From positions 2,275 through 66,274 of the forward strand of contig JANQQN010000190.1 of NCBI GenBank assembly GCA_028289325.1: a stretch of DNA of 64,000 nt, read 5' to 3'. The notes below the pieces were generated by a model. That model was not told where the DNA came from. It saw only the letters and a program-made list of their open reading frames with translations, and did not search any database. Positions 1 to 64,000 of this stretch are shown here, in pieces. Position 1 is the first letter of the stretch, and each line of letters starts with the position of its first letter. This stretch comes from Myxococcota bacterium (GTDB taxonomy: Bacteria; Myxococcota; Kuafuiibacteriia; Kuafuiibacteriales; Kuafuiibacteriaceae). The translations under genes and the position numbers were made by a program.

Positions 1-740
1 CCGGCGTTCGCCCCCGTATCATCGCTATCCGCGGCTACATCGCGCTGACGATGGGCGACGTCGCGGCCGCCTATCGTCACCTCAGCGCCGCTGCGGCGTC
101 CAACCCCGGCAACGCTCACATCCAGGAGGCGCTGGGCTATACACTTCTCGATCTCAAAGAGGTCAAGCGGGCGCTCGAAATTGACGCGCCATCCAGCCGG
201 CTATCCGCGCTCGCCATGCGGGGCAAGATCGATGAGGCCCACGAGATCGCAAAGCGCCACCTCGACGATCCGAAGGTCGTGGTCGCCGCGGTTCGCGCGC
301 TCACCGTGTTCGAGCGCTACGAGGCGGCAGCAGCGCTCATCGATCCACCGTCGGGGGCGGGGATGCAGGCCTTCGCGGCGGCGAATCCTTCTGCGGTCAC
401 CAACGTCGTCCTCGTCTATCGGGCCCTCGGACGGAAGGCCGAGGCCGAGCGCGCGTTAAGCAAAATCCAGCAGCTGGCGGACACCTGCCGCGAACTCGGT
501 TACGAAAACAACCCGGCCAACCTGGTGTTCCTCGCCGAGTACGAGGCGCTATCGGGCCGGCTCGATGAGGCGGAAGCGCTCTTCGTACGGGCGGTCAAGC
601 GGGGCTACGTCGGCGTCGAGGCCGCCGCGACCGCGCTAAAACCGCTCCAAGGCCGGCAAGCCTATCGAGACGCGGTGGCGATGATGAACGTTCGCATCGA
701 CGAGGCCCGCAAGGAGCTCGGCTGGGCGCCCAAGCCCTGA
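1..740 (+). CDS. TPR-like helical-repeat protein, C-terminal part (5' end outside window)
   Basis: The reading frame is open from the window edge, with no stop upstream of the ATG at 51. Ala/Leu-rich helical repeat pattern (AYRHLSAAAASNPGNAHIQEALGYTLLDL...). Confidence 0.45.
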   Translation, partial: GVRPRIIAIRGYIALTMGDVAAAYRHLSAAAASNPGNAHIQEALGYTLLDLKEVKRALEIDAPSSRLSALAMRGKIDEAHEIAKRHLDDPKVVVAAVRALTVFERYEAAAALIDPPSGAGMQAFAAANPSAVTNVVLVYRALGRKAEAERALSKIQQLADTCRELGYENNPANLVFLAEYEALSGRLDEAEALFVRAVKRGYVGVEAAATALKPLQGRQAYRDAVAMMNVRIDEARKELGWAPKP

Positions 741-886
741 CCCGACGCGGGCGGTAATGTCCCCTAAGGGGGCGAGCAGCCGCCGGGGCGACCGCGGCCG
801 TTGCCGATTGATACGGCATGCCCCGCCAAAGGCGCATCGAAGGCGAGGGAGACGTGGTACGTTCCTCGCGTCTCGGGACCTCCGTC

Positions 887-2569
887 ATGTCCGTAAGCAA
901 TCATCCACCGCTTGCGCTACTGGCGCTGCTCTTGATCTTCCCTCTGTCGATGGGGCTGTTCGGCTCGATGAAGCCGGCAAAAGCCGCGACGTTCCTAGTG
1001 TTCATCACCGCCCTGTTCGGCCCCGAGCTCGCCTTCTACAAGCTTCCGTCGTTCCCAGCCCTCGACAAGCGGGTCCTGCCCTACCTGTTCATGACGATGG
1101 CCGCGATCGGATTCGCGTCCAACCGCTTCTTTCGGCGGGCGCCGGGGCTCGGCCCGGAGCTGATTCTGTTCATGGGGCTGTTCGCGGCCATCATGACCGG
1201 CCGCACGAATACCGAGCCGCTGGTCTACGGAACCTCGTGGGTCATCGTGATCCCCGGCCTGAACCTCAAGGATTCGATCGCGGCCGGACTGACCAACATC
1301 CTGATGTGCGCCATGCCGTTCATGCTCGGTCGCGTCCTGTTCGAGTCGCGGGACGATCTGCGGTCCTTCGTGCGCGTGTTTCTGCTCGTGATGTTCGCCC
1401 ACGTCCCGTTCATTCTGTACGAGATCAAGATGAGCCCGCAGCTCAACCTGATGGTCTACGGATACCGCGCGCACACGGACTTCGCACAGACCCTGCGTTG
1501 GGGGGGCTTCCGGCCGATGACCTTCATGCTGCATGGCCTCGCGCTGTCGATGGTCGTCCTGCACGCCTGCATTCTGCTGGCGGCGGTCAAGCGAGCGGGC
1601 CTGCAGCTGTTCAAGTTCATGAAGACCGGCCACCTGCTGCTGGGCATGCTGGTGGTGCTGGTGTTGTGCAAGAGCACGGGCGCGATCTTCTACGGCCTGG
1701 TCGCGGTGCTGATCATCCTCTACATGCCGCTTCGATTCGCCACCCGCTTCGCCCAGCTGTTGGTGATCATCGTGATCGCGTACCCCGCGTTGCGGGCCAA
1801 CGACCTCGTCCCCGTCGAAGGGCTGCTCGAGTGGGTCCGCTCGATCAACACCGACCGCGCCGCTTCGCTGCAGTTCCGGTTCGAGCAGGAGTTCATCCTC
1901 CTCGAGAAGGCGCAGCAGAAGTACTGGTTCGGCTGGGGCGGGTACGGCCGAAGGTCGGTCTACTCGGAGTTCAACGGGCGACGGATCTCCGTGGCCGATG
2001 GCTACTGGATTATCCTTCTCGGCGCGCAAGGCCTCGTCGGTCTGCTCATGACGCTCGGAGTTCCCGTTTACGCGGCGCTGTTCGCCGGCAAAAGAATCCC
2101 CAAGATTCCCAACGAGGAAGACCGTTGGCTGATGGTCGGCATTCTGTACATGGTCGCATTCGCTCTGCTCGACCTGATCCCCAACGGTCTGTTCGACAAT
2201 TATCCGTACTTCGTCGCCGGCCTTCTGTTCGGCTTGGCGAGCTACATGACCAGCAGCAAAGCGCTGCGCGCGGCGAGGACCGGCGGCGGGTATACCGAAG
2301 ACCTGGGGCCGCGAAGAAAGAAGAAGAGACGCCGGGGGCCAGCGCCGCCGGGCGCTCCCGGTTCGCCCGGCTCGGCATGGCGACCCGGGCCCGCGGCGCC
2401 TTCAGTCAACGAACAAGACCGGCTCTTCGAGTCCGCGCCGCCGCCTCCGTCGGCTGGGACGTACCACGATGAGGATGCGCTGTTCGATGACTCGGCCCCA
2501 ACGCAGGCGATCGATGGCAGCGAGCTGCATACGCTGCGGCCCGGGTCCGATCCGTCGAAGAAAGAGTGA
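887..2569 (+). CDS. O-antigen ligase/polymerase-like (Wzy_C-type) polytopic membrane protein with long basic/Pro-rich C-terminal tail
   Basis: ORF 818..2569. Start moved to ATG 887, just before the first hydrophobic segment. About 10-12 hydrophobic helices by eye, and neighbours are glycan genes. The family call is tentative. Confidence 0.55.
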   Translation: MSVSNHPPLALLALLLIFPLSMGLFGSMKPAKAATFLVFITALFGPELAFYKLPSFPALDKRVLPYLFMTMAAIGFASNRFFRRAPGLGPELILFMGLFAAIMTGRTNTEPLVYGTSWVIVIPGLNLKDSIAAGLTNILMCAMPFMLGRVLFESRDDLRSFVRVFLLVMFAHVPFILYEIKMSPQLNLMVYGYRAHTDFAQTLRWGGFRPMTFMLHGLALSMVVLHACILLAAVKRAGLQLFKFMKTGHLLLGMLVVLVLCKSTGAIFYGLVAVLIILYMPLRFATRFAQLLVIIVIAYPALRANDLVPVEGLLEWVRSINTDRAASLQFRFEQEFILLEKAQQKYWFGWGGYGRRSVYSEFNGRRISVADGYWIILLGAQGLVGLLMTLGVPVYAALFAGKRIPKIPNEEDRWLMVGILYMVAFALLDLIPNGLFDNYPYFVAGLLFGLASYMTSSKALRAARTGGGYTEDLGPRRKKKRRRGPAPPGAPGSPGSAWRPGPAAPSVNEQDRLFESAPPPPSAGTYHDEDALFDDSAPTQAIDGSELHTLRPGSDPSKKE

Positions 2570-2607
2570 TCGGGGTCGCGTCGGACGGCCCCTCCCCCGT
2601 GGAGAGC

Positions 2608-3405
2608 CTAAGGCGTCCGCCGTATGCGGTTGACCAGGGCGCGGCCAAAAAGGCGCCCTGCGAACGGCAGGTCTTCGATCAGATACCGGCGAGCCAGGCG
2701 GCGCGGCTCTTGCGATAGCCGATGCACCCATTCGAGCCCGACCCCCTGCATCCACTTCGGCGCGCGTTTCACGTCTCCGTTGAGGAAAGAGAGGCTGATG
2801 CCGACGCCGATCCACCATGCGTGGGGGCGCGCGTGGCGGATGCGCTGGATCAGTCGCTCGCTCTTCGGGAAGCCGAGGGCCACGAAGACGATATCCGCGC
2901 CGCTGGCTCGAACCGCGGTTTCGATCCGTTGGATCTCCGCGTCATCCCGCTCGAAGCCGAACGGTGGGCAGTAGGTGCCGACGATCTGAAGGTTCGGGCT
3001 TCTCGCGGTCAGAACGCGGGCCGCGCCGTCGGCGGCGCCGGTGACCCCGCCGAGCAAGTACACCTTGAGGCCGCGGGCCGCCGCGGCCTCGGACATGCTG
3101 CTGATCAGATTGGCGCCGGCGACCCGTTCGACGAGCGGGGTCCCCTGAAGGTGGGACGCCCAGATGAGCGGCATGCCGTCGGCGACCACCACGTCGGCCT
3201 TTTCGCAGAGCGACCGGATATCGGGGTCGACGAACGTCCGCCGAAGGATGTCGAGGTTGGGGGTCAGCAGCCACCCGCCGGTTCCGCCAGCGCAGGCATC
3301 GATGACGAGGCGGACGCATTCGTCCTCTCGGACGTTCAGGATCCGCAGGCCGTGGAGGGTGACCCAATCCGCCGCCTGCAGATATTGGTGAAGACTTCCG
3401 CTCAT
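2608..3405 (-). CDS. WecB/TagA/CpsF-family (GT26) glycosyltransferase
   Basis: 265 aa. Contains the block LLTPNLDILRRTF...ADVVVADGMPLIWASHLQG and a C-terminal PKWMQ..GLEWVHRL, as in WecG/TagA enzymes. Confidence 0.8.
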   Translation of the reverse strand: MSGSLHQYLQAADWVTLHGLRILNVREDECVRLVIDACAGGTGGWLLTPNLDILRRTFVDPDIRSLCEKADVVVADGMPLIWASHLQGTPLVERVAGANLISSMSEAAAARGLKVYLLGGVTGAADGAARVLTARSPNLQIVGTYCPPFGFERDDAEIQRIETAVRASGADIVFVALGFPKSERLIQRIRHARPHAWWIGVGISLSFLNGDVKRAPKWMQGVGLEWVHRLSQEPRRLARRYLIEDLPFAGRLFGRALVNRIRRTP

Positions 3406-3466
3406 CGTCGCTCTACCTAGTATGTCAGAAAGCCGGCCTCGATATCAGAATAAGCTATAAGAGCTC

Positions 3467-5110
3467 ATGGATCTGAGTCACTGGGGCTGGGGGTACGCCG
3501 ATAAGTTTCTTTCCCGAGAGGCGCGGATGCAACTCGGGGATCTCGCCGCCGCCGGCCTCGGTTTCAGTCCCTTAGGGCTCGACGAACCGGTCTCCCTGGA
3601 CGACGTCGTGCTGCCGGACACGGTGGTTAACGCGCCGAAGACGTTGTTGCATCTTTTCGATGGAACGTCGGAGGGCCGGATCCGAAACACGTACGGACGC
3701 GCGTACCGGGATATCCTCCGCGGCTTTCGGGGAGACTTCGCTTCCGCCCCGGATCTTGTGGCCTATCCCACGTCCGCCGACGAGGTCCGCCGAGTGCTGG
3801 ACTGGGCGTCCGACGCAAAGGTGGCGGTGGTGCCCTATGGCGGCGGTACGAGCGTGGTCGGCGGCGTCGAATGTCCGCGCCGCGACCGCGAGGAGGCGGG
3901 TCTCAACGGGGTGGTGGCCATGAATATGGCTCGGCTCGACGCGGTCGACGAGATCGATCCGCGCAGTCGGCTGGCGCGGATCGGCGCCGGAGCGCGAGGG
4001 CCGGCGCTCGAGCGCAAGCTCGGCGAGCATGGCCTGACCCTTCGCCACTTTCCGCAGTCCTTCGAGTTTTCGACCCTCGGCGGATGGATCGCGACTCGCG
4101 CTGGAGGCCATTTTGCGACCCTCTACACCCACATTGATGATCTCGTGGCCTCCATCGAAGCGGTGAGCCCGGTCGGGGCGCTGAAGAGCTGGACCCTCCC
4201 TGGCTCGGGGGCTGGCCCTAGTCCCGACCGGTTTCTGCTCGGCTCGGAAGGGACCCTCGGCGCCATCACTGCGGCGACGGTTCGGGTGCGGCCTCGCCCC
4301 CGCTACAAGGCCTCGGCGACGGCGGTGTTCGCGACCTTCGAGGCGGCGGCGGTCGCGGCTCGGATGCTGGTGCAGTCCGACCTGCACCCGACGAACTGCC
4401 GGGTGCTCGACCCCCGAGAGGCGGGGCTCAACGGCGTCGATGGGGCGGGCCGCGCCGTGTTGATCGTTGGCTTCGAGTCGGACGACCACCCTCTCGAGCC
4501 CTGGATGAGCCGCGCTCTGGAGCTGGTCAATGACGCCGGTGGCGCGTGCGAGGCCCCGGTTCGTTACGTGGCCCCCGGCGCCGACGGGCAGCGTTCGAGC
4601 CAAGGCGCAGACACATGGCGCTCGGCGTTCATCGACGCGCCCTACATGCAGACCAACTTCGTCAGCATGGGGATCATTATCGATACCTTCGAGACGGCGT
4701 GCACGTGGTCCGGTTTCGACGCGCTACACGCGGACATGATTCGCGAGGTCCGCGACGTCATGAAACGCGTCGCCGGCCGCGCGTTCCTATCCTGTCGATT
4801 CACTCACGTGTATCCGGACGGTCCGGCGCCCTACTACACGTTCGCGTGCCCTGCTCGCCGGGGGGCGGAGCTTCAGCAATGGGCGGAGATCAAGGCCGCC
4901 GCGAGCGAGGTGTTGATGCGGCACGAGGCGACGATCACCCACCACCACGCCGTCGGTCGAACCCATCGACCCTGGTACGAGCGCCAGGCCCCTTCGGTGT
5001 TCTTGACCGCGCTGTCGGCGGCCAAACGAGCGCTCGACCCGAGCGGCGTGATGAACCCGGGCGCGCTGATACCGGCGGCCACGCCGCCGGGCGGCGAGTC
5101 GGCGATGTGA
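3467..5110 (+). CDS. FAD-linked oxidase, alkyl-dihydroxyacetonephosphate-synthase-like
   Basis: 547 aa. PCMH-type FAD-binding block (VAVVPYGGGTSVVGGVE) followed by a C-terminal AGPS/D-lactate-dehydrogenase-like domain. Confidence 0.7.
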   Translation: MDLSHWGWGYADKFLSREARMQLGDLAAAGLGFSPLGLDEPVSLDDVVLPDTVVNAPKTLLHLFDGTSEGRIRNTYGRAYRDILRGFRGDFASAPDLVAYPTSADEVRRVLDWASDAKVAVVPYGGGTSVVGGVECPRRDREEAGLNGVVAMNMARLDAVDEIDPRSRLARIGAGARGPALERKLGEHGLTLRHFPQSFEFSTLGGWIATRAGGHFATLYTHIDDLVASIEAVSPVGALKSWTLPGSGAGPSPDRFLLGSEGTLGAITAATVRVRPRPRYKASATAVFATFEAAAVAARMLVQSDLHPTNCRVLDPREAGLNGVDGAGRAVLIVGFESDDHPLEPWMSRALELVNDAGGACEAPVRYVAPGADGQRSSQGADTWRSAFIDAPYMQTNFVSMGIIIDTFETACTWSGFDALHADMIREVRDVMKRVAGRAFLSCRFTHVYPDGPAPYYTFACPARRGAELQQWAEIKAAASEVLMRHEATITHHHAVGRTHRPWYERQAPSVFLTALSAAKRALDPSGVMNPGALIPAATPPGGESAM

Positions 5111-5126
5111 TCCCCGCTGACGGCCC

Positions 5127-6881
5127 TCAGATCGGTTTTGCGTGGCGAAGGGCGAAGTCGCCGAGGATCAGGAGGTCGGCTCGGCTCCGCCGGAACGTGG
5201 CCACCGCTTCCTCGTCGGTGTTCACGATGGGCTCCTGGATGTTGAAGCTGGTGTTCAGAAGAACGGGAAGCCCGGTTCGGGCCTCGAAGGCGTCGAGAAG
5301 CGACCATGTATCGGGATCCACGCTTCGATCGACGGTCTGAACCCGCGCGCTGCCGTCGACGTGAGTGACCGCGCCCAGGGCGGTGCGGCGCTCGGGGCGG
5401 ACGCTCACCACGATGTTCATGAACGGCGAAGGCTGCGGAAGCTCGAAGTACTCGGCCGCGCGCTCGGCCTTCACCATGGGCGCGAAAGGTCGAAACGGCT
5501 CCCGGTGCTTGATCTTGGCGTTGAGGGTCTCCTTCATCGCCGGGTCACCGGGGTGGGCGAGGAACGATCGGGCGCCGAGGGCGCGGGGGCCGTACTCCGA
5601 CCGGCCGCGGGCCCAAGCGACGACTTCACCGCGCGCGAGCGCATCGGCGGCATGGTCGGCGACCAACCTCGGAGCGAGCCGTTCCACGTCGCAACCATCG
5701 CTGTGCGCTTCGATCCATGCCCCGTCGGCGCGAACCGGGGACCCGAGTTTCGCGGACGTCACCTCGATGCGCCGGCCGGTCCGATCCGTCCAGACCAGCA
5801 GTGCGGCCCCCAGCGCGCAGCCCGCGTCGTGAGGCGCGGACGGAACGAAGATTCGGTCGAACGGCCCCTCTCGCAGCAGCCGGCCGTTGGCCGTCCCGTT
5901 GAGCCCGCAGCCGCCGCCGATGCACAGATGGCGCCGGCCGGTGTGCCGGTGTGCGCGGTGGGCGAGGGCGAGCATCGCTTCCTCGAAGACGAGCTGCGCC
6001 GAGGCCGCCAGCGCCATGTGGCGATCTTCCAACGGGCCGCCCGGAGGCCGCGGGGGACCGAACAGCGATACGAGGCGTTCGTTGAATCGACCGCGCAGCG
6101 CGTCGTGGTAGTTGAGAACTTCGGTATTTAATGTGTAGCGCCCCGACGGACGCACGGCGAGGATCTCTCGCCGGATCACGTCGGCGAAGTCGGGCGTTCC
6201 CAGCGGCGCGAGCCCCATCATCTTGTACTCCCCGTCGAGCATGCCGAAGCCCAGGAACCCGGTGAACGCGGAGTAGAAGTGACCCAAGGAGTTCGGCCAC
6301 TCCGTCGCGTCGACCCGTCGGCGCGTCGAACCCTCGCCGTCGAAGATGGTGGTCGAATGGGCTTCCCCGCCGCCGTCGACGACGAGACAGGCCCCGGTCT
6401 CGAACGGCGAGCCGAAGAAGCTGAGGCCGACGTGGGTCTCGTGATGGTCGACGAACACCACGTCTTTGGGTCGCTGACCTGTCGCATCCTCGAGCAGCCG
6501 AGGCACGGAAAACAGGTCGAGCCAACTGCCCGCGACGGAGGGGGCCGAATCCTCGCCGTTCGGGTCTCGGTGTCGAGACTGCAGGATCGCGCCGATCCGC
6601 TCCAGCTGGCCGCGGGCGAACGCCGGCCGCCGGACGGTGGTCGCGAGGACGTGTCGGGTTCGGACCCCCACCGCGTACGGGCGCCAGAATACCGCCACCA
6701 CGTCGATATCCGATAGCTGGTGCCCGCCCATCTCTAGACAGGCGCGGACCGCGCGGGCGGGAAATCGACCGTCGTGCTTGACCCGGCTCAATCGCTCTTC
6801 TTCGATCGCGCAGACGATCCGCCCGTCGTCGATGAGCGCAGCCCCGCTTTCTCCCATCGTCGAGAGCCCGAGGACCTTCAT
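5127..6881 (-). CDS. carbamoyltransferase (NodU/CmcH family)
   Basis: N-terminus MKVLGLSTMGESGAALIDDGRIVCAIEEERLSRVKHD is typical of the family. Start set to ATG 6881, which overlaps the upstream gene stop (ATGA). The ORF-track extension to 7106 is ignored. Confidence 0.85.
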   Translation of the reverse strand: MKVLGLSTMGESGAALIDDGRIVCAIEEERLSRVKHDGRFPARAVRACLEMGGHQLSDIDVVAVFWRPYAVGVRTRHVLATTVRRPAFARGQLERIGAILQSRHRDPNGEDSAPSVAGSWLDLFSVPRLLEDATGQRPKDVVFVDHHETHVGLSFFGSPFETGACLVVDGGGEAHSTTIFDGEGSTRRRVDATEWPNSLGHFYSAFTGFLGFGMLDGEYKMMGLAPLGTPDFADVIRREILAVRPSGRYTLNTEVLNYHDALRGRFNERLVSLFGPPRPPGGPLEDRHMALAASAQLVFEEAMLALAHRAHRHTGRRHLCIGGGCGLNGTANGRLLREGPFDRIFVPSAPHDAGCALGAALLVWTDRTGRRIEVTSAKLGSPVRADGAWIEAHSDGCDVERLAPRLVADHAADALARGEVVAWARGRSEYGPRALGARSFLAHPGDPAMKETLNAKIKHREPFRPFAPMVKAERAAEYFELPQPSPFMNIVVSVRPERRTALGAVTHVDGSARVQTVDRSVDPDTWSLLDAFEARTGLPVLLNTSFNIQEPIVNTDEEAVATFRRSRADLLILGDFALRHAKPI

Positions 6882-7681
6882 GACCCAACGCTCTTTACGT
6901 AGTCGATGAACCGGGTGCCGCCGTGCGTCTGGCACATTCGCCGGAACTTCTGGGGGATCGAGGTCCGCCCCACGTTCACGAAGGCGTCGCGGCGCACCCC
7001 GCGCTGGGAGCGGAGCGGTCGGTCGTCGAATTCGTGCGGATGGAGGTAGCCGGCGAAAGGACGATCGGGGCTGGTGCCTCGGGCTGCCCAAGAGATCATC
7101 GGCCACGGCAAGATTCGCCAGAAGCCGCCGCCGGCCGCGGGTAGACGCTGTCCTGCGACCTCGGCCACGGCGATGGGGATCTCCAGGAGCGAGGTGTCGC
7201 CGATCCGCCGGGGCCGGAGCGGATGATCCGGCAGGCCCGAATGCACGCCCCGGGCCGGCAGCACGCTCGACGAGTAGAGAAACCCCATCTCAGCCAGCGC
7301 GGGATAGAACCAGGGCTCGCCTGTAAACGAGAAGTAGGGCGCTCGGTACCCAACCGGGCGTTTCCCCCCGATGCCTTCGATGACCTCGATGCTTCTCGCG
7401 ACGTCGGCGCGAAACGTCTCAGCGGTCAGCTCGGGGATCCGTTGGTGGCCATAGCCGTGCGAGGCCAGCTCGTGGCCTGCGTCGGCGACCAAACGGACGA
7501 TCTCCGGATAGCGTTCCGCGGTGCGGCCGAGGAGGAAGAATGTCCCCAACGTCCCGGTATCATTAAGAATGTCGACGATACGGTCGACCTGCCGAGCGAA
7601 GGCGGCCCTCGCGGCTCGGGGCTCGCCGGTCTGCTCGACGTCGAGGTACCAGTCCTCGAAATCGATGCCCACCAAGTGCAC
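6878..7681 (-). CDS. polysaccharide deacetylase (NodB homology, DUF3473-type)
   Basis: Motifs GIDFEDW and GHELASHGYGHQ. Translationally coupled to the carbamoyltransferase. Confidence 0.8.
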   Translation of the reverse strand: MHLVGIDFEDWYLDVEQTGEPRAARAAFARQVDRIVDILNDTGTLGTFFLLGRTAERYPEIVRLVADAGHELASHGYGHQRIPELTAETFRADVARSIEVIEGIGGKRPVGYRAPYFSFTGEPWFYPALAEMGFLYSSSVLPARGVHSGLPDHPLRPRRIGDTSLLEIPIAVAEVAGQRLPAAGGGFWRILPWPMISWAARGTSPDRPFAGYLHPHEFDDRPLRSQRGVRRDAFVNVGRTSIPQKFRRMCQTHGGTRFIDYVKSVGS

Positions 7682-7699
7682 GGAGGCGACTTAGCAGTC

Positions 7700-8182
7700 T
7701 CAGCGAGGTTGCATCCATCGGAATCTTGGCCGCCAGATGGCCAACCCGATATTAACCACACACAGGGCCATGATGACCCACAGTCCCCCACGCTCGTGAC
7801 GGAGGGCATCATCGAGGGCGGCGGCGATCGTGGGGTCGCCGTTGGCGAGCTGGCTCGATAGCTCGGCCGCCCGACGGGCGGGCGCCTGAACCGCGACCAG
7901 AGTTCCTTCCAGCACGGCGAGGGTCAGGACGGCTTTCATCCATGCCCAGGGCGCGTCGTGAAACGCGCGGTGTAAACCGAACGTCGCAAGGCCGGAGAGG
8001 AGGACGACCATCAACGAAGGCAGCAGCAGCCACTTGGAGAGGGTAAGAATTCCCCATCGCACGGCCGCGAAGTCGCCGGGCGCAAGCTCGGCTGCGGTGA
8101 TGGCGAGAACGAGCTGGGCCGCGATCGACCCCATCAGCCCGACGGTGGCCACTTCGTGAATGAACTTGAGGAGCCGCTTCAT
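7700..8182 (-). CDS. small integral membrane protein (DUF2269-like, about 4 TM)
   Basis: 160 aa with four hydrophobic segments. The family name is from memory only. Confidence 0.5.
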   Translation of the reverse strand: MKRLLKFIHEVATVGLMGSIAAQLVLAITAAELAPGDFAAVRWGILTLSKWLLLPSLMVVLLSGLATFGLHRAFHDAPWAWMKAVLTLAVLEGTLVAVQAPARRAAELSSQLANGDPTIAAALDDALRHERGGLWVIMALCVVNIGLAIWRPRFRWMQPR

Positions 8183-8312
8183 GGTCGTGGTGAGGACGCC
8201 GGTGAATCTTTAGCGCGGTCTCAAAGGACGCGCTCGTAAAAAACGCCCGGTCCGGAACACTGGCAAATTCGCCGTGGAGTGCTAAGAAAAGCGCTTAAGG
8301 AAGCTATCTATC

Positions 8313-11300
8313 GTGGTGGAAGATGAGGGCCGAACCGGCCTCCCGATCGTCGGCATCGGTGCGTCCGCGGGAGGTCTCGAAGCCATCGAGGCGTTCTTCT
8401 CGGACCTCCCGGAGAAGACGGGCTTCGCGTTCGTCGTTATTCAACACCTGTCACCGGACTTCAAGAGCTACATGACGGAGATCCTGTCTCGGAAGACCCG
8501 GTTCAAGGTGGTCGCGGCCGAAGACCAGCTGATCGTGGAGCCCGACACGGTCTACATGCTCCAGCCCAACAACAACCTGGTGGTCAGCAACGGGCGGCTC
8601 ATCGTTCAGTACGTCGAAAGGTCCCGCGTCCCCAACAAGCCCATCGATCTGTTCTTTCACTCCCTCTCTCAAGAAAAAGGCGCCGAGGCCATCGGCGTCA
8701 TTCTCTCCGGAACGGGCAGCGACGGCGCACTCGGGGTCAAGACCATTCACGAGTCGGGAGGCTTGGTGCTCGTGGAGGCCCCGGAAGCGGCGGCCTTCGA
8801 CGGCATGCCCGAGGCGGCGATCGCGACCAACTCCGTCGACTACATCGGCGAACCGGCCGAGCTCGCGAAGTGGATTCTTCAGAACCGGCGTCGGGTGGAA
8901 CCGGTCGTTCAGCCGGATTCCGAAGAGGTGGTGGTGCCCCGCCGCGAGATCCTCGAGCACATCGAGAAGCGGTACGACGTCGACTTCTCCAAGTACAAGA
9001 TGGGGACCGTCGGCCGTCGGATCGACAAGCGGATGCAGCTGCTCGGGATCAAGAGCCTCGCCGACTACAAAAGATACATCGAGCAGGAGCCGAGGGAGAT
9101 ATCCGAGCTCTATTATCAGATCCTGATCGGGGTCACGCAGTTCTTTCGAGACCCCGACGCGTTCTCGTCGCTGGAGACGGCCGTCCTTCCTCAGATGATC
9201 GGGTCCAAAAAAGATGGCGCCGAACTGCGGGTGTGGGTCCCGGGCTGCGCGTCGGGCGAGGAGGCGTACAGCCTGGCCATCGTGATCGCGGACTTCCTGG
9301 CCCAGAAGAAGCGGCGGCTTAACTGGAAGATCTTCGCCACCGATATCGACGACGAAAACCTCGCTCGCGCCAACGAAGGCGTGTATGCCCCCGAGGCCCT
9401 CTCCGCGGTCGAGGAACTTCATCTGCAGCGCTACTTCGCAAGGACCGGGAACCACTACCAGGTCAGCCCGGAGATCCGCAGCCACATCGTGTTCGCGCGC
9501 CACAATCTCCTGCGGGATCCGCCGTTCACCAAGCTCGATCTCGTGAGCTGTCGAAACCTTCTCATCTATTTCGGCGACGACGCTCAGCGTACGGTGCTGA
9601 GCCTGATCTATTTCGCGCTCAACCCCAACGGGTTCCTATTCCTCGGCCCCAGCGAGTCGCTCGGGCGATCCGAACCCGCGTACAACGTCGTGAACGCTCG
9701 GTGGAAGCTGTTCTCGAAGATTAAAGACGCATGGCGCCAGATCGACGAACAGCCTCTGCCGCTCGCCCCGCCCAAGCGAGGTGAGAATCGGGTGGTGACC
9801 AGCCGGCTGCTGACCGAGCGAAAGCAGCGGCTCGATATCAACGTCGGGCTCGAGCAGCTGCTGCAAGCCTACGTCCCCCCGAGCTTCCTGGTGAGCAACG
9901 ACCTCGACATCGTGCACAGCTTCGGCGACGCAGGGCGGTTCCTGCAGGTCCGGCCGGGGGCGGCGGAGCTCAATTTGCGTCGCTTCGTCGATAAGCGGTT
10001 GGCCGACGTGTTGTCCGTCTCCGTGAAGCGCGCCGACAGCTCCCAGGAGCCGGTCGCGGTGCACGGGGCCACGACCGCCATTCAAGGTACCGACGTCAAC
10101 GTTGACGTCACGGTTCGACCGTTGAAGCGCGAAGATAACGCGCGAACGGGGCTGCTGTTGGTCACGTTCACCGAGTCGACCCGAGAGCCCGTCGGTCTGC
10201 CCGAGGCCGCGTCGGCGGTGACCGTCTCCGATTCGTCGGAGAGCTTAGCCACGCTCGAGCAGGAGCTGCAGCTGACCCGAGAAAGCCTGCAAACGACGAT
10301 CGAGGAGCTCGAAACGACCAACGAGGAGCTTCAGTCGACCAATGAGGAGCTGCTCGCTTCGAACGAAGAGCTCCAGTCGACGAACGAAGAGCTCCACTCG
10401 GTCAACGAGGAGCTGTACACCGTCAACACCGAGCACCAGCGCAAGATCGAGGAGCTGACCCAGATGACCCGCGACGAGGAGAACCTCCTGCGGGCCACGG
10501 AGATCGGGACGATCTTCCTCGACAGCGAGCTCCGCATCCGCAAGTACACCCCGGCCGCGGCGAAGGCCTTTCACTTGTTGCCCCCCGACGTCGGCCGGCC
10601 CATCGAGCACATCAACCACACGATCCACCACGACCACCTGGTGGGCTTGGCGCGGGACGTCTTGACGTCGGGCAAGCCGGTCGAAAAGGAGGTCGAGAGC
10701 GACGCCGGGATCCAGTACCTCATGCGCCTGCTGCCGTACTTCGCGGACAAGTCGGTGCAGGGGGTAGTGATCAGCTTCATCGACGTCACCGCGATGAGCG
10801 AAGCCGAACGTCGCCTGCGGGAGAAAAACGAAGAGCTCGAGAAGCAACGAAACTTCCTCTCCAGTCTTCAGGAGGCCATCAACGACGGATTCTGGGACTG
10901 GCACGTGCAAAACGACTATGAGTACATGTCGCCGACCTTCTGGCGAATGCTCGGGTACTCTCCGTCCGAAAAACGCCATCATCCCTCGGAGTGGCAGAAG
11001 CTGATCGACCCCGCAGATCTCGGGGCCGTCCTCGGGGTCGTCGAACGCCACGTCGAGACCAAAGGCGAGATGCCCTACGAGCTCGATGTCCGTTTTCGGC
11101 ACAAAGACGGCTCGTGGGTGTACGTGCGGCGCCGCGGGCGAGTGGTCGAATGGGACGACGAAGGAAGTCCGATGCGAATGGTCGGGACCCATACGAACAT
11201 CACGTCTTTGCGCAAGATGAACGAGCGACATCAGCTGGTGGCGGAGGGCGCGAGCGTCGGGATATGGGACTGGATGGACGTCGGCCGCGATGAGCAGGTC

Positions 11301-12344
11301 TGGACGCCCCGGCTTTTCGAGGTCATCGGTTATGAGGTCGGAGATCTCGAGCCGTCCTACTCGACGCTCACGGAGCTCATTCATCCCGACGATCGAGACC
11401 GGGTGACGGACGCGATCCGGGCCCACCTCGATCGAAACGAGCGATTGGATATCGAGTTTCGACTCAAGACCAAAGACCACGGCTACCGCTGGATGCGCGG
11501 GACGGGTCGGGCGTCCCGAGATTCGATGAGCAAGGCTCGCCGGATGGTGGGATCCATTCAGGACAATCACGCGATCCGGTTGGCCCAAGATGAGCTGAAG
11601 CGCTCGAACGAGGACCTTCGCCAGTTCGCGTACGCCGCCAGTCACGATCTGCAGGCCCCATTGCGTCACATCGGGGCCTACACGCAGCTGCTGGAGAAGA
11701 GCATCGGGGACCGTTTGGAGGGCGACGAGCGCCAGTTCATGGACTACGTTCAGCGGGGCGTCGACCACATGAAGGCCCTCATTCAAGGGCTGCTCAAGTT
11801 TTCTCGGCTCGAACGAGAGTCTCCGGTCCACGAGCCGGTGCCGCTCGACGATATTCTCCGTGACGTCGAACGGGCCGTCCGCGAAGGGGTGCCTGACGGT
11901 TCGGCCAAGGTCACGATCGGAAGCCTGCCTACGGTCATGGGGGACCGAACGCTGTTGACCCAGCTCTTCCAGAACCTGATCGACAACGCGGTGAAGTTCC
12001 GGGACCCGAGCCGTCCGTTGACCATCGAGGTCGTGGCCGTCGACCACGACGAAGGGATGGCGGTTCAGGTTCGCGACAACGGCATCGGCATCGACCCCGC
12101 GCACCACGCCCAAGTCTTCGAGATCTTTCGGCGGCTGAAGCGAATATCGGCGCCGGGGACCGGAATCGGTCTCGCGGTGGTCAAGAAGATCGTCGACCGT
12201 CTGGGAGCTCGTATCGCCGTCGAGTCCGCGGTCGGCGAAGGCGCGATGTTCTCGGTGATCTTTCCGATGGGCTCCGTGCCCGCGCGCCGGCCATCCGGGC
12301 AAGCACCCATGAACGGCGCGCATCCCCCCCCGCCCGGAGCCTAG
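8313..12344 (+). CDS. CheB methylesterase-CheR methyltransferase fusion with coiled coil, PAS repeats and HisKA/HATPase kinase core
   Basis: 1343 aa. The N-terminal CheB catalytic domain ([14 protein letters not shown]) has no REC domain. It is followed by a CheR SAM-methyltransferase ([17 protein letters not shown]...CRNLLIYF), heptad repeats ([12 protein letters not shown] x4), PAS blocks, an H-box ([10 protein letters not shown]) and G-boxes (DNGIGI, GTGIGLA). Confidence 0.9.
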
Positions 12345-12453
12345 TTCTTCCGGATCTCGACCGCATAGTCGAATGACTCATCCGTATTGAACAGCTCGGG
12401 AACAGACGCGACGACGAACGAGACTTCCTTTTCGGACTCCGTAACCATGATTG

Positions 12454-15153
12454 TCACGGTTCCGTTGAGTAGCCGTGCTTGACCAACCACTTGCCCACTT
12501 CTTCCTCCTCTCGCGTCAGACGCCGTTGCCGGTAGTGGACCATGGCCGAACGAGCGACCTCTTCCGCGCGCTTGCGGTTGTTCGCTTCGTGCAGGGCTCG
12601 GGCGAGCGCAAACTCGGCGCTCGCGTGATATCGAAGGTCACTCGCTTCGCTCTTGGAGATCTCCACTGCGCGTTCGAGGTGTTCTATTGCCGCCGTAACG
12701 TCACCCTGAGCGAGATCGACTTCGCCCAGGCCTCTCAGGGGAAAAGACAGATTGAAGTGATCGTCGCCCAGGCTTTCGCTCCAGACCGCGAGGCTGCGCA
12801 GATACCGCTCTTTGGCCAGCGAGAGATTACCGTATCGTCTCGCTAGGTCTCCCAGGTTGAAGAACAGCCCTCCCATCTGAAGGGTCTTTCCCCGCTTGGA
12901 CTGAGCCAAGATGTCTTGCGCGATTTCGAAGCTGTGTTCCGCCTCCTTCCACGATTCGAGGTTGAGCAAGACGGCGCCGACGTTTTGGTGGGCGCCGACC
13001 ATACGGAAGTGGCGCGGACCATATGTTGCGCTCCGAAGCTCCACTGCGCGTCGGTAGTACACCAGCGCTTCTTGGAACCGTGACTCGGCGACCAAGCTGG
13101 TCCCGAGATCCATCGTGACGTTGCCGAGCTCGGGGTGAGTCTCGTCGTAGTGGCGTCGAAAGATGGCTTCCGCCGCCCGCAGGTAGGTTTGCGCCTTCTT
13201 GGCATTGCCCATGAACGCTTCCAGCTTGCCGCGACGGGCCAGCCACCGGGCTTCGCGTGGACCATCCGCATCCCGAAGACGAGCCAAGCTTTGAGCGGTG
13301 ACACTCCACTGAAGTGCCAGCTCGGGCTTTGCCAAGAAATGGCCGACGACCCACATGAGCTCGCAGCTCGCATCGGCGGCCGCATCTAGGTGATTGGCTT
13401 CCATCGCGATGGTGTACGCTCGCTGAAACGCTTCTGCGGACTCTGCGTACCTTTCTGCTTGAAGGAGATATCTGCCCCGCAGAAGCTGCGCTTCCGCTTT
13501 CACTGGAGGGTGTCCCGACGCGTCGGCGGCCTCCACGGCGCCTCTGCTTGCCGTCAACCCCTCATTCCAGGCCCCGAGGTCGAACTGGGCGCGGATTCGG
13601 CCCAAGGTCTGTCGGACGCTCGCGACGGTGTCGGCGGCGGTGGACGTCTCCAGGGGCGCGACCGCGCGTAGCGCGGCCCCATCTCGACAATGACGGAGGG
13701 AGAGTCCGGACACGAGGTCTGGTGCTCGCTCGACGACGTCTTGAGTCGCGGTTCGCAGCAGCTGCGTGGCCGCACGAAATCGTTCCTTCTTTTGCTGAAG
13801 ACACGCCGTGCGCAGAGAATGAATGTGCTCGGGCTGCTCGTGGCGAACCCGAGTCGCCAGACACGACTCGACATGCATGTTCTGCCAGGACGAGACGAAC
13901 GCATCGAGACGAGGCATGACGATCGACCACGTGTCCTCCGCGTACTCGAGACCTGTCGCTCGAAAAGCCTCTTGAATGCTGGTCTTCGTCGCCGCAGACC
14001 ACACGCCGTCAAACGAATCGCTCGGGGCGGGGCATGGGGCTTCGAGGGAGACGAACAGCGCGCTCAAGATCACCACGCCCGCCGCGGCGGCCGAAAAGCC
14101 CACGGTCCGATACCACGGTCGCTCCGCGGTCGCATTTTCCAAAACGGTGATCAGATCCCGCATCGACGCAAATCTTTGGTCGGGATCGATCGACAGACCG
14201 CGTTTGAGCAGGGCCTTAACCGCGCGTGGGACGCCGCGCGGCAGTTCGGGCAGCTCGAGACGGCCTTCGGCCACATTCTTGCGGAGCTCCCGGTAGCTTT
14301 TGCCTGCGAAGGGACGCTGTCCGTATATGGCCTCGAACAGGGTCACGCAGAACGAGAATTGATCGGTCCGGCTATCCGTCGTCCCGTCCTTCAGCTGCTC
14401 GGGAGCCATGTAGGCGGGCGTTCCGACGCACGCACCATCTTCCGTATGGGTATCGAACGGTGAAGGAGATGAAGGCAGCTCGTTCGACGACGGAACGGCG
14501 CTGTCGCCGATCGATCTGACCAAACCGAAGTCGATAACCTTTGTTTGCCCGTCATCGCTGAGCATCAGGTTGTCGGGCTTGAAGTCGCGGTGCACCAGCC
14601 CGGCGTCGTGGGCAGCCGCCAGCCCTGCCGCCGCCTGCAGCAACACCTTTCGAATGCTGCTCCAGTCCATCCGAGGGCGCTCGGAAAGCCATTGCCTCAG
14701 GTTCTTACCCGGCATGTACTCCATCGCGATGGCGACTTCGACGCCAGGAAGGGTGTGGACACCGTAAATCGTGATGACGTTCGGGTGGTTCAGACGAGCC
14801 ATGGCCTTCGCCTCGCGAAGGATACGGATCGATGAGGCCTCGTCGACGCGGCGGACGACCTTCAGTGCGACCCGACGTTCGAGCGAGAGGTCGTAGGCCG
14901 CGTAGATGACCCCCATTGCGCCCGACCCGACCTCCTCGAGAATCGTATAGTTGGCGATCTTCTCGGGGGCCGCTCGGCTGGCGCGAGCAGCCGTCGGCAC
15001 TGCGCTTTCGCCGCGTCCCGAGGTGAGGGCGAGCAAAAACTCCATGCACGCGCTGCAAACGCCGACATGAGCCTCAAGTTCGCGCTTGGTTGCGGTTGAG
15101 AGAGTATCGGCATGGTAGGCGAGCGCTTCGCCTTCGTCGAGGCAACCCCGCAT
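12454..15153 (-). CDS. Ser/Thr protein kinase with N-terminal zf-HC2-like motif, one TM segment and C-terminal TPR region
   Basis: 899 aa. N-terminal motif HVGVCSACMEF. Hanks kinase motifs GSGAMGVIY, HRDFKPDN, DFGL and GTPAYMAPE. TM segment VGFSAAAAGVVILSALFV, then TPR-like repeats. Confidence 0.85.
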   Translation of the reverse strand: MRGCLDEGEALAYHADTLSTATKRELEAHVGVCSACMEFLLALTSGRGESAVPTAARASRAAPEKIANYTILEEVGSGAMGVIYAAYDLSLERRVALKVVRRVDEASSIRILREAKAMARLNHPNVITIYGVHTLPGVEVAIAMEYMPGKNLRQWLSERPRMDWSSIRKVLLQAAAGLAAAHDAGLVHRDFKPDNLMLSDDGQTKVIDFGLVRSIGDSAVPSSNELPSSPSPFDTHTEDGACVGTPAYMAPEQLKDGTTDSRTDQFSFCVTLFEAIYGQRPFAGKSYRELRKNVAEGRLELPELPRGVPRAVKALLKRGLSIDPDQRFASMRDLITVLENATAERPWYRTVGFSAAAAGVVILSALFVSLEAPCPAPSDSFDGVWSAATKTSIQEAFRATGLEYAEDTWSIVMPRLDAFVSSWQNMHVESCLATRVRHEQPEHIHSLRTACLQQKKERFRAATQLLRTATQDVVERAPDLVSGLSLRHCRDGAALRAVAPLETSTAADTVASVRQTLGRIRAQFDLGAWNEGLTASRGAVEAADASGHPPVKAEAQLLRGRYLLQAERYAESAEAFQRAYTIAMEANHLDAAADASCELMWVVGHFLAKPELALQWSVTAQSLARLRDADGPREARWLARRGKLEAFMGNAKKAQTYLRAAEAIFRRHYDETHPELGNVTMDLGTSLVAESRFQEALVYYRRAVELRSATYGPRHFRMVGAHQNVGAVLLNLESWKEAEHSFEIAQDILAQSKRGKTLQMGGLFFNLGDLARRYGNLSLAKERYLRSLAVWSESLGDDHFNLSFPLRGLGEVDLAQGDVTAAIEHLERAVEISKSEASDLRYHASAEFALARALHEANNRKRAEEVARSAMVHYRQRRLTREEEEVGKWLVKHGYSTEP

Positions 15154-15441
15154 CTCGCCTCCGTCGGAACGGGCTTCCTACGCCCTTGCCCCCACAATCG
15201 CATCTGCGCTTACAAAACGCCACCCAATCGACGTAGGCCCGGGCGCTGTCGCGGATTTTTGGCTCGCTGGTCCAACAGGGGCATGACGCGCGCTTCGTGG
15301 CCACGTGACGCGTCGTCCGGCGGGATTGGGCGCTGGTCTCGGCGACCTGATTCGGCGCAGGGGACGTCGGCTCGGCGGAGGATCGACGTCCGGCCTCGCC
15401 TCGTCCTAAATGTCCAGCCGGTTGCTCCGAATGACCAAGAT

Positions 15442-16017
15442 ATGACCGACGCCGCCGTCGAGCGACAAGGCGCCTCCTCGCCGACTCCTCGCCAGTACCT
15501 GACCTTCGTTCTCGCCGACGAGGTCTTTGCGCTCGAGATCGAACGGGTGCGGGAAGTCCTCGAGGTCACGGCCATCACGCGAGTCCCCCGCTCGCCTGAC
15601 TTTGTGCGAGGGGTCATCAATCTGCGAGGGGCGGTGGTCCCGATCATCGACCTCCGCCACAAACTGGAGCTCGGGGCCACCGACATGACCGTCGACACCT
15701 GCATCGTCATCGTGGAGGTCACGATCGATCGCCAGCGCCAGGTGGTTGGGGTCCTCGCGGACTCGGTCAAGGAAGTCGTCGACCTATCCAACGAGCAGAT
15801 CGACTCGCCCCCGCAGATGGGCGCCAGCATCGATAGTACGTTTCTCGCCGGCATGTGCCGATCTGGCGATCGCTTCACGATGCTCCTGGACATCGACGCC
15901 GCCTTCTCGAAGGACGAGCTGCAAAAGCTCCAGGCTCACGATGAACCGTCGGACGCCCGCTCGGTCGCGGGCGCCGATGCCGCCGTTTCCGATGAGGCGA
16001 CGGTGTCCTGCGCTTGA
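15442..16017 (+). CDS. cheW: chemotaxis coupling protein CheW
   Basis: Start set to the internal ATG 15442 of ORF 15112..16017. Motifs YLTFVLADEVFALEI..V.EV, VPRSPDFVRGVINLRGAVVPIIDLR. Confidence 0.85.
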   Translation: MTDAAVERQGASSPTPRQYLTFVLADEVFALEIERVREVLEVTAITRVPRSPDFVRGVINLRGAVVPIIDLRHKLELGATDMTVDTCIVIVEVTIDRQRQVVGVLADSVKEVVDLSNEQIDSPPQMGASIDSTFLAGMCRSGDRFTMLLDIDAAFSKDELQKLQAHDEPSDARSVAGADAAVSDEATVSCA

Positions 16018-16877
16018 TGTCCTGGCCGAAGTCCGGTCGCTCGGACGTGCTCGATCCTACCGAAGCGGAGCTCAGCCCGAAGAGCTTTGCCGTCATCGCC
16101 GGCTTCATGCGGCGCGTGTGTGGGGTGACCCTTCCCGAAAACAAGCGGTTCATGGTGCAGACGCGGCTGCACAAGCGTCTGGGCGCCGCTGCTTGCACCT
16201 CGTTCGAGGCGTACATCGAGCATGCGTTCGGCGGGAGCGGCAACGCGGAGGAACAGGCCGAGCTGATCCATGTCTTGACCACTCACAAGACCGACTTCTT
16301 TCGTGAGCCTTACCATTTCGAGCTGCTGAGGCGATGGGTGGTCGATACCTACGCCCCTGGGGCGCGCCGGCCGGTCAGGATTTGGAGCGCGGCGTGCTCG
16401 ACGGGGGAGGAGCCCTATTCGATCGCGATGTCGCTCATGAACGTGCCGGGGGTCGACTTCAAAGTGCTCGCGACCGACGTGTCGGCCTCGGTTCTTCAGG
16501 CCGCGAAGGCAGGGGTCTACGACCAGCACCAGGTCGCGCCGATCCCCCCCGAGCTTCGTCAGCGATATCTTCGCCCCGTCGACGGCCGCCGCGACCAGGT
16601 GCAGATCGCCCGCGAGATCCAAGGCAAGGTGCGTTTCGCGTCCCTCAATCTCAATCTGTCGAGCTATCCTATTCGGCCTCAGGCCGACGTAGTGTTTTGT
16701 CGCAACGTCCTCATCTATTTCGATCGTTTCACGCAGATCAATGTGTTGCGCCGTATCTTGGCCGTGTTGGCTCCAGGAGGAATCCTGCTCCTCGGACACT
16801 CGGAGAGCATTCAAGGCATGGCGCTACCGCTGCGAGGCGTAGGGGTCACCGCCTACGAGCACTGTCCAACCCGGTGA
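16017..16877 (+). CDS. cheR: chemotaxis protein methyltransferase CheR
   Basis: ATG 16017 overlaps the cheW stop (TGATG). Motifs FFREPYHFE, IWSAACSTGEEPYSIAM and FCRNVLIYFD. Confidence 0.85.
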   Translation: MSWPKSGRSDVLDPTEAELSPKSFAVIAGFMRRVCGVTLPENKRFMVQTRLHKRLGAAACTSFEAYIEHAFGGSGNAEEQAELIHVLTTHKTDFFREPYHFELLRRWVVDTYAPGARRPVRIWSAACSTGEEPYSIAMSLMNVPGVDFKVLATDVSASVLQAAKAGVYDQHQVAPIPPELRQRYLRPVDGRRDQVQIAREIQGKVRFASLNLNLSSYPIRPQADVVFCRNVLIYFDRFTQINVLRRILAVLAPGGILLLGHSESIQGMALPLRGVGVTAYEHCPTR

Positions 16878-17025
16878 CCTCGAAGGTCATGTCGCCGACG
16901 GGCGGGGGTTGATGCTTCGCGCTTGTGCATTCGATCCGGGGCGCGCGTCCGCCGGCCAAGGCGTCATTTGTTTCTAGTGGCGGCCCGGTAACCGATAAGC
17001 AGGATCAGCAGCGGCGGAGATCGCA

Positions 17026-19023
17026 ATGGCGAATACAATGTCACTACGAACGAAGCTCCTTTTCGGCTCTGGAACCATCCTCCTTCTCCTCGTGGTCATT
17101 GGCTGGGTGGCCTACGGTGCGCTGACCAACGCGTCGAAGGGCTTCACCGAGTACCGAAAATTCGCTCGCGACTCGAACCTGATGGGCAAGGCCCAAGCGA
17201 GCATGCTCCAGGCCGGGATGAGCGTGAAGAACTACGTGATCCTGAGGACCGAGGCCTCGCGACAGGGCTTTCGGAGTGAGAGCCGTGCCTTCGCTGAGCT
17301 CATGCAGCGAGCCCAACACGAGATTTCGGATCCCGAGCAGGCGAAGCTGATCGATGCGGCCGAAACGGCCAAGGCTCGGTACGACGCGGCCTTTCACGAG
17401 GTCGAGAAGCTCGCCGAAATGCGTGACGACCAGTATCGGACCATCTCCCAACTCGGTAAGTCCGCCGTGAAGAAACTGGCGGCCATCAGGCAGTCCGCGC
17501 AAAAAGACAACGACCTCGAAGCGGCTCTCGAAGCCAGCATCACCATGAGGATGCTACTTCTCGTCCGAATGTACGTGATGAAGTACCTGGAGGAAAACGC
17601 GCAACGCAACATCGACCACGTGCAAGAAGAGTTGTCGGCGCTCGACGGCGGTCTTCTGGCGCTCGATCGAAGCCTGCAAGATCCGGATCGACGAAAGCTC
17701 CTCGCCGAGGTCCGTGGCGTTGTTGATAAGTACCGGAAGGTGTTCACGGCGCTCACCGAAACGATCGCCGGTCGCAACCGAGTGGTCGCTGATGAGCTCG
17801 GTCGAATCGGACCCGAGGTGGCCAACTACCTGGAACAAGTCAAGCTGTCGGTCATCAAGCAACAGGAGGCTCTGGGACCACGACTTCAGCACGAGAACGC
17901 GAACGCGGTGCAGATGATCGTGGCGCTGGGCATCGTCGCCTGGGTCGCCGGCTTGGCGGTGGTGTTTCTCACCGTCCGGTCGATCATTCGGCAGCTGGGT
18001 GTGGACCCCCAGCGGATCGCGCAAGTCGCCCAGTCCATCGCCGAAGGCGACCTTCGGCAGGACCTCGATGATGCCCACGGCGGCGTTTACGGCGACATGA
18101 AAGCGATGAACGACCGATTGTCGGACGTCGTGGGCGCGGTTCGCGAGACCTCCGAGAGCGTCGCCAGCGGGAGCATGGAGATGTCGTCATCGGCCGATGC
18201 CCTCGCCCAAGGCGCCACCACCCAGGCGGCGTCGGTGGAACAGGTGTCCGCCAGCGTCGAAGAGATGACCGCGAGCATCAAGGCTAACGCCGACAACGCG
18301 GACAAGACCCAGCAGATCGCCGAGAAGTCGGCGGCGGCGGCGGCGATGGGGGGCGAAGCCGTCACGCGGACGGTTTCGGCGATGAACGACATCGCCGAGA
18401 AGATATCGGTGATCGAAGAGATCTCTCGGCAGACCAACCTTCTCGCGCTCAACGCGGCCATCGAAGCGGCTCGCGCCGGCGAATACGGCAAGGGGTTCGC
18501 GGTCGTTGCGGCCGAGGTTCGACGGCTCGCCGAACGGGCGCAACAGGCGGCGTCGGAGATCGGAGAGCTTTCGACGTCCAGCGTTGACGTGGCCGAGGAG
18601 GCCGGCGCCCGGCTGTCGGAGCTCGTCCCTCAGATCAAGCGGACCGCAGACCTCGTGGACGAGATCTCGTCGTCCAGCCGTGAACAACGGGTGGGCGCAG
18701 AACAGGTGCATCTCGCGATTCAGCAGCTGGACAGCGTCATTCAGAGCAACGCGTCGGCGGCCGAGGAGATGGCGGCGACCTCCAGCGCGTTGTCTCGCCA
18801 GGCCAGTACGCTGAAGGAGACGATCCGGTTCTTCCGTGTGGATATCTCATCTCGGAAGCAAACGCGGGCGAGTCGGGTCCGCCACTCGCCGATCGCGGTG
18901 GCCCCGAAGCCTCGCCCCCCGGCCTCGGTGTCGCCGGCGGGCCCGGTCCACGTCGACCCGCCCCGCCCCGACGTGGCCCACGCTCGACTGCAGGCTGACC
19001 TGACGGACGACCTGACGTTCTGA
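17026..19023 (+). CDS. methyl-accepting chemotaxis protein (helical sensor, HAMP, MA domain)
   Basis: 665 aa with two TM segments, a HAMP domain and the conserved hairpin [41 protein letters not shown]. Confidence 0.9.
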
Positions 19024-19039
19024 GGGGGAGGTTTGTACG

Positions 19040-20605
19040 ATGCTTGAGGCCATTCGACGGTTCTCGGTTCGAAGTCGCTTCCTGCTGCTGGGCGTGCTGA
19101 CGGTCGTGACGGCGGCCGTGACCGCCTTCGCGTACGTCGGTGCCCTTCGCGACCTCGGGGATCTCGGCGCTCACCGGTCGGCCGACGTATTGGAGCACGG
19201 CCATCGCACGTGGATGAAGAACGCGACCCACGCTACGGCGACCTTGCTGGGACAGATCATCGCCGACGAACCCGATGCTGCGGCTCAAGACCGCAAGGTT
19301 CGAGAGCTGTTGAGCCCGGTGCGCTACGGCGCCAACGGCAGCGGGTACTTTTTTGCCTACCGGGGCACCATCGCGGTGTCCATCGCCACGAAACCACAGT
19401 TGGAAGGTAAGAATCTCGAGGGGGCCAAAGACGTCAACGGGGTCGAATTCATTCGATTGCTTCGCCGCGCGGCCTCCGAGGGCGGCGGATACGTCGACTA
19501 TGTGTTCAAGAAGCCCGGGGCCGGCGACACCCCCAAGCTCTCGTACGCGGAGCTGATCCCTGGAACCGACATCTGGGTGGGGACCGGGGTCTACGTCGAC
19601 GACGTGGCCAGCGAGGCGGCGGCGACCCGAAAGGTCCTCGCCGCTCGGGCCTCCGGCGCCTCGTGGAGTGCGGGGCTATCCGTCTTGCTGCTGCTGCTGT
19701 TGGTGATCCTTCCCTTGCAGATCTTGATGGTCCGAAGCATCACCGTTCCCCTGGCCGTGGCGCGGGACGCCGCGGGCCGCATTGCGCAAGGCGACCTTCG
19801 CCGGCCGCTCAACGATCCGGCCGCCGACGAGCTGGCGGGGATGTGCAACTCGCTGGGCGACACAGTTCGCGATCTCGGTGCTCTGTGCGGCGAGATTCAG
19901 GCCGGCGCCGACCACACGAGCCAGGCGAGTACGGAGTTTGCGGCGACCGCGGGGTCACTGGCGGATAACGCGACGCGACAGGCGGCGACCCACGAGCAGG
20001 TCGTGGCTTCGCTGCGAGGAATCCGAAGCCAGGCGAAGGCCGCCGCCGAATCCGCGGCCGAGAGCGAGACGGCCATGAAGGCGATGTCCGAGACGGCCAC
20101 CGACGCCGGTGCGCAGATGACGGACACGATGGAGTCGATCCGGACGATCAAAGCCGAGGTGGGCCGCGTCCAAGAGATCGCGCGCCAGACCAACATGCTC
20201 GCCCTCAATGCGGCCATCGAGGCCGCGCGGGCCGGGGAAGAGGGCCGAGGCTTTGCGGTGGTGGCCAACGACGTTCGGCGGCTGGCGGAGGCGAGTCACC
20301 GGACCGCGTCGCAGATCGGAGAGCTCGCCGCGCGCGGCAGCTCAAGAGTGGCCCGCTCGGGCGAGCTTGCCGCGCGACTGGTCGCCCAGGCGGCCGATGT
20401 CCGGTCGAGGGTCGGGGGAATGGCTAGGGATAGCCGAGCCCAGCAGCACGCGATCGACGAAGCGGGCGTGGCCCTCGACAATCTCGACGAGGTGGCCCAG
20501 CTCAATGCGTCGGCGGCGAGCCAGCTCTCCGCGTCAGCGGGGCATCTCGCGGATCGGGCGTCGGGTCTCGCGAGCGCGGCGGATCGTTTTCAGCTCGCGG
20601 ACTGA
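19040..20605 (+). CDS. methyl-accepting chemotaxis protein with single-Cache-like sensor
   Basis: GGGGAGG lies before the ATG. Cache-like block [10 protein letters not shown]...[12 protein letters not shown]...[19 protein letters not shown] hairpin [39 protein letters not shown]. Confidence 0.85.
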
Positions 20606-20716
20606 CCATCGCACCCAGACCCGGGCAGGTTGACTTGCTCGGGACGGAAGTCGGTTCGTCGGTGCCTATGAGCCCGACACCTTGACTCGCTGCCCCGTCT
20701 TCCCAAGGTAGTCCGT

Positions 20717-21514
20717 ATGACTGATGCCGTTCATGACGAGCCCGTCGTCAAGGCGACCCACAAAGAAGGCATCGCGGTCCTGACCCTCAACCGACCTCGG
20801 GCTCGCAATGCCCTGTCGGTCGAGCTGATGACCGCGCTGGAGAGGGAGCTCGCTCAGCTCCGGGCGCTGCGGGGGACCGTGTTCGTGGTTATCCTGCGGG
20901 CCGAAGGCCCGGCTTTTTGCGCCGGGCATGACCTCAAAGAGATGAGGAAGGAGCCTCGAGAAGAGGTCTACGCGGCGCTCTTCGAGCAGTGCTCTCGGCT
21001 CATGAAAGCGATCGTGCGGCTTCCTCAACCGGTGATCGCACAGGTGCACGGGATCGCGACGGCGGCGGGATGCCAGCTGGTTGCCAGCTGCGATCTCGCC
21101 GTGGCCGCGGACGACGCACGATTCGCGACGCCCGGCGTCAACATCGGCTTGTTCTGCTCGACGCCGATGGTCGCATTGAGCCGAAACGTACCGACGAAGG
21201 CGGCGATGGAAATGCTCTTGACCGGGGATATGGCCAGCGCCGAGCACGCGCTGCGGATCGGCCTCGTCAACCGGGTGGTCCCCGCCGCGAGCCTGCGGTC
21301 GGAGACGGAAGCGCTGGCCCGGCAGATCGCATCCAAGTCGCCGCTCACCGTCGCCATCGGCAAAGAAGCCTTCTACCGACAGCGGGAGATGAGCCTCGAC
21401 GACGCGTACACCTTTACGAGTGAAGTCATGGCCCGAAACATGATGGCCGCCGACGCGGCGGAAGGTATCGATGCGTTCCTAGCGAAGCGGGCGCCGGTTT
21501 GGCGGGGGGAGTAG
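20717..21514 (+). CDS. enoyl-CoA hydratase/isomerase family protein
   Basis: 265 aa with crotonase-fold blocks (VLTLNRPRARNAL, FCAGHDLKE, VHGIATAAGCQL). Confidence 0.85.
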   Translation: MTDAVHDEPVVKATHKEGIAVLTLNRPRARNALSVELMTALERELAQLRALRGTVFVVILRAEGPAFCAGHDLKEMRKEPREEVYAALFEQCSRLMKAIVRLPQPVIAQVHGIATAAGCQLVASCDLAVAADDARFATPGVNIGLFCSTPMVALSRNVPTKAAMEMLLTGDMASAEHALRIGLVNRVVPAASLRSETEALARQIASKSPLTVAIGKEAFYRQREMSLDDAYTFTSEVMARNMMAADAAEGIDAFLAKRAPVWRGE

Positions 21515-21667
21515 CCCCCCATCGGCAGGAGCAGGCGCGGGTCAGCACCGGCTCGGATCGGTCGCCTTCCCGCAATCGTCGGCGACGATTCGAACGAAAC
21601 ATTCCTCAATTCAGGATGAGTACGATTGAGGGACCAAAGTGGCGGCGGGGGCCATATCATCATCGGG

Positions 21668-23500
21668 ATGGAGCCCCGCGGAGTCTCCAGTGCGCCTCGC
21701 GACCTTCCGCTGCACCGCCGGCTCGTCGGTGGTCGGTATCGTCTCGAGTCTGTCGTCGGCCGGGGCTCGATGGGCATCGTGTATCGCGCGCGCCATGTCC
21801 TCACCGCCAACCTCGTTGCCCTGAAGTGCATCTCCCCTGAAAGCCGGCAACGGGAGCTGGTGCTGGCTCGGTTTCGGCGTGAGGTGAGCATCAGTGCCCA
21901 TGTCGTTCACGACGGCATCGTCAAGGTCTACGATGGCGGCGAAGAAGAAGACGGAACCCTCTATCTAGCCATGGAGCTGCTCGACGGTGAGACCCTTCAT
22001 CAGCGCGCCCTGCAACCAGGCTTCGTCGCCAGCTATGGGCTGAACATCGTCCGAGCGTTACTGGAGCCTCTGTCGGCGGCGCACGCGCAAGGGATCGTCC
22101 ACCGAGACATCAAGCCGGAGAACATCTTCCTTCACCGGCGGCCGGACGGCCGAGACCAGGTCAAGCTGCTCGACTTCGGCATCGCGCAAGATCCTCGGCA
22201 TCCGACGACCACCCGGACCGACGTCGGTATCGGCACCCCCTTCTACATGAGCCCCGAGCAGGCGACCAACGCGCGGGCCGTCTCGCCGGCCTCCGATGTC
22301 TGGTCGGTCGGCGTCCTGCTGTATTGGCTGCTGGCCGGCGAGCTTCCCTTCCGGTCCGATACGCCGTTCAACACCTTGTCGTTGGTCTGCGGAGCGCCGC
22401 ACCGACCCATTCGGGTCGAGGGTGGTCCGACGACCGAACGTCTGGTGGCCTTGGTCGACCGGACCCTGAGCAAGGAGCCGGCGGATCGGCCTCGAGACGC
22501 GGCGGCGTTGCTCGGCGCGCTCAACGAGATCCTCGAGCCTCTCGCCCCCGATGAGAGTCTCTCCGCCGTTACGTACGGCTCCAATCCTCAGTTATCCGCG
22601 CCCTGGTCGCCGCCGCTGCCGGCCGCGCAGTCCAGCTCTGGCGTCGTCGCGGCGCCGGCGACGTACGCCGGGGCACCGCTGCCATCTTTGCTGGGCGTGG
22701 CCGGCCGTGGTTCGTGGCGTCGAATCCTGGGCGTCGTCGTATCGTTCGCCGTCGTCACCGGTCTGGGGATAGGCGCAGGGCTCTATTTGACCCGAGCCCC
22801 CGTTCCGGTGCGCGCTGAGGTCGCCCCGCTTCCGAAGCGCGATGGACCCGTGGCATCGCCCACCGCGCCCGCCGCCCCGGTGCGGGTCCGAGCCGAGATG
22901 CCGGCGCCGGCGGAACAAGCGAGGCGCCGGCCGAAACGGGCGGCGACCGGTTCTGGCCGGCAAGCCGCCGCGTCGCCTTCAACCCCGCGTGCGAGGTCCT
23001 CGGATCGCCGTCGCCGCCGGTCCGCGCGAAGCCGTACTGCCGCCGGCTCATCTCCGCCGCGAGCTTCGAAGCGCTCGAGGTTATCGTCGGGGTCGACCCG
23101 AACTCGGGTCGCGGCCCCGTCCGTGCGGACCCGGATCATAGCCCCGTCCGCGCGGACCCGGGTCGTTCGAGGTCCGACCGATGGCAGGTCCGACCCTCGG
23201 CCTTCGGCGCCTCCGCCCGTGGCCGCGGGTCGTGGCGTCGCAGCCTCGAATCCGTCGCCTTCATCTCCGCCCGCTGAACCGCGTGACCTCGCTGTTGCCC
23301 CGTCCGTGGCCTCGTCGTCGGTGGCCCCCCAGGGGCCCTTGGCCCCCCCGTCCGTCGCCGCCTCGGCTTCCCCGGATCGACAGCGACGGCCCATCCCCGG
23401 CGCAACGGGCAAAGGCCGCTCCTCCGACCGGCGCCAGCGGGCCGCCGACAGGCCAAAGAAGAAGAAAGCGAACAAGAAACCCGTCTTTCTGACGTTCTGA
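21668..23500 (+). CDS. Ser/Thr protein kinase with TM segment and long basic Pro/Ser/Arg-rich tail
   Basis: Start set to ATG 21668. Motifs GRGSMGIVY, HRDIKPEN, DFGIA and GTPFYMSPE. TM segment ILGVVVSFAVVTGLGIGAGLYL, followed by about 230 aa of low complexity ending KKKKANKKPVFLTF. Confidence 0.85.
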   Translation: MEPRGVSSAPRDLPLHRRLVGGRYRLESVVGRGSMGIVYRARHVLTANLVALKCISPESRQRELVLARFRREVSISAHVVHDGIVKVYDGGEEEDGTLYLAMELLDGETLHQRALQPGFVASYGLNIVRALLEPLSAAHAQGIVHRDIKPENIFLHRRPDGRDQVKLLDFGIAQDPRHPTTTRTDVGIGTPFYMSPEQATNARAVSPASDVWSVGVLLYWLLAGELPFRSDTPFNTLSLVCGAPHRPIRVEGGPTTERLVALVDRTLSKEPADRPRDAAALLGALNEILEPLAPDESLSAVTYGSNPQLSAPWSPPLPAAQSSSGVVAAPATYAGAPLPSLLGVAGRGSWRRILGVVVSFAVVTGLGIGAGLYLTRAPVPVRAEVAPLPKRDGPVASPTAPAAPVRVRAEMPAPAEQARRRPKRAATGSGRQAAASPSTPRARSSDRRRRRSARSRTAAGSSPPRASKRSRLSSGSTRTRVAAPSVRTRIIAPSARTRVVRGPTDGRSDPRPSAPPPVAAGRGVAASNPSPSSPPAEPRDLAVAPSVASSSVAPQGPLAPPSVAASASPDRQRRPIPGATGKGRSSDRRQRAADRPKKKKANKKPVFLTF

Positions 23501-23510
23501 CGAGATCCCG

Positions 23511-24575
23511 ATGAATCGATGTCTAGCTTGCCCGCTTTTCGCCGTTGCGGCGGCGGTCGCCGTTTGGCCGCAGCCCGCCTTCTGCTCCCCGTGGACCTTG
23601 GCCCGGGGGGTCGCGTTGATGCGGGCGGGTTTTGACTTCCAGCTCGCGACATCCGAGTTCCTCGACCGCGACGGTGAGCGACCCTTCTCCCTCGACGGAC
23701 GCTTCGCGGGCACGACGCTGGATCTCGGGATCCGAATCGGGCTCACGGATCGACTCGAGCTCGAGTTCGGGCTCCCCATTCGCGTGGTCAACTTCAACGC
23801 GGACCCCGTTATCCTCAGGACTTTCGAGGGTGACGATGTCGACGAAGCGCTCGCCTTCTACCAGGCCAACATCGTCGACTTCTCCCAAACATCGGCCGGG
23901 GTCGGCGACCTTCGCCTCGCGGCCCGGTACCAGGTGGCTCTTCAGCCGTTGGCGGTTGCCGTCGAGTTGGCGGTGAAGGCCCCGACGGGATATCGAGGCC
24001 CCGAAGGGACCTTCGGTCGTGAGCCGACCACGGTCGAGGCGCTGGAAGCGAACCAGGACGAGATCGCGCGCCCGGAGCGGGTACGCGATGACGTAACGTT
24101 GGGCGATGCCCAGCTCGACCTGGCGGGGCGCGTTCTCGTGGGACGAGCGTTTACGACCGGGACCTTCGTGAGGGCGAGCGCGGGCTACAACCTCCGGATG
24201 GGTGGGGCCGGGGACCAAGTGTTGGGCGATCTCCGCATCGGCCAGGCGATCTCGGACCGCTTCTTGATCTTCGGGTTCGGGCGGATCGCGTATTCGATCC
24301 AGGACGGCGACAACATTGGGATCACCGTGGTCGCTGAGGACCCGGAGGCGCCCGCGTCGAGCTTTACGGACTTTCAGAACATCCGCGCGTTCGTGCGCCG
24401 GCTCGAAAGCGACACGTTGGACGTCGGGGGCGGCTTCATCTGGCGGGTGGGAGGACCGGTCGAGGTCAACGTGACGTACGGTCGCACCGTTTGGGGGCGA
24501 TTTACGTCCGCCACGAACACGGTGTCGACGGGGGTCGGCCTGCGGCTCGACGTCTTCGAAAGCGCCGGTACCTAG
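23511..24575 (+). CDS. putative outer-membrane beta-barrel protein (MetA/phenol-degradation-like)
   Basis: Signal peptide, alternating beta-strand pattern and a C-terminal aromatic-rich strand. The family call is weak. Confidence 0.45.
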   Translation: MNRCLACPLFAVAAAVAVWPQPAFCSPWTLARGVALMRAGFDFQLATSEFLDRDGERPFSLDGRFAGTTLDLGIRIGLTDRLELEFGLPIRVVNFNADPVILRTFEGDDVDEALAFYQANIVDFSQTSAGVGDLRLAARYQVALQPLAVAVELAVKAPTGYRGPEGTFGREPTTVEALEANQDEIARPERVRDDVTLGDAQLDLAGRVLVGRAFTTGTFVRASAGYNLRMGGAGDQVLGDLRIGQAISDRFLIFGFGRIAYSIQDGDNIGITVVAEDPEAPASSFTDFQNIRAFVRRLESDTLDVGGGFIWRVGGPVEVNVTYGRTVWGRFTSATNTVSTGVGLRLDVFESAGT

Positions 24576-24633
24576 ATGCGTACACCGGAGGCGATCCGGG
24601 TGACCGATCCGTCACACCGACCCCGCCGGATCG

Positions 24634-25287
24634 GTGACCACCCGAACCCTTCTCCTCTTGCCACCGGTCCGGGTTGACACCGCGTACAAGCGAGCCGAGC
24701 GTTCGGCCGTGCGAGGCTCAAGAGGTCCTTACCGCTCGTTTGTTCTTGTTCTGCTCGGCGCCGGTCTGATCGGCTGTGCAGGCGGCGGTCGTCCGGAGAA
24801 TAAGTCCACGCCTTCGTCCTCGGCGACGAGCGCGGGCCCGCATGCGAAGCGTCCGTTCACCGCCGAGCAGATCCGCGCCGCAACTACGGTCGGTGCGGCC
24901 CGGCGTTACCGCACCGAGAAGGAAGGTGAGCCGGCGATGTTTACGCGAACACGGGTGGCGGCGGCCAGCGGGACCCACGCGACCTTCGAGACCCACGTGC
25001 TGGGCAGCGACGGACAGCCGGTCGGAGAGCCGGAGCGTTCGACGTCGACATGGATCGAGCTCATGGAACACGCCACGTTCCCCGTGGATCGGACGACCAT
25101 CGAAGATATCTCTCTTCGGACGCCGGCCGGTACGTTCGACGCGTGGCTGTACACCGTCGAGGGGCCGAAGCCGGGAATCGTCACCCGGTTCTACTTCGCC
25201 AAGGAACACCCCGGCGCCCCGGTGCAGTACGAGCAGATCGTCGACCGGAAGGTGGTGTTCAAGGTGGTCATGATCTCCGCGTCGTGA
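24634..25287 (+). CDS. hypothetical lipoprotein
   Basis: GTG start and lipobox LIGCAGG. No recognisable domain. Confidence 0.5.
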   Translation: MTTRTLLLLPPVRVDTAYKRAERSAVRGSRGPYRSFVLVLLGAGLIGCAGGGRPENKSTPSSSATSAGPHAKRPFTAEQIRAATTVGAARRYRTEKEGEPAMFTRTRVAAASGTHATFETHVLGSDGQPVGEPERSTSTWIELMEHATFPVDRTTIEDISLRTPAGTFDAWLYTVEGPKPGIVTRFYFAKEHPGAPVQYEQIVDRKVVFKVVMISAS

Positions 25288-25383
25288 ACGTACGATCCTC
25301 TGGATGATGCTGCGGGGGTCGCGGCCGCGGGAAGCGAACCATCGATCTGTTCAAGCGAACTCTTGCCTGATAGCGTTCCTATC

Positions 25384-25971
25384 ATGCCCCGTTACGTGTT
25401 GCTCCTCCTGATGTGTTCCACGGCGTGCGGTGGATCGTCGGCCGCGCGCTATACCTATAACGCCTCGATGATCCGGCAGTCGAAGGCCGACAGCGAAGCT
25501 GCGGCGCGCGCGATGCTTCGCGAGAACGCGGACCTTCGGCCGTTCTCGCCCAAGGTCGAGGCGCTCGAGAGCGTCGAGTTCCTGGCGATGAAGCCGCCGC
25601 AGGTCAAAGAAGACGGCACCCGGATCGTGGTGGAGGTCCAGATCGGCCAAGACGCGACGGCGACCTGTATTCTCGAGACCCATGCCGAGCGAGCGATGGA
25701 TGTGTTCAGCGGTCTTCGAACTCGCTACCGAGAAGACGCCGAGCGATATGAGCTCAAGTTCGACCGTACCATCAGCGAATCTGGGGAACGGTTTCGTGTC
25801 GTCCACGAGGCGTACTCCGGTGAGAACGGAAAAGTGACGTTCGTGAAGTTCGCGTCTTCGCGAACGGACGTTGCGGGGGCGGTCTGCTTGCACGAAGGCT
25901 ACGGTTACCGCGAGACCCTCGACCGGGTCTTCGCCCACATGGTGGCCACCGCGACTCGGCCCTCGTCCTGA
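25384..25971 (+). CDS. hypothetical lipoprotein
   Basis: Start set to ATG 25384 (MPRYVLLLLMCSTACGG). No recognisable domain. Confidence 0.5.
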   Translation: MPRYVLLLLMCSTACGGSSAARYTYNASMIRQSKADSEAAARAMLRENADLRPFSPKVEALESVEFLAMKPPQVKEDGTRIVVEVQIGQDATATCILETHAERAMDVFSGLRTRYREDAERYELKFDRTISESGERFRVVHEAYSGENGKVTFVKFASSRTDVAGAVCLHEGYGYRETLDRVFAHMVATATRPSS

Positions 25972-25995
25972 AGATTGCGTTTGCACCCGAAACGG

Positions 25996-26907
25996 ATGAC
26001 GCTACCGGTCAACGTGTCTCTGTTCATTCGTACGCCAGCCTCGCCGGTCTCCTCCTCGCCGGTTGCCTCGGTCGGGGCGGCGCTGCTCGTGGCGGCGACC
26101 GCGTGTGCCGTTTCTGCGCCGGAGTCGGTGCCGGTCGCTGATTCGTCGTCCAAGGTCGCCCAGCCATCGCCCCTCGATGGATGTGGGCTCGCCGATGGCC
26201 CCCACTCGATCGAGGTCGCCGGCCAGACGCGAACGTTCATCTTGGCCCGAGGAGCGGCGAAGGTTCGTGGGCCCCGTCCCGTCGTCTTCATCTGGCACGG
26301 CTTCGGAGGTTACAGCCCACGCATCGTGTCTCTGATCGACGGTCAGCTGTGGCCCGAGGCGATCCGAGTGGCGCCCAAAGGGCTCCCTCGGACCTTCGAC
26401 AATTTTGGCGATGTGGCTCAGCTCGGTTGGCAGATTCGGCGGGGCGAATATGACGACCGCGACCTCGTGTTCTTCGATGCCATCTTCCGTCGTCTGGTAG
26501 ACGAAGGTTGCCTGGACACGCGTCGGGTCTACACTACGGGCTTTTCCAACGGTGGCTTCTTTTCCAACGTGCTCGCCTGTCACCGCGCGGACCGGCTGGC
26601 GGCCGCGGCGCCGGCCGGCGGCGGTGGTCCATTCGAGCCTTGCACGGGGCGGATACCGATCCTCCTTCACCACGGTATTCAAGATACCGTTGTCCCGTTC
26701 AGTATGGCCGATCAGAGTTTTCGCGCTTGGTGTGCGCACCACGGCTGCGACTATGCAACGCCCACCGGTGGGTGCATCTCAGCCGACGAGTGTCCGGTGA
26801 CGCTATGCGCGTCCGAGATCGGCCACCGCTGGCCCTCCGGAGCCTCCGAGCGGATCGTCCGGTTCTTCAAAGCCCACGCTCGAAGCGACCAGCGGCCCCC
26901 TCGATGA
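25996..26907 (+). CDS. secreted alpha/beta-hydrolase, PHB-depolymerase/LpqC-type esterase
   Basis: Lipobox LVAATAC, VFIWHGFGG, and a nucleophile elbow TTGFSNGG. Confidence 0.65.
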   Translation: MTLPVNVSLFIRTPASPVSSSPVASVGAALLVAATACAVSAPESVPVADSSSKVAQPSPLDGCGLADGPHSIEVAGQTRTFILARGAAKVRGPRPVVFIWHGFGGYSPRIVSLIDGQLWPEAIRVAPKGLPRTFDNFGDVAQLGWQIRRGEYDDRDLVFFDAIFRRLVDEGCLDTRRVYTTGFSNGGFFSNVLACHRADRLAAAAPAGGGGPFEPCTGRIPILLHHGIQDTVVPFSMADQSFRAWCAHHGCDYATPTGGCISADECPVTLCASEIGHRWPSGASERIVRFFKAHARSDQRPPR

Positions 26908-26935
26908 GCCGCGGAGGTGATCGCGTCCAGACGTC

Positions 26936-27700
26936 ATGAGATTTATCGAGCAGCCGGCCCCCGGCGCCCTCGCGGCTTGGGTCGAGTGTTTTTGGCGATT
27001 CGATGTCGAGCGATCGGGAAACGTTGACCACATCATCGTCCCCGATGGCGCCGTGTCTTTGGCGGTGATCGCCCTCCCATCGGGAGAGCGACGGACCGGG
27101 ATAACCGGGCCGTCAACGACGGCTCATCGAACGACGTTGGTGCCTGGCGCGACCTATACGGGGATTCGTTGGCGGCCCGGGGTTGCCGGAAGCGTGCTGC
27201 GAGGCGATGTCAGTGCATACCGCGGCGTGATGGGACCGATCGCCCAGCCGCCGCTGGCGCTCGAGCTGCTGACGAAGACGGTGCAACAGGCCGACGGCCC
27301 GTTGGCGGACGTCCTGGCCGTCGCCGCGCGCGCGATCGTGGCCGTGAGCGCGCCGCTCGACGAGGTCGTGTATCGACTCGCGGTGCAGATCACCGAGGCG
27401 GAGGGGCGAGTTGCTATCGACTCGCTGTTTGCAGCGTCCGCGGTGAGCAACCGGCAACTGCGCCGACGATTCAAGAGTCAGTGCGGCGTGACCGCCAAGG
27501 AGCTTGCTCGCCTGCGACGAGTGCGGGCGGCCTGCATCGAGCTGGTCATCCACCGTCGACCGCTCATCGACACCGCTGCGCACGCCGGTTTTGCGGACCA
27601 GGCGCATATGAGCCGGGAGTTCAGCAGTGTCTTCGGCCGTTCAGCGGGCGCCGTCGACCGCTACCTGGCGCAGATCCGACACGACGCGCTGGTGGTCTAA
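26936..27700 (+). CDS. AraC-family transcriptional regulator
   Basis: C-terminal double HTH (LRRRFKSQCGVTAKELARLRRV...AHAGFADQAHMSREF). Confidence 0.75.
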   Translation: MRFIEQPAPGALAAWVECFWRFDVERSGNVDHIIVPDGAVSLAVIALPSGERRTGITGPSTTAHRTTLVPGATYTGIRWRPGVAGSVLRGDVSAYRGVMGPIAQPPLALELLTKTVQQADGPLADVLAVAARAIVAVSAPLDEVVYRLAVQITEAEGRVAIDSLFAASAVSNRQLRRRFKSQCGVTAKELARLRRVRAACIELVIHRRPLIDTAAHAGFADQAHMSREFSSVFGRSAGAVDRYLAQIRHDALVV

Positions 27701-28308
27701 TGTCCGATTCTTTCAAGAGCCGGTCCGGTAGTCGGCGTACCGTCACTGCGATGCGAAACGTCGTACGAGCACTACTTCTTCTTGCGGTTCCGGTCCTTCT
27801 GAGTGCGGCAAGGCCCGGATCGAAAGCCCATCCCCTTGACTTCATGTTTGGCGAATGGGTTGGCACGGCGAAGATCACGAACCGAGATGGCTCCGTGAAA
27901 ACATTGATTCAGACCGAACGAGTCGGTCCTATGCTCGGTGGCGAGGTGGTGGTCATCGAAGGCCGCGGGTATGACGGGAACAGACTGGTCTTCAACGCCT
28001 TCGCCGTCGTCTCTCCGACGGGCAAAGATGGAAAGTGGGAGATGCGCAGCTACACCCAAGGGAAGGCCGGCACGTTTCCTTTCTCGCGGCGGAGGTCGGG
28101 CTTCGAGTGGAGTATACCCGCGGGGCCGAAGGCCCGGGTGCGGTACTCCGCGACGATCAGCGGCGACACGTGGGAGGAGATCGGGGAGTACGTAGAAGAC
28201 GGCCAGCTGGCTCGTAGGGTGTTCCAGATGAACCTTCGGCGGACCGCCGACACCAACTGGCCAGCCGCCGAACCTGTAGAGCCGAACGCGAGTGTGACAG
28301 GGCGATAG
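27700..28308 (+). CDS. secreted DUF1579-like protein
   Basis: ATG 27700 overlaps the AraC stop (TAATG). Signal peptide present. The upstream part of ORF 27169..28308 overlaps AraC and is treated as spurious. Confidence 0.45.
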   Translation: MSDSFKSRSGSRRTVTAMRNVVRALLLLAVPVLLSAARPGSKAHPLDFMFGEWVGTAKITNRDGSVKTLIQTERVGPMLGGEVVVIEGRGYDGNRLVFNAFAVVSPTGKDGKWEMRSYTQGKAGTFPFSRRRSGFEWSIPAGPKARVRYSATISGDTWEEIGEYVEDGQLARRVFQMNLRRTADTNWPAAEPVEPNASVTGR

Positions 28309-28329
28309 CCGCGGGCCGTTCGGCGAGCC

Positions 28330-29214
28330 TCACGGACAGTCGACCTGCACCGCCCCGCGCCCGCCGCCGCTGGCTCGGTGTAGATCGCCTTCACCCCAAA
28401 GCTCGTACGCAACCCATTCTTTGCTCCGGCGACAGATGGTCGACCAGTCCAGCGGTATCCTCGCCGCTCGGTCGCGGCCGGTGGCTTCGATACGTCGTTC
28501 GAGCCCTTCGATGACCGCATACGGTCGAAGCGCGTTCAGGGCGTCTTTCCTGGTCTCGCCGTCGAAGAGGCGAAGCGCCAACGTCGAAGACGGTTTCGCG
28601 CACGCGAGCCATTCGGCGGTCAGTCGAACTTCGAGGTGGGGCTCCGGTCGCGTGCCGCGCCGGCGGGCGCGAGGCAAGCGGACGTAGATTCGTCCTCCTC
28701 GGCTGTGATGACCGCACGCGGGACAATAGACGGTCGCCGAGCGGCGCATCGACAGACCGGCGAGGGCGCCGGTGCCCACGAGCCGGGCGGTGACCGTCGC
28801 TTCGAACGCGGTATACCGTCGGCCGGGCGGACCTCGGACCACGGTTTTGGTGCCCGGCGGAGGGTCGAGATCTCGGCAGACCGACGTCTTGTCGTACAGA
28901 TCGATCCGGTAGTTACGGCGGCTGGGCTTGAGGGTCCGCGGTCGCCCACGAGTGTTGATCGGCCGCAGGGCGTGGGTGGTGCCGCGGACGGCGTTGTCGA
29001 ACTGAATGGTCCAGGTCCCCTCGGCGCCTGCTTCGCACTCCGCGTGAACACGAAACTTGGCGATGCCGCTCGATCGCCCGGCCTGTAGCGCCTGGACCCG
29101 AAGCGGATCCCCAAAGCCTTCCCTCGCCCGACAGACGGGCGCAGCGCTGACGGTGACCGCGGCCCCGGAGATCGCGATGATGATGGTGAAGGCAGTGACG
29201 GCGGGGGTCGTCAT
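28330..29214 (-). CDS. hypothetical secreted protein
   Basis: Signal peptide MTTPAVTAFTIIIAISGAAVTVSA. The ATG overlaps the upstream gene stop (ATGA at 29211-29214). No recognisable domain. Confidence 0.5.
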   Translation of the reverse strand: MTTPAVTAFTIIIAISGAAVTVSAAPVCRAREGFGDPLRVQALQAGRSSGIAKFRVHAECEAGAEGTWTIQFDNAVRGTTHALRPINTRGRPRTLKPSRRNYRIDLYDKTSVCRDLDPPPGTKTVVRGPPGRRYTAFEATVTARLVGTGALAGLSMRRSATVYCPACGHHSRGGRIYVRLPRARRRGTRPEPHLEVRLTAEWLACAKPSSTLALRLFDGETRKDALNALRPYAVIEGLERRIEATGRDRAARIPLDWSTICRRSKEWVAYELWGEGDLHRASGGGRGAVQVDCP

Positions 29215-31394
29215 GACCGCCCTCCCTTCTTGTCCTTGGAACGAATGCAGATCAGATCACGATCGAGTGCACGGCGATAAAGGTCTGACTTGTTGACGAG
29301 ACTCAACCCTTTGTCCGCGAGGTGGTGAGTCAGGCATCTACAGACGATCCGGTCCGCGGCCCGGACGTCTGCGCCCGCCTGTTCGAGGAACTGCAGATGG
29401 TCGTCGAGTGCGGTGCACTGCTGGCGGGCTCGTTTCGGCACCTCGGCCAGCATGGACGCCGCTTGCGCCATTCGGGCGAGGAGCCGAGCGCGATCGGAAG
29501 GTCGCAGGCGGTCGTCGAGCCGTCGATAGAGTTTCTGAAGGTCCTCGAACGAGAAGACCTTATCTCGGACGGCGGGGGGCAACAGCGACTCGATGTCGAG
29601 CAGCAACGGGGAGACAGGGAGGATTCGCCGCGCCCGCGCGACCTCGCTTTTGGCCCGGCCTTCGCGCAGGGCCCGAGCGAGCACCGACTCGAATCGCTGC
29701 CGACGGATTTCGGGCGATCCGTGGTCTTGCACCGCGAGTAACATCTGCGCCGTTCGTGGCCACCACTTGGGCGTGCCGCTGAAGTACGTCCACTCCGCGT
29801 CCGTGATCGAGCGGTCGGCCTTGGCGAGCCACACCATATCCACGATCTCGTTCCAGCCCTCGAGGTCGTGAGGGGGATAGAGCCGGGCCAAGATGGTCCA
29901 CAGCGGGGCCAGCGGCTGATGAAAGAGGTGGGCGTCGTGTCGACGGCGAACTTGCTGCAGGGCGAAGAAGTGGACGCGCGCGCGATCGTAGCCGTGTTCG
30001 ACCGAAGTCGAAGCGAGGAGGTTGAGCAGTCTCGCGAACTCGGCTTTCGTGTCCAGTCGTTCGGGGGGAAGCAGCGACGCTTCGATGATGTCGAGGATCG
30101 GCGGCTTCGACCCCAGATAACCCCGCAGCAGCTCGAGCTTGCCAACGAAGGTACCGGTCTTCTTGTACGCGTCCCAGGTTGGCGGATGGGAAGCAAGCCA
30201 ATGCCGCGACAGGTAGCGAGGCGCTCGACCTTGCTCGTCGGTGAACCGGGCCATTCCCGACCTGAGCTTCTCGTCGAGGGCGGTCAACAGGGGCGTGGGC
30301 CGAACGTCGATATCCTTGCAGGCCGCGATCGCGCGGTCGAGAACGTCGATCCTGGCCCGCAAGGAGGCCGCGGTATAGCCGTACATCTGGCTGAAGGCAT
30401 CGATCTGGGCCTCGCATTCGGCGGGATCCGCGAACCGCTCGTCGGCGTATCGTTTGCAGTCCTGATTCCGCTGCGCCTTGGTGTACTCGACCTCGATCCA
30501 GGCGACGCAGCGCCCCCCTTCCGGGCAGTCGACGCTTTGGCGCACGACCTTCACCGGTTCGCTCCGGACCCGGCGACATCGTTCGACCACCTCTCGGCTC
30601 AGCTCCACGCCGCTCAGCGTTTCGCGAGACTGCACGATAGATTCGACTTCGACCCCACACAGCTTGCAGATCTTGTCTTCGCAAAACGCGCGGGCGGTTG
30701 TCGTCGCCTCGCCGGGGTCTCGACCCTCACCGTGGCACACGAAGCGAAAGCTCTTGTCCGTCTCGCGGTCCCCGGTGCGAGCCCACGCCGCGACTGTCGT
30801 GGCCTGGGGTACAAGGGGTGCGGTCGCCGGGAACAGGCGGTGGGCCAGCGTAGGGTCACCGTGGTCGCGAAGCGCTTGCCGCAGCGCGGCCACCGGCACT
30901 CGGATGCGCGCGACCATGGTGATGGTCTCGGTCGTGGACCGCCAACCGAAGGAGGGCGGACCGCCCGCCGGCAAGGCACGTTGCGTGATCTCCCGGGTGA
31001 GGTCGGCGATCCGAGCGTCGTTGGCGTCGGTCGCCCGGTCTTCCATCTCGCTCGTTACGCGAACCTGGAGGAACTTGCTGAGCTCGGCCCGGGCAACGGC
31101 GAGCGCCATGGTGCGGACCGCCTGCAGACGCGAGCCGGCCGGAGTCTCCACGAGCCCCCACGCGTGGACCTCGTCGTCGACGATCCGGACTGTCGGGGTC
31201 GGGAGGGCCACCGGTAGATCCCCGCTATCGTTCGCAGGGGGCGGACGGGCTTCGTTGTCCGCACTCGCGGGACGGTCGGGCCCCGTGGTCGTTGCGCACC
31301 CGGCGCCCCCTCCGGCCGCGCCGAGCGCGATCGCCCCGACGGTCAAGGCCCTTAAGACTTGCGATGGTCTCGACACGGCCGGACTGTGACACAA
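29211..31394 (-). CDS. large hypothetical lipoprotein (LPP20-like N-terminus, Cys-rich middle, helical C-terminal half)
   Basis: 727-codon ORF with a TTG/GTG start region and lipobox GGGAGCATT. About 10 Cys within roughly 150 aa. Confidence 0.55.
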   Translation of the reverse strand: MCHSPAVSRPSQVLRALTVGAIALGAAGGGAGCATTTGPDRPASADNEARPPPANDSGDLPVALPTPTVRIVDDEVHAWGLVETPAGSRLQAVRTMALAVARAELSKFLQVRVTSEMEDRATDANDARIADLTREITQRALPAGGPPSFGWRSTTETITMVARIRVPVAALRQALRDHGDPTLAHRLFPATAPLVPQATTVAAWARTGDRETDKSFRFVCHGEGRDPGEATTTARAFCEDKICKLCGVEVESIVQSRETLSGVELSREVVERCRRVRSEPVKVVRQSVDCPEGGRCVAWIEVEYTKAQRNQDCKRYADERFADPAECEAQIDAFSQMYGYTAASLRARIDVLDRAIAACKDIDVRPTPLLTALDEKLRSGMARFTDEQGRAPRYLSRHWLASHPPTWDAYKKTGTFVGKLELLRGYLGSKPPILDIIEASLLPPERLDTKAEFARLLNLLASTSVEHGYDRARVHFFALQQVRRRHDAHLFHQPLAPLWTILARLYPPHDLEGWNEIVDMVWLAKADRSITDAEWTYFSGTPKWWPRTAQMLLAVQDHGSPEIRRQRFESVLARALREGRAKSEVARARRILPVSPLLLDIESLLPPAVRDKVFSFEDLQKLYRRLDDRLRPSDRARLLARMAQAASMLAEVPKRARQQCTALDDHLQFLEQAGADVRAADRIVCRCLTHHLADKGLSLVNKSDLYRRALDRDLICIRSKDKKGGRS

Positions 31395-31619
31395 GTGCCG
31401 CCCTTTTGCCGGGTTCGACGAGAGGTGTCGGCGGCGAGTCGCGCGGTCTGGATCCTGCTGCCTCGTCGCTAGACGGTGGCTCCTGAGCCGCGCAATTAGC
31501 TGCGACGACGCGCCACTACAGTATACGCCTGACGCGGGTCAGGGGCCGATCCCGTGACCAACGCGGGCGATCGCCGGTGGCACGTGAGCCGAGGGGCGAG
31601 ACGTTATAAGCTCGGACGG

Positions 31620-32384
31620 ATGTCCTCAGTTCAAGTCTCGACCGTCGACGGCGTGGGCCACGTCGTGCTCGACCATCCTGGCGCTCTGAATGCCCTGACG
31701 CCGACGATCCTGCGCGCACTGATCGCCGAGTGCGACAAGATCGCCGCCGACCCGTCCATTCGCATCGTGCGTTTGACGGGCGCCGATGGCAACTTCTCGG
31801 CCGGCGCGGATCTGCCCGCGTTCTCCGAGGCCCTGCAGCGGGAAGCCCCCTCGGTCATCGCCGACCTTGGGCGTCGTGCCGCGGTAGCGGTGGCTGATCT
31901 CCCACAGATCACCGTGGCCACGGTCCAAGGCCACTGCGTGGGTGGGGGGCTGGTGTTGGCGAGTGCGTGTGACGTTCGGCTGGCGGCCGACGACGCCCGG
32001 TTCATCATTCCGGAGCTCGAGGCCGGCATCCCCCTCGCGTGGGGGGCGATGGAGCGGCTGGTGTATCTCGTTGGCGAGACGGTGGCGACGGATTGGGTTC
32101 TGACGTGTCGAGGGTTCGATGCGGAAGAGGCGCATCGTGCCGGCTTGGTCACCCGCATCTTATCGTCGGACGGGTTCGGCCCTGAGGCGTCGGGCTTCGT
32201 GGGGCAGCTGGCCCGTCGACCGAGCGTCGCTCTGCGGTCGACGAAACGCCAACTTCAGCAGCTTAGAAGCGGGCGCTTCGATCCACGCACCGACGCCGAT
32301 GCGCTTCTGTCGGCGATGGCAGATCCCGAAGCGGCGGCGATCGGCCAGCGGTACGTCCAGACCAAGATTCGCAAGAAGAGCTGA
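31620..32384 (+). CDS. enoyl-CoA hydratase/isomerase family protein
   Basis: Start set to ATG 31620. Crotonase blocks (VLDHPGALNAL, FSAGADL, VQGHCVGGG). Confidence 0.8.
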   Translation: MSSVQVSTVDGVGHVVLDHPGALNALTPTILRALIAECDKIAADPSIRIVRLTGADGNFSAGADLPAFSEALQREAPSVIADLGRRAAVAVADLPQITVATVQGHCVGGGLVLASACDVRLAADDARFIIPELEAGIPLAWGAMERLVYLVGETVATDWVLTCRGFDAEEAHRAGLVTRILSSDGFGPEASGFVGQLARRPSVALRSTKRQLQQLRSGRFDPRTDADALLSAMADPEAAAIGQRYVQTKIRKKS

Positions 32385-32402
32385 CGGCGGACCGGCCGCT
32401 GG

Positions 32403-32894
32403 TCACGGGCTGCAGTACTCGTCGCCGATCGTGATGCTGCCAACCTCGAACTCGACCGTCTGCGCGCCGTCGAGCTCGACGCTATACTGCCCGGCCGCCA
32501 GCGTCGACGTGGTGCACCGGGCTTCGAGGAAACCGCAGTCGTCCGTACAGTCGAGACCGTCGCCGCGAAAGTCTGTCCATTGAAGGAGGCTCGTCATTCG
32601 AAACGACCGGCTGGACGTCTCGGTCAAGGTGCACGACGCTTCGCGCCGACCGTCGCACGAGGAACTCAGACAACCGTCGAAGACGACGACGATATCCAAC
32701 GGAGAGCCCGCGGCATAGTTGAAGGTCGACGTCGTGTCCGCGAATCGGGTGGGTCTTACGGGCGCGCTCCGGGGCACGACGCAAAGGCGACCTTCGTTCT
32801 CGACGACGACGGGCGTGCCTTCGTTGGTCGAACCGCACGAGGCGGCGAGACCGAAGAGCAGCAGGGCCAAGGCAGATCGATAGGTGTGACGCAT
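32403..32894 (-). CDS. hypothetical lipoprotein
   Basis: Start set to ATG 32894 (MRHTYRSALALLLFGLAASCGS). Eleven Cys in total. Confidence 0.5.
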   Translation of the reverse strand: MRHTYRSALALLLFGLAASCGSTNEGTPVVVENEGRLCVVPRSAPVRPTRFADTTSTFNYAAGSPLDIVVVFDGCLSSSCDGRREASCTLTETSSRSFRMTSLLQWTDFRGDGLDCTDDCGFLEARCTTSTLAAGQYSVELDGAQTVEFEVGSITIGDEYCSP

Positions 32895-33340
32895 TGCTGT
32901 AAGAAATAGCAACAGATGTGCCACCAAGACCACATTGAACCGGGCCCACAAGAAGGATGCAAAGCGCGACAAGATCGGCATGGGGCGGAGGATGCCGTCC
33001 AAACGTTGACGACGATGTTTGAATGATAGGGTCGAAGCTGCGCTCTCGGCGACGCAGCCATCTGGGGCCGCCCCGTCGCCGAGAGACAGCGCTACGTTCC
33101 CGCTCAGTTGGTCGAGCAGACGAGCTTGCCGTTCCTGTTCGCGACCGTGCCCTGATAGCCGCTATCGCGGCTCGCCATCATGCCGTGCCCCGACTTCGCC
33201 GTTCTGCCGGCTGGATTTGGCGCTCAACAATTGGTCAATATTTGCGGTGCAAAGGCGATGGTAAGCCGTAACCTCTGCTTGCGGTCAATGCCCGTCTCGA
33301 CCTTGAGGAGATGAGCCGGGCGGCTGGAGATGGATACGCC

Positions 33341-34027
33341 ATGTCTAATCCTTCGCGAATCCTGGTCATCGAGGACGACCTGAATGTAGTTCAACAGCTG
33401 GTCAGCGGCCTGCGACGGGCGGGCTTCGACACGAGTCTCGCCATGGCCGGCGACGAGGGGCTCGCCCAGATTCTCAACGGATCGTTCGACCTGGTCCTGC
33501 TCGACCTGATGTTGCCCAATCTCACCGGCTTCGAGGTGCTCGAGGCGGTACGCACGCGCGTATCGGTCCCGGTCGTGGTGCTCTCCGCGCGCACGGAGCT
33601 GCCCGCGCGGCTGCAGAGCTTCGAAAGGGGCGCGGTCGACTTCGTACCCAAGCCTTTCTTCATGGAGGAGCTCATCGCGCGCATCCGCGCCCGACTTGCA
33701 TTGACGAGCCCGACGCCGCGACGAGCGCTCGCCCTCGCCGACGTCACGCTCGATCTGGACGCTCGGACCGCCCGCCGCGGTGATGTCGCCTTGGACTTGA
33801 CCGAGTACGAGTTCAACGTCGTCGCCTTTTTGCGCGAGCGAGCGGGACGCGCCCAAAGCCGGACCCAGATCGCCGACGGTGCGCTATCGGAGAGCGGTGA
33901 GTGTGGCGACCGGACCGTCGACAGCCACATTTCTCGCATTCGAAAGAAGTTAGGCCCACGGGCGGCCCGGCGAATCCAGACCGTCTGGGGCATTGGCTAT
34001 CGATGTGACGAAGAGGATGAGGCGTGA
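33341..34027 (+). CDS. OmpR-family response regulator
   Basis: REC domain (ILVIEDD...DLVLLDLMLP) followed by a winged-helix domain (LTEYEFNVVAFL...VWGIGYR). Confidence 0.9.
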   Translation: MSNPSRILVIEDDLNVVQQLVSGLRRAGFDTSLAMAGDEGLAQILNGSFDLVLLDLMLPNLTGFEVLEAVRTRVSVPVVVLSARTELPARLQSFERGAVDFVPKPFFMEELIARIRARLALTSPTPRRALALADVTLDLDARTARRGDVALDLTEYEFNVVAFLRERAGRAQSRTQIADGALSESGECGDRTVDSHISRIRKKLGPRAARRIQTVWGIGYRCDEEDEA

Positions 34028-35430
34028 AGCGAAGGCTGCTGCGCTTGGTCTTGTGGGGCCCGGTTCTCAGTGTGGCGGTGGCCGGTCTCCTCCTCCTGTT
34101 CAGCTTGCGTCTAGCCCGCGCGACGTTGCGAGAAACGATGCTGGCCACCCAGTTGAGCGCCGTCGATCCCGACGCCTGCCGAGCCGCCCCGACGACCTGG
34201 GGCTGGAGATCCGGGGACATCACGATGTTCGCGTATGATCGGGTCGGTCGGTCCGCCAACCCCGATGCGCCGGCCATCGAGCCCGATCTCCTCCGGCGGG
34301 CGACAACTTCCGGTCGGCTTATCCAGCTCACGACGCCGGATCGAATCATGTGGGTCGCGCCCAGTATCGGCGAGGGTCCCTGTGAAGTTCTCCGCGGTTC
34401 CTCGCGGAATCCCGAGGCCGAGGTGGCGACCCGATTTCTTACCGTGCTGGCCGCCGCGATCGTGGGCGGCATGCTGCTCGCCGCGGCGGGAACGTACTGG
34501 TTCGTGGTGCTGCCGCTGCGAACGCGTATCGATGGCCTGGCCGTTGCCGCCCGTGCGGTCGGCAGGCCCGCCTTCCCTCCGCCCCCCTCGAGCCCCGACG
34601 CGCTCGGCAACATTGCCGAAGTGCTCACTCAGAGCCACGTCCGCATCGTCGAGGCGCGCGAGGCGCTGGAGCGGCGCAACCGCGCGCTCGAAGAGCACCT
34701 GGCGGGTATCGCCCACGACCTGCGAACGCCGCTGCTGAGCATGCATCTGTCGCTGGAGACGGTCGCTGGAGCGGCGGAAGGTGAATTGCGCACGGCGTCT
34801 CGTCGTGCCCTCTCAGACGTCGTCTACCTCTCTTCGATGGTCGAAAACCTGCATCAGGCCACGCGACTGCGACATGACGTTGATGTCATGTCGGGCACCG
34901 TCGACCTCACGGATCTTGTTCGCCGCCTTGAGAAACGTTTTGCGCTGCTGGGTCGGCACGCGGGGGTGAAAGTGGCCGCGACTACGCCGGAGCGGGAAGT
35001 CTGGGTCCCGTGCACCCCTGCGCTGGCGGAGCGTGCGGTGGCCAACCTCGTGCAGAACGCGATCGAGCATAATACGAAACCCGGCCACGTCGCCATCAGC
35101 CTGGTGGTGACCAACTCGGGAGGGCGATTCGAGCTTTCGGTGGTCGATGATGGGCCTGGGCTCCCCGAGGCCACGCTGGCCAGCCTGCACCGGGAGACAT
35201 TTCTGGCCGATGAGGCTCGTCCCCGAGGTCCAGCCCTGGGCCTGCTGATCACGAAAGAAGTCGCGCGCCGGGCCAAGTGGTCCGTGTCGTTTGAGGCGTT
35301 GGCGTCGACGGGGCTTCAGGTCCGGCTCGAAGGGGCGGTGAATCCGCCCATCGCTGCCAGCGTCAGACAAGATCGGCCGGATCAGAAAGAAGGGGGTCCT
35401 GAAACGAGTCCTGATTCTGGCCGCGGATGA
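34024..35430 (+). CDS. sensor histidine kinase
   Basis: GTG 34024 overlaps the RR stop. Two TM segments, H-box (IAHDLRTPL) and HATPase blocks (NAIEHN, DDGPGL). Confidence 0.85.
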   Translation: MKRRLLRLVLWGPVLSVAVAGLLLLFSLRLARATLRETMLATQLSAVDPDACRAAPTTWGWRSGDITMFAYDRVGRSANPDAPAIEPDLLRRATTSGRLIQLTTPDRIMWVAPSIGEGPCEVLRGSSRNPEAEVATRFLTVLAAAIVGGMLLAAAGTYWFVVLPLRTRIDGLAVAARAVGRPAFPPPPSSPDALGNIAEVLTQSHVRIVEAREALERRNRALEEHLAGIAHDLRTPLLSMHLSLETVAGAAEGELRTASRRALSDVVYLSSMVENLHQATRLRHDVDVMSGTVDLTDLVRRLEKRFALLGRHAGVKVAATTPEREVWVPCTPALAERAVANLVQNAIEHNTKPGHVAISLVVTNSGGRFELSVVDDGPGLPEATLASLHRETFLADEARPRGPALGLLITKEVARRAKWSVSFEALASTGLQVRLEGAVNPPIAASVRQDRPDQKEGGPETSPDSGRG

Positions 35431-35450
35431 GGGTCTAGCCCGGGTAGGCG

Positions 35451-35582
35451 TCAAAGCAGCTCGGCCTCCGCATCACAGGCGCGCACCTCGCTCTCGTCCT
35501 CGTCCGTTCCGCAGGAGAACAAGACACCGGCAAGCAGGGCGACACCGGCGAGCAGCGCCGGGCACCGGATGTCACGCTTCAT
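35451..35582 (-). CDS. 43-aa putative micro-lipoprotein
   Basis: Below the ORF-track cutoff, so translated by hand: MKRDIRCPALLAGVALLAGVLFSCGTDEDESEVRACDAEAELL. GGAGG lies 6 nt upstream of the ATG, and there is a signal peptide plus lipobox-like LFSC. Confidence 0.4.
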   Translation of the reverse strand: MKRDIRCPALLAGVALLAGVLFSCGTDEDESEVRACDAEAELL

Positions 35583-35741
35583 GTTGATCCTCCGAAGAGG
35601 CGTGTCTTCTTGCATGACGCTCAGGGTGTCGTGGGGATGTTGAGCAACTGTTGAGTCACGACCCGCAGCTTCGACAGACGGGCCCGTGGTGCGCAGCTCG
35701 GGATCGGACCAAGGTCGGAGATCTCGGCCGGACTCGGCAGC

Positions 35742-36422
35742 TCAGGAAACAACGCGGCCGTCGGCCAGTTCGATGATCCGGTCGGACTGCGACGAAAACT
35801 CAGGGTCGTGGGTGACCGTGACGATCGTCTGGCCTCGACTCCGAGTGAGGTCCTTCAGGATGTCGAACACCATCCGTGTATTTTTGCTGTCGAGGTTGCC
35901 GGTGGGCTCGTCTCCCATGACGATCGCGGGGTCGTTGACCAGGGACCGTGCGAGCGCGACCCGCTGCTGTTGACCGCCCGAGAGCCGGGTGGCGCGCTTC
36001 TCGGCGTGGTCTTTGAGCTCCACAGCGTCGAGCAGCTCCATCGCGCGCGCTCGAATTTCCTCGTACGAACGCTTGCCGAGCTTCAAGGCGGGCAACATGA
36101 CGTTGTCGAGCGCGGTGAACTCGGGCAGCAAGTAGTGGAACTGAAACACGAAACCGATATGTTCGTTGCGGAACGCCGCAAGCGCCCGTCGACTCAGTCC
36201 CCGCAGCTCAACGCCATTGATCACGACATCTCCCTCGAACGCCGTATCCATCGTCGAGAGCACGTAGAGCAGGGTGGTCTTCCCAGAACCGGACTTTCCC
36301 ATGATCGAAAGAAACTCGCCACGGTAGATCTCCATCGAGATCTCGTCCAGGACGCGGAATGTCTGGGGGTCGTGAAAATACTTCACGATAGATCGGGCGG
36401 AGAGCACGACGTCTCGCATCAC
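35742..36422 (-). CDS. ABC transporter ATP-binding protein (MacB/LolD type)
   Basis: Walker A GKSGSGKTT, signature LSGGQQQRVALAR, Walker B IVMGDEPTGNLD. Start is GTG 36422 or ATG 36419, overlapping the permease stop. Confidence 0.9.
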   Translation of the reverse strand: MMRDVVLSARSIVKYFHDPQTFRVLDEISMEIYRGEFLSIMGKSGSGKTTLLYVLSTMDTAFEGDVVINGVELRGLSRRALAAFRNEHIGFVFQFHYLLPEFTALDNVMLPALKLGKRSYEEIRARAMELLDAVELKDHAEKRATRLSGGQQQRVALARSLVNDPAIVMGDEPTGNLDSKNTRMVFDILKDLTRSRGQTIVTVTHDPEFSSQSDRIIELADGRVVS

Positions 36423-37660
36423 GTTCCTCTCAGTATCGCGACGGGGTCGATCCGTGACGCCTTGTACGCCGGCAGGAAACCCGCGATGAAAGTTGTACTG
36501 AGCCCAGCGACGGCCGCCATCACATAGTCCGCTGGATCATAGGCGATCGGATAGGTGCCGATGGACGCGACGGGAAAGGACAACCCGTCGACATACACGG
36601 AGATTCCGAATCCGACGGTGATGCCCGCGACTCCGCCGAGAATTCCGATGATGACCGATTGCAGCAGGAAGATGGTGACGATGTCATGGCTATTGAAGCC
36701 CATCGCGTTGAGGATCGCGATTTCGCGCAACCGCTCATTCACGGTCATATTCATGATGTTGTAGATGCCGAACCCGGCGACGATCAAAAGTGCGCCCGAA
36801 ACGGCTAAGGCAATGATATCGCGGAGCTGGCTGCCCGCCTCGAGCTGCTCGCTGGCCGCCGGCCACGGCTCGACGGTATACGGCAGAGCCGGAGCGAGTC
36901 CGTTCGCGACTTGCCGTGCGTGGGAGCAGTCCTCAATTCGGATCTGAAGGTCGGTCGCAAAGTCGGAGTTCCTCGCCGTCATTTGTCGGGCGGTTGCGAT
37001 GTTCACGAAGGCTTTACGCGCGTCAACAGATTCGATCGAGTACTTGCTGATCCCAACCACTCGCAACGCGCGCGTCACGCCTTCGGAGGTGACAACCTGT
37101 ACGCCGTCGTTGATACGGACACCCAGGTTCTTTGCGAGGGTGACTCCAATGACGATCCCGTCGGGCCTATGCTTGAGCGCCCCCCAGCTGCCGTCAGCCA
37201 TGTACGCAGTCGAGCTGAAGACCGAGTCCGCGCGCACCGCATCGACGCCGGATACCGACCCTTCAATCTTGATTGCTCCGCTTTGGAAATATCCGGCGAA
37301 GTTTACTTCGGGGGTCACCGCCATTACGGACGGATGGTGTTCGAGCACCGCCATGGTTTCCGTCGAATTGCGGATGCCGTCGCTGAGAAGTTGTTTCCTC
37401 TGGTTGCGAACATGAACGAGCCCTATGTCGGCGCGTTTCTCGAAGAGCAGCCGAGGCTCGGCCGGTTCGTCGTTGTAGACCCGGATGTGCGCCAGCGTGC
37501 TGAAGGCGAGGTCGTTCTGAAGACTGTTCACCCCGCTCATGAAGCTGTTCATGAACACATACATGCTGACGCCAAACACGACGCTGAGCGTGGCGACGGC
37601 AGTCTGCCGAGTTCGCGACGTTAGATGGACGAATGCGATTTTCTGGCTAGTGCTGGTCAT
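36419..37660 (-). CDS. ABC transporter permease (FtsX/MacB-type with periplasmic domain)
   Basis: Start set to ATG 37660 (ATGA overlap with the adaptor gene). One N-terminal TM, a large loop, then three C-terminal TM segments. Confidence 0.85.
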   Translation of the reverse strand: MTSTSQKIAFVHLTSRTRQTAVATLSVVFGVSMYVFMNSFMSGVNSLQNDLAFSTLAHIRVYNDEPAEPRLLFEKRADIGLVHVRNQRKQLLSDGIRNSTETMAVLEHHPSVMAVTPEVNFAGYFQSGAIKIEGSVSGVDAVRADSVFSSTAYMADGSWGALKHRPDGIVIGVTLAKNLGVRINDGVQVVTSEGVTRALRVVGISKYSIESVDARKAFVNIATARQMTARNSDFATDLQIRIEDCSHARQVANGLAPALPYTVEPWPAASEQLEAGSQLRDIIALAVSGALLIVAGFGIYNIMNMTVNERLREIAILNAMGFNSHDIVTIFLLQSVIIGILGGVAGITVGFGISVYVDGLSFPVASIGTYPIAYDPADYVMAAVAGLSTTFIAGFLPAYKASRIDPVAILRGT

Positions 37661-38742
37661 TGCTTTCGTCTCACCGCCAAACGGTCGGACTCCGAGATCC
37701 CCCCCGTAACTTCGATCCACTCTCCAGACCGCACTCCGGTGGTCACGGCAACCACTTGGCCATTCTCGAGGCGCACGTGTCCGTTGTTGACGGAATCGAC
37801 CGGGATCGTAAGCCCTTCTTCTCGGACATCGACGATCACGTTGGCTTGCAGCTGGGTCCCCACGAAGAGTCTCGTGTCGCCAGCGGCGATGGACGCCTCG
37901 AGTCGGAATGACTGGGCGGATGTGTCGAAGGCCGGAAAAATGGTCGTGATCCGGCCTTCCAACACCCTATCAATGTGGGTGTTGAGGCCAACCTTCACTC
38001 GCTGCCCGAGCTGCACGAGATGGATGTCTTCTTCGGCGACGTAGAGGCTGGCCTGGAACTGGCCGCCACCAATCCGACAGAGTGACTCGCCCTTACGCGC
38101 GAGCTCGCCCCGTTCTCGAAGCACCTCGAGCACGCGACCCGGGCGGACCGCCTTGATGAGGTGATCGTCTTGCTGTGACTCGACGATTTTGAGTTGATTC
38201 TTCTTCACCTGGACAGCGAGCGCGAGTTCATCCCGGAGGTCCTTGAGGTTCTGTTCGCGGACCCTGAGATCGCTCTTCGATGATTCGAAGCGCGCCTTGG
38301 CGTTGTCGTAGTCTAGCTGCGAAACGGCCTTGCTTTTAAGGAGCTCTGCGTAGCGTCCAAGATTCGTCTGGTCGAGCGCCAGCTGCCTTTCGGCTTCAAC
38401 GATCTGTGCTTTCAGGGCCACCACAGACGGCGAAGTCGGCGCCGCCTTCCGCAGGGCCTCCCGATACTCGGCTCGAGCTGTCGCGAGTTCCGACGACTTG
38501 ACGGGACTCGCGAGCCGGAAGAGCCGAGCACCGACCTCGACGTAGTCGCCGGCCTTTACATAAACGTCATCGATAAAACCCTCTTGGTTGGTCGCAGCGA
38601 CATACTCCTCGGACATCTCGAGGTGCCCAGTCGCGAAGACCGCTTCGACGATGTCCTTCCGGACCGGTGAGACCAATTCTTCGTGGGCATCGCACCCAAC
38701 TAGGATCAGTGATATGGCCAATAGTTCAGTTTTCCACTTCAT
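37657..38742 (-). CDS. efflux periplasmic adaptor (HlyD/MFP family)
   Basis: Start set to ATG 38742 (MKWKTELLAISLILVGC). Coiled-coil hairpin and beta-barrel blocks. Confidence 0.85.
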   Translation of the reverse strand: MKWKTELLAISLILVGCDAHEELVSPVRKDIVEAVFATGHLEMSEEYVAATNQEGFIDDVYVKAGDYVEVGARLFRLASPVKSSELATARAEYREALRKAAPTSPSVVALKAQIVEAERQLALDQTNLGRYAELLKSKAVSQLDYDNAKARFESSKSDLRVREQNLKDLRDELALAVQVKKNQLKIVESQQDDHLIKAVRPGRVLEVLRERGELARKGESLCRIGGGQFQASLYVAEEDIHLVQLGQRVKVGLNTHIDRVLEGRITTIFPAFDTSAQSFRLEASIAAGDTRLFVGTQLQANVIVDVREEGLTIPVDSVNNGHVRLENGQVVAVTTGVRSGEWIEVTGGISESDRLAVRRKQ

Positions 38743-40075
38743 CGAGGCTCTCCCGTGATAGATAGGTGGATACAATCTGGAAGTAGTTGAGCTGAGCGTT
38801 GAGGTAGGCTGCTTCTGCGACTCTTTGCTCTTCGCGGGCGTTCAGGTACTGCTCGAGCCCAATGATGCCTTGCTCATACTTCTGCAGGGCGAGTTTGGTG
38901 TTTGCCTGCGCGAGGTCATGGCTGTTTCGAGTCGTTTTTACTTGTTTTCGGTAGATTTCCCGACGCCTTACAAGGCTCTTGTCGACGGCGCGGGATTCGT
39001 CTTTGCGGCGCTGCCAGGCCAATTCGGCTTGCGCACGCGATGCCTCTGCTGCCTTGATTTCATTCCAGCGACCGAGGCCGGTAAAGAGTGGGAGATTTAG
39101 GTTCAGGGTGATGTACTGGATTCCCGACCAATCTCCATCGCCAAAAGATAGACCGAAATCGTCGCGCAGTTGCTGGCCGCCTAGATATGCATCGACGGTG
39201 AGCTTTGGCAGCCAGCGAGACCGCTGCTCCATGGCCTGAAAGCGAGTCTGAGCGGCGAACGTCTCATCCACCTTTATTGCCAGGTCGGGGCCGAGGGTGT
39301 CGCCGACGAGCATCGCGTCGCGGTGAAGTACTTTGTCGGTGAGGATGAGGGATGCTTCGGGAGGAAGCCCCAATAGAATCTTCAGATTGGTGAGGGTTTG
39401 ATCCAGGATACCGAGGTAGTTTGCGACGTCTTGGTGTACGGCGTTCTTGTTGATTCGTGTCCGATTGACGGCGATTTGGTCGACAACGCCCTGGGTCATG
39501 CGCGATTCGACGATATGGATCAGTGTTTCTGCCTCTCGCTCGCTCGCCTGCTGACCGCGCAGCAGCTCCTTAGTAGCCAGTGCGGTGTAATAGTTGAGCG
39601 CTACTTCCTCTCGCAGTCGTTGAGCAAACGCACTGGCGCTAGCGGTGGCCCCCCGAGACACGTACTTGGCGGCTTTCGCCGCGAAGTGGGTCTGTACGTC
39701 TAGGAGAGTCGTCGACAGACTGAGACCTGCCTGGTAGTTGTAGGTCCGGCCGAACTGCGCATTGATGGTTTGGCCCGGTTGTCCGAACAGTTCGCCGGGC
39801 ACCGGCGTCACCGGAAGCTCGTTATTCATCTTGAGAGACCCGGAGGCGTAGATGTCGGGTAGCCAGTGATATCGTATCGCTGCGTATTTTCGGCGCGCTT
39901 GCTCGTCTCGCAGGCTGTATTCGCGGAGCTCCGGATTGTGCTCCTGCGCGTAGTCGATCGCCTGTTCGACGGACGATAGCGTAAGGGGCTCGGCCTGCCC
40001 CCAGGCTGCCGGGGCAGGGAGTGAAGACACGGCGCCGGCAACCGAGAGTCGGATCGCGTAAATCGCGTATCTCAT
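38726..40075 (-). CDS. TolC-family outer-membrane efflux protein
   Basis: Start set to ATG 40075 (MRYAIYAIRLSVAGAVSS...), giving a signal peptide. Two TolC-type repeats. The ORF-track extension to 40537 is ignored. Confidence 0.8.
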   Translation of the reverse strand: MRYAIYAIRLSVAGAVSSLPAPAAWGQAEPLTLSSVEQAIDYAQEHNPELREYSLRDEQARRKYAAIRYHWLPDIYASGSLKMNNELPVTPVPGELFGQPGQTINAQFGRTYNYQAGLSLSTTLLDVQTHFAAKAAKYVSRGATASASAFAQRLREEVALNYYTALATKELLRGQQASEREAETLIHIVESRMTQGVVDQIAVNRTRINKNAVHQDVANYLGILDQTLTNLKILLGLPPEASLILTDKVLHRDAMLVGDTLGPDLAIKVDETFAAQTRFQAMEQRSRWLPKLTVDAYLGGQQLRDDFGLSFGDGDWSGIQYITLNLNLPLFTGLGRWNEIKAAEASRAQAELAWQRRKDESRAVDKSLVRRREIYRKQVKTTRNSHDLAQANTKLALQKYEQGIIGLEQYLNAREEQRVAEAAYLNAQLNYFQIVSTYLSRESLDEVEN

Positions 40076-40319
40076 CGCTGCCCTGTTATGCGGGGGAAAT
40101 GTTGCGGAGGTGTTGACCGTCCATTCGGCGAAGGAGGCGTCAGGATTAAGGGGGGCCAGGGAAGCGAATGCCGTGAGCTGTCGTCTGAAGCGGCCCCTAT
40201 TTGGCCGCCGTGCGCGGCGGCGACCGACCACGGCTAGTCTGCGGCACGTTCCGGTCCTCAACATCTCGTCAATATCGCTAGGGGACATCGCAGTCTGGAA
40301 GGAACCAAGAAGAACTGTG

Positions 40320-41381
40320 ATGACAGACGTTACTCGACTCTTCTGCGCGTCAGCGCATGCGCGACGGGCAACCGCACCCATTCTCGGCGCTCGAAACTCC
40401 TTGAATCCGGTGTCGCTCTGCATATTTTTAGTGGCGATCGGTCTACTCGCGTCGCATCGCTGCGCCCGAGCGCAGTCTCTCGCGACCGTGTCGGGGAGCT
40501 GGATCCCCACCTCGGACCTGAGAGTCTCGCCCGACATCCCCGAGTTGGAACCTCAGGACGACGTCGGCGTTCAGGTCTCGATCTTCCGGGCCGGCGTCAA
40601 CGTCCCGCTTCGGATAACGCAACGAGTGCGGCTGATACCCGGTCTGAGCTACCAGCTGCTGTCCATCAACCAAGTCGGCGACTCGGAAGACCAGGCGCTT
40701 CACGACGTCTCCGCGTCAGTGCTGCTCTATTTTCAGGCCACCGAGACGTGGAGCTTTTCGCTGCAGGCCGCGTCCACCTTGGCCGGCGACTTTGCGGAGG
40801 TTGGTACTGATCATCTTCGCTTCGGTGGATCTGCGCTCGCTTCATACACCTTCTCCCCTCGCTTCGTTTTGGGCGCCGGAATCCTCGTAGGCTGGCAGTT
40901 TGGAAGACCGCTGCCGCTGCCTGCCGTTCGCCTGCAGTGGCAGATCTCGTACGATGTTCGTCTCCGAGCCCTCTTGCCCTCCGAAGCCGAGCTCATCTGG
41001 CGCCTCCACGATCGCGTTGAGCTCAGCTTATGGGCCGGCATCCGTGGTCAGACCTACGCCCTCACATCCGAGCGCACGCAGGGGCGGTGGCCGTGTGCGG
41101 CGCAGTCGGCTGACGACATCAATACCGAGGCCGTGGACGAACGCGAGGCACGGCCGCAAAGCTGTGTCACCAAGCTCTCGTACTCGCAAGGGGAAGTCGG
41201 CCCGAAAGTGAGTGTTCGGCTAACCTCCTCGTTGTGGTTGTCGGTGCAGGGTACCTTCGCGTTCTTCCGACGTTACGAGCCGCTGAACGACATGAACGAG
41301 GTCCCCGAAGTCGGGGTGTTGAACCTGGACCGCAACGTCGCTGTCCAGGCTGCACTCACGCTCCGCATCCCGAAGACCTGA
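40320..41381 (+). CDS. putative outer-membrane beta-barrel protein
   Basis: Start set to ATG 40320. Signal-like segment and alternating beta pattern. No family assigned. Confidence 0.4.
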   Translation: MTDVTRLFCASAHARRATAPILGARNSLNPVSLCIFLVAIGLLASHRCARAQSLATVSGSWIPTSDLRVSPDIPELEPQDDVGVQVSIFRAGVNVPLRITQRVRLIPGLSYQLLSINQVGDSEDQALHDVSASVLLYFQATETWSFSLQAASTLAGDFAEVGTDHLRFGGSALASYTFSPRFVLGAGILVGWQFGRPLPLPAVRLQWQISYDVRLRALLPSEAELIWRLHDRVELSLWAGIRGQTYALTSERTQGRWPCAAQSADDINTEAVDEREARPQSCVTKLSYSQGEVGPKVSVRLTSSLWLSVQGTFAFFRRYEPLNDMNEVPEVGVLNLDRNVAVQAALTLRIPKT

Positions 41382-41604
41382 GGGTGGACCGCCGTATCGA
41401 CATGCCCAGCGTCAGCGGCCAAGGCTCCGATGCGGCCCGCGCGTGCGAAATCCGTGCTGCGAGACGATCGATGTACGCTAGACCTCGGACATTCGCTGGC
41501 CCGAGGGGCTCGGCCAGGCTGGCGCGTCAACACCTCCTCAACACGCCCCGCAGACCATCTCCGCAACTGAGGGATCCGTGGGGTCCCGCAATTGGAGGCA
41601 TGTG

Positions 41605-42972
41605 ATGACGAAACCCCTTCTACTCTCGAAGCTGACGTTCACCTACTCGCTCCTTTTGATCGCGGCGTTCTGGACCGCGTGCACCGATTCGAGCTCGGCC
41701 CCCTCGGATGATGTCGATGCGGGGGTCGACGTCTCCGCGGAGGACGCCATCGGAGGGGGCGATGCGCCGGCCCCTCCGGCGATCGAGCTGACACCCAAGC
41801 TGTGTGACGATCCAAGCAACCTGCAGGCGGTCCTCGGATCGCTCGGCGCCGACGGCTCGACCGACGACGGGGGCGGCCTGGGCTTTGACGAGGATGAGCT
41901 GCAGAAGCTCATCGCGAACCCCACCGAGCGCTTCTATATGGTCAACCTCATCAAGTACCGCGAGCGAGCCGAATACGCGGACGGGCGCGAGACGGACCTC
42001 ACCGGCCGGGAAGCGAACGCCCTTTATGACCCGCTTCCCTTCATTCTGGCGATGGGCGGACGCATCGTCTACAACTCGGCCGTCGACCAACAGATCGATG
42101 GAGGCGACGACGTGGTCTGGGAAGACGTCGCCGTCGTGGAGTATCCCTGTCCGATCGGCTTCCTCGCCATGGTCACCAGCCCCGAGTTCGAGGAGACCCG
42201 GATCCACAAAGACGCGGGCGTCGAGACTACGCGCGTCATGTTCACGGCGCTGCAGCCGCTTCTGGCGCCCACGGATCCGGACCAGTCCGAGGCGGCATTC
42301 CCACCGACGGCCGAGGACCCGGCATTCGATCTCATCCACGTCATGGACTTCCACGACATCGCCCAGTACGAGCCGGACGCCAACGAGCCAGAGCGGACGG
42401 GTCAGGAAGCGTGGAACCTGTACCAATCCATCGGCAGCGGCGTGTCCACCGAGCTCGGGCACTACCCCACGGCCTCTTTTAAGGTGACCGGCACGTTGGT
42501 CGGTGAGAACAAAGGCTGGGACGAGATCCAGATTATCCACATGTCGAGCCAAGCCGGCTTCCAGGCGCTGCTCGACAACGAGACCCAGCAGGAGGGTCGC
42601 TACCATCGCTACGCTGCGTTGGCGGACAACGACTCAATGATCCTGTACCCGCAGATCTCGGCCATCCCGTACGTCGACGACGGCGGCGGGGGCCCGACGC
42701 TGCCCGAGGTGACTCCGAACGGGACCGGCACGGTCTGTCAGGAGGACGGCGACTGTCCGGATGCCAGCTTCATCTGCCTGTCGGACAGGGGCGCGGGGGG
42801 CTTCTGCACGCCCCAGGGCTGCGAGGCAGGGACCTGTGAGGGTTCGTACCTTTGCTGCCACGACTGCAACCCGGCGATGGTGAACCAGCTGCCGTTCGAG
42901 GGATCGGCGTGCTTCCCGGATGGGCTCACCCCCGCTCTGACCAACGCCCCGGCGTTTTGCACTTGCGACTGA
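41605..42972 (+). CDS. lipoprotein with two DUF1330-like domains and a Cys-rich C-terminal module
   Basis: GGAGG lies 6 nt before ATG 41605. Lipobox FWTAC. Two blocks resemble DUF1330 (FYMVNLIKYRE...WEDVAVVEYP; LIHVMDFHD...WDEIQIIHMSS). Eleven Cys in the last ~85 aa. Confidence 0.55.
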   Translation: MTKPLLLSKLTFTYSLLLIAAFWTACTDSSSAPSDDVDAGVDVSAEDAIGGGDAPAPPAIELTPKLCDDPSNLQAVLGSLGADGSTDDGGGLGFDEDELQKLIANPTERFYMVNLIKYRERAEYADGRETDLTGREANALYDPLPFILAMGGRIVYNSAVDQQIDGGDDVVWEDVAVVEYPCPIGFLAMVTSPEFEETRIHKDAGVETTRVMFTALQPLLAPTDPDQSEAAFPPTAEDPAFDLIHVMDFHDIAQYEPDANEPERTGQEAWNLYQSIGSGVSTELGHYPTASFKVTGTLVGENKGWDEIQIIHMSSQAGFQALLDNETQQEGRYHRYAALADNDSMILYPQISAIPYVDDGGGGPTLPEVTPNGTGTVCQEDGDCPDASFICLSDRGAGGFCTPQGCEAGTCEGSYLCCHDCNPAMVNQLPFEGSACFPDGLTPALTNAPAFCTCD

Positions 42973-43238
42973 TGAGCTGAGCGTACTTCGAAGAGTGGAA
43001 GGTCTGCTTCGCAGCGAATCGCTGCTGATGGGCTGCGACCTCAAATTCGATCGGACGGCGTCGTCGAGGCATGGGCCTGTCGCACTTGTCGATGCATACG
43101 CGCCCATGCGCGATCGGTGGGTGGCGGACGCATGGGAATCACCCGCCGAGAATTCGTCGCGGAACCGATCGTCATCAAGCCGTCACGACGACCCTTGCCC
43201 CTGCTTTGCCGGTACGCTAATCCCACGGAACCTCAAAA

Positions 43239-43355
<117 letters not shown>

Positions 43356-43494
43356 TCGGAATCGCACGGGATCGTCCACTCGACTTCGCTTCGCTTCGCC
43401 GCCGTTGTCGGCTTGGCTTTGCTTCGTCTTGTCCGTGGCTCCGAATGACCGTCGTGCGGTTGCCGAGAACCCCGGAAGGTAGATAATGGACTCG

Positions 43495-43830
43495 ATGCAC
43501 GAACACAGCTCGTCGCCGATTTTGCCCTAGCTCTTGCGGTCGCGGGCGTTACCGGAGTCGTTGCCCGGCGGTTTCGTCAGTCGACGATCCTGGCGTCCCC
43601 CGTTGCGGGTTTCGTCGTTGCTTTGATTGGCGACGCCCGAGGTCTCGAGCCAGTGCTTAGATCTGACGCAGAACGTATCGCGCGCGAGTTAGAGCGCGGC
43701 AGGGCGGTCCCGGGCTGTTCGCTAGACCCCCAAGCCGTGTCGGCGACAACACCGGCGTCGCCTTCCGTCACGCGCCGCTATGCACATTTCCGGGCTTCGA
43801 GGCGTACGCCGCGGCAGGTTCCCGCCGATC
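43495..43830 (+). pseudogene. remnant of CPA2 cation/proton antiporter (paralogue of 50576..52708)
   Basis: The first ~110 nt match 50576-50690 but carry a 1-nt indel and an in-frame TAG. They are joined directly to ~230 nt matching 52235-52460. Confidence 0.75.
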
Positions 43831-43928
43831 TCGCCGGTCCCGCCGCCTACGACGCCGCCCGAGCCTCTGGTCATCGAGCCCCCTGCTCAACCGACAACAT
43901 CTCCCGATAAGCACGGAGAGACCCTTTC

Positions 43929-45251
43929 GTGTTCCCGACGCATCATGGCCCAATACGACCGATGATCGAAGCACCTGATCTCCAAGTCCGTTCGCTGGGC
44001 GAGTGTCGATACGAGTCTCCCTATCGGAGCGATACGGGGCAGCGCTTCATTTCGGATGCTCAGAGGGTTCGACTCGAAGACGAAGTCGGACCGGACGTAA
44101 CGGGCTCGCAGGACGCATTGCTGGAGAAGGCCGGGCCGCGCGCCCGCATCTTCTTCGAGCCTGCTCGCACGACGGCGGCGATAGTCACCTGCGGGGGGCT
44201 TTCTCCCGGCCTCAACAACGTGATTCGCTCCATCGTGTTGGAGCTTAGAGAGAACTACGGCGTTGGCCGCGTTGTCGGCGTGCGCGATGGCTTTCGAGGG
44301 CTGAACCCCGACCAAGGCCGTCCTCTTCTGGAGCTGGACGACTCTGTGGTCAAGACCATCCATCACCTGGGGGGAACGATTCTCGGGAGCTCCCGCGGCA
44401 GTCAGGATGTCTCGGTCATGGCTGACTTCATCCAAGACGCCGATATCGACGTCCTGTTTTGTGTCGGTGGTGACGGTACGCAGCGCGGGGCCTGCGCGCT
44501 CAGTCAGGCGGTGCATGCCCGAGGTCGAGATACGGCCATCGTCGGCATACCCAAGACGATCGACAACGATATCCCCTACGTCTGGATGAGCTTCGGTTAC
44601 GCAACGGCCGTAGAGATCGCGCGACAAGTAGTGAGTGCCGCGTTCGTTGAAGCGGCCGGTGCCCCGAACGGTGTTGGTCTCGTCAAGTTGATGGGTCGCG
44701 ATGCAGGATTCATCGCCGCCGGCGCGGCCCTCGCGAGTCAGGATGCCGACTTTGTTTTGGTCCCCGAGACGCCGTTCCCTCTCGACGGAACCGACGGTCT
44801 GCTGGCGGAGGTCGAGCGTCGCGTTCAATCCCGTGGTCAAGCGGTGATCGTCGTTGCCGAAGGCGCCGGACAGCACCATTTCACTGAGGAGGCGACGACG
44901 ACGGATGCGTCCGGCAACTTGCGGCACCGGGACATTGGCGTGTTCCTCCGCCAGCGAATAGAAGCTCACTTCGCCGCCCGGGGCATGGAGCTCAACCTCA
45001 AGTACATCGATCCGAGCTACCTGATTCGCGGCGCGGCGGCCAACTCTTGGGATCGCATTCTCAGCGATCGAATGGCTCGAATGGCCGTTCATGCGGCAAT
45101 GGCGGGGAAGACCGAGGTCTTGATCGGCTACCACCACGAGACCTTCGTCCACGTTCCTATCTCCACTGCGGTCGCAAGCCGTCGTCGCATGAACCTTCAG
45201 AGCGACACGTGGTCCGCGGTGCTGGCCTGCACCCGGCAGCCGCGGTGGTGA
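43929..45251 (+). CDS. pfk: ATP-dependent 6-phosphofructokinase (long-form PfkA family)
   Basis: Motifs TCGGLSPGLNNVIR, GGDGT, PKTIDNDI and MGRDAG. GGDGT rather than GGDD suggests an ATP-type enzyme. ATG 43962 is an alternative start. Confidence 0.85.
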   Translation: MFPTHHGPIRPMIEAPDLQVRSLGECRYESPYRSDTGQRFISDAQRVRLEDEVGPDVTGSQDALLEKAGPRARIFFEPARTTAAIVTCGGLSPGLNNVIRSIVLELRENYGVGRVVGVRDGFRGLNPDQGRPLLELDDSVVKTIHHLGGTILGSSRGSQDVSVMADFIQDADIDVLFCVGGDGTQRGACALSQAVHARGRDTAIVGIPKTIDNDIPYVWMSFGYATAVEIARQVVSAAFVEAAGAPNGVGLVKLMGRDAGFIAAGAALASQDADFVLVPETPFPLDGTDGLLAEVERRVQSRGQAVIVVAEGAGQHHFTEEATTTDASGNLRHRDIGVFLRQRIEAHFAARGMELNLKYIDPSYLIRGAAANSWDRILSDRMARMAVHAAMAGKTEVLIGYHHETFVHVPISTAVASRRRMNLQSDTWSAVLACTRQPRW

Positions 45252-45326
45252 CGTTCTCCTCCGAACGATCTGCGTGCGATCCACAGACCGGAAGATGGCC
45301 GACGTTCGGCGTGAGCTCTCGCGATA

Positions 45327-45450
45327 GTTGCTTAGGCGTCTTCGCCGTCTTGAACCTCCGGCAGCCTTTGCGACGCACGTATAGTTGAACTGTGACCGAA
45401 GCGACCGGACCGCCTGCTTCGATGCACGCGGATACTTCAGCTTAGCCCGG
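45327..45450 (-). pseudogene. 3'-terminal remnant of CNNM/TlyC-type gene (paralogue of 59625..60881)
   Basis: About 75 nt are roughly 80% identical by eye to 59621-59695. The VQLY codons are conserved but the frame is broken. Confidence 0.6.
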
Positions 45451-45462
45451 ATGTGGTGCACC

Positions 45463-46527
45463 CTATGCACGAGCCATGGCGACGCCGGCTTCTGCCGTCG
45501 GCGCGTAGCCATCCGCACCCAGCAGTTGCCCAAGCTCGGGCGCGAACTCGAAAGCTTGTCCACCAACTAGAATTCGGCATCGCGAGCCGTCGGGTTGCTG
45601 ACGAATGCGCTCTAGCAGATCACGTGTTTGCAAGAGATTGAAGGGCATTGTTACGGAGATCACCAAGAGATCTGGCGACGTCTCGCGAAAGAAGCTGAGT
45701 AGGTCTTCCGTCGGTACATCACAGCCGAGTTGGCGGACTTGCCATCCGTCGGCCGCGAGCGCATCGGCGAGCATTGTTACCCCCAGTCCGTGATGTTCAT
45801 TTGGCCCCGTGGTGGCGATCGCGAGGCCCCGCGTCTGCTTCTGTTCTAGTATCAAGCGATACCAGTATGTTAATGCGCGCTGTGCTACGCTCGTCGCAAG
45901 GTGCTCGCGAGCGACCGAGAGGGTACCATATTCCCAACGCCGTCCGACCTCGTGCAGGGCAGGCCCGAGGGCACGGAAGTAGAAATCGAGTAGCGCATAC
46001 ACCGAGCCGATCTGGCCGTCTGCCATTCGAAGGACAACTTCGACGTCGCCGTGCACCATGCGGTCTACCAGGTCATCGAATCGCGGCTTCCAATCCTCGG
46101 CGATGCGCATTGGCGGAGGCACCCAAGCGCGAGCTTGAGCGAGATGCGCTTCGTGCTGAGACTCGAACCAGTCGTAGGCTTCGGCCAGCTCGGTCGAGAG
46201 CTGGAGCGGAAGACACTGGGCAAGCGCGAGTTTCCACGCCGCAAACTCAGCGAGGAAGTATCGCTCGCTAAATCCACGGGCCAGGTAGGTGCGGTAGACC
46301 CAGGGCACTACGCCGTCCAGGATTGACCAGGCACCGAAGCGGAAGACAGTGGTCATCGTTCTGTGATGATGTAGATGATTCATCTCCATCGTCGTGATCG
46401 CATTCGGACCGATCAGCGCCCTTCGGTCGGGATGTGATTGTAGACGCAGATTGACCTCTGCGACGAGTCGGCCGCCGTTGACCGCGTAGGCGTCTACCGC
46501 GGCGCTCGAGACCTTGACCTTCATCAT
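45463..46527 (-). CDS. cobalamin-binding protein with CarH-like light-sensing signature and unknown N-terminal domain
   Basis: 354 aa. W198-x9-E208-H209 (nt 45901-45936) and E244-x-H246-x-x-G249 (nt 45781-45798), followed by a Rossmann-like B12-binding domain. No MerR/HTH domain. Confidence 0.75.
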   Translation of the reverse strand: MMKVKVSSAAVDAYAVNGGRLVAEVNLRLQSHPDRRALIGPNAITTMEMNHLHHHRTMTTVFRFGAWSILDGVVPWVYRTYLARGFSERYFLAEFAAWKLALAQCLPLQLSTELAEAYDWFESQHEAHLAQARAWVPPPMRIAEDWKPRFDDLVDRMVHGDVEVVLRMADGQIGSVYALLDFYFRALGPALHEVGRRWEYGTLSVAREHLATSVAQRALTYWYRLILEQKQTRGLAIATTGPNEHHGLGVTMLADALAADGWQVRQLGCDVPTEDLLSFFRETSPDLLVISVTMPFNLLQTRDLLERIRQQPDGSRCRILVGGQAFEFAPELGQLLGADGYAPTAEAGVAMARA

Positions 46528-46998
46528 GAGGGGCGAAGATACAAGCCGCGACCTGATCTGGCTACTAAAGTGCAGGCGAATCGAACCCGTCGTATGCCCG
46601 GTATGCGCCGACTCTCAACGCAAGTATTCAGTGGATTGAGGGGACGAACCGTATCCGTTCGGCGTGTGGCGACGAAGCTCAATGAGTATTCAAGGCCAGT
46701 GCGGCGTCGAACACCTCATCATGGCTGCCACCGCGCTCACCGAGATGCGCACCCGGTCCGCCGTAGCCAGCGACCTCGCGGTGGTCATGGCCGGTAAAGA
46801 TCCACAACTGGGTAGGTTGGATGCACGGCATCTTGGAGGAGGTCGACCGCGCGTTGAGCCTCGCATTGGGGTCGAACCGCAATGCTCCCCTGATTATCGG
46901 AGGCTTTGGCGGATGCGCCGGCATCATCGACCCCATCAGCCCAGACGTAGACGTAGTCGCGGTCAGCCAGTGAGCGGCGTCCGAAGGCCTCGTAACCG

Positions 46999-47349
46999 GT
47001 GCAACTTCTGGTCATATCTCCTGGTCGGACCATTACAGATACTCAATGGAGCGATATCGTCTTGGCCCTTCACGAGGACGGGTGCCGCTTCTTGATCGAT
47101 GCGGGCTTCAGTCCCGATGAGGCGTGGCTGGCCATTCGGCTGGTCGCGGAGTTCGTCGAGGGTTTCGCGGCCAGAGCGCGTTACCGAGCTTCGGGGCCGG
47201 TCGGCGTGCAGGGGCTCGATGATGTAGCTTTTCCGGAGGATTACCCAAGTCTCATGCGTGCGCGGCGGACGCTCGGTACCTCAGACTCGGACCACTACTT
47301 CTCGTTTGGCCTGGACTGCATCTTGCGCGGCTTGCCCTGCGGCCGGTGA
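46999..47349 (+). pseudogene. TetR-family regulator, C-terminal ligand-domain fragment only
   Basis: 116-aa ORF ending ...SDHYFSFGLDCILRGL, like TetR_C domains. No N-terminal HTH is present upstream. Confidence 0.4.
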
Positions 47350-47856
47350 GTCGTCGCCCTCGCCGTCTGAGCCCACCTCCTCCAAGCTCCCTGGTACCCA
47401 GGTCTCAGATCGCCTGGCGGTGAATTACGCGAAGCGGCCCGGACACCCTCCAGAGTGACGTCGATGCGCGTCGCCTCGCGGGCGTGAAGACGGCGTCAGC
47501 GAAGTCGAGCAGGAAGGTCTCGACAGCGCCGGATCCTCGTCACAGGGCAGCGGCATCCGAGCAGGTCGGCTGGTGAGCCCCTTCAGGGCGCGATCGACGT
47601 CACTGATCTTGTCCGTGCTCTGGCGACTGGCCGGCATCAGATGAGCGTCCAGCGCAACATCGCCTACGCTCACAGTTCGCTGCGGCCCGATTGACCTGAC
47701 CACGAGTTGCGCCACGGCCTGGCGAAACCGTTTGAGGCTTTTGCAATTCGAGCTGCATACGCTACTTCGAGCTGGCTCGAAGGCAGACCGGCGACGTCAA
47801 CGAGTCGAAACGCCGACGCGTTGCGCCCTCGATAGCCATCGATGCGGGCACTAGAA

Positions 47857-48253
47857 CTACTTGATCGCATCCGACAGCGCGGAATTGATGGTGCGCGAGG
47901 TGAGACCTCGCGGCGGCACGTAGGGCAGTGTCCAGTCATGGTCAGTAGTACGCGCTGCGTGAGCCCCACCGGTTCGGGTGACGCGTCTTGGCCGTCTCGT
48001 AGACCTCCTGGCGGGCTCCAGAACCGCGACGTCGCGACCCCCGTGCCGATCGAGGGGCTGCACGAACTTGATATCGCTGTGTCGGTGCTCCCGGTCGTAC
48101 CAGCGCACGGACTCGGCGATCCAGGAGCGCCACCTCGCTCATGCGCGTGGCTATGCCGGCGAATTTTCTGCGCCGGACCGCCCCAGACGTAGCGCGGGAT
48201 ATACATGCGAGCGACGATCTTTTCGGCGGCTGCTGTGCGCCGACCACGGGCAC
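47857..48253 (-). mobile_element. decayed DDE transposase/integrase (rve-type) C-terminal remnant
   Basis: The pieces WYDREHRHSDI and EVYETAKTRHPNRW lie in different frames. Together they match the WYN.EHRHSGI...Y..A...HPERF tail of IS3/IS481-like transposases. At least two frameshifts. Confidence 0.45.
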
Positions 48254-48463
48254 AGCGAGTGCCTAAGCGGAATGCGAGGGCTTCGCGAACACGTGAATCC
48301 TGAGCATCGATCTTTGGCGTCGGTCATCGTCGCCTTGGCCATCTCTGGCGCTCGGCGCTAAAATGGGACTGATGGGTCGCCTCGCAGCTGCCTCCTGGCT
48401 GCGGAGCGACCCTTCCAGAATGTGCGCATCTGCCGGGCGACGGTTGCCAGCCTCGTCGGAAAG

Positions 48464-49735
48464 ATGAGCGCCGGGAGGAACCCGATGGATGCCACGATGA
48501 CCTTTGTGCTGGCGGGCGGGGAGGGACGCCGCCTCTATCCCCTGACCGCTGCTCGCGCCAAGCCTGCCGTCCACTTTGGGGCCCGCTACCGGCTTGTCGA
48601 CTTCGTGCTGTCGAACCTGTTGAACAGCGGCTTTCGGCGCATTCGTATCCTCACTCAGTACCGAGCAACCTCCCTCGTGGAGCACGTCGCGCGCTGGTGG
48701 CCGCTCGCTGCCAATATGGCGGACGAATACATCGAGGTCGTTCCTGCCAGCATGAACATCGGTCCGACCTGGTTTCGGGGCACCGCCGACGCGATCTGGC
48801 AGAACCTCGGCTTGTTGCGGGGCGCGCATGCCGACGACGTACTCATCTTTGGGGCCGACCACATCTACAAGATGGATATTCGCCTCATGCTCGACCATCA
48901 CCGCACGACGGGCGCGGACCTGACGGTCTCGACGGTATCAGTACCGCGCAGCACCGCTCGGGCTTTCGGTTGCGTCGCGGTCGACGGTCAAGGGTGGGTG
49001 CAGGGCTTCCTGGAGAAGCCTTCGGATCCCCCGGGGCTGCCCCAAGACCCCCAACGGACGCTCGTTTCGATGGGCAACTATATCTTCCGCACGTCGGCCC
49101 TGCTGGCGGAGCTTCGCCGCAACGCGGGCTCCGCCGGCACGACCCACGACTTCGGTCGCGACATCATGTCAAGCGCGCACGAGCGCCTGAAGGTCGCCGC
49201 CTACGATTTCAGCTCGCAGCTCTGCCCCGGAGAGAGCGAGCACGCCCGCGGCTACTGGCGCGACGTCGGGACGCTGGATTCGTTTCACGAAGCCAACATG
49301 GACCTGGTCTCGGTCGAGCCGCACCTCGACCTGTATAACGACCGCTGGCAGATCCGCGGCGCTCAACCGGCCGTCGGCCCGTGCAAGTTCGTATTCGCCG
49401 ATGACGAGGGCAATCGGGTCGGAACAGCGCTCGACTCGATCGTCGGCCTAGGGACCATCGTCTCCGGCGCGCATCTCGAGCGCACGGTCTGTTCTTCGCA
49501 GGTCCGTCTCAACAGCTATGCCGAGGTCGTGGACTCCGTACTTTTCCCGCGGGTGGAAGTCGGACGCAGAGCTCGCCTTCGCCGTTGCATTGTCGACAAG
49601 GGGGTTCGCATCCTGCCCGGCGACGTGATCGGCGAAGATCTCGAGCGCGACCGGGAGCGCTTCGCGGTGAGCGAGGGCGGCGTGGTCGTTGTCACGCGTG
49701 ATCATCTTGGTCAGCGAGACGAGTTCGACCTGTAG
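48464..49735 (+). CDS. glgC: glucose-1-phosphate adenylyltransferase
   Basis: Start set to ATG 48464. Motifs FVLAGGEGRRLYPLT..RAKPAV.FG..YRLVDF.LSN and a C-terminal left-handed beta-helix region. Confidence 0.9.
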   Translation: MSAGRNPMDATMTFVLAGGEGRRLYPLTAARAKPAVHFGARYRLVDFVLSNLLNSGFRRIRILTQYRATSLVEHVARWWPLAANMADEYIEVVPASMNIGPTWFRGTADAIWQNLGLLRGAHADDVLIFGADHIYKMDIRLMLDHHRTTGADLTVSTVSVPRSTARAFGCVAVDGQGWVQGFLEKPSDPPGLPQDPQRTLVSMGNYIFRTSALLAELRRNAGSAGTTHDFGRDIMSSAHERLKVAAYDFSSQLCPGESEHARGYWRDVGTLDSFHEANMDLVSVEPHLDLYNDRWQIRGAQPAVGPCKFVFADDEGNRVGTALDSIVGLGTIVSGAHLERTVCSSQVRLNSYAEVVDSVLFPRVEVGRRARLRRCIVDKGVRILPGDVIGEDLERDRERFAVSEGGVVVVTRDHLGQRDEFDL

Positions 49736-49870
49736 AGCCGGGTCGTGTTGTAGGGCGGGATAGTGTTTGCGACACGAGAAGGGCGGAGAGCCCATAGAAC
49801 TCCGCGCGTCATGTAGTTCTGCATCGACCTCATCGTCGAAGGCTGGCCTAGCGAAGCGACCCCGCCCACG

Positions 49871-50455
49871 TTATGGCACGCCGGCCGTCGACGAGGTCAG
49901 GCTTTTCATGACGTGGCCTTCGGTGATGATCGAGATGCCTTGCTGGGCGCTGGTGGAGATGACGAGTCCTTCGACGAGGGGGCGATTAGCCGGCGCGTCC
50001 GCTTCCCATTTCACGATGAAGTTGGCACCCGTGTCCGCCTGCGGGTCGTCAGGCGCGATAAAGAACTGCTTGGTCTCGAGAGGCCCGACAACCACCGCGT
50101 CGGATATGAACTCCTTGAGGCGATTCCCTTTTCTGCCGAAGTAGGTCACGGCGGTCAGGTAGATCGAGGTGTCGAGATTGATGTTATGAACGCTCACCGT
50201 GTTGCCGAGCGCGGTGTACAGCTTTCCGCCCTTGCGATGAAAAATCTGGGGGTAGACAGCGACATAGATCAGCTGACCCACTACGCTGGACGGGCGCGCG
50301 AAGGTTGACAGACGACGAATATCCAGCGGCGCCGGGTCCGTGACCGGAACGTGGCGTTCGGGTTCCGACGTCGCCGGCTCGGCGCAGCCGATGCCAAGGC
50401 CGGCGGCCAGCAACCACAGCCCACTGATGTGTGTGAGAAATCCTCGACTTGCCAT
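49871..50455 (-). CDS. DUF3124-like lipoprotein
   Basis: Start set to ATG 50455 (MASRGFLTHISGLWLLAAGLGIGC). Conserved-looking block YVAVYPQIF...VSVHNIN...FIVKWEA. Confidence 0.65.
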   Translation of the reverse strand: MASRGFLTHISGLWLLAAGLGIGCAEPATSEPERHVPVTDPAPLDIRRLSTFARPSSVVGQLIYVAVYPQIFHRKGGKLYTALGNTVSVHNINLDTSIYLTAVTYFGRKGNRLKEFISDAVVVGPLETKQFFIAPDDPQADTGANFIVKWEADAPANRPLVEGLVISTSAQQGISIITEGHVMKSLTSSTAGVP

Positions 50456-50575
50456 CGTCCACGACGACACCTGACTCGACTCGGCCGGCCAGTCAACACA
50501 TCGACTTTGCCCAACATGGGCCGCGCCGCCGCCGACACGGTTGCTGAGCGACGCGGAACCTAGATAATCGGCTTC

Positions 50576-52708
50576 ATGCATGGCGCCAGCTTTGTCGCCG
50601 ATTTTGCCCTGGTTCTTGCCGTCGCGGGGGTCACCGGCGTCGTGGCCCGGCGGTTCCGTCAGCCGACCATCCTTGCGTACCTTGTTGCGGGCTTCGTTGT
50701 CGGCCCGTACTTGCCCGTTCCCTTATTCGCAGACGCTGAGCGGGTCGAGGCGCTGGCGGAGTTCGGCGTTGTCTTGGTGATGTTCGCGATCGGCGTGGAG
50801 TTCAGCCTCGCCAAGCTGGTGCGTGTCCTACCGGTCAGCGGTCTCACGGGTATCATCCAGGTTGGTTTCTTGGCCTGGTGTGGATTTGCGGTCGCGACGA
50901 TGCTTGGATGGACGAAAGTCGAGTCCATCTTTCTGGCGTGCTCGCTTTCGATCTCGAGCACGATGATCGTGACCAGGGTGTTCGCTGAGCAGCCCGTCCC
51001 CGAAGACGTTCGGGCCAACGTGCTCGGCATTCTGGTCATTCAAGACGTTCTGGCCATCGTGATGATCGCGGCCCTGACCGGTGTCGCAGCCGGCAGCGGC
51101 CTGGCCCTCAATGCGCTCCTCATCGTGCTCGCGAAGCTGGCCGCGGTGCTCGTCGGGCTGTTGACCATCGGGCTGCTCATCGTTCCTCGGACGATTCGAT
51201 GGATCGATACGCTGCAGGCCGACGAGCCGCTCATCGTCTTCGTTATCGGTTTGTGTTTCAGCGTAGGGTACCTTGCGGAAGCCCTGGGCTACTCCGTCGC
51301 CTTGGGGGCCTTCGTCGCCGGAGTGCTGGTTGCAGAGTCGGACTGTGGCGAGCGAGTGGAGCACCTGATCGTGCCTCTGCGGGATATCTTCGGCGCCGTG
51401 TTCTTCGTTTCGGTCGGGATGAGCTTCGACCCTAGCTTGGTTCTCCCGTACCTTCCGACGGCCCTCGCTCTCACCGTCGTGGTGATCGTTGGCCACCTCG
51501 TCTCGGTCACTGCGGCCGGCGTATTGACGGGCGGGGGACTACGCAAATCTCTGTTCTCGGCGCTGTCGCTGGGCCAGATCGGGGAGTTCGCCTTCATCAT
51601 CGCGGCTCTGGGCATCGGTGCCGGCGTCGTTCACAAGAGTCTGCAGCCTATCTTGCTCATGGTGGCGGTCCTTACCGCGTTCACTACGCCGCTCATGATT
51701 CGCAGCGCCGCCACCGTGCTCCGATTCGTGGACCACCGGCTCCCTCGCCGCTTTCATCGATTGGTTGGTCTTTACGAACAGTGGTTCGCACGAGTGCGCA
51801 AAACGAGCTCGACGGGCGCCAATTCTGCGGGTCGAGCCGGTAAAGCGTTGCGCAACGTCGTTGTCGACGCCGCGGCGGCCGTCTTGCTCATCGCCATCAC
51901 CCTCTCGTGGTTCGAACAGCTCCACGCCGGGCTAAGCAAGTTGACGGGTTGGTCGGGGGAGCTGGTGAGCGCGACGATCTTCGGCGCATGCTTTGTCGGC
52001 GTGCTTCCTCTATTGTTCGGTCTTGCGCGGAGCGCTCTCACCCTCTCTGCGTCCGTCGCTGACCTGGTCGTCGAAGCCTCTCTCCCGGGTTCGTCGGGCC
52101 GTCGACTCGCACGACGTTTGGTGCGCTCAACCGTTCACATCGTCGTGACCCTGGCCGTCGGTATCCCGGCCGTGGCAGTACTGCGTCCCCAGTTGCCGGG
52201 GCCGTTTGGCCTGCCCATCGTTCTCGCCGTCGCAGCGGGCTTCGTCGTGGCTTTGATTCGCGACGCGCGCGGTCTGGAGCCGGAACTTCGATCGGGCGCC
52301 GAACGTATCGCGCGCGAGCTTGCAAGGCGCAGTAGGGCGGCGCCGGGCACGTCGTCAGGTGGCAAAGCCGCGTCGGCGCCCCCGCCGGCTGCGCCCGCAG
52401 CTACCAAGCGACCACTCGCATTTCCAGGCTTCGAGGCCGTGCGCCCGTGGAAGGTGCCCGCCGGTGCGCGCGCTGACGGAGCCACGTTGGCCGACATCGA
52501 TCTTCGCGCTGCCACCGGAGTCATCGTGCTCACGATTCAGCGCGGGAGCCAGCTCATCGCTCTGCCCACCGGCGTCGAGACTCTTCACGCCGGGGATGTT
52601 CTTGGACTCTGGGGGCCTCCCGCCGCCTTCGAGACCGCTCACGAGTTGTTGGACGGTACACCGCAGGAACCGGTCGACGGGTCCACAGCTCCCGACGTGA
52701 CTTCGTAG
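50576..52708 (+). CDS. CPA2-family cation/proton antiporter (Kef-like) with C-terminal TrkA-C domain
   Basis: 710 aa with about 12 or more TM segments. C-terminal TrkA-C-like block (ATLADIDLRAATGVIVLTIQRGSQLIALP...GDVLGLWG). Confidence 0.85.
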   Translation: MHGASFVADFALVLAVAGVTGVVARRFRQPTILAYLVAGFVVGPYLPVPLFADAERVEALAEFGVVLVMFAIGVEFSLAKLVRVLPVSGLTGIIQVGFLAWCGFAVATMLGWTKVESIFLACSLSISSTMIVTRVFAEQPVPEDVRANVLGILVIQDVLAIVMIAALTGVAAGSGLALNALLIVLAKLAAVLVGLLTIGLLIVPRTIRWIDTLQADEPLIVFVIGLCFSVGYLAEALGYSVALGAFVAGVLVAESDCGERVEHLIVPLRDIFGAVFFVSVGMSFDPSLVLPYLPTALALTVVVIVGHLVSVTAAGVLTGGGLRKSLFSALSLGQIGEFAFIIAALGIGAGVVHKSLQPILLMVAVLTAFTTPLMIRSAATVLRFVDHRLPRRFHRLVGLYEQWFARVRKTSSTGANSAGRAGKALRNVVVDAAAAVLLIAITLSWFEQLHAGLSKLTGWSGELVSATIFGACFVGVLPLLFGLARSALTLSASVADLVVEASLPGSSGRRLARRLVRSTVHIVVTLAVGIPAVAVLRPQLPGPFGLPIVLAVAAGFVVALIRDARGLEPELRSGAERIARELARRSRAAPGTSSGGKAASAPPPAAPAATKRPLAFPGFEAVRPWKVPAGARADGATLADIDLRAATGVIVLTIQRGSQLIALPTGVETLHAGDVLGLWGPPAAFETAHELLDGTPQEPVDGSTAPDVTS

Positions 52709-52810
52709 GGGCGGCACAGCGTTCGAGACTCTCCGCTTTGGCGCCCTGCCGGACCTGGAAGCTCGAGCTCTCGTCCTCGTATCGTTCCTCTTGACGCGCT
52801 CGGATAGTCC

Positions 52811-53752
52811 GTGCACCTGGACGCCGTGGAGACTTGGTTAGCCTCGCTGGGCATCACGGACTCGGTCATGGGGAAGCTCCTCGAGACCTTCTTCTTGCTC
52901 GGACTCCTTTATGCTGTGCGGGTGGCGGCCGTGCGGGCGCTGCGACAAGGCAACGGCCACGCGGAGACGCGACGGCGCTGGTTGGTGGGGATCCGCAACG
53001 CTAGCATCCTGATCTTTTTGTTTGCGACCGCCACGGTGTGGGCGGCGGAGCTAAGGACGTTTGCTCTGTCGTTGGTCGCTGTCGCCGCGGCGGTGGCGAT
53101 CGGCACCAAGGAGCTCATTCAGTGTCTGCTGGGCGGATTTTACCGAAGCTCGTCGCGTCTGTTCACTGTGGGCGACCGGATCGAGGTGGGATCTCACCGC
53201 GGCGACGTTATCGACATCACGCTCATGTCGACGACGATCCTCGAGGTCGGGCCGAAGACCGTTACCCATCAGCAGACGGGACGCGCGATCGTCATCCCGA
53301 ACTCCGACATTCTGAGCCATCCGGTGATCGTCGAAACGTACACCGACGACTTCGTGCTCCATACCTTCTCGGTTCCGGTGTCGCTGAAGAACGGCTGGTC
53401 GACGGCGCCCGAAGCGCTGCTTCGGGCCTGCGACGCCGAATGCGCTGAGTTCCTGCCGGATGCCCGTCGGCATTTCCAACAGCTCGGCCGGAAGAACGCG
53501 CTGGAAGTGCCGAGTCCCGAGCCGAGGGTGACGCTGCAGATCTCCAAGCCCGACGAGGTCGTGATGACGGCACGCATCCCGACGCCCGCGCGACGTAAGG
53601 GTCGGGTCGAGCAGCGGATCATCCAGCGCTTTCTGAAGGAATGGTTAGAGCCCCGATTCGCAGCGGCGGAGGCGCCTCCTTCTCCGCCGCCCGTGCCTTC
53701 TTCCCCGCCGCCTGTGCCTCCTTCCCCGCCGCCCGAACCCGCGTCGTCTTGA
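52811..53752 (+). CDS. mechanosensitive ion channel (MscS family) with Pro-rich C-terminal repeats
   Basis: GTG start and three TM segments. MscS beta-domain block FTVGDRIEVGSHRGDVIDITLMSTTILE. Confidence 0.8.
   Translation: MHLDAVETWLASLGITDSVMGKLLETFFLLGLLYAVRVAAVRALRQGNGHAETRRRWLVGIRNASILIFLFATATVWAAELRTFALSLVAVAAAVAIGTKELIQCLLGGFYRSSSRLFTVGDRIEVGSHRGDVIDITLMSTTILEVGPKTVTHQQTGRAIVIPNSDILSHPVIVETYTDDFVLHTFSVPVSLKNGWSTAPEALLRACDAECAEFLPDARRHFQQLGRKNALEVPSPEPRVTLQISKPDEVVMTARIPTPARRKGRVEQRIIQRFLKEWLEPRFAAAEAPPSPPPVPSSPPPVPPSPPPEPASS
53675..53737 (+). repeat. 3 x 21-nt imperfect tandem repeat inside the MscS gene
   Basis: Units are cctccttctccgccgcccgtg / ccttcttccccgccgcctgtg / cctccttccccgccgcccgaa, encoding PPSPPPV-PSSPPPV-PPSPPPE. 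Confidence 0.7.
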
Positions 53753-53796
53753 GCTTGGGCCCCAACATCTCCGCATCGGCTCGTGGCCGTCGCGTC

Positions 53797-54954
53797 CTAC
53801 CCTCGGAGGAGGCCGCCGATGCCGCCGAGCGCTTCCTCGATTACGGCCTGGCTCGTACTGCTGGCGAACACCAGGTTCACGGCATGTTGCGTCGCTAGTA
53901 TCGACAGAACATCCCCAAGCTCGACGCGGTCCGCCGACGCTGAATCCTCCGCGGACGGTGCCGTCACCGTCGATGCCTCGCTCACTGCGAGGTAGCCGGT
54001 CGTTGGATCCTGCCACAGCTCGGCCGACTTGCTGAGGGGCAAGAGCACCGTTTGGAGCCGGCCCTTCTGCCAAGCGCTGAGCGTGTCCCGCAGTCCTGTT
54101 ACGCCCGTCGCGCGGATCCGCTTGATGAGGTCTTGTTCGCGTCGATGCTTTAGTTCGCTCAGTGCATCCGCCAGCGCTTCCTGGAAGTGACCGGGGCTCG
54201 CGTCAGGATGGGTGACCCGAGCCCGCGTGATGCAGACGTTGGTCCGAACATCCGGAGGGAGCTGCTCCGCCACGCGGTCCGGTCCGTCGCCGGGCCCCGC
54301 GAGCACCGCGTGGTCCATCCGCTCGGCGAGAAGCACGTGCTCGAGCGCTCGCGCGGCGTCGGCGTAGAAGCGTCGCTCGGCCTCGTCGATGGACGCTCGC
54401 ATCATGGCGTTGCCTGGCCCACCGCGGTCCGCGATCCATAGCCCCCCCAACCCTTCGGCCGAGTGGTCGAGCGACGCGGCCGCGGCGAAAGATGGCGCAC
54501 GCGGTTGGGGTGCAAGCTCTTCTGCGTCGAGCGATGAGATTCGAAACAATCGCCACTGGTGGTGGTCGATGTACATCGCGACGAAGGTCTGGCCGCTCAC
54601 CGTCGCGTCGAGCAGCGGGGCGACGAAAGGCTCGCCCACCCGCACGAGTCCTGCACCGGATTGCGGGTGCGCGACGGCCATCAAGTTCGGCAGCGGTGTC
54701 ATCGCGAGTTGGCCCGTGCGCCGCTCGACAAAGATGGCGATCGCGGGCGTCGATGTCTGCGATTCGACGGCGGTCATGACCGCGTCTCGCGTATCGCGGT
54801 CCACGTCGGCGGCGTCGAGAGTACATTTGATATGAGTGAGAAGGTCCCTGTCGCCGTCCCGGCGCCGATCTTGGCCAGCGTATATGGACACGACCGGCGC
54901 CGTGAAGGCGCGCGCTCTTTCGACGGTCTGCTTGATTCTGTTTCTCTCGGTCAT
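53797..54954 (-). CDS. eRF1/Pelota-like (bacterial aeRF-type) protein
   Basis: Start set to ATG 54954. 385 aa, soluble. C-terminal GVTGLRDTLSAWQKGRLQTVLL resembles the G..v..AL..G.V..LL block of eRF1 domain 3. The central RGGPGN loop sits where GGQ would lie. Assignment is from memory and not searched. Confidence 0.4.
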   Translation of the reverse strand: MTERNRIKQTVERARAFTAPVVSIYAGQDRRRDGDRDLLTHIKCTLDAADVDRDTRDAVMTAVESQTSTPAIAIFVERRTGQLAMTPLPNLMAVAHPQSGAGLVRVGEPFVAPLLDATVSGQTFVAMYIDHHQWRLFRISSLDAEELAPQPRAPSFAAAASLDHSAEGLGGLWIADRGGPGNAMMRASIDEAERRFYADAARALEHVLLAERMDHAVLAGPGDGPDRVAEQLPPDVRTNVCITRARVTHPDASPGHFQEALADALSELKHRREQDLIKRIRATGVTGLRDTLSAWQKGRLQTVLLPLSKSAELWQDPTTGYLAVSEASTVTAPSAEDSASADRVELGDVLSILATQHAVNLVFASSTSQAVIEEALGGIGGLLRG

Positions 54955-55298
54955 GCTCGAGTGAGTGTCGCAACAACGATGCCAACGGGGAGTCCCGTAC
55001 CATGAGCTTCCGCGGCTTCGCGCAAAGTGCAGAACGACGGCCGTAGGAACCCCGGACCGGCCGCCGTGTGATCTCCGTCGGAAGCGTTCAATCCTGGTTG
55101 TACCGGTTAGCCACGCGTGGGGCACATTGACTCATCGCCGGACGCTCGTTGTTGCGCAGCGCGTCTGCGCCGTGGATAGCCGCTTCTTCGGTGACCCGCG
55201 TCGTGTCGGACCCGCCGGATCTGTGCCGGTGATGTACGTCTGAGGGCGCGTCGAAGTGGACTTCCTCTCTGGCACGCGACTTGAATATCTCGTTGGCC

Positions 55299-55580
55299 AT
55301 GAGCGAGAAACAGGAGTTGCAGAAACGATTCGACGCCGAGCGCAAGCACATCGAGGCGCTGATCGCCAACCTCGAGGCCAATGCGGAGGCGAAGAAGAAC
55401 GATACCGTCGACGCGGCCAAGGGCACCGTCGATGAGCTGCGAGGCAAGCTCGATGAAATGAAGAAAGCCGTGGCCGACGGCTGGGAAAGCGTGACCGAGG
55501 AGGGTGCGAGGCGCTTGAACGCTCTTCTCGAGCGGGTCAGGTCGTCTCAGAACGAAGAAGACGACCGCGACCGACGCTGA
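55299..55580 (+). CDS. 93-aa charged coiled-coil protein
   Basis: ATG 55299. Heptad-like Lys/Glu/Ala-rich sequence. No family assigned. Confidence 0.45.
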   Translation: MSEKQELQKRFDAERKHIEALIANLEANAEAKKNDTVDAAKGTVDELRGKLDEMKKAVADGWESVTEEGARRLNALLERVRSSQNEEDDRDRR

Positions 55581-55597
55581 CGCGGTGCTACCGGGAG

Positions 55598-55834
55598 ATG
55601 AGCGAAGAGGTTGGCCCGGTTGGTGCATCTCATAAGCCCATGAACGACACCGCGACCCACCCACCGAGCACACCACCGGACCGGAATCCTGCTGTCCCTG
55701 TCGAGCCGGAGATTCGGCCGCTAGAAGATCCGCCGACCGAGCCAGCGCCGCCGGTCCCGCCGCCTACGACACCGCCCGAGCCTCCGGTCATCGAGCCCCC
55801 TGTCCAGCCGACACCACCACCCGATGAGCACTGA
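55598..55834 (+). CDS. 78-aa acidic Pro-rich protein
   Basis: Sequence ...PPTEPAPPVPPPTTPPEPPVIEPPVQPTPPPDEH. Its last ~85 nt are conserved upstream of pfk in copy A, where the stop codon is lost. Confidence 0.35.
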   Translation: MSEEVGPVGASHKPMNDTATHPPSTPPDRNPAVPVEPEIRPLEDPPTEPAPPVPPPTTPPEPPVIEPPVQPTPPPDEH

Positions 55835-55845
55835 CAGACCCTTTC

Positions 55846-56941
55846 GTGTTCCCGGCGCGCCGTGGCCCAATACAACCGATGAACGAAGTACCGAACCTCG
55901 AAGTCCGTTCGCTTGGCGAGTGTCGATACGCGTCTCCCTACCGCAGCGATGCCGGGCATCGCTTCATCTCGGATGCTCAGAGGGTTCGACTCGAAGACGA
56001 AGTCGGACCGGACGCAACGGACTTGCACGACGCATTGCTGGAGAAGGCCGGTCCGCGCGCCCGCATCTTCTTCGAGCCTTCTCGCACGACGGCGGCGATA
56101 GTCACCTGCGGAGGTCTTTCTCCCGGCCTCAACAACGTGATTCGTTCCATCGTGTTGGAGCTTCGAGAGAACTACGGCGTCGGCCGCGTTGTCGGTGTAC
56201 GAGATGGCTTTCGAGGGCTGAACCCCAGCCAAGGGCGTCCGCTTCTGGAGCTGGACGGCTCTGAGGTCAAGACCATCCATCACTTGGGGGGAACGATTCT
56301 CGGGAGCTCGCGCGGCAGTCAGGATGTTTCGGTCATGGCGGACTTCATCCAGGATGCCGGTATCGACGTCCTGTTTTGTGTTGGCGGCGACGGCACGCAA
56401 CGCGGCGCCTGCGCGCTCAGTCAGGCGGTGCGGGCGCGAAATCGAGATACGGCCATCGTAGGTATACCCAAGACGATCGACAACGACATCCCCTACGTCT
56501 GGATGAGCTTCGGTTACGCAACGGCCGTGGAGATCGCGCGGCAAGTGGTGAGTGCCGCGTTCGTCGAAGCGGCCGGTGCCCCGAATGGTGTTGGCCTCGT
56601 CAGGCAACGTGCGGCACCAAGATATTGGCGTATTCCTCCGCCAGCGCATCGAAACTCATTTCGCTGCCCGGGGCATGGAGCTCAACCTCAAGTATATCGA
56701 TCCGAGCTACCTGATTCGCGGCGCGCCGGCCAACTCATGGGATCGCATTCTCAGCGATCGAATGGCTCGGATGGCCGTTCATGCGGCAATGGCGGGGAAG
56801 ACCGAGGTCTTGATCGGGTACCACCACGAGACCTTCGTCCACATTCCTATCCCTACTGCGGTCGCAAGTCGCCGTCGTATGAACCTTCGGAGCGACACGT
56901 GGTCCGCGGTGCTGGCCTGCACACGGCAGCCGCGATGGTGA
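55846..56941 (+). pseudogene. pfk: 6-phosphofructokinase pseudogene (227-nt internal deletion, frameshift)
   Basis: Co-linear with 43929..45251 (about 93% aa identity by eye) except that the equivalent of 44686-44912 is missing (junction 56602/56603). The length difference is 1323-1096 = 227 nt. The C-terminal part is readable only in the other frame (ORF 56552..56941). The MGRDAG region is lost. Confidence 0.85.
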
Positions 56942-57118
56942 TGTGGCCACCCATGGTCTTCGTTAGCATCACAGCCCGGAAGATGATCGACGTCCTGCGC
57001 GAACCCCTAGACATGGATTCCACGATTTACTTACCCCCCGATCCTTCGTAGCCTAAAATCCTTTGGGCTACGGTCATACTATAGCCGCGTCCGGCCGGAG
57101 TGAGGCGGCCAGACGTCC

Positions 57119-58552
57119 ATGATCGCGACTACAGTACTTTTGTCCGTTCTGAGCGTGGCGCAACCGTCGCATGTACCCCGGTCGCATGCACTTCTGAACG
57201 GCAGGGAGCTCGTGCCTAGCCGTTGGGCGGGTAGCCGCTGCTTCGCTCCCTCCGCGAATCCCTGGTGGCTTGTCGACACGACAGAGTGGCTCAGCGTTCG
57301 CGTCGACCACCGAACGCGATTTGAACACCTCGAGAACCAATTTAGGACCGAGCGGCGGGGGAGCGATAGTGCCCTTTCTCTGCGGACGATCATCGATGTC
57401 GAGGCTCGGTTTGCCTCCGTGCGGTTGAGGGCGGAGGTCATGGACTCTCGAATCTACTTCGTTGACGACAACACGCCGCTCGACACCGGGCTGGTCAACG
57501 CGCTCGAACCGCTTCAGTCCTTCGCGGGACTGCGCGTGCAAGGCGTGCTGCGTCCGGGGGACGCGCTCGACGTTCGACTCGGGCGGATGACGCTGAACCT
57601 TGGGAGCCGACGCCTCGTAGCGCGCAACCGTTTTCGCAACACGATCAATGCGTTCAACGGGATCGACGTCTCCTGGACGAGCCCCACGAACGACTCGACC
57701 CGCGCCTTCGTCACGCTGCCGGTGGCTCGCCGGCCGACGGATACGGAAGAGCTCGCCCTCAATCAAGTTCGCATAGACCGTGAATCTTTCGAGACGGTGT
57801 TCTGGGGGGTGTTCATGCGCTCCCGGCCGGTGTTCGACGGACTGCGCATCGAGGGTTACATCTTCGGACTTCATGAAAACGAGCCGACGACCCGGGAGCG
57901 GCAGCTGATCACCCCCGGTGTTCGGCTGATCCGAGCGCCGGCGCACGCCAAGCTCGACGGACAACTCGAGCTCGTCGTTCAAAGCGGGAGCAGCCTCGTT
58001 TCATCCGCCGCCGACGCCCGCACCCGCCTCGACCACCTTGCGTTCTTCCTGCACGGGACCGTAGGCTACACCCTCGACGCGCCATGGTCGCCTCGGCTGG
58101 CCGTGTTTTACGACTACGCGAGCGGGGACGGCGATCCGGACGATGATGTCGTCGGCCGGTTCGATACGCTGTTTGGCGCTCGTCGCTTCGAGTACGGCCC
58201 TACGGGGCTGCACGGCGCTTTCGCGCGGAGCAACATCAACACCCCGGGCGCGAAGCTCAGCGTACAGCCGATCTTGAACGCTGACGGCTTCTTCGGATAT
58301 CGCGCCGTTTGGCTCGCACAAAGCCGCGACGCGTGGACGACGGCGGGGATCCGCGATTCGACGGGCGCGTCGGGTGCGTTCGTGGGCCACCAGATCGAAG
58401 GGCGAATCCGGTGGAGGGTGGTCCCCGGCACCGTCGCCGTCGATGCAGGATTCGCGCACACCTGGCTCGGTCGATTCGCCCGCACGGCGCCGAACGCCAA
58501 CGGTGGAGGGGATCCGACATATGTCTACCTGCAGATCTCGCTGCAGACATGA
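57119..58552 (+). CDS. alginate-export (AlgE-like) outer-membrane beta-barrel
   Basis: 477 aa with a signal peptide. Blocks RVDHRTRFE...GRMTLNLGSRRLVARNRFRNT.NAF.G. Confidence 0.6.
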   Translation: MIATTVLLSVLSVAQPSHVPRSHALLNGRELVPSRWAGSRCFAPSANPWWLVDTTEWLSVRVDHRTRFEHLENQFRTERRGSDSALSLRTIIDVEARFASVRLRAEVMDSRIYFVDDNTPLDTGLVNALEPLQSFAGLRVQGVLRPGDALDVRLGRMTLNLGSRRLVARNRFRNTINAFNGIDVSWTSPTNDSTRAFVTLPVARRPTDTEELALNQVRIDRESFETVFWGVFMRSRPVFDGLRIEGYIFGLHENEPTTRERQLITPGVRLIRAPAHAKLDGQLELVVQSGSSLVSSAADARTRLDHLAFFLHGTVGYTLDAPWSPRLAVFYDYASGDGDPDDDVVGRFDTLFGARRFEYGPTGLHGAFARSNINTPGAKLSVQPILNADGFFGYRAVWLAQSRDAWTTAGIRDSTGASGAFVGHQIEGRIRWRVVPGTVAVDAGFAHTWLGRFARTAPNANGGGDPTYVYLQISLQT

Positions 58553-58922
58553 TCGGAGCCCAAAGCGGACGGATCCCGTATGACCGGTTGGGCGTACTTG
58601 CAGCTCAGCCTGCAGTGGATCGCCGATGCGCATTCTTCGAGCCGCGACGCACTGGCCGCGGGAATGAGGCTCGCGCTCGAGCCGTGAACGATCGAGCCGC
58701 CATGCGGCGAAGTATCGTACGATTCGCGGTCGGGCCGGGTGTTGGCCCGACCCAAGCCGTCGTCTGTCGACCGCGGCGGTGCGACCGCCCGCGCAGCGAG
58801 CGGCTGACTGGGGCCAAAAACCTCAGCTGTGGCGATCGGCCACGCCGAGCGCCGGGCTCGACGGCGATTTTCTTCGCGTCAGCGACTTCGTGGTTGGTAC
58901 ACAATGTGCTTTCGCTAACGTC

Positions 58923-59594
58923 ATGGGTGAACGCGAATCGGTTCCGGCTCTCACTGTCCATCCACGCGCGATCGGAAGCACTGAGAAGGGTCCGACCGCT
59001 TTGCTTCGGCTCGCCGGCGTGGCGTCTCTCGTCGCCGGTTGTACGACCCTGGAACCCCTGACCTCGTCATCGAGGGCCTCCGTCGCCGAAGACGTGACGT
59101 ATATGGCCGCAATCTGCCTGATCATCACCGGCTGCGGTCAACTTCTCGGGGCGATACGACTATGGGAACGGACGGGGAGCGGCGCGTTGATGAGCGGGGC
59201 GGCACTGAGCGTGTTCGCTGGTTTAGCCTGGACGGCGGGCCTTGCTGATGGGCCGGAACCGTGGATGCCCCTCGTTGCGGTTTCACTGACCGGCATTGGG
59301 CTCGCGCGATTCGCTTTGGCCATGCGCGTGAGATCATCGGACGGGCGAGTCCTCCTCGCCGTCGGCGCGGGGGCGGCCATCGGCGTTGGCATGATGCTGT
59401 TGCCGTTGCCCGTCGTGGAGTTTCATCGTGTCTGGCCGCCGGTTGGGCTCAATACGCTTCTCGCCGTAACCTTCCTCGCGCAGGGCTTGTGGCTCGTTGC
59501 GCGTGGTGCCGACTCTCTGCCTTGTCCCGGCATCGTCTCCACCCCGCGTCACATTCGCTGGGATGGCGCTTTCGAGCCCCGTTGCTTTCGCTGA
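58923..59594 (+). CDS. integral membrane protein, unknown family
   Basis: Start uncertain; ATG 58923 chosen. About six hydrophobic segments. Confidence 0.4.
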   Translation: MGERESVPALTVHPRAIGSTEKGPTALLRLAGVASLVAGCTTLEPLTSSSRASVAEDVTYMAAICLIITGCGQLLGAIRLWERTGSGALMSGAALSVFAGLAWTAGLADGPEPWMPLVAVSLTGIGLARFALAMRVRSSDGRVLLAVGAGAAIGVGMMLLPLPVVEFHRVWPPVGLNTLLAVTFLAQGLWLVARGADSLPCPGIVSTPRHIRWDGAFEPRCFR

Positions 59595-59624
59595 ATGCGT
59601 TCGAGACCGAGCGTCGATGGTTGC

Positions 59625-60881
59625 TCAGGCCTCTTCGTCGTCTTGAACTTCGGGCCGTCTTTGCGACGGCATGTATAGTTGAACGATGATCGAGGAGTTG
59701 GCGGGGGCTTCGGTGACCTTTGCTAGCGCCCCCTCGAGCTCGACTTGATCGCCCTGCTTGGGCACTCGCCCCAGCTTACTCATGAGAAGGCCAGAGAGCG
59801 TCACGACGCCGATTTCATAAAGATCGAGGCCGAGCTCTCGGTTGACCTTGGCGAGCGCGACGTTGCCTCGAATCGCATACCCTTCGGAGGTTTTGGTGAT
59901 CTCTGGTAGCTCGAGCTCGTGCTCGTCCTGAAGCGTGCCCACGATTTCTTCGAGAATATCCTTTAGAGTGACAAGCCCGGTAGTGACGCCGAACTCGTTC
60001 ACGACGAGAACCATCTGGCGGTGCGAGCGCTGCATCTCTCGAAGGACGCGACTGATATTGAGGCTCTCCGGCACGCGGGCGATGGGCCGAACCAACTCGG
60101 GGAGGCTGACCTCTGCGGAGAGATCGACACCCACCAGGTCTTTGGCGTGCAGTATGCCGAGCACGTTATCCAACGAACCCTTGCAGACGGGATATCGAGT
60201 GTGCCGGGTCGTGCTCCATAGCTCGGTGAGTTCGGATGCAGCCGCACCGGCATCGACGAAGCGGATTTCGTTTCGGGGTATCATGACCTGTACACAGGTG
60301 GTTTCCTCGAGGTGGAACGCCGACTCGAGAATCTGGAGCTCGCTCGAAGAGAGCTGCCCTGCTTTTCCGCCCAGACGAACCGAGGCCCGGATCTCGTCCT
60401 CGGTTACGAGCGGCGCGGACGTCTTGCCGGTGGCGAGGCTCGATAGCTTACGGGTGAACCAGATCGCAGGACTGAGGGCGCGGGAGAGAATCGCCAGAGG
60501 CCGAGCGGTGATCGGCCAAAGGACCTTCCAGTTCGACGCTCCGAACGTCTTGGGCAGGATTTCGGAAAGAAGGAGAATCAGCACTGTCAGCAATACAGAG
60601 AAGGCGGGCACGAAGCCTGCGCCGAGGACGCTCGCCGCATACATACCGGCGAACGTCGCGCCCGCCGTATTGGCTACGGTATTCAGAATCAGGATGGCCG
60701 AGGTTGGCGTCGCGACGTCCTTCTTCATCTTCAGCGTCAGATCCGCGGCTTGGCGATGACGGCCTTCGGCTCGGGCCGCTTCCAACGCGACGACCCGCGT
60801 GGAGTAGAAGCTCGCTTCGAGGAGAGAACAGATGGCGGACACGAGGAGCGTGGCGGCCACGACGAGGATCAAGATAGTCAT
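59625..60881 (-). CDS. CNNM/TlyC-family protein (DUF21 TM domain, CBS pair, CorC_HlyC)
   Basis: 418 aa with four N-terminal TM segments, a CBS pair and the C-terminal transporter-associated domain. Confidence 0.85.
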   Translation of the reverse strand: MTILILVVAATLLVSAICSLLEASFYSTRVVALEAARAEGRHRQAADLTLKMKKDVATPTSAILILNTVANTAGATFAGMYAASVLGAGFVPAFSVLLTVLILLLSEILPKTFGASNWKVLWPITARPLAILSRALSPAIWFTRKLSSLATGKTSAPLVTEDEIRASVRLGGKAGQLSSSELQILESAFHLEETTCVQVMIPRNEIRFVDAGAAASELTELWSTTRHTRYPVCKGSLDNVLGILHAKDLVGVDLSAEVSLPELVRPIARVPESLNISRVLREMQRSHRQMVLVVNEFGVTTGLVTLKDILEEIVGTLQDEHELELPEITKTSEGYAIRGNVALAKVNRELGLDLYEIGVVTLSGLLMSKLGRVPKQGDQVELEGALAKVTEAPANSSIIVQLYMPSQRRPEVQDDEEA

Positions 60882-61569
60882 GTTGGTTGCGCCTTGGAGG
60901 CTATCTCGAGGCCCGGGCGACCCAGGTCAATCGGAGCCCTCGATACAATGAACGTAGACCGTGCGGCTTTGCAGATGGTGTGAGGTATACCAGGAATACC
61001 GGGCGATCTGCCAGGGCTCCATCGGTCGTCTCGGCCGGGTTGCGCCGCCGGCGCCGTTCGTTGCCGCATGCTCCGAGTCCTCGGACGCGCTGGTCGCAGA
61101 ATACCTCAAGCGTGGCCCTGACGATGGACGCCCCCATCTCGGGAAGGCTCGGCCGTCGATTCCCACATGTCCATACTGCGCGCCCTCTGGATACCGATGC
61201 GGGTGAGCGGCGGATCCATGCACCAGGCCCTCGCGATCCGAACCGGAAACCGTCTGTGTTTCGCTGGAAACAGATATCACGAATATATTCAGAATAGACT
61301 TGGTCTTGGACTTGCATCCTGTACGCGTGGGGACGGCCTCGCTCAGCGCGGCGTAAAGAGAAGTGAGCTTCACGACCGATACACTGAGACCCGTTTGTAT
61401 TCCCACAAGCGCCATGAAGGTGCGGCATCGTCACCAGCTGCGCGATCCGGCCAGCGAACGATACGTTATCAACGGATTCCTCTCTGAGCCGAGTGAGTGC
61501 AATGGCAAGGGCCTCGACAAGGACATCAAGACATCATCGAAAGAAGGCTCAATGCCTGGAGGCTAGACC

Positions 61570-63153
61570 ATGGATGAAAGGATCAACGAGCGTCCGACCG
61601 AAGAGATGTCGCGACGGCGATTCATGACGTGCGCGGGCGGTGCATCGACGGCCGCGTTGGTGCTTGGACATCCGCATAGCACCGCGGCGAGTCCGTCGGT
61701 ACGTGCGGCGCTACCGGGTACTCGCTGGGACGCCGAATTCGATGTCCTGGTCGTTGGTAGTGGCTTTGCAGCGCTGTCGGCGGCCATCGAAGCCAACCGC
61801 AAGGGGCTGGACGTGATGGTCATCGAGAAGATGCGCGTTCTGGGCGGAAACTCCGCCATAAACGGAGGATACTTCGCCGTCGCGGGCAGCGAGCTTCAAA
61901 AGAAAGAAGGGGTCAAGGACAGCTCGGACGCCATGGTCGCGGACATGCTGAAGGCTGGTCGCGGGCTCAATCACACGGCGATCACGAACGTGATCGCCGA
62001 GGGCTCGCTGGACGCATACCGGTTCGTCAAGGAATGTGGAGCGAGCTTCAAACCGAAGTTGTTTTGGCTCGGGGGACACACCGTCGCCCGCACCTACCAG
62101 ACGCACAATGGCTCCGGAGGTGGGATCGTTCGGCCGCTGGTTCGCACCGCTCGCCAACGAGGTGTCGTGCTCAGAACGGGCTGCAAGATGCTCGACCTCA
62201 TGGTCGATGACGATGAGCGAGTGGTCGGGCTGCGAGTCCGCGATGGCTACCGCTTCCCCGACGAGGAAAGCGGCCAGATTCGCACGTTTCGCGCGCGTCG
62301 AGGGGTAGTGCTGGCATCCGGCGGCTTCGGCCAGGATGCTCCTTTTCGCGCCGCCCAGGATCCGCGTCTCGCTGGGGTCATCGATAGTACCAATCACCCT
62401 GGCGCGACGGGTGAGGCCATGCGTGCGGCATTCCGCACCGGCGCGATTCCGGTACAGATGTCTCTCATCCAGCTCGGTCCGTGGGCCTCTCCTGACGAGA
62501 CTGGCTTCGGGGTCGCGTCCACTTTCAATCTACAGACCGGCTTTCCCTATGGGGTGATGATCGAACGAGCGACCGGAAACCGTTTCGTCAACGAGCTCGC
62601 TGACCGTAAGACCCGGGTGGACGCGATGTTGAAGCGAGTCAAGGGCGATGGCTCACCGGATTATCCGATCGTCGTGACCGACAAGAAGAGCGCCGAAGCC
62701 AACTCCAGCATCGAACGATGTGTGAAGTACGAGATCGTACGACGCTTCGAGACTCTGGGAGCTTTGGCGAAGTTCTACGACATCCCGAGCGAAGGTTTGG
62801 CCAAGACCGTTGCCGCCTACAACGCGTCTATCGAAGGCGGCGTTGACCAGGCATTTGGAAAACCACTCAACAAGGACTTTCCCATCGTGAACGCTCCCTT
62901 CTACGGGGTGCGGGTGTGGCCCAAGGTCCATCACTGCATGGGCGGTGTTCAGATCGATGTGCGCGCGCGGGTCCTGCATTCACGGGACTTCCAGCCCATC
63001 GCCGGCCTATACGCGGCGGGCGAAGTCACCGGCGGTCCACATGGCGCAAGCCGTCTCGGAAGCTGTGCGATCACCGACTGCTTGGTGATGGGGCGCATCG
63101 CCGGTCTTAGCGTCGCCGCCAACCCTCCCGTCACCGAAGCGAAGGGCAGCTAG
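61570..63153 (+). CDS. Tat-exported FAD-dependent flavocytochrome c-type reductase, flavoprotein subunit (fumarate/urocanate-reductase-like)
   Basis: GGAGG lies 7 nt before the ATG. Twin-arginine signal SRRRFMTCAGG, dinucleotide fold DVLVVGSGFAALSAA and a succinate-DH/FRD-type FAD domain. Confidence 0.8.
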   Translation: MDERINERPTEEMSRRRFMTCAGGASTAALVLGHPHSTAASPSVRAALPGTRWDAEFDVLVVGSGFAALSAAIEANRKGLDVMVIEKMRVLGGNSAINGGYFAVAGSELQKKEGVKDSSDAMVADMLKAGRGLNHTAITNVIAEGSLDAYRFVKECGASFKPKLFWLGGHTVARTYQTHNGSGGGIVRPLVRTARQRGVVLRTGCKMLDLMVDDDERVVGLRVRDGYRFPDEESGQIRTFRARRGVVLASGGFGQDAPFRAAQDPRLAGVIDSTNHPGATGEAMRAAFRTGAIPVQMSLIQLGPWASPDETGFGVASTFNLQTGFPYGVMIERATGNRFVNELADRKTRVDAMLKRVKGDGSPDYPIVVTDKKSAEANSSIERCVKYEIVRRFETLGALAKFYDIPSEGLAKTVAAYNASIEGGVDQAFGKPLNKDFPIVNAPFYGVRVWPKVHHCMGGVQIDVRARVLHSRDFQPIAGLYAAGEVTGGPHGASRLGSCAITDCLVMGRIAGLSVAANPPVTEAKGS

Positions 63154-63644
63154 TGAGGGCCACCATCATGAACGCAACCGTATATAGCGCCGTCATGGAA
63201 TTCGTCTGTTTGACGGCGGTCGCAAGCCTCGTGATGTCTTGCGACCGTGCGTCACCAAAGACGGAGATCGAGTCGGAACAGACCGTGGCCGAAACGGTCC
63301 TCGAGAAGCACCGCACGCGTCAGGTGATCCGAACGTTGGTCGATGACAAGGTCTTCGGCAAGGTTCCTATCAAGTCATATCACGAAAAGGTTCACCAGAA
63401 GGGGACTCGTTGCGAGCTGTGCCACGGTGTGAAGGCCCCGATCGCCGCTCCGGATTCGCGAAACTGTGGCAACTGCCATGGAACCCCAGAGGATGTGGCC
63501 GAACGAACGGCGGATCTGGATCCTAATCCACATAATTCGCCGCATTGGGAAACCGAGCTGCCCTGCGATGCTTGTCATCGAGAACACAGCACCTCCGAGT
63601 TCTACTGTCGGAACTGCCATCATTTCGAGTTTGAGGTCCCGTAA
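63153..63644 (+). CDS. tetrahaem c-type cytochrome (lipoprotein-like)
   Basis: Four CXXCH motifs (CELCH, CGNCH, CDACH, CRNCH) and an LVMSC lipobox. The start overlaps the upstream stop. Confidence 0.8.
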   Translation: MRATIMNATVYSAVMEFVCLTAVASLVMSCDRASPKTEIESEQTVAETVLEKHRTRQVIRTLVDDKVFGKVPIKSYHEKVHQKGTRCELCHGVKAPIAAPDSRNCGNCHGTPEDVAERTADLDPNPHNSPHWETELPCDACHREHSTSEFYCRNCHHFEFEVP

Positions 63645-63660
63645 GCCAAGAGGTGACGCC

Positions 63661-64000
63661 ATGTTCAAAAAACCAAGCGTCTCATGTTTAGCTGCCGCTA
63701 TCGCCTTGGCCGCGATGAGCGAGGCGACGGCGCAAGAGCTCGCCACGAAGGAGGTAACGCGCGAGTTCTACCAGGAGGCTAAGCAGATGCGCGACGCGGC
63801 CCGGTCGAACCGGGCGTCGTGCTTGGCGTGCCATGGTCGGCCCGATATCGTGGATCGGTGGCGCACCTCGGTCGGAGGTTCCCTCGGCCTTCATGTGGAT
63901 CCCGTTCAGTACGGCCGATCCGTGCACCGAGACCAGGACTGTCGAAGCTGTCACCTTGGCGAAGGCAAGGGCGCCTTCGAGACGGTTCCGCATCGGTTCG
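63661..64000 (+). CDS. multihaem c-type cytochrome, N-terminal part (runs off window)
   Basis: Hand translation from ATG 63661: signal peptide MFKKPSVSCLAAAIALAAMSEATA, then CLACH and CRSCH. Open to the window end, so absent from the ORF track. Confidence 0.7.
   Translation, partial: MFKKPSVSCLAAAIALAAMSEATAQELATKEVTREFYQEAKQMRDAARSNRASCLACHGRPDIVDRWRTSVGGSLGLHVDPVQYGRSVHRDQDCRSCHLGEGKGAFETVPHRF

Follow-up and report, generated by a model that had tools for sequence, protein, structure and literature searches.

Two collinear copies of a 9.1-kb block near selC

The window analyzed here (i.e., the whole stretch of 64,000 nt) contains a tRNA-Sec gene (selC; positions 43239 to 43337, plus strand), which was predicted by ARAGORN and matched Rfam RF01852 with 72.8 bits (gathering score, 47). 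A compact region of ~1.9 kb (43457 to 45390; copy A) starts 119 nt downstream of this gene. It is followed by a 5.1-kb spacer and, in direct orientation, by a 9,147-nt block to which all of its pieces map in order (50538 to 59684, plus strand; copy B). Copy B carries an intact gene for a CPA2 cation:proton antiporter with a TrkA_C domain (50576 to 52708, plus strand; Pfam Na_H_Exchanger and TrkA_C; NCBIfam CPA2/YbaL-like), with which homologues align at 98 to 100% coverage. The block also encodes an MscS-type mechanosensitive channel (52811 to 53752, plus strand; Pfam MS_channel_2nd) and a baeRF protein (53797 to 55125, minus strand; Pfam baeRF_family10 and family2) that is only weakly Rv2629-like (35 bits against NF052289, well under the cut-off of 320). 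A proline-rich open reading frame (ORF) of 78 amino acids (55598 to 55834, plus strand), a 6-phosphofructokinase pseudogene (pfk B; 55879 to 56941, plus strand), and a gene for an outer membrane protein assigned by a domain hit to the Alginate_exp family (57119 to 58552, plus strand) complete the main content. An intact CNNM/CBS/CorC_HlyC transporter gene (59625 to 60881, minus strand) reaches into the block with its 3' 60 nt alone. The block also includes a second small ORF and an unknown ORF.

Self-BLASTN of the window yielded five plus/plus matches that tile copy A fully and follow the order and strand of copy B, with identities of 75 to 91% and E-values from about 4e-13 to 0. The matched segments are A 43457-43615 and B 50538-50697 (79%; E = 8e-25), A 43605-43827 and B 52235-52463 (75%; E = 1e-18), A 43832-44685 and B 55749-56602 (91%; E = 0), A 44908-45305 and B 56598-56993 (90%; E = 4e-142), and A 45322-45390 and B 59615-59684 (86%; E = 4e-13). 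The third and fourth of these both cover pfk, the match being split in two because copy B misses 227 nt of this gene. No further repeat involving the copy A region was found by the same search. An earlier reading of this DNA from its sequence only had described 43445-45450 as an ordered chain of five pieces in the orientation of copy B. The alignment agrees with this description except at the right end, which was placed at 45450 (B 59790) and lies at ~45390 (B 59684), i.e., ~60 nt short of it; past 45390, just a weak alignment of ~62% identity extends to 45424. The copy B sequence missing from copy A forms gaps of 1,548, ~3,285, and ~2,610 nt, which match the previous estimates of ~1.55, 3.3, and 2.6 kb.

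The similarity extends beyond pfk, as the antiporter, Pro-rich ORF, and CNNM fragments were all matched significantly. These three genes are whole in copy B and truncated in copy A, which bears out the proposal that copy A is a collapsed version of the copy B segment; the MscS-type channel, baeRF, and Alginate_exp genes are absent from copy A. The gene losses are very lopsided (seven from copy A and one from copy B).

The first piece of copy A (43457 to 43615, plus strand) combines a promoter-like region with relic antiporter codons 1 to 40, as identified by BLASTN and translation. It contains a sigma-70-like motif (TTGCCG-16-GATAAT at 43460-43487) and an ATG (43495) that opens a frame disrupted by a 1-nt deletion after codon 5. 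The second piece (43605 to 43827, plus strand; BLASTN) is a relic of antiporter residues 554 to ~629, in which the opening 28 codons are in frame and are followed by several indels. The third (43832 to 43961, plus strand; equivalent to B 55749-55878) comprises the terminal ~28 codons of the Pro-rich ORF, whose stop codon is gone, and the sequence just upstream of pfk; its divergence (~12%) is below that of neutral sites. Beyond pfk A, the fifth piece (45322 to 45390, minus strand; BLASTN) retains the 3'-terminal ~20 codons of the CNNM/CorC gene and 10 nt past its stop codon, and it forms the right end of copy A. Its translation reads SQRLPEVQDGEDA in copy A and SQRRPEVQDDEEA in copy B, each followed by the stop. 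An open frame at 43449-43910 was evaluated as a possible chimeric small protein assembled from the relics. It has no start before a TTG at 43623 and its second half follows the frame of neither parent gene, so it was rejected as coding. A search of Rfam over 42.5 to 61.5 kb detected no structured RNA besides tRNA-Sec.

State of pfk and deletion junctions

The pfk gene of copy A (pfk A; 43962 to 45251, plus strand; 429 amino acids) is intact. Its start (ATG at 43962) aligns with the starts of its homologues, while the longest ORF begins at a GTG (43929) and encodes 440 amino acids. The protein covers positions 2 to 276 of the 277 positions of the Pfam PFK profile and exceeds the NCBIfam equivalog cut-off of the NF005301 (PRK06830) type (577.8 bits versus 400). 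Of 165 columns conserved at 95% or more, 154 are matched, and the GGDGT, PKTIDND, and MGR motifs are present; an alanine replaces a proline that is invariant in 39 outgroups. On the basis of the NF005301 cut-off, the domain, and the motifs, its predicted product is an ATP-dependent 6-phosphofructokinase.

In pfk B, the 227 nt corresponding to A 44686-44912 (plus strand; flanked in copy A by CGTCA and CGTCC) are missing, and the junction lies at 56598-56602 (CGTCA, plus strand). The deletion removes the MGR region and shifts the frame downstream of residue 252 in the long ORF, such that the translation beyond GVGLV is nonsense. The C-terminal 113 codons are conserved yet out of frame, the downstream frame still encoding SGNVRHQDIG...RW, followed by a stop. 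The Pfam coverage accordingly stops at profile positions 2 to 157 of 277. The pfk described as complete in the matched segment is therefore full length in copy A and broken in copy B, and the view of copy B as an intact master copy does not hold, since there is decay on both sides. Because the block's own pfk is broken, copy A holds the sole intact pfk. The loss is thus reciprocal, which amounts to a relocation of the gene.

Two of the deletions are marked by short direct repeats of which one copy was kept. At junction 1, the sequence GCGGGCTTCGT is present exactly at B 50687-50697 and 52235-52245 (i.e., at both breakpoints of the 1,548-nt gap), as had been noticed previously, and copy A retains a single copy of this 11-nt repeat (GCGGGTTTCGT; 43605 to 43615, plus strand). 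This is far beyond chance (probability of a microhomology of at least 11 nt for random pairs, 7.5e-6); the repeat is one of just four 11-mer repeats within the antiporter gene, and exactly 516 codons were removed. In pfk B, one copy of a 4-nt repeat (CGTC) was kept (probability of at least 4 nt, ~0.02). At junction 2, CCGCCGGT and CCCGCCG are common to the copy B breakpoints, CCCGCCG being present at 52457-52463 and 55756-55762 as proposed. This junction is not clean, given that copy A has 4 to 9 extra nt (ATCT[CGCCG]), and CCG-rich 7- to 8-mers are frequent in the sequence. At junction 4, the breakpoint can be placed anywhere in A 45306-45321. Thus, the suggestion of microhomology-mediated deletions after a duplication is supported at junction 1, while junction 2 is not clean and junction 4 is ambiguous.

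Substitution patterns and genomic setting

The two pfk copies differ with a dS of 0.25 and a dN/dS of 0.11 to 0.18, in agreement with the earlier proposal of selection on this gene, here purifying. Past the copy B frameshift the dN/dS is 0.106, which argues that the break in pfk B is recent, and the two copies have similar numbers of derived amino acid changes (A, 5; B, 7). The codons of the antiporter relics contain 21 synonymous and 7 non-synonymous changes (dN/dS, ~0.10; dS, ~0.55). All seven non-synonymous changes are derived in copy A and affect sites with little or no variation among 40 outgroups, a pattern that would fit a functional phase followed by decay. With a dN/dS of ~0.1 in a relic gene, copy A would have remained functional during much of the divergence. 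These substitution patterns suggest that the losses came late, and the same ratio contradicts the idea of deletions in close succession to the duplication.

Divergence is uneven across copy A. The fourfold-site Jukes-Cantor distance of pfk is 0.23 to 0.25, the non-coding pieces range from 0.12 to 0.40 (all samples being small), and the synonymous divergence of the antiporter relics (~0.55; 54 synonymous sites) exceeds that of pfk (0.25) with a z value of ~2.7 in a two-proportion comparison. One simple duplication does not predict such differences unless there was additional gene conversion or different constraint. The longest identical runs between the pfk copies (46 and 47 nt) are close to a rough expectation of ~46 nt that assumes 9% divergence over 850 nt, and recent gene conversion of pfk was rejected. 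A pfk dS lower than that of the flanks is compatible with an older conversion.

The start of copy A next to tRNA-Sec resembles the arrangement of selC genomic islands. In contrast to these islands, copy A has neither an integrase nor an att repeat within the window, does not deviate in composition, and copies a neighboring chromosomal block, unlike typical island cargo. Searches of Pfam and NCBIfam detected no integrase or recombinase among the ORFs flanking selC, and the unknown ORFs in 41578-43107 had no match whatever in either collection. A second copy of the 26-nt selC 3' end was absent from the window at up to 3 mismatches, although one might be located beyond it, and the 18-nt 3' end (up to 2 mismatches) gave chance-level matches only, including an inverted 12-nt T-arm match at 46572. 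The G+C content across copy A is 0.62 to 0.64 (window, 0.64) and the GC3 of pfk A (0.72) is inside the range of neighboring genes, i.e., there is no anomaly in either measure. We therefore rejected a selC genomic island. A foreign origin recognizable by composition was likewise rejected, as pfk exhibits no W/S substitution asymmetry. The one hint was an AT enrichment of copy B past the frameshift (12 versus 4 third-position sites; P = 0.08), a signal more in line with decay of the pseudogene in B than with a foreign origin of A. A larger tandem unit was also considered; tblastx of the upstream flank, the 5.1-kb spacer, and the downstream flank returned scattered low-score noise. The copies are non-adjacent and have no flanking sequence in common, which is at odds with a simple tandem duplication.

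Our survey of gene order covered 164 loci with pfk, taken from collections of genomes and metagenomes, together with three contexts of the closest pfk homologues. A tblastn search with 16 window proteins against all of these loci revealed one distant CNNM match only. The closest antiporter homologues (66 to 70% identity) have unrelated neighbors and no gene order in common with the window. The best-scoring homologues listed for pfk A are 59 to 67% identical over 96 to 99% of its length, and the named ones among the matches listed are few and come from Myxococcota and Planctomycetota. In the gene order comparison for the ancestral arrangement, the nearest relatives in this sparsely sampled lineage were 61 to 70% identical, reaching at most 66% for pfk and 70% for the antiporter, and none shared the order. 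The closest phosphofructokinase homologues are located in sugar metabolism clusters (GH65, aldolase, and pyruvate kinase), whereas pfk A is surrounded by ion transport and stress genes.

Proposed history of the locus

The best explanation, and one we consider reasonably probable, is a duplication followed by late pruning of copy A to pfk and a later break of pfk B. The 9.1-kb block would have become two direct copies, the extra one 5.1 kb upstream, beside selC, and most likely arising by duplication within the genome. For much of the time over which they diverged, both copies would have remained functional. Copy A would then have lost all but pfk through at least three deletions (1,548, ~3,285, and ~2,610 nt), at least one of which would have occurred between the 11-nt direct repeats by RecA-independent slippage or microhomology-mediated end joining. 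Still later, the loss of 227 nt between the CGTC repeats would have caused the frameshift in pfk B. The outcome would be a reciprocal loss that leaves the sole working pfk of the window at the selC-proximal site, where it is preceded by the antiporter promoter relic and by ~130 nt of original pfk upstream sequence. The long coexistence of two functional 9-kb direct repeats would be unusual in bacteria, for which a diverged import is more natural. Additionally, the pfk B allele with the 227-nt deletion could be a minor one that the metagenome assembly happened to include.

Copy A may instead have been imported as a homologous block from a related lineage, either on a circularized fragment or on a selC island that later lost its integrase. 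The block would have accumulated its divergence in the donor, under purifying selection, and its redundant genes would have been deleted quickly after arrival, with the resident pfk B then lost. We regard this alternative as possible, though on the unlikely side. A relic antiporter dN/dS of ~0.1 at a dS of ~0.55 is expected of orthologues in separate lineages, for which uneven dS across genes is normal, and diverged repeats would be shielded from homologous recombination, which would account for their persistence. The position of copy A downstream of a tRNA gene points the same way, tRNA genes being classic integration sites. The rapid pruning would be in keeping with the quick purging of pseudogenes by free-living bacteria (PMC6054270). 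Against an import stand the ORFs flanking selC, which lack an integrase, the absence of a selC 3'-end direct repeat in the window (other matches being at chance level), and the lack of asymmetry in G+C content, GC3, or substitution direction of copy A relative to copy B or the window. An import would also need a special mechanism to insert 5 kb away from, and in the same orientation as, its own homologue, and no donor-like sequence was found in the collections searched, where the best pfk matches are 61 to 66% identical.

The strict collinearity of the pieces, the 11-nt microhomology, and the 4- to 9-nt filler at junction 2, which is of a type seen at template-switch junctions, could also reflect a mosaic formed in one step by serial template switching on microhomologies (i.e., FoSTeS/MMBIR-like), such that a full-length duplicate never existed. 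The antiporter pieces would then have been non-functional from birth and at least 16 non-synonymous changes would be expected in the copy A lineage, whereas 7 were observed (129 non-synonymous sites) alongside the 21 synonymous ones (Poisson P, ~0.01 or lower). The removal of 516 whole codons is compatible with an ordinary deletion in a once-intact gene and, to our knowledge, such a mechanism is poorly documented in bacteria; we consider this origin very unlikely. The window apparently derives from a single metagenome-type contig, and a chimeric or collapsed assembly, or chance similarity, might thus be suspected. Copy A pieces differ from copy B by 9 to 25%, with a longest identical run of 47 nt, so they are not misplaced copy B reads; both sides of the copy B deletion are B type, so there is no A/B chimera; and E-values down to 0 oppose chance. 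An artifact is hardly credible.

Duplication with late pruning of copy A relies on known biology (i.e., duplication, short-repeat deletion, and reciprocal loss) and involves no new mechanism or kind of system. As in other cases of reciprocal loss of duplicates, each copy keeps what the other lost and a single functional pfk is left, at a different position; unlike them, the loss here is markedly lopsided and known from one uncultured bacterial genome. Junction 1 and the pfk B deletion keep one repeat, as do deletions between short direct repeats that are attributed to RecA-independent slippage, illegitimate recombination, or alternative end joining with microhomology, while 2 of the 4 junctions lack an assignable clean microhomology after ~25% divergence. 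Bacterial pseudogenes are removed by a general deletional bias. Microhomologies have been reported to flank deletions in such genes, and a similarity to alternative end joining has been noted (PMC6054270). The indels in that study are small, whereas the deletions described here span 0.2 to 3.3 kb. Relics as young as these are uncommon because bacteria purge pseudogenes fast, as shown by work cited in the same study.

For annotation, the 401-amino-acid ORF at 55846-57051 becomes a pfk pseudogene and 43962-45251 the functional pfk. The locus represents a natural, well-resolved case of bacterial gene order change without mobile elements, with relics young enough for the junction sequences to be visible and the phases to be datable from substitutions. 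A more specific reading, which we find doubtful, is that a gene replacement is in progress in this uncultured Myxococcota-like bacterium. The block pruned to pfk would be a diverged and perhaps imported copy, the resident pfk would have been inactivated lately, and a captured antiporter promoter, apparently of the leaderless type, would drive pfk A. If this is true, promoter capture would shift the control of a key enzyme of glycolysis toward an ion-stress regulon.

Extent and gene content of the two copies

Whether 43000-46000 was compared with the complete window or the window was compared with itself, BLASTN returned exactly five matches involving the region beside selC (the tRNA-Sec gene; 43239-43337), all of them plus/plus. 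They establish that the mosaic at this site (copy A) is a collapsed image of a larger gene block (copy B), as a sequence-only reading had proposed. The matches correspond to piece 1 (A 43457-43615 and B 50538-50697; identity 79%, E = 8e-25), piece 2 (A 43605-43827 and B 52235-52463; 75%, E = 1e-18), piece 3 with the 5' part of the phosphofructokinase gene pfk (A 43832-44685 and B 55749-56602; 91%, E = 0), the 3' part of pfk (A 44908-45305 and B 56598-56993; 90%, E = 4e-142), and piece 5 (A 45322-45390 and B 59615-59684; 86%, E = 4e-13). The pieces tile copy A (43457-45390; 1934 nt), with just 4 to 16 nt unassigned at two junctions. Copy B (50538-59684; 9147 nt) shares the orientation of A and is located 5.1 kb further downstream; the stretches of B skipped between the A pieces, of 1548, ~3285, and ~2610 nt, agree with the gap sizes first reported. 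The right end originally placed at 45450 (B 59790) was not supported; past 45390 (B 59684), a weak alignment of ~62% identity continues to 45424. The sole other internal repeat of the window (157 nt, 75% identity; 18413-18569 versus 20169-20325) is the conserved signaling domain of neighboring methyl-accepting chemotaxis protein genes (17026-19023 and 19040-20605), which are ordinary tandem paralogues.

Copy B encodes a cation:proton antiporter of the CPA2 type that carries a TrkA_C domain (50576-52708), a channel of the MscS type (52811-53752), and a baeRF-family protein (53797-55125; minus strand). A 99-amino-acid (aa) coiled-coil ORF lies between the baeRF gene and pfk B, and a Pro-rich ORF of 78 aa is found at 55598-55834. 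Beyond pfk B are genes for an Alginate_exp-family outer-membrane protein (57119-58552), an ORF of unknown kind (58779-59594), and a CNNM/CBS/CorC transporter (59625-60881; minus strand), of which the last 60 nt alone are within the duplicated block. The baeRF-family gene has a faint Rv2629-type hibernation-factor match (35 bits; cut-off, 320), and the coiled-coil ORF has a weak, subthreshold match to the sll1863 stress-protein family. Together with the genes at 53797-55834, the antiporter, MscS, and CNNM genes look like an ion/osmotic stress neighborhood, an odd place for pfk. What remains of the antiporter gene in copy A is codons 1 to 40, together with the 38 nt upstream of them, and the codons for residues 554 to ~629. 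Copy A also retains pfk, the final 28 codons of the Pro-rich ORF, and the final ~20 codons of the CNNM gene. Since the antiporter, Pro-rich ORF, and CNNM genes are fragments in A and whole in B, copy A is clearly the derived, deleted copy for these genes. An open frame of 154 codons across relic pieces 1 to 3 (43449-43910) was rejected as coding and regarded as a by-product of GC-rich, formerly coding sequence; no start codon (ATG, GTG, or TTG) occurs in it upstream of 43623, and its second half matches the reading frame of neither parent gene.

Broken pfk B and reciprocal decay of the two copies

The pfk match is split into two HSPs because 227 nt of pfk A (44686-44912) are missing from pfk B. 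In A, CGTCA and CGTCC border this stretch; B has a single CGTCA left (56598-56602). Homologues align over 96 to 99% of the length of pfk A, and dozens of columns conserved at ≥95%, together with the MGR motif, fall in the missing stretch; thus, B has undergone a deletion rather than A an insertion. The deletion length is not divisible by three, the translation of pfk B is nonsense past ...NGVGLV, and the 113 conserved codons of the C terminus can still be read in a different frame. Although pfk B had been read as complete, it is therefore broken, with the Pfam PFK profile covering only positions 2 to 157 of 277, versus 2 to 276 in pfk A.

Several signs indicate that pfk A is probably functional. 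It encodes 429 aa from the ATG (43962) that lines up with homologue start sites, exceeds the cut-off of NCBIfam NF005301 (ATP-dependent 6-phosphofructokinase; 577.8 bits versus 400), and agrees at 154 of 165 highly conserved columns. Thus, the "collapsed" copy holds the sole intact pfk of the window, and decay of the two copies is reciprocal. Residue 370 of the 440-aa ORF (45036-45038; motif ...YLIRGAPANSWD...) is Ala in pfk A and Pro in pfk B and all 39 outgroups; pfk B has Asn at residue 199, where Gly is invariant in the outgroups.

Regarding expression, the ~130 nt that pfk A keeps from its own upstream region are conserved above the level of neutral sites. The antiporter promoter relic lies ~470 nt upstream of the pfk A start and includes a sigma-70-like TTGCCG-16-GATAAT (43460-43487), a type of match found once in 2.4 kb (0.3 expected). 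Read-through from this relic into pfk A is plausible. The block TAGATAAT is conserved in both copies (43480-43497 and 50561-50578), each time with its end 7 nt upstream of the antiporter ATG, so that the antiporter mRNA, as judged from this consensus match, may be leaderless or nearly so.

Deletion junctions and timing

At junction 1, the B breakpoints at 50687 and 52235 both carry an exact GCGGGCTTCGT, of which A retains one copy with one mismatch. Microhomology of ≥11 nt has a chance of 7.5e-6 for random position pairs in this sequence, and GCGGGCTTCGT is one of just four 11-mer repeats within the antiporter gene. These features are strong evidence that junction 1, where exactly 516 codons were taken out, represents a deletion between short direct repeats. 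Junction 2 is not clean: the B sides share CCGCCGGT and CCCGCCG, A has an additional ATCT(CGCCG), and CCG-rich words of this kind occur often in the sequence. Junction 4 can be placed anywhere in A 45306-45321, and the pfk B deletion shows a 4-nt microhomology (P, about 0.02).

Between pfk A and pfk B, dS is 0.25 to 0.26 and dN is 0.03 to 0.045 (dN/dS, 0.11 to 0.18), with derived amino acid changes balanced (5 in A and 7 in B, relative to 39 outgroups). The pfk segment beyond the B frameshift has a dN/dS of 0.106 and 7 nonsynonymous changes, versus ~30 expected by our estimate under neutral drift since divergence, which suggests that the frameshift is recent compared with the A/B divergence.

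The 61 ungapped codons of the A antiporter relic differ at 21 synonymous and 7 nonsynonymous positions (dN/dS, 0.10; dS, about 0.55). All seven amino acid differences (V13, P30, Y35, L36, R562, E570, and G574) are derived in A; among 40 outgroup antiporters, the sites concerned show little or no variation. This pattern fits a functional phase followed by a shorter pseudogene phase of ~0.05 substitutions per site. An antiporter dead from birth does not fit, as we calculated that at least 16 nonsynonymous changes would be predicted (Poisson P, about 0.01 or lower). The same shortage argues against a single template-switching event as the source of the mosaic.

Divergence is also uneven. The dS contrast between the antiporter relics (~0.55) and pfk (0.25) gives a z of about 2.7 in our two-proportion calculation, with a small relic sample. 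The 130 nt 5' of pfk diverge by only about 12%, and Jukes-Cantor distances are 0.37 to 0.40 for the 60 nt 3' of pfk and the promoter piece. No unusually long identical tracts between the copies, and hence no recent pfk gene conversion, were visible; the two copies of pfk may have undergone older conversion, or pfk and its leader may be more strongly constrained.

Origin of copy A and implications

Copy A may have been born by duplication inside this genome, given that the copies are 5 kb apart in the same orientation and alike in composition and that nothing mobile (no integrase, att repeat, or compositional shift) was found at selC. A simple tandem duplication is a poor fit because no homology was found between the flanks of A and B. 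Copy A may instead be an imported, already diverged homologous block: the bulk of the divergence arose under purifying selection in both copies, dS differs between genes, a tRNA gene adjoins copy A, and big identical direct repeats are unstable while diverged ones last.

The nearest pfk homologues are 61 to 66% identical, the few named ones being from Myxococcota or deltaproteobacterial metagenome-assembled genomes, and in the two whose neighborhoods were read (P0007 and P0017), pfk lies in sugar-metabolism clusters. None of the 164 fetched loci has a neighboring gene in common with A or B, and the nearest antiporter homologues (66 to 70% identity) have unrelated neighbors. The 5.1-kb spacer contains a glgC-type glucose-1-phosphate adenylyltransferase gene (48422-49735), placing pfk A about 3 kb from another sugar-metabolism gene. 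It also encodes a 354-aa protein (45463-46527; minus strand) with B12-binding_2 and B12-binding domains, a 150-aa N-terminal part without a family match, and weak CarH/corrinoid-protein matches far under the cut-offs. In its immediate neighborhood, selC is not flanked by selA, selB, or selD. The ORFs just upstream (41578-43107), a plus-strand ORF of 464 aa and minus-strand ORFs of 328 and 157 aa, have no Pfam match, and the 464-aa ORF, the only one run against NCBIfam, has no match there.

Bacterial pseudogenes are purged fast, and microhomologies flank deletions in them (PMC6054270). Duplicated blocks, the purging of redundant genes by deletion, deletions between short direct repeats, and gene relocation by reciprocal loss are all established biology, and the A/B locus gives no indication of a new kind of system. 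What is added to the sequence-only reading is that decay at this locus is reciprocal and staged. For annotation, 55846-57051 should be labeled a pseudogene.
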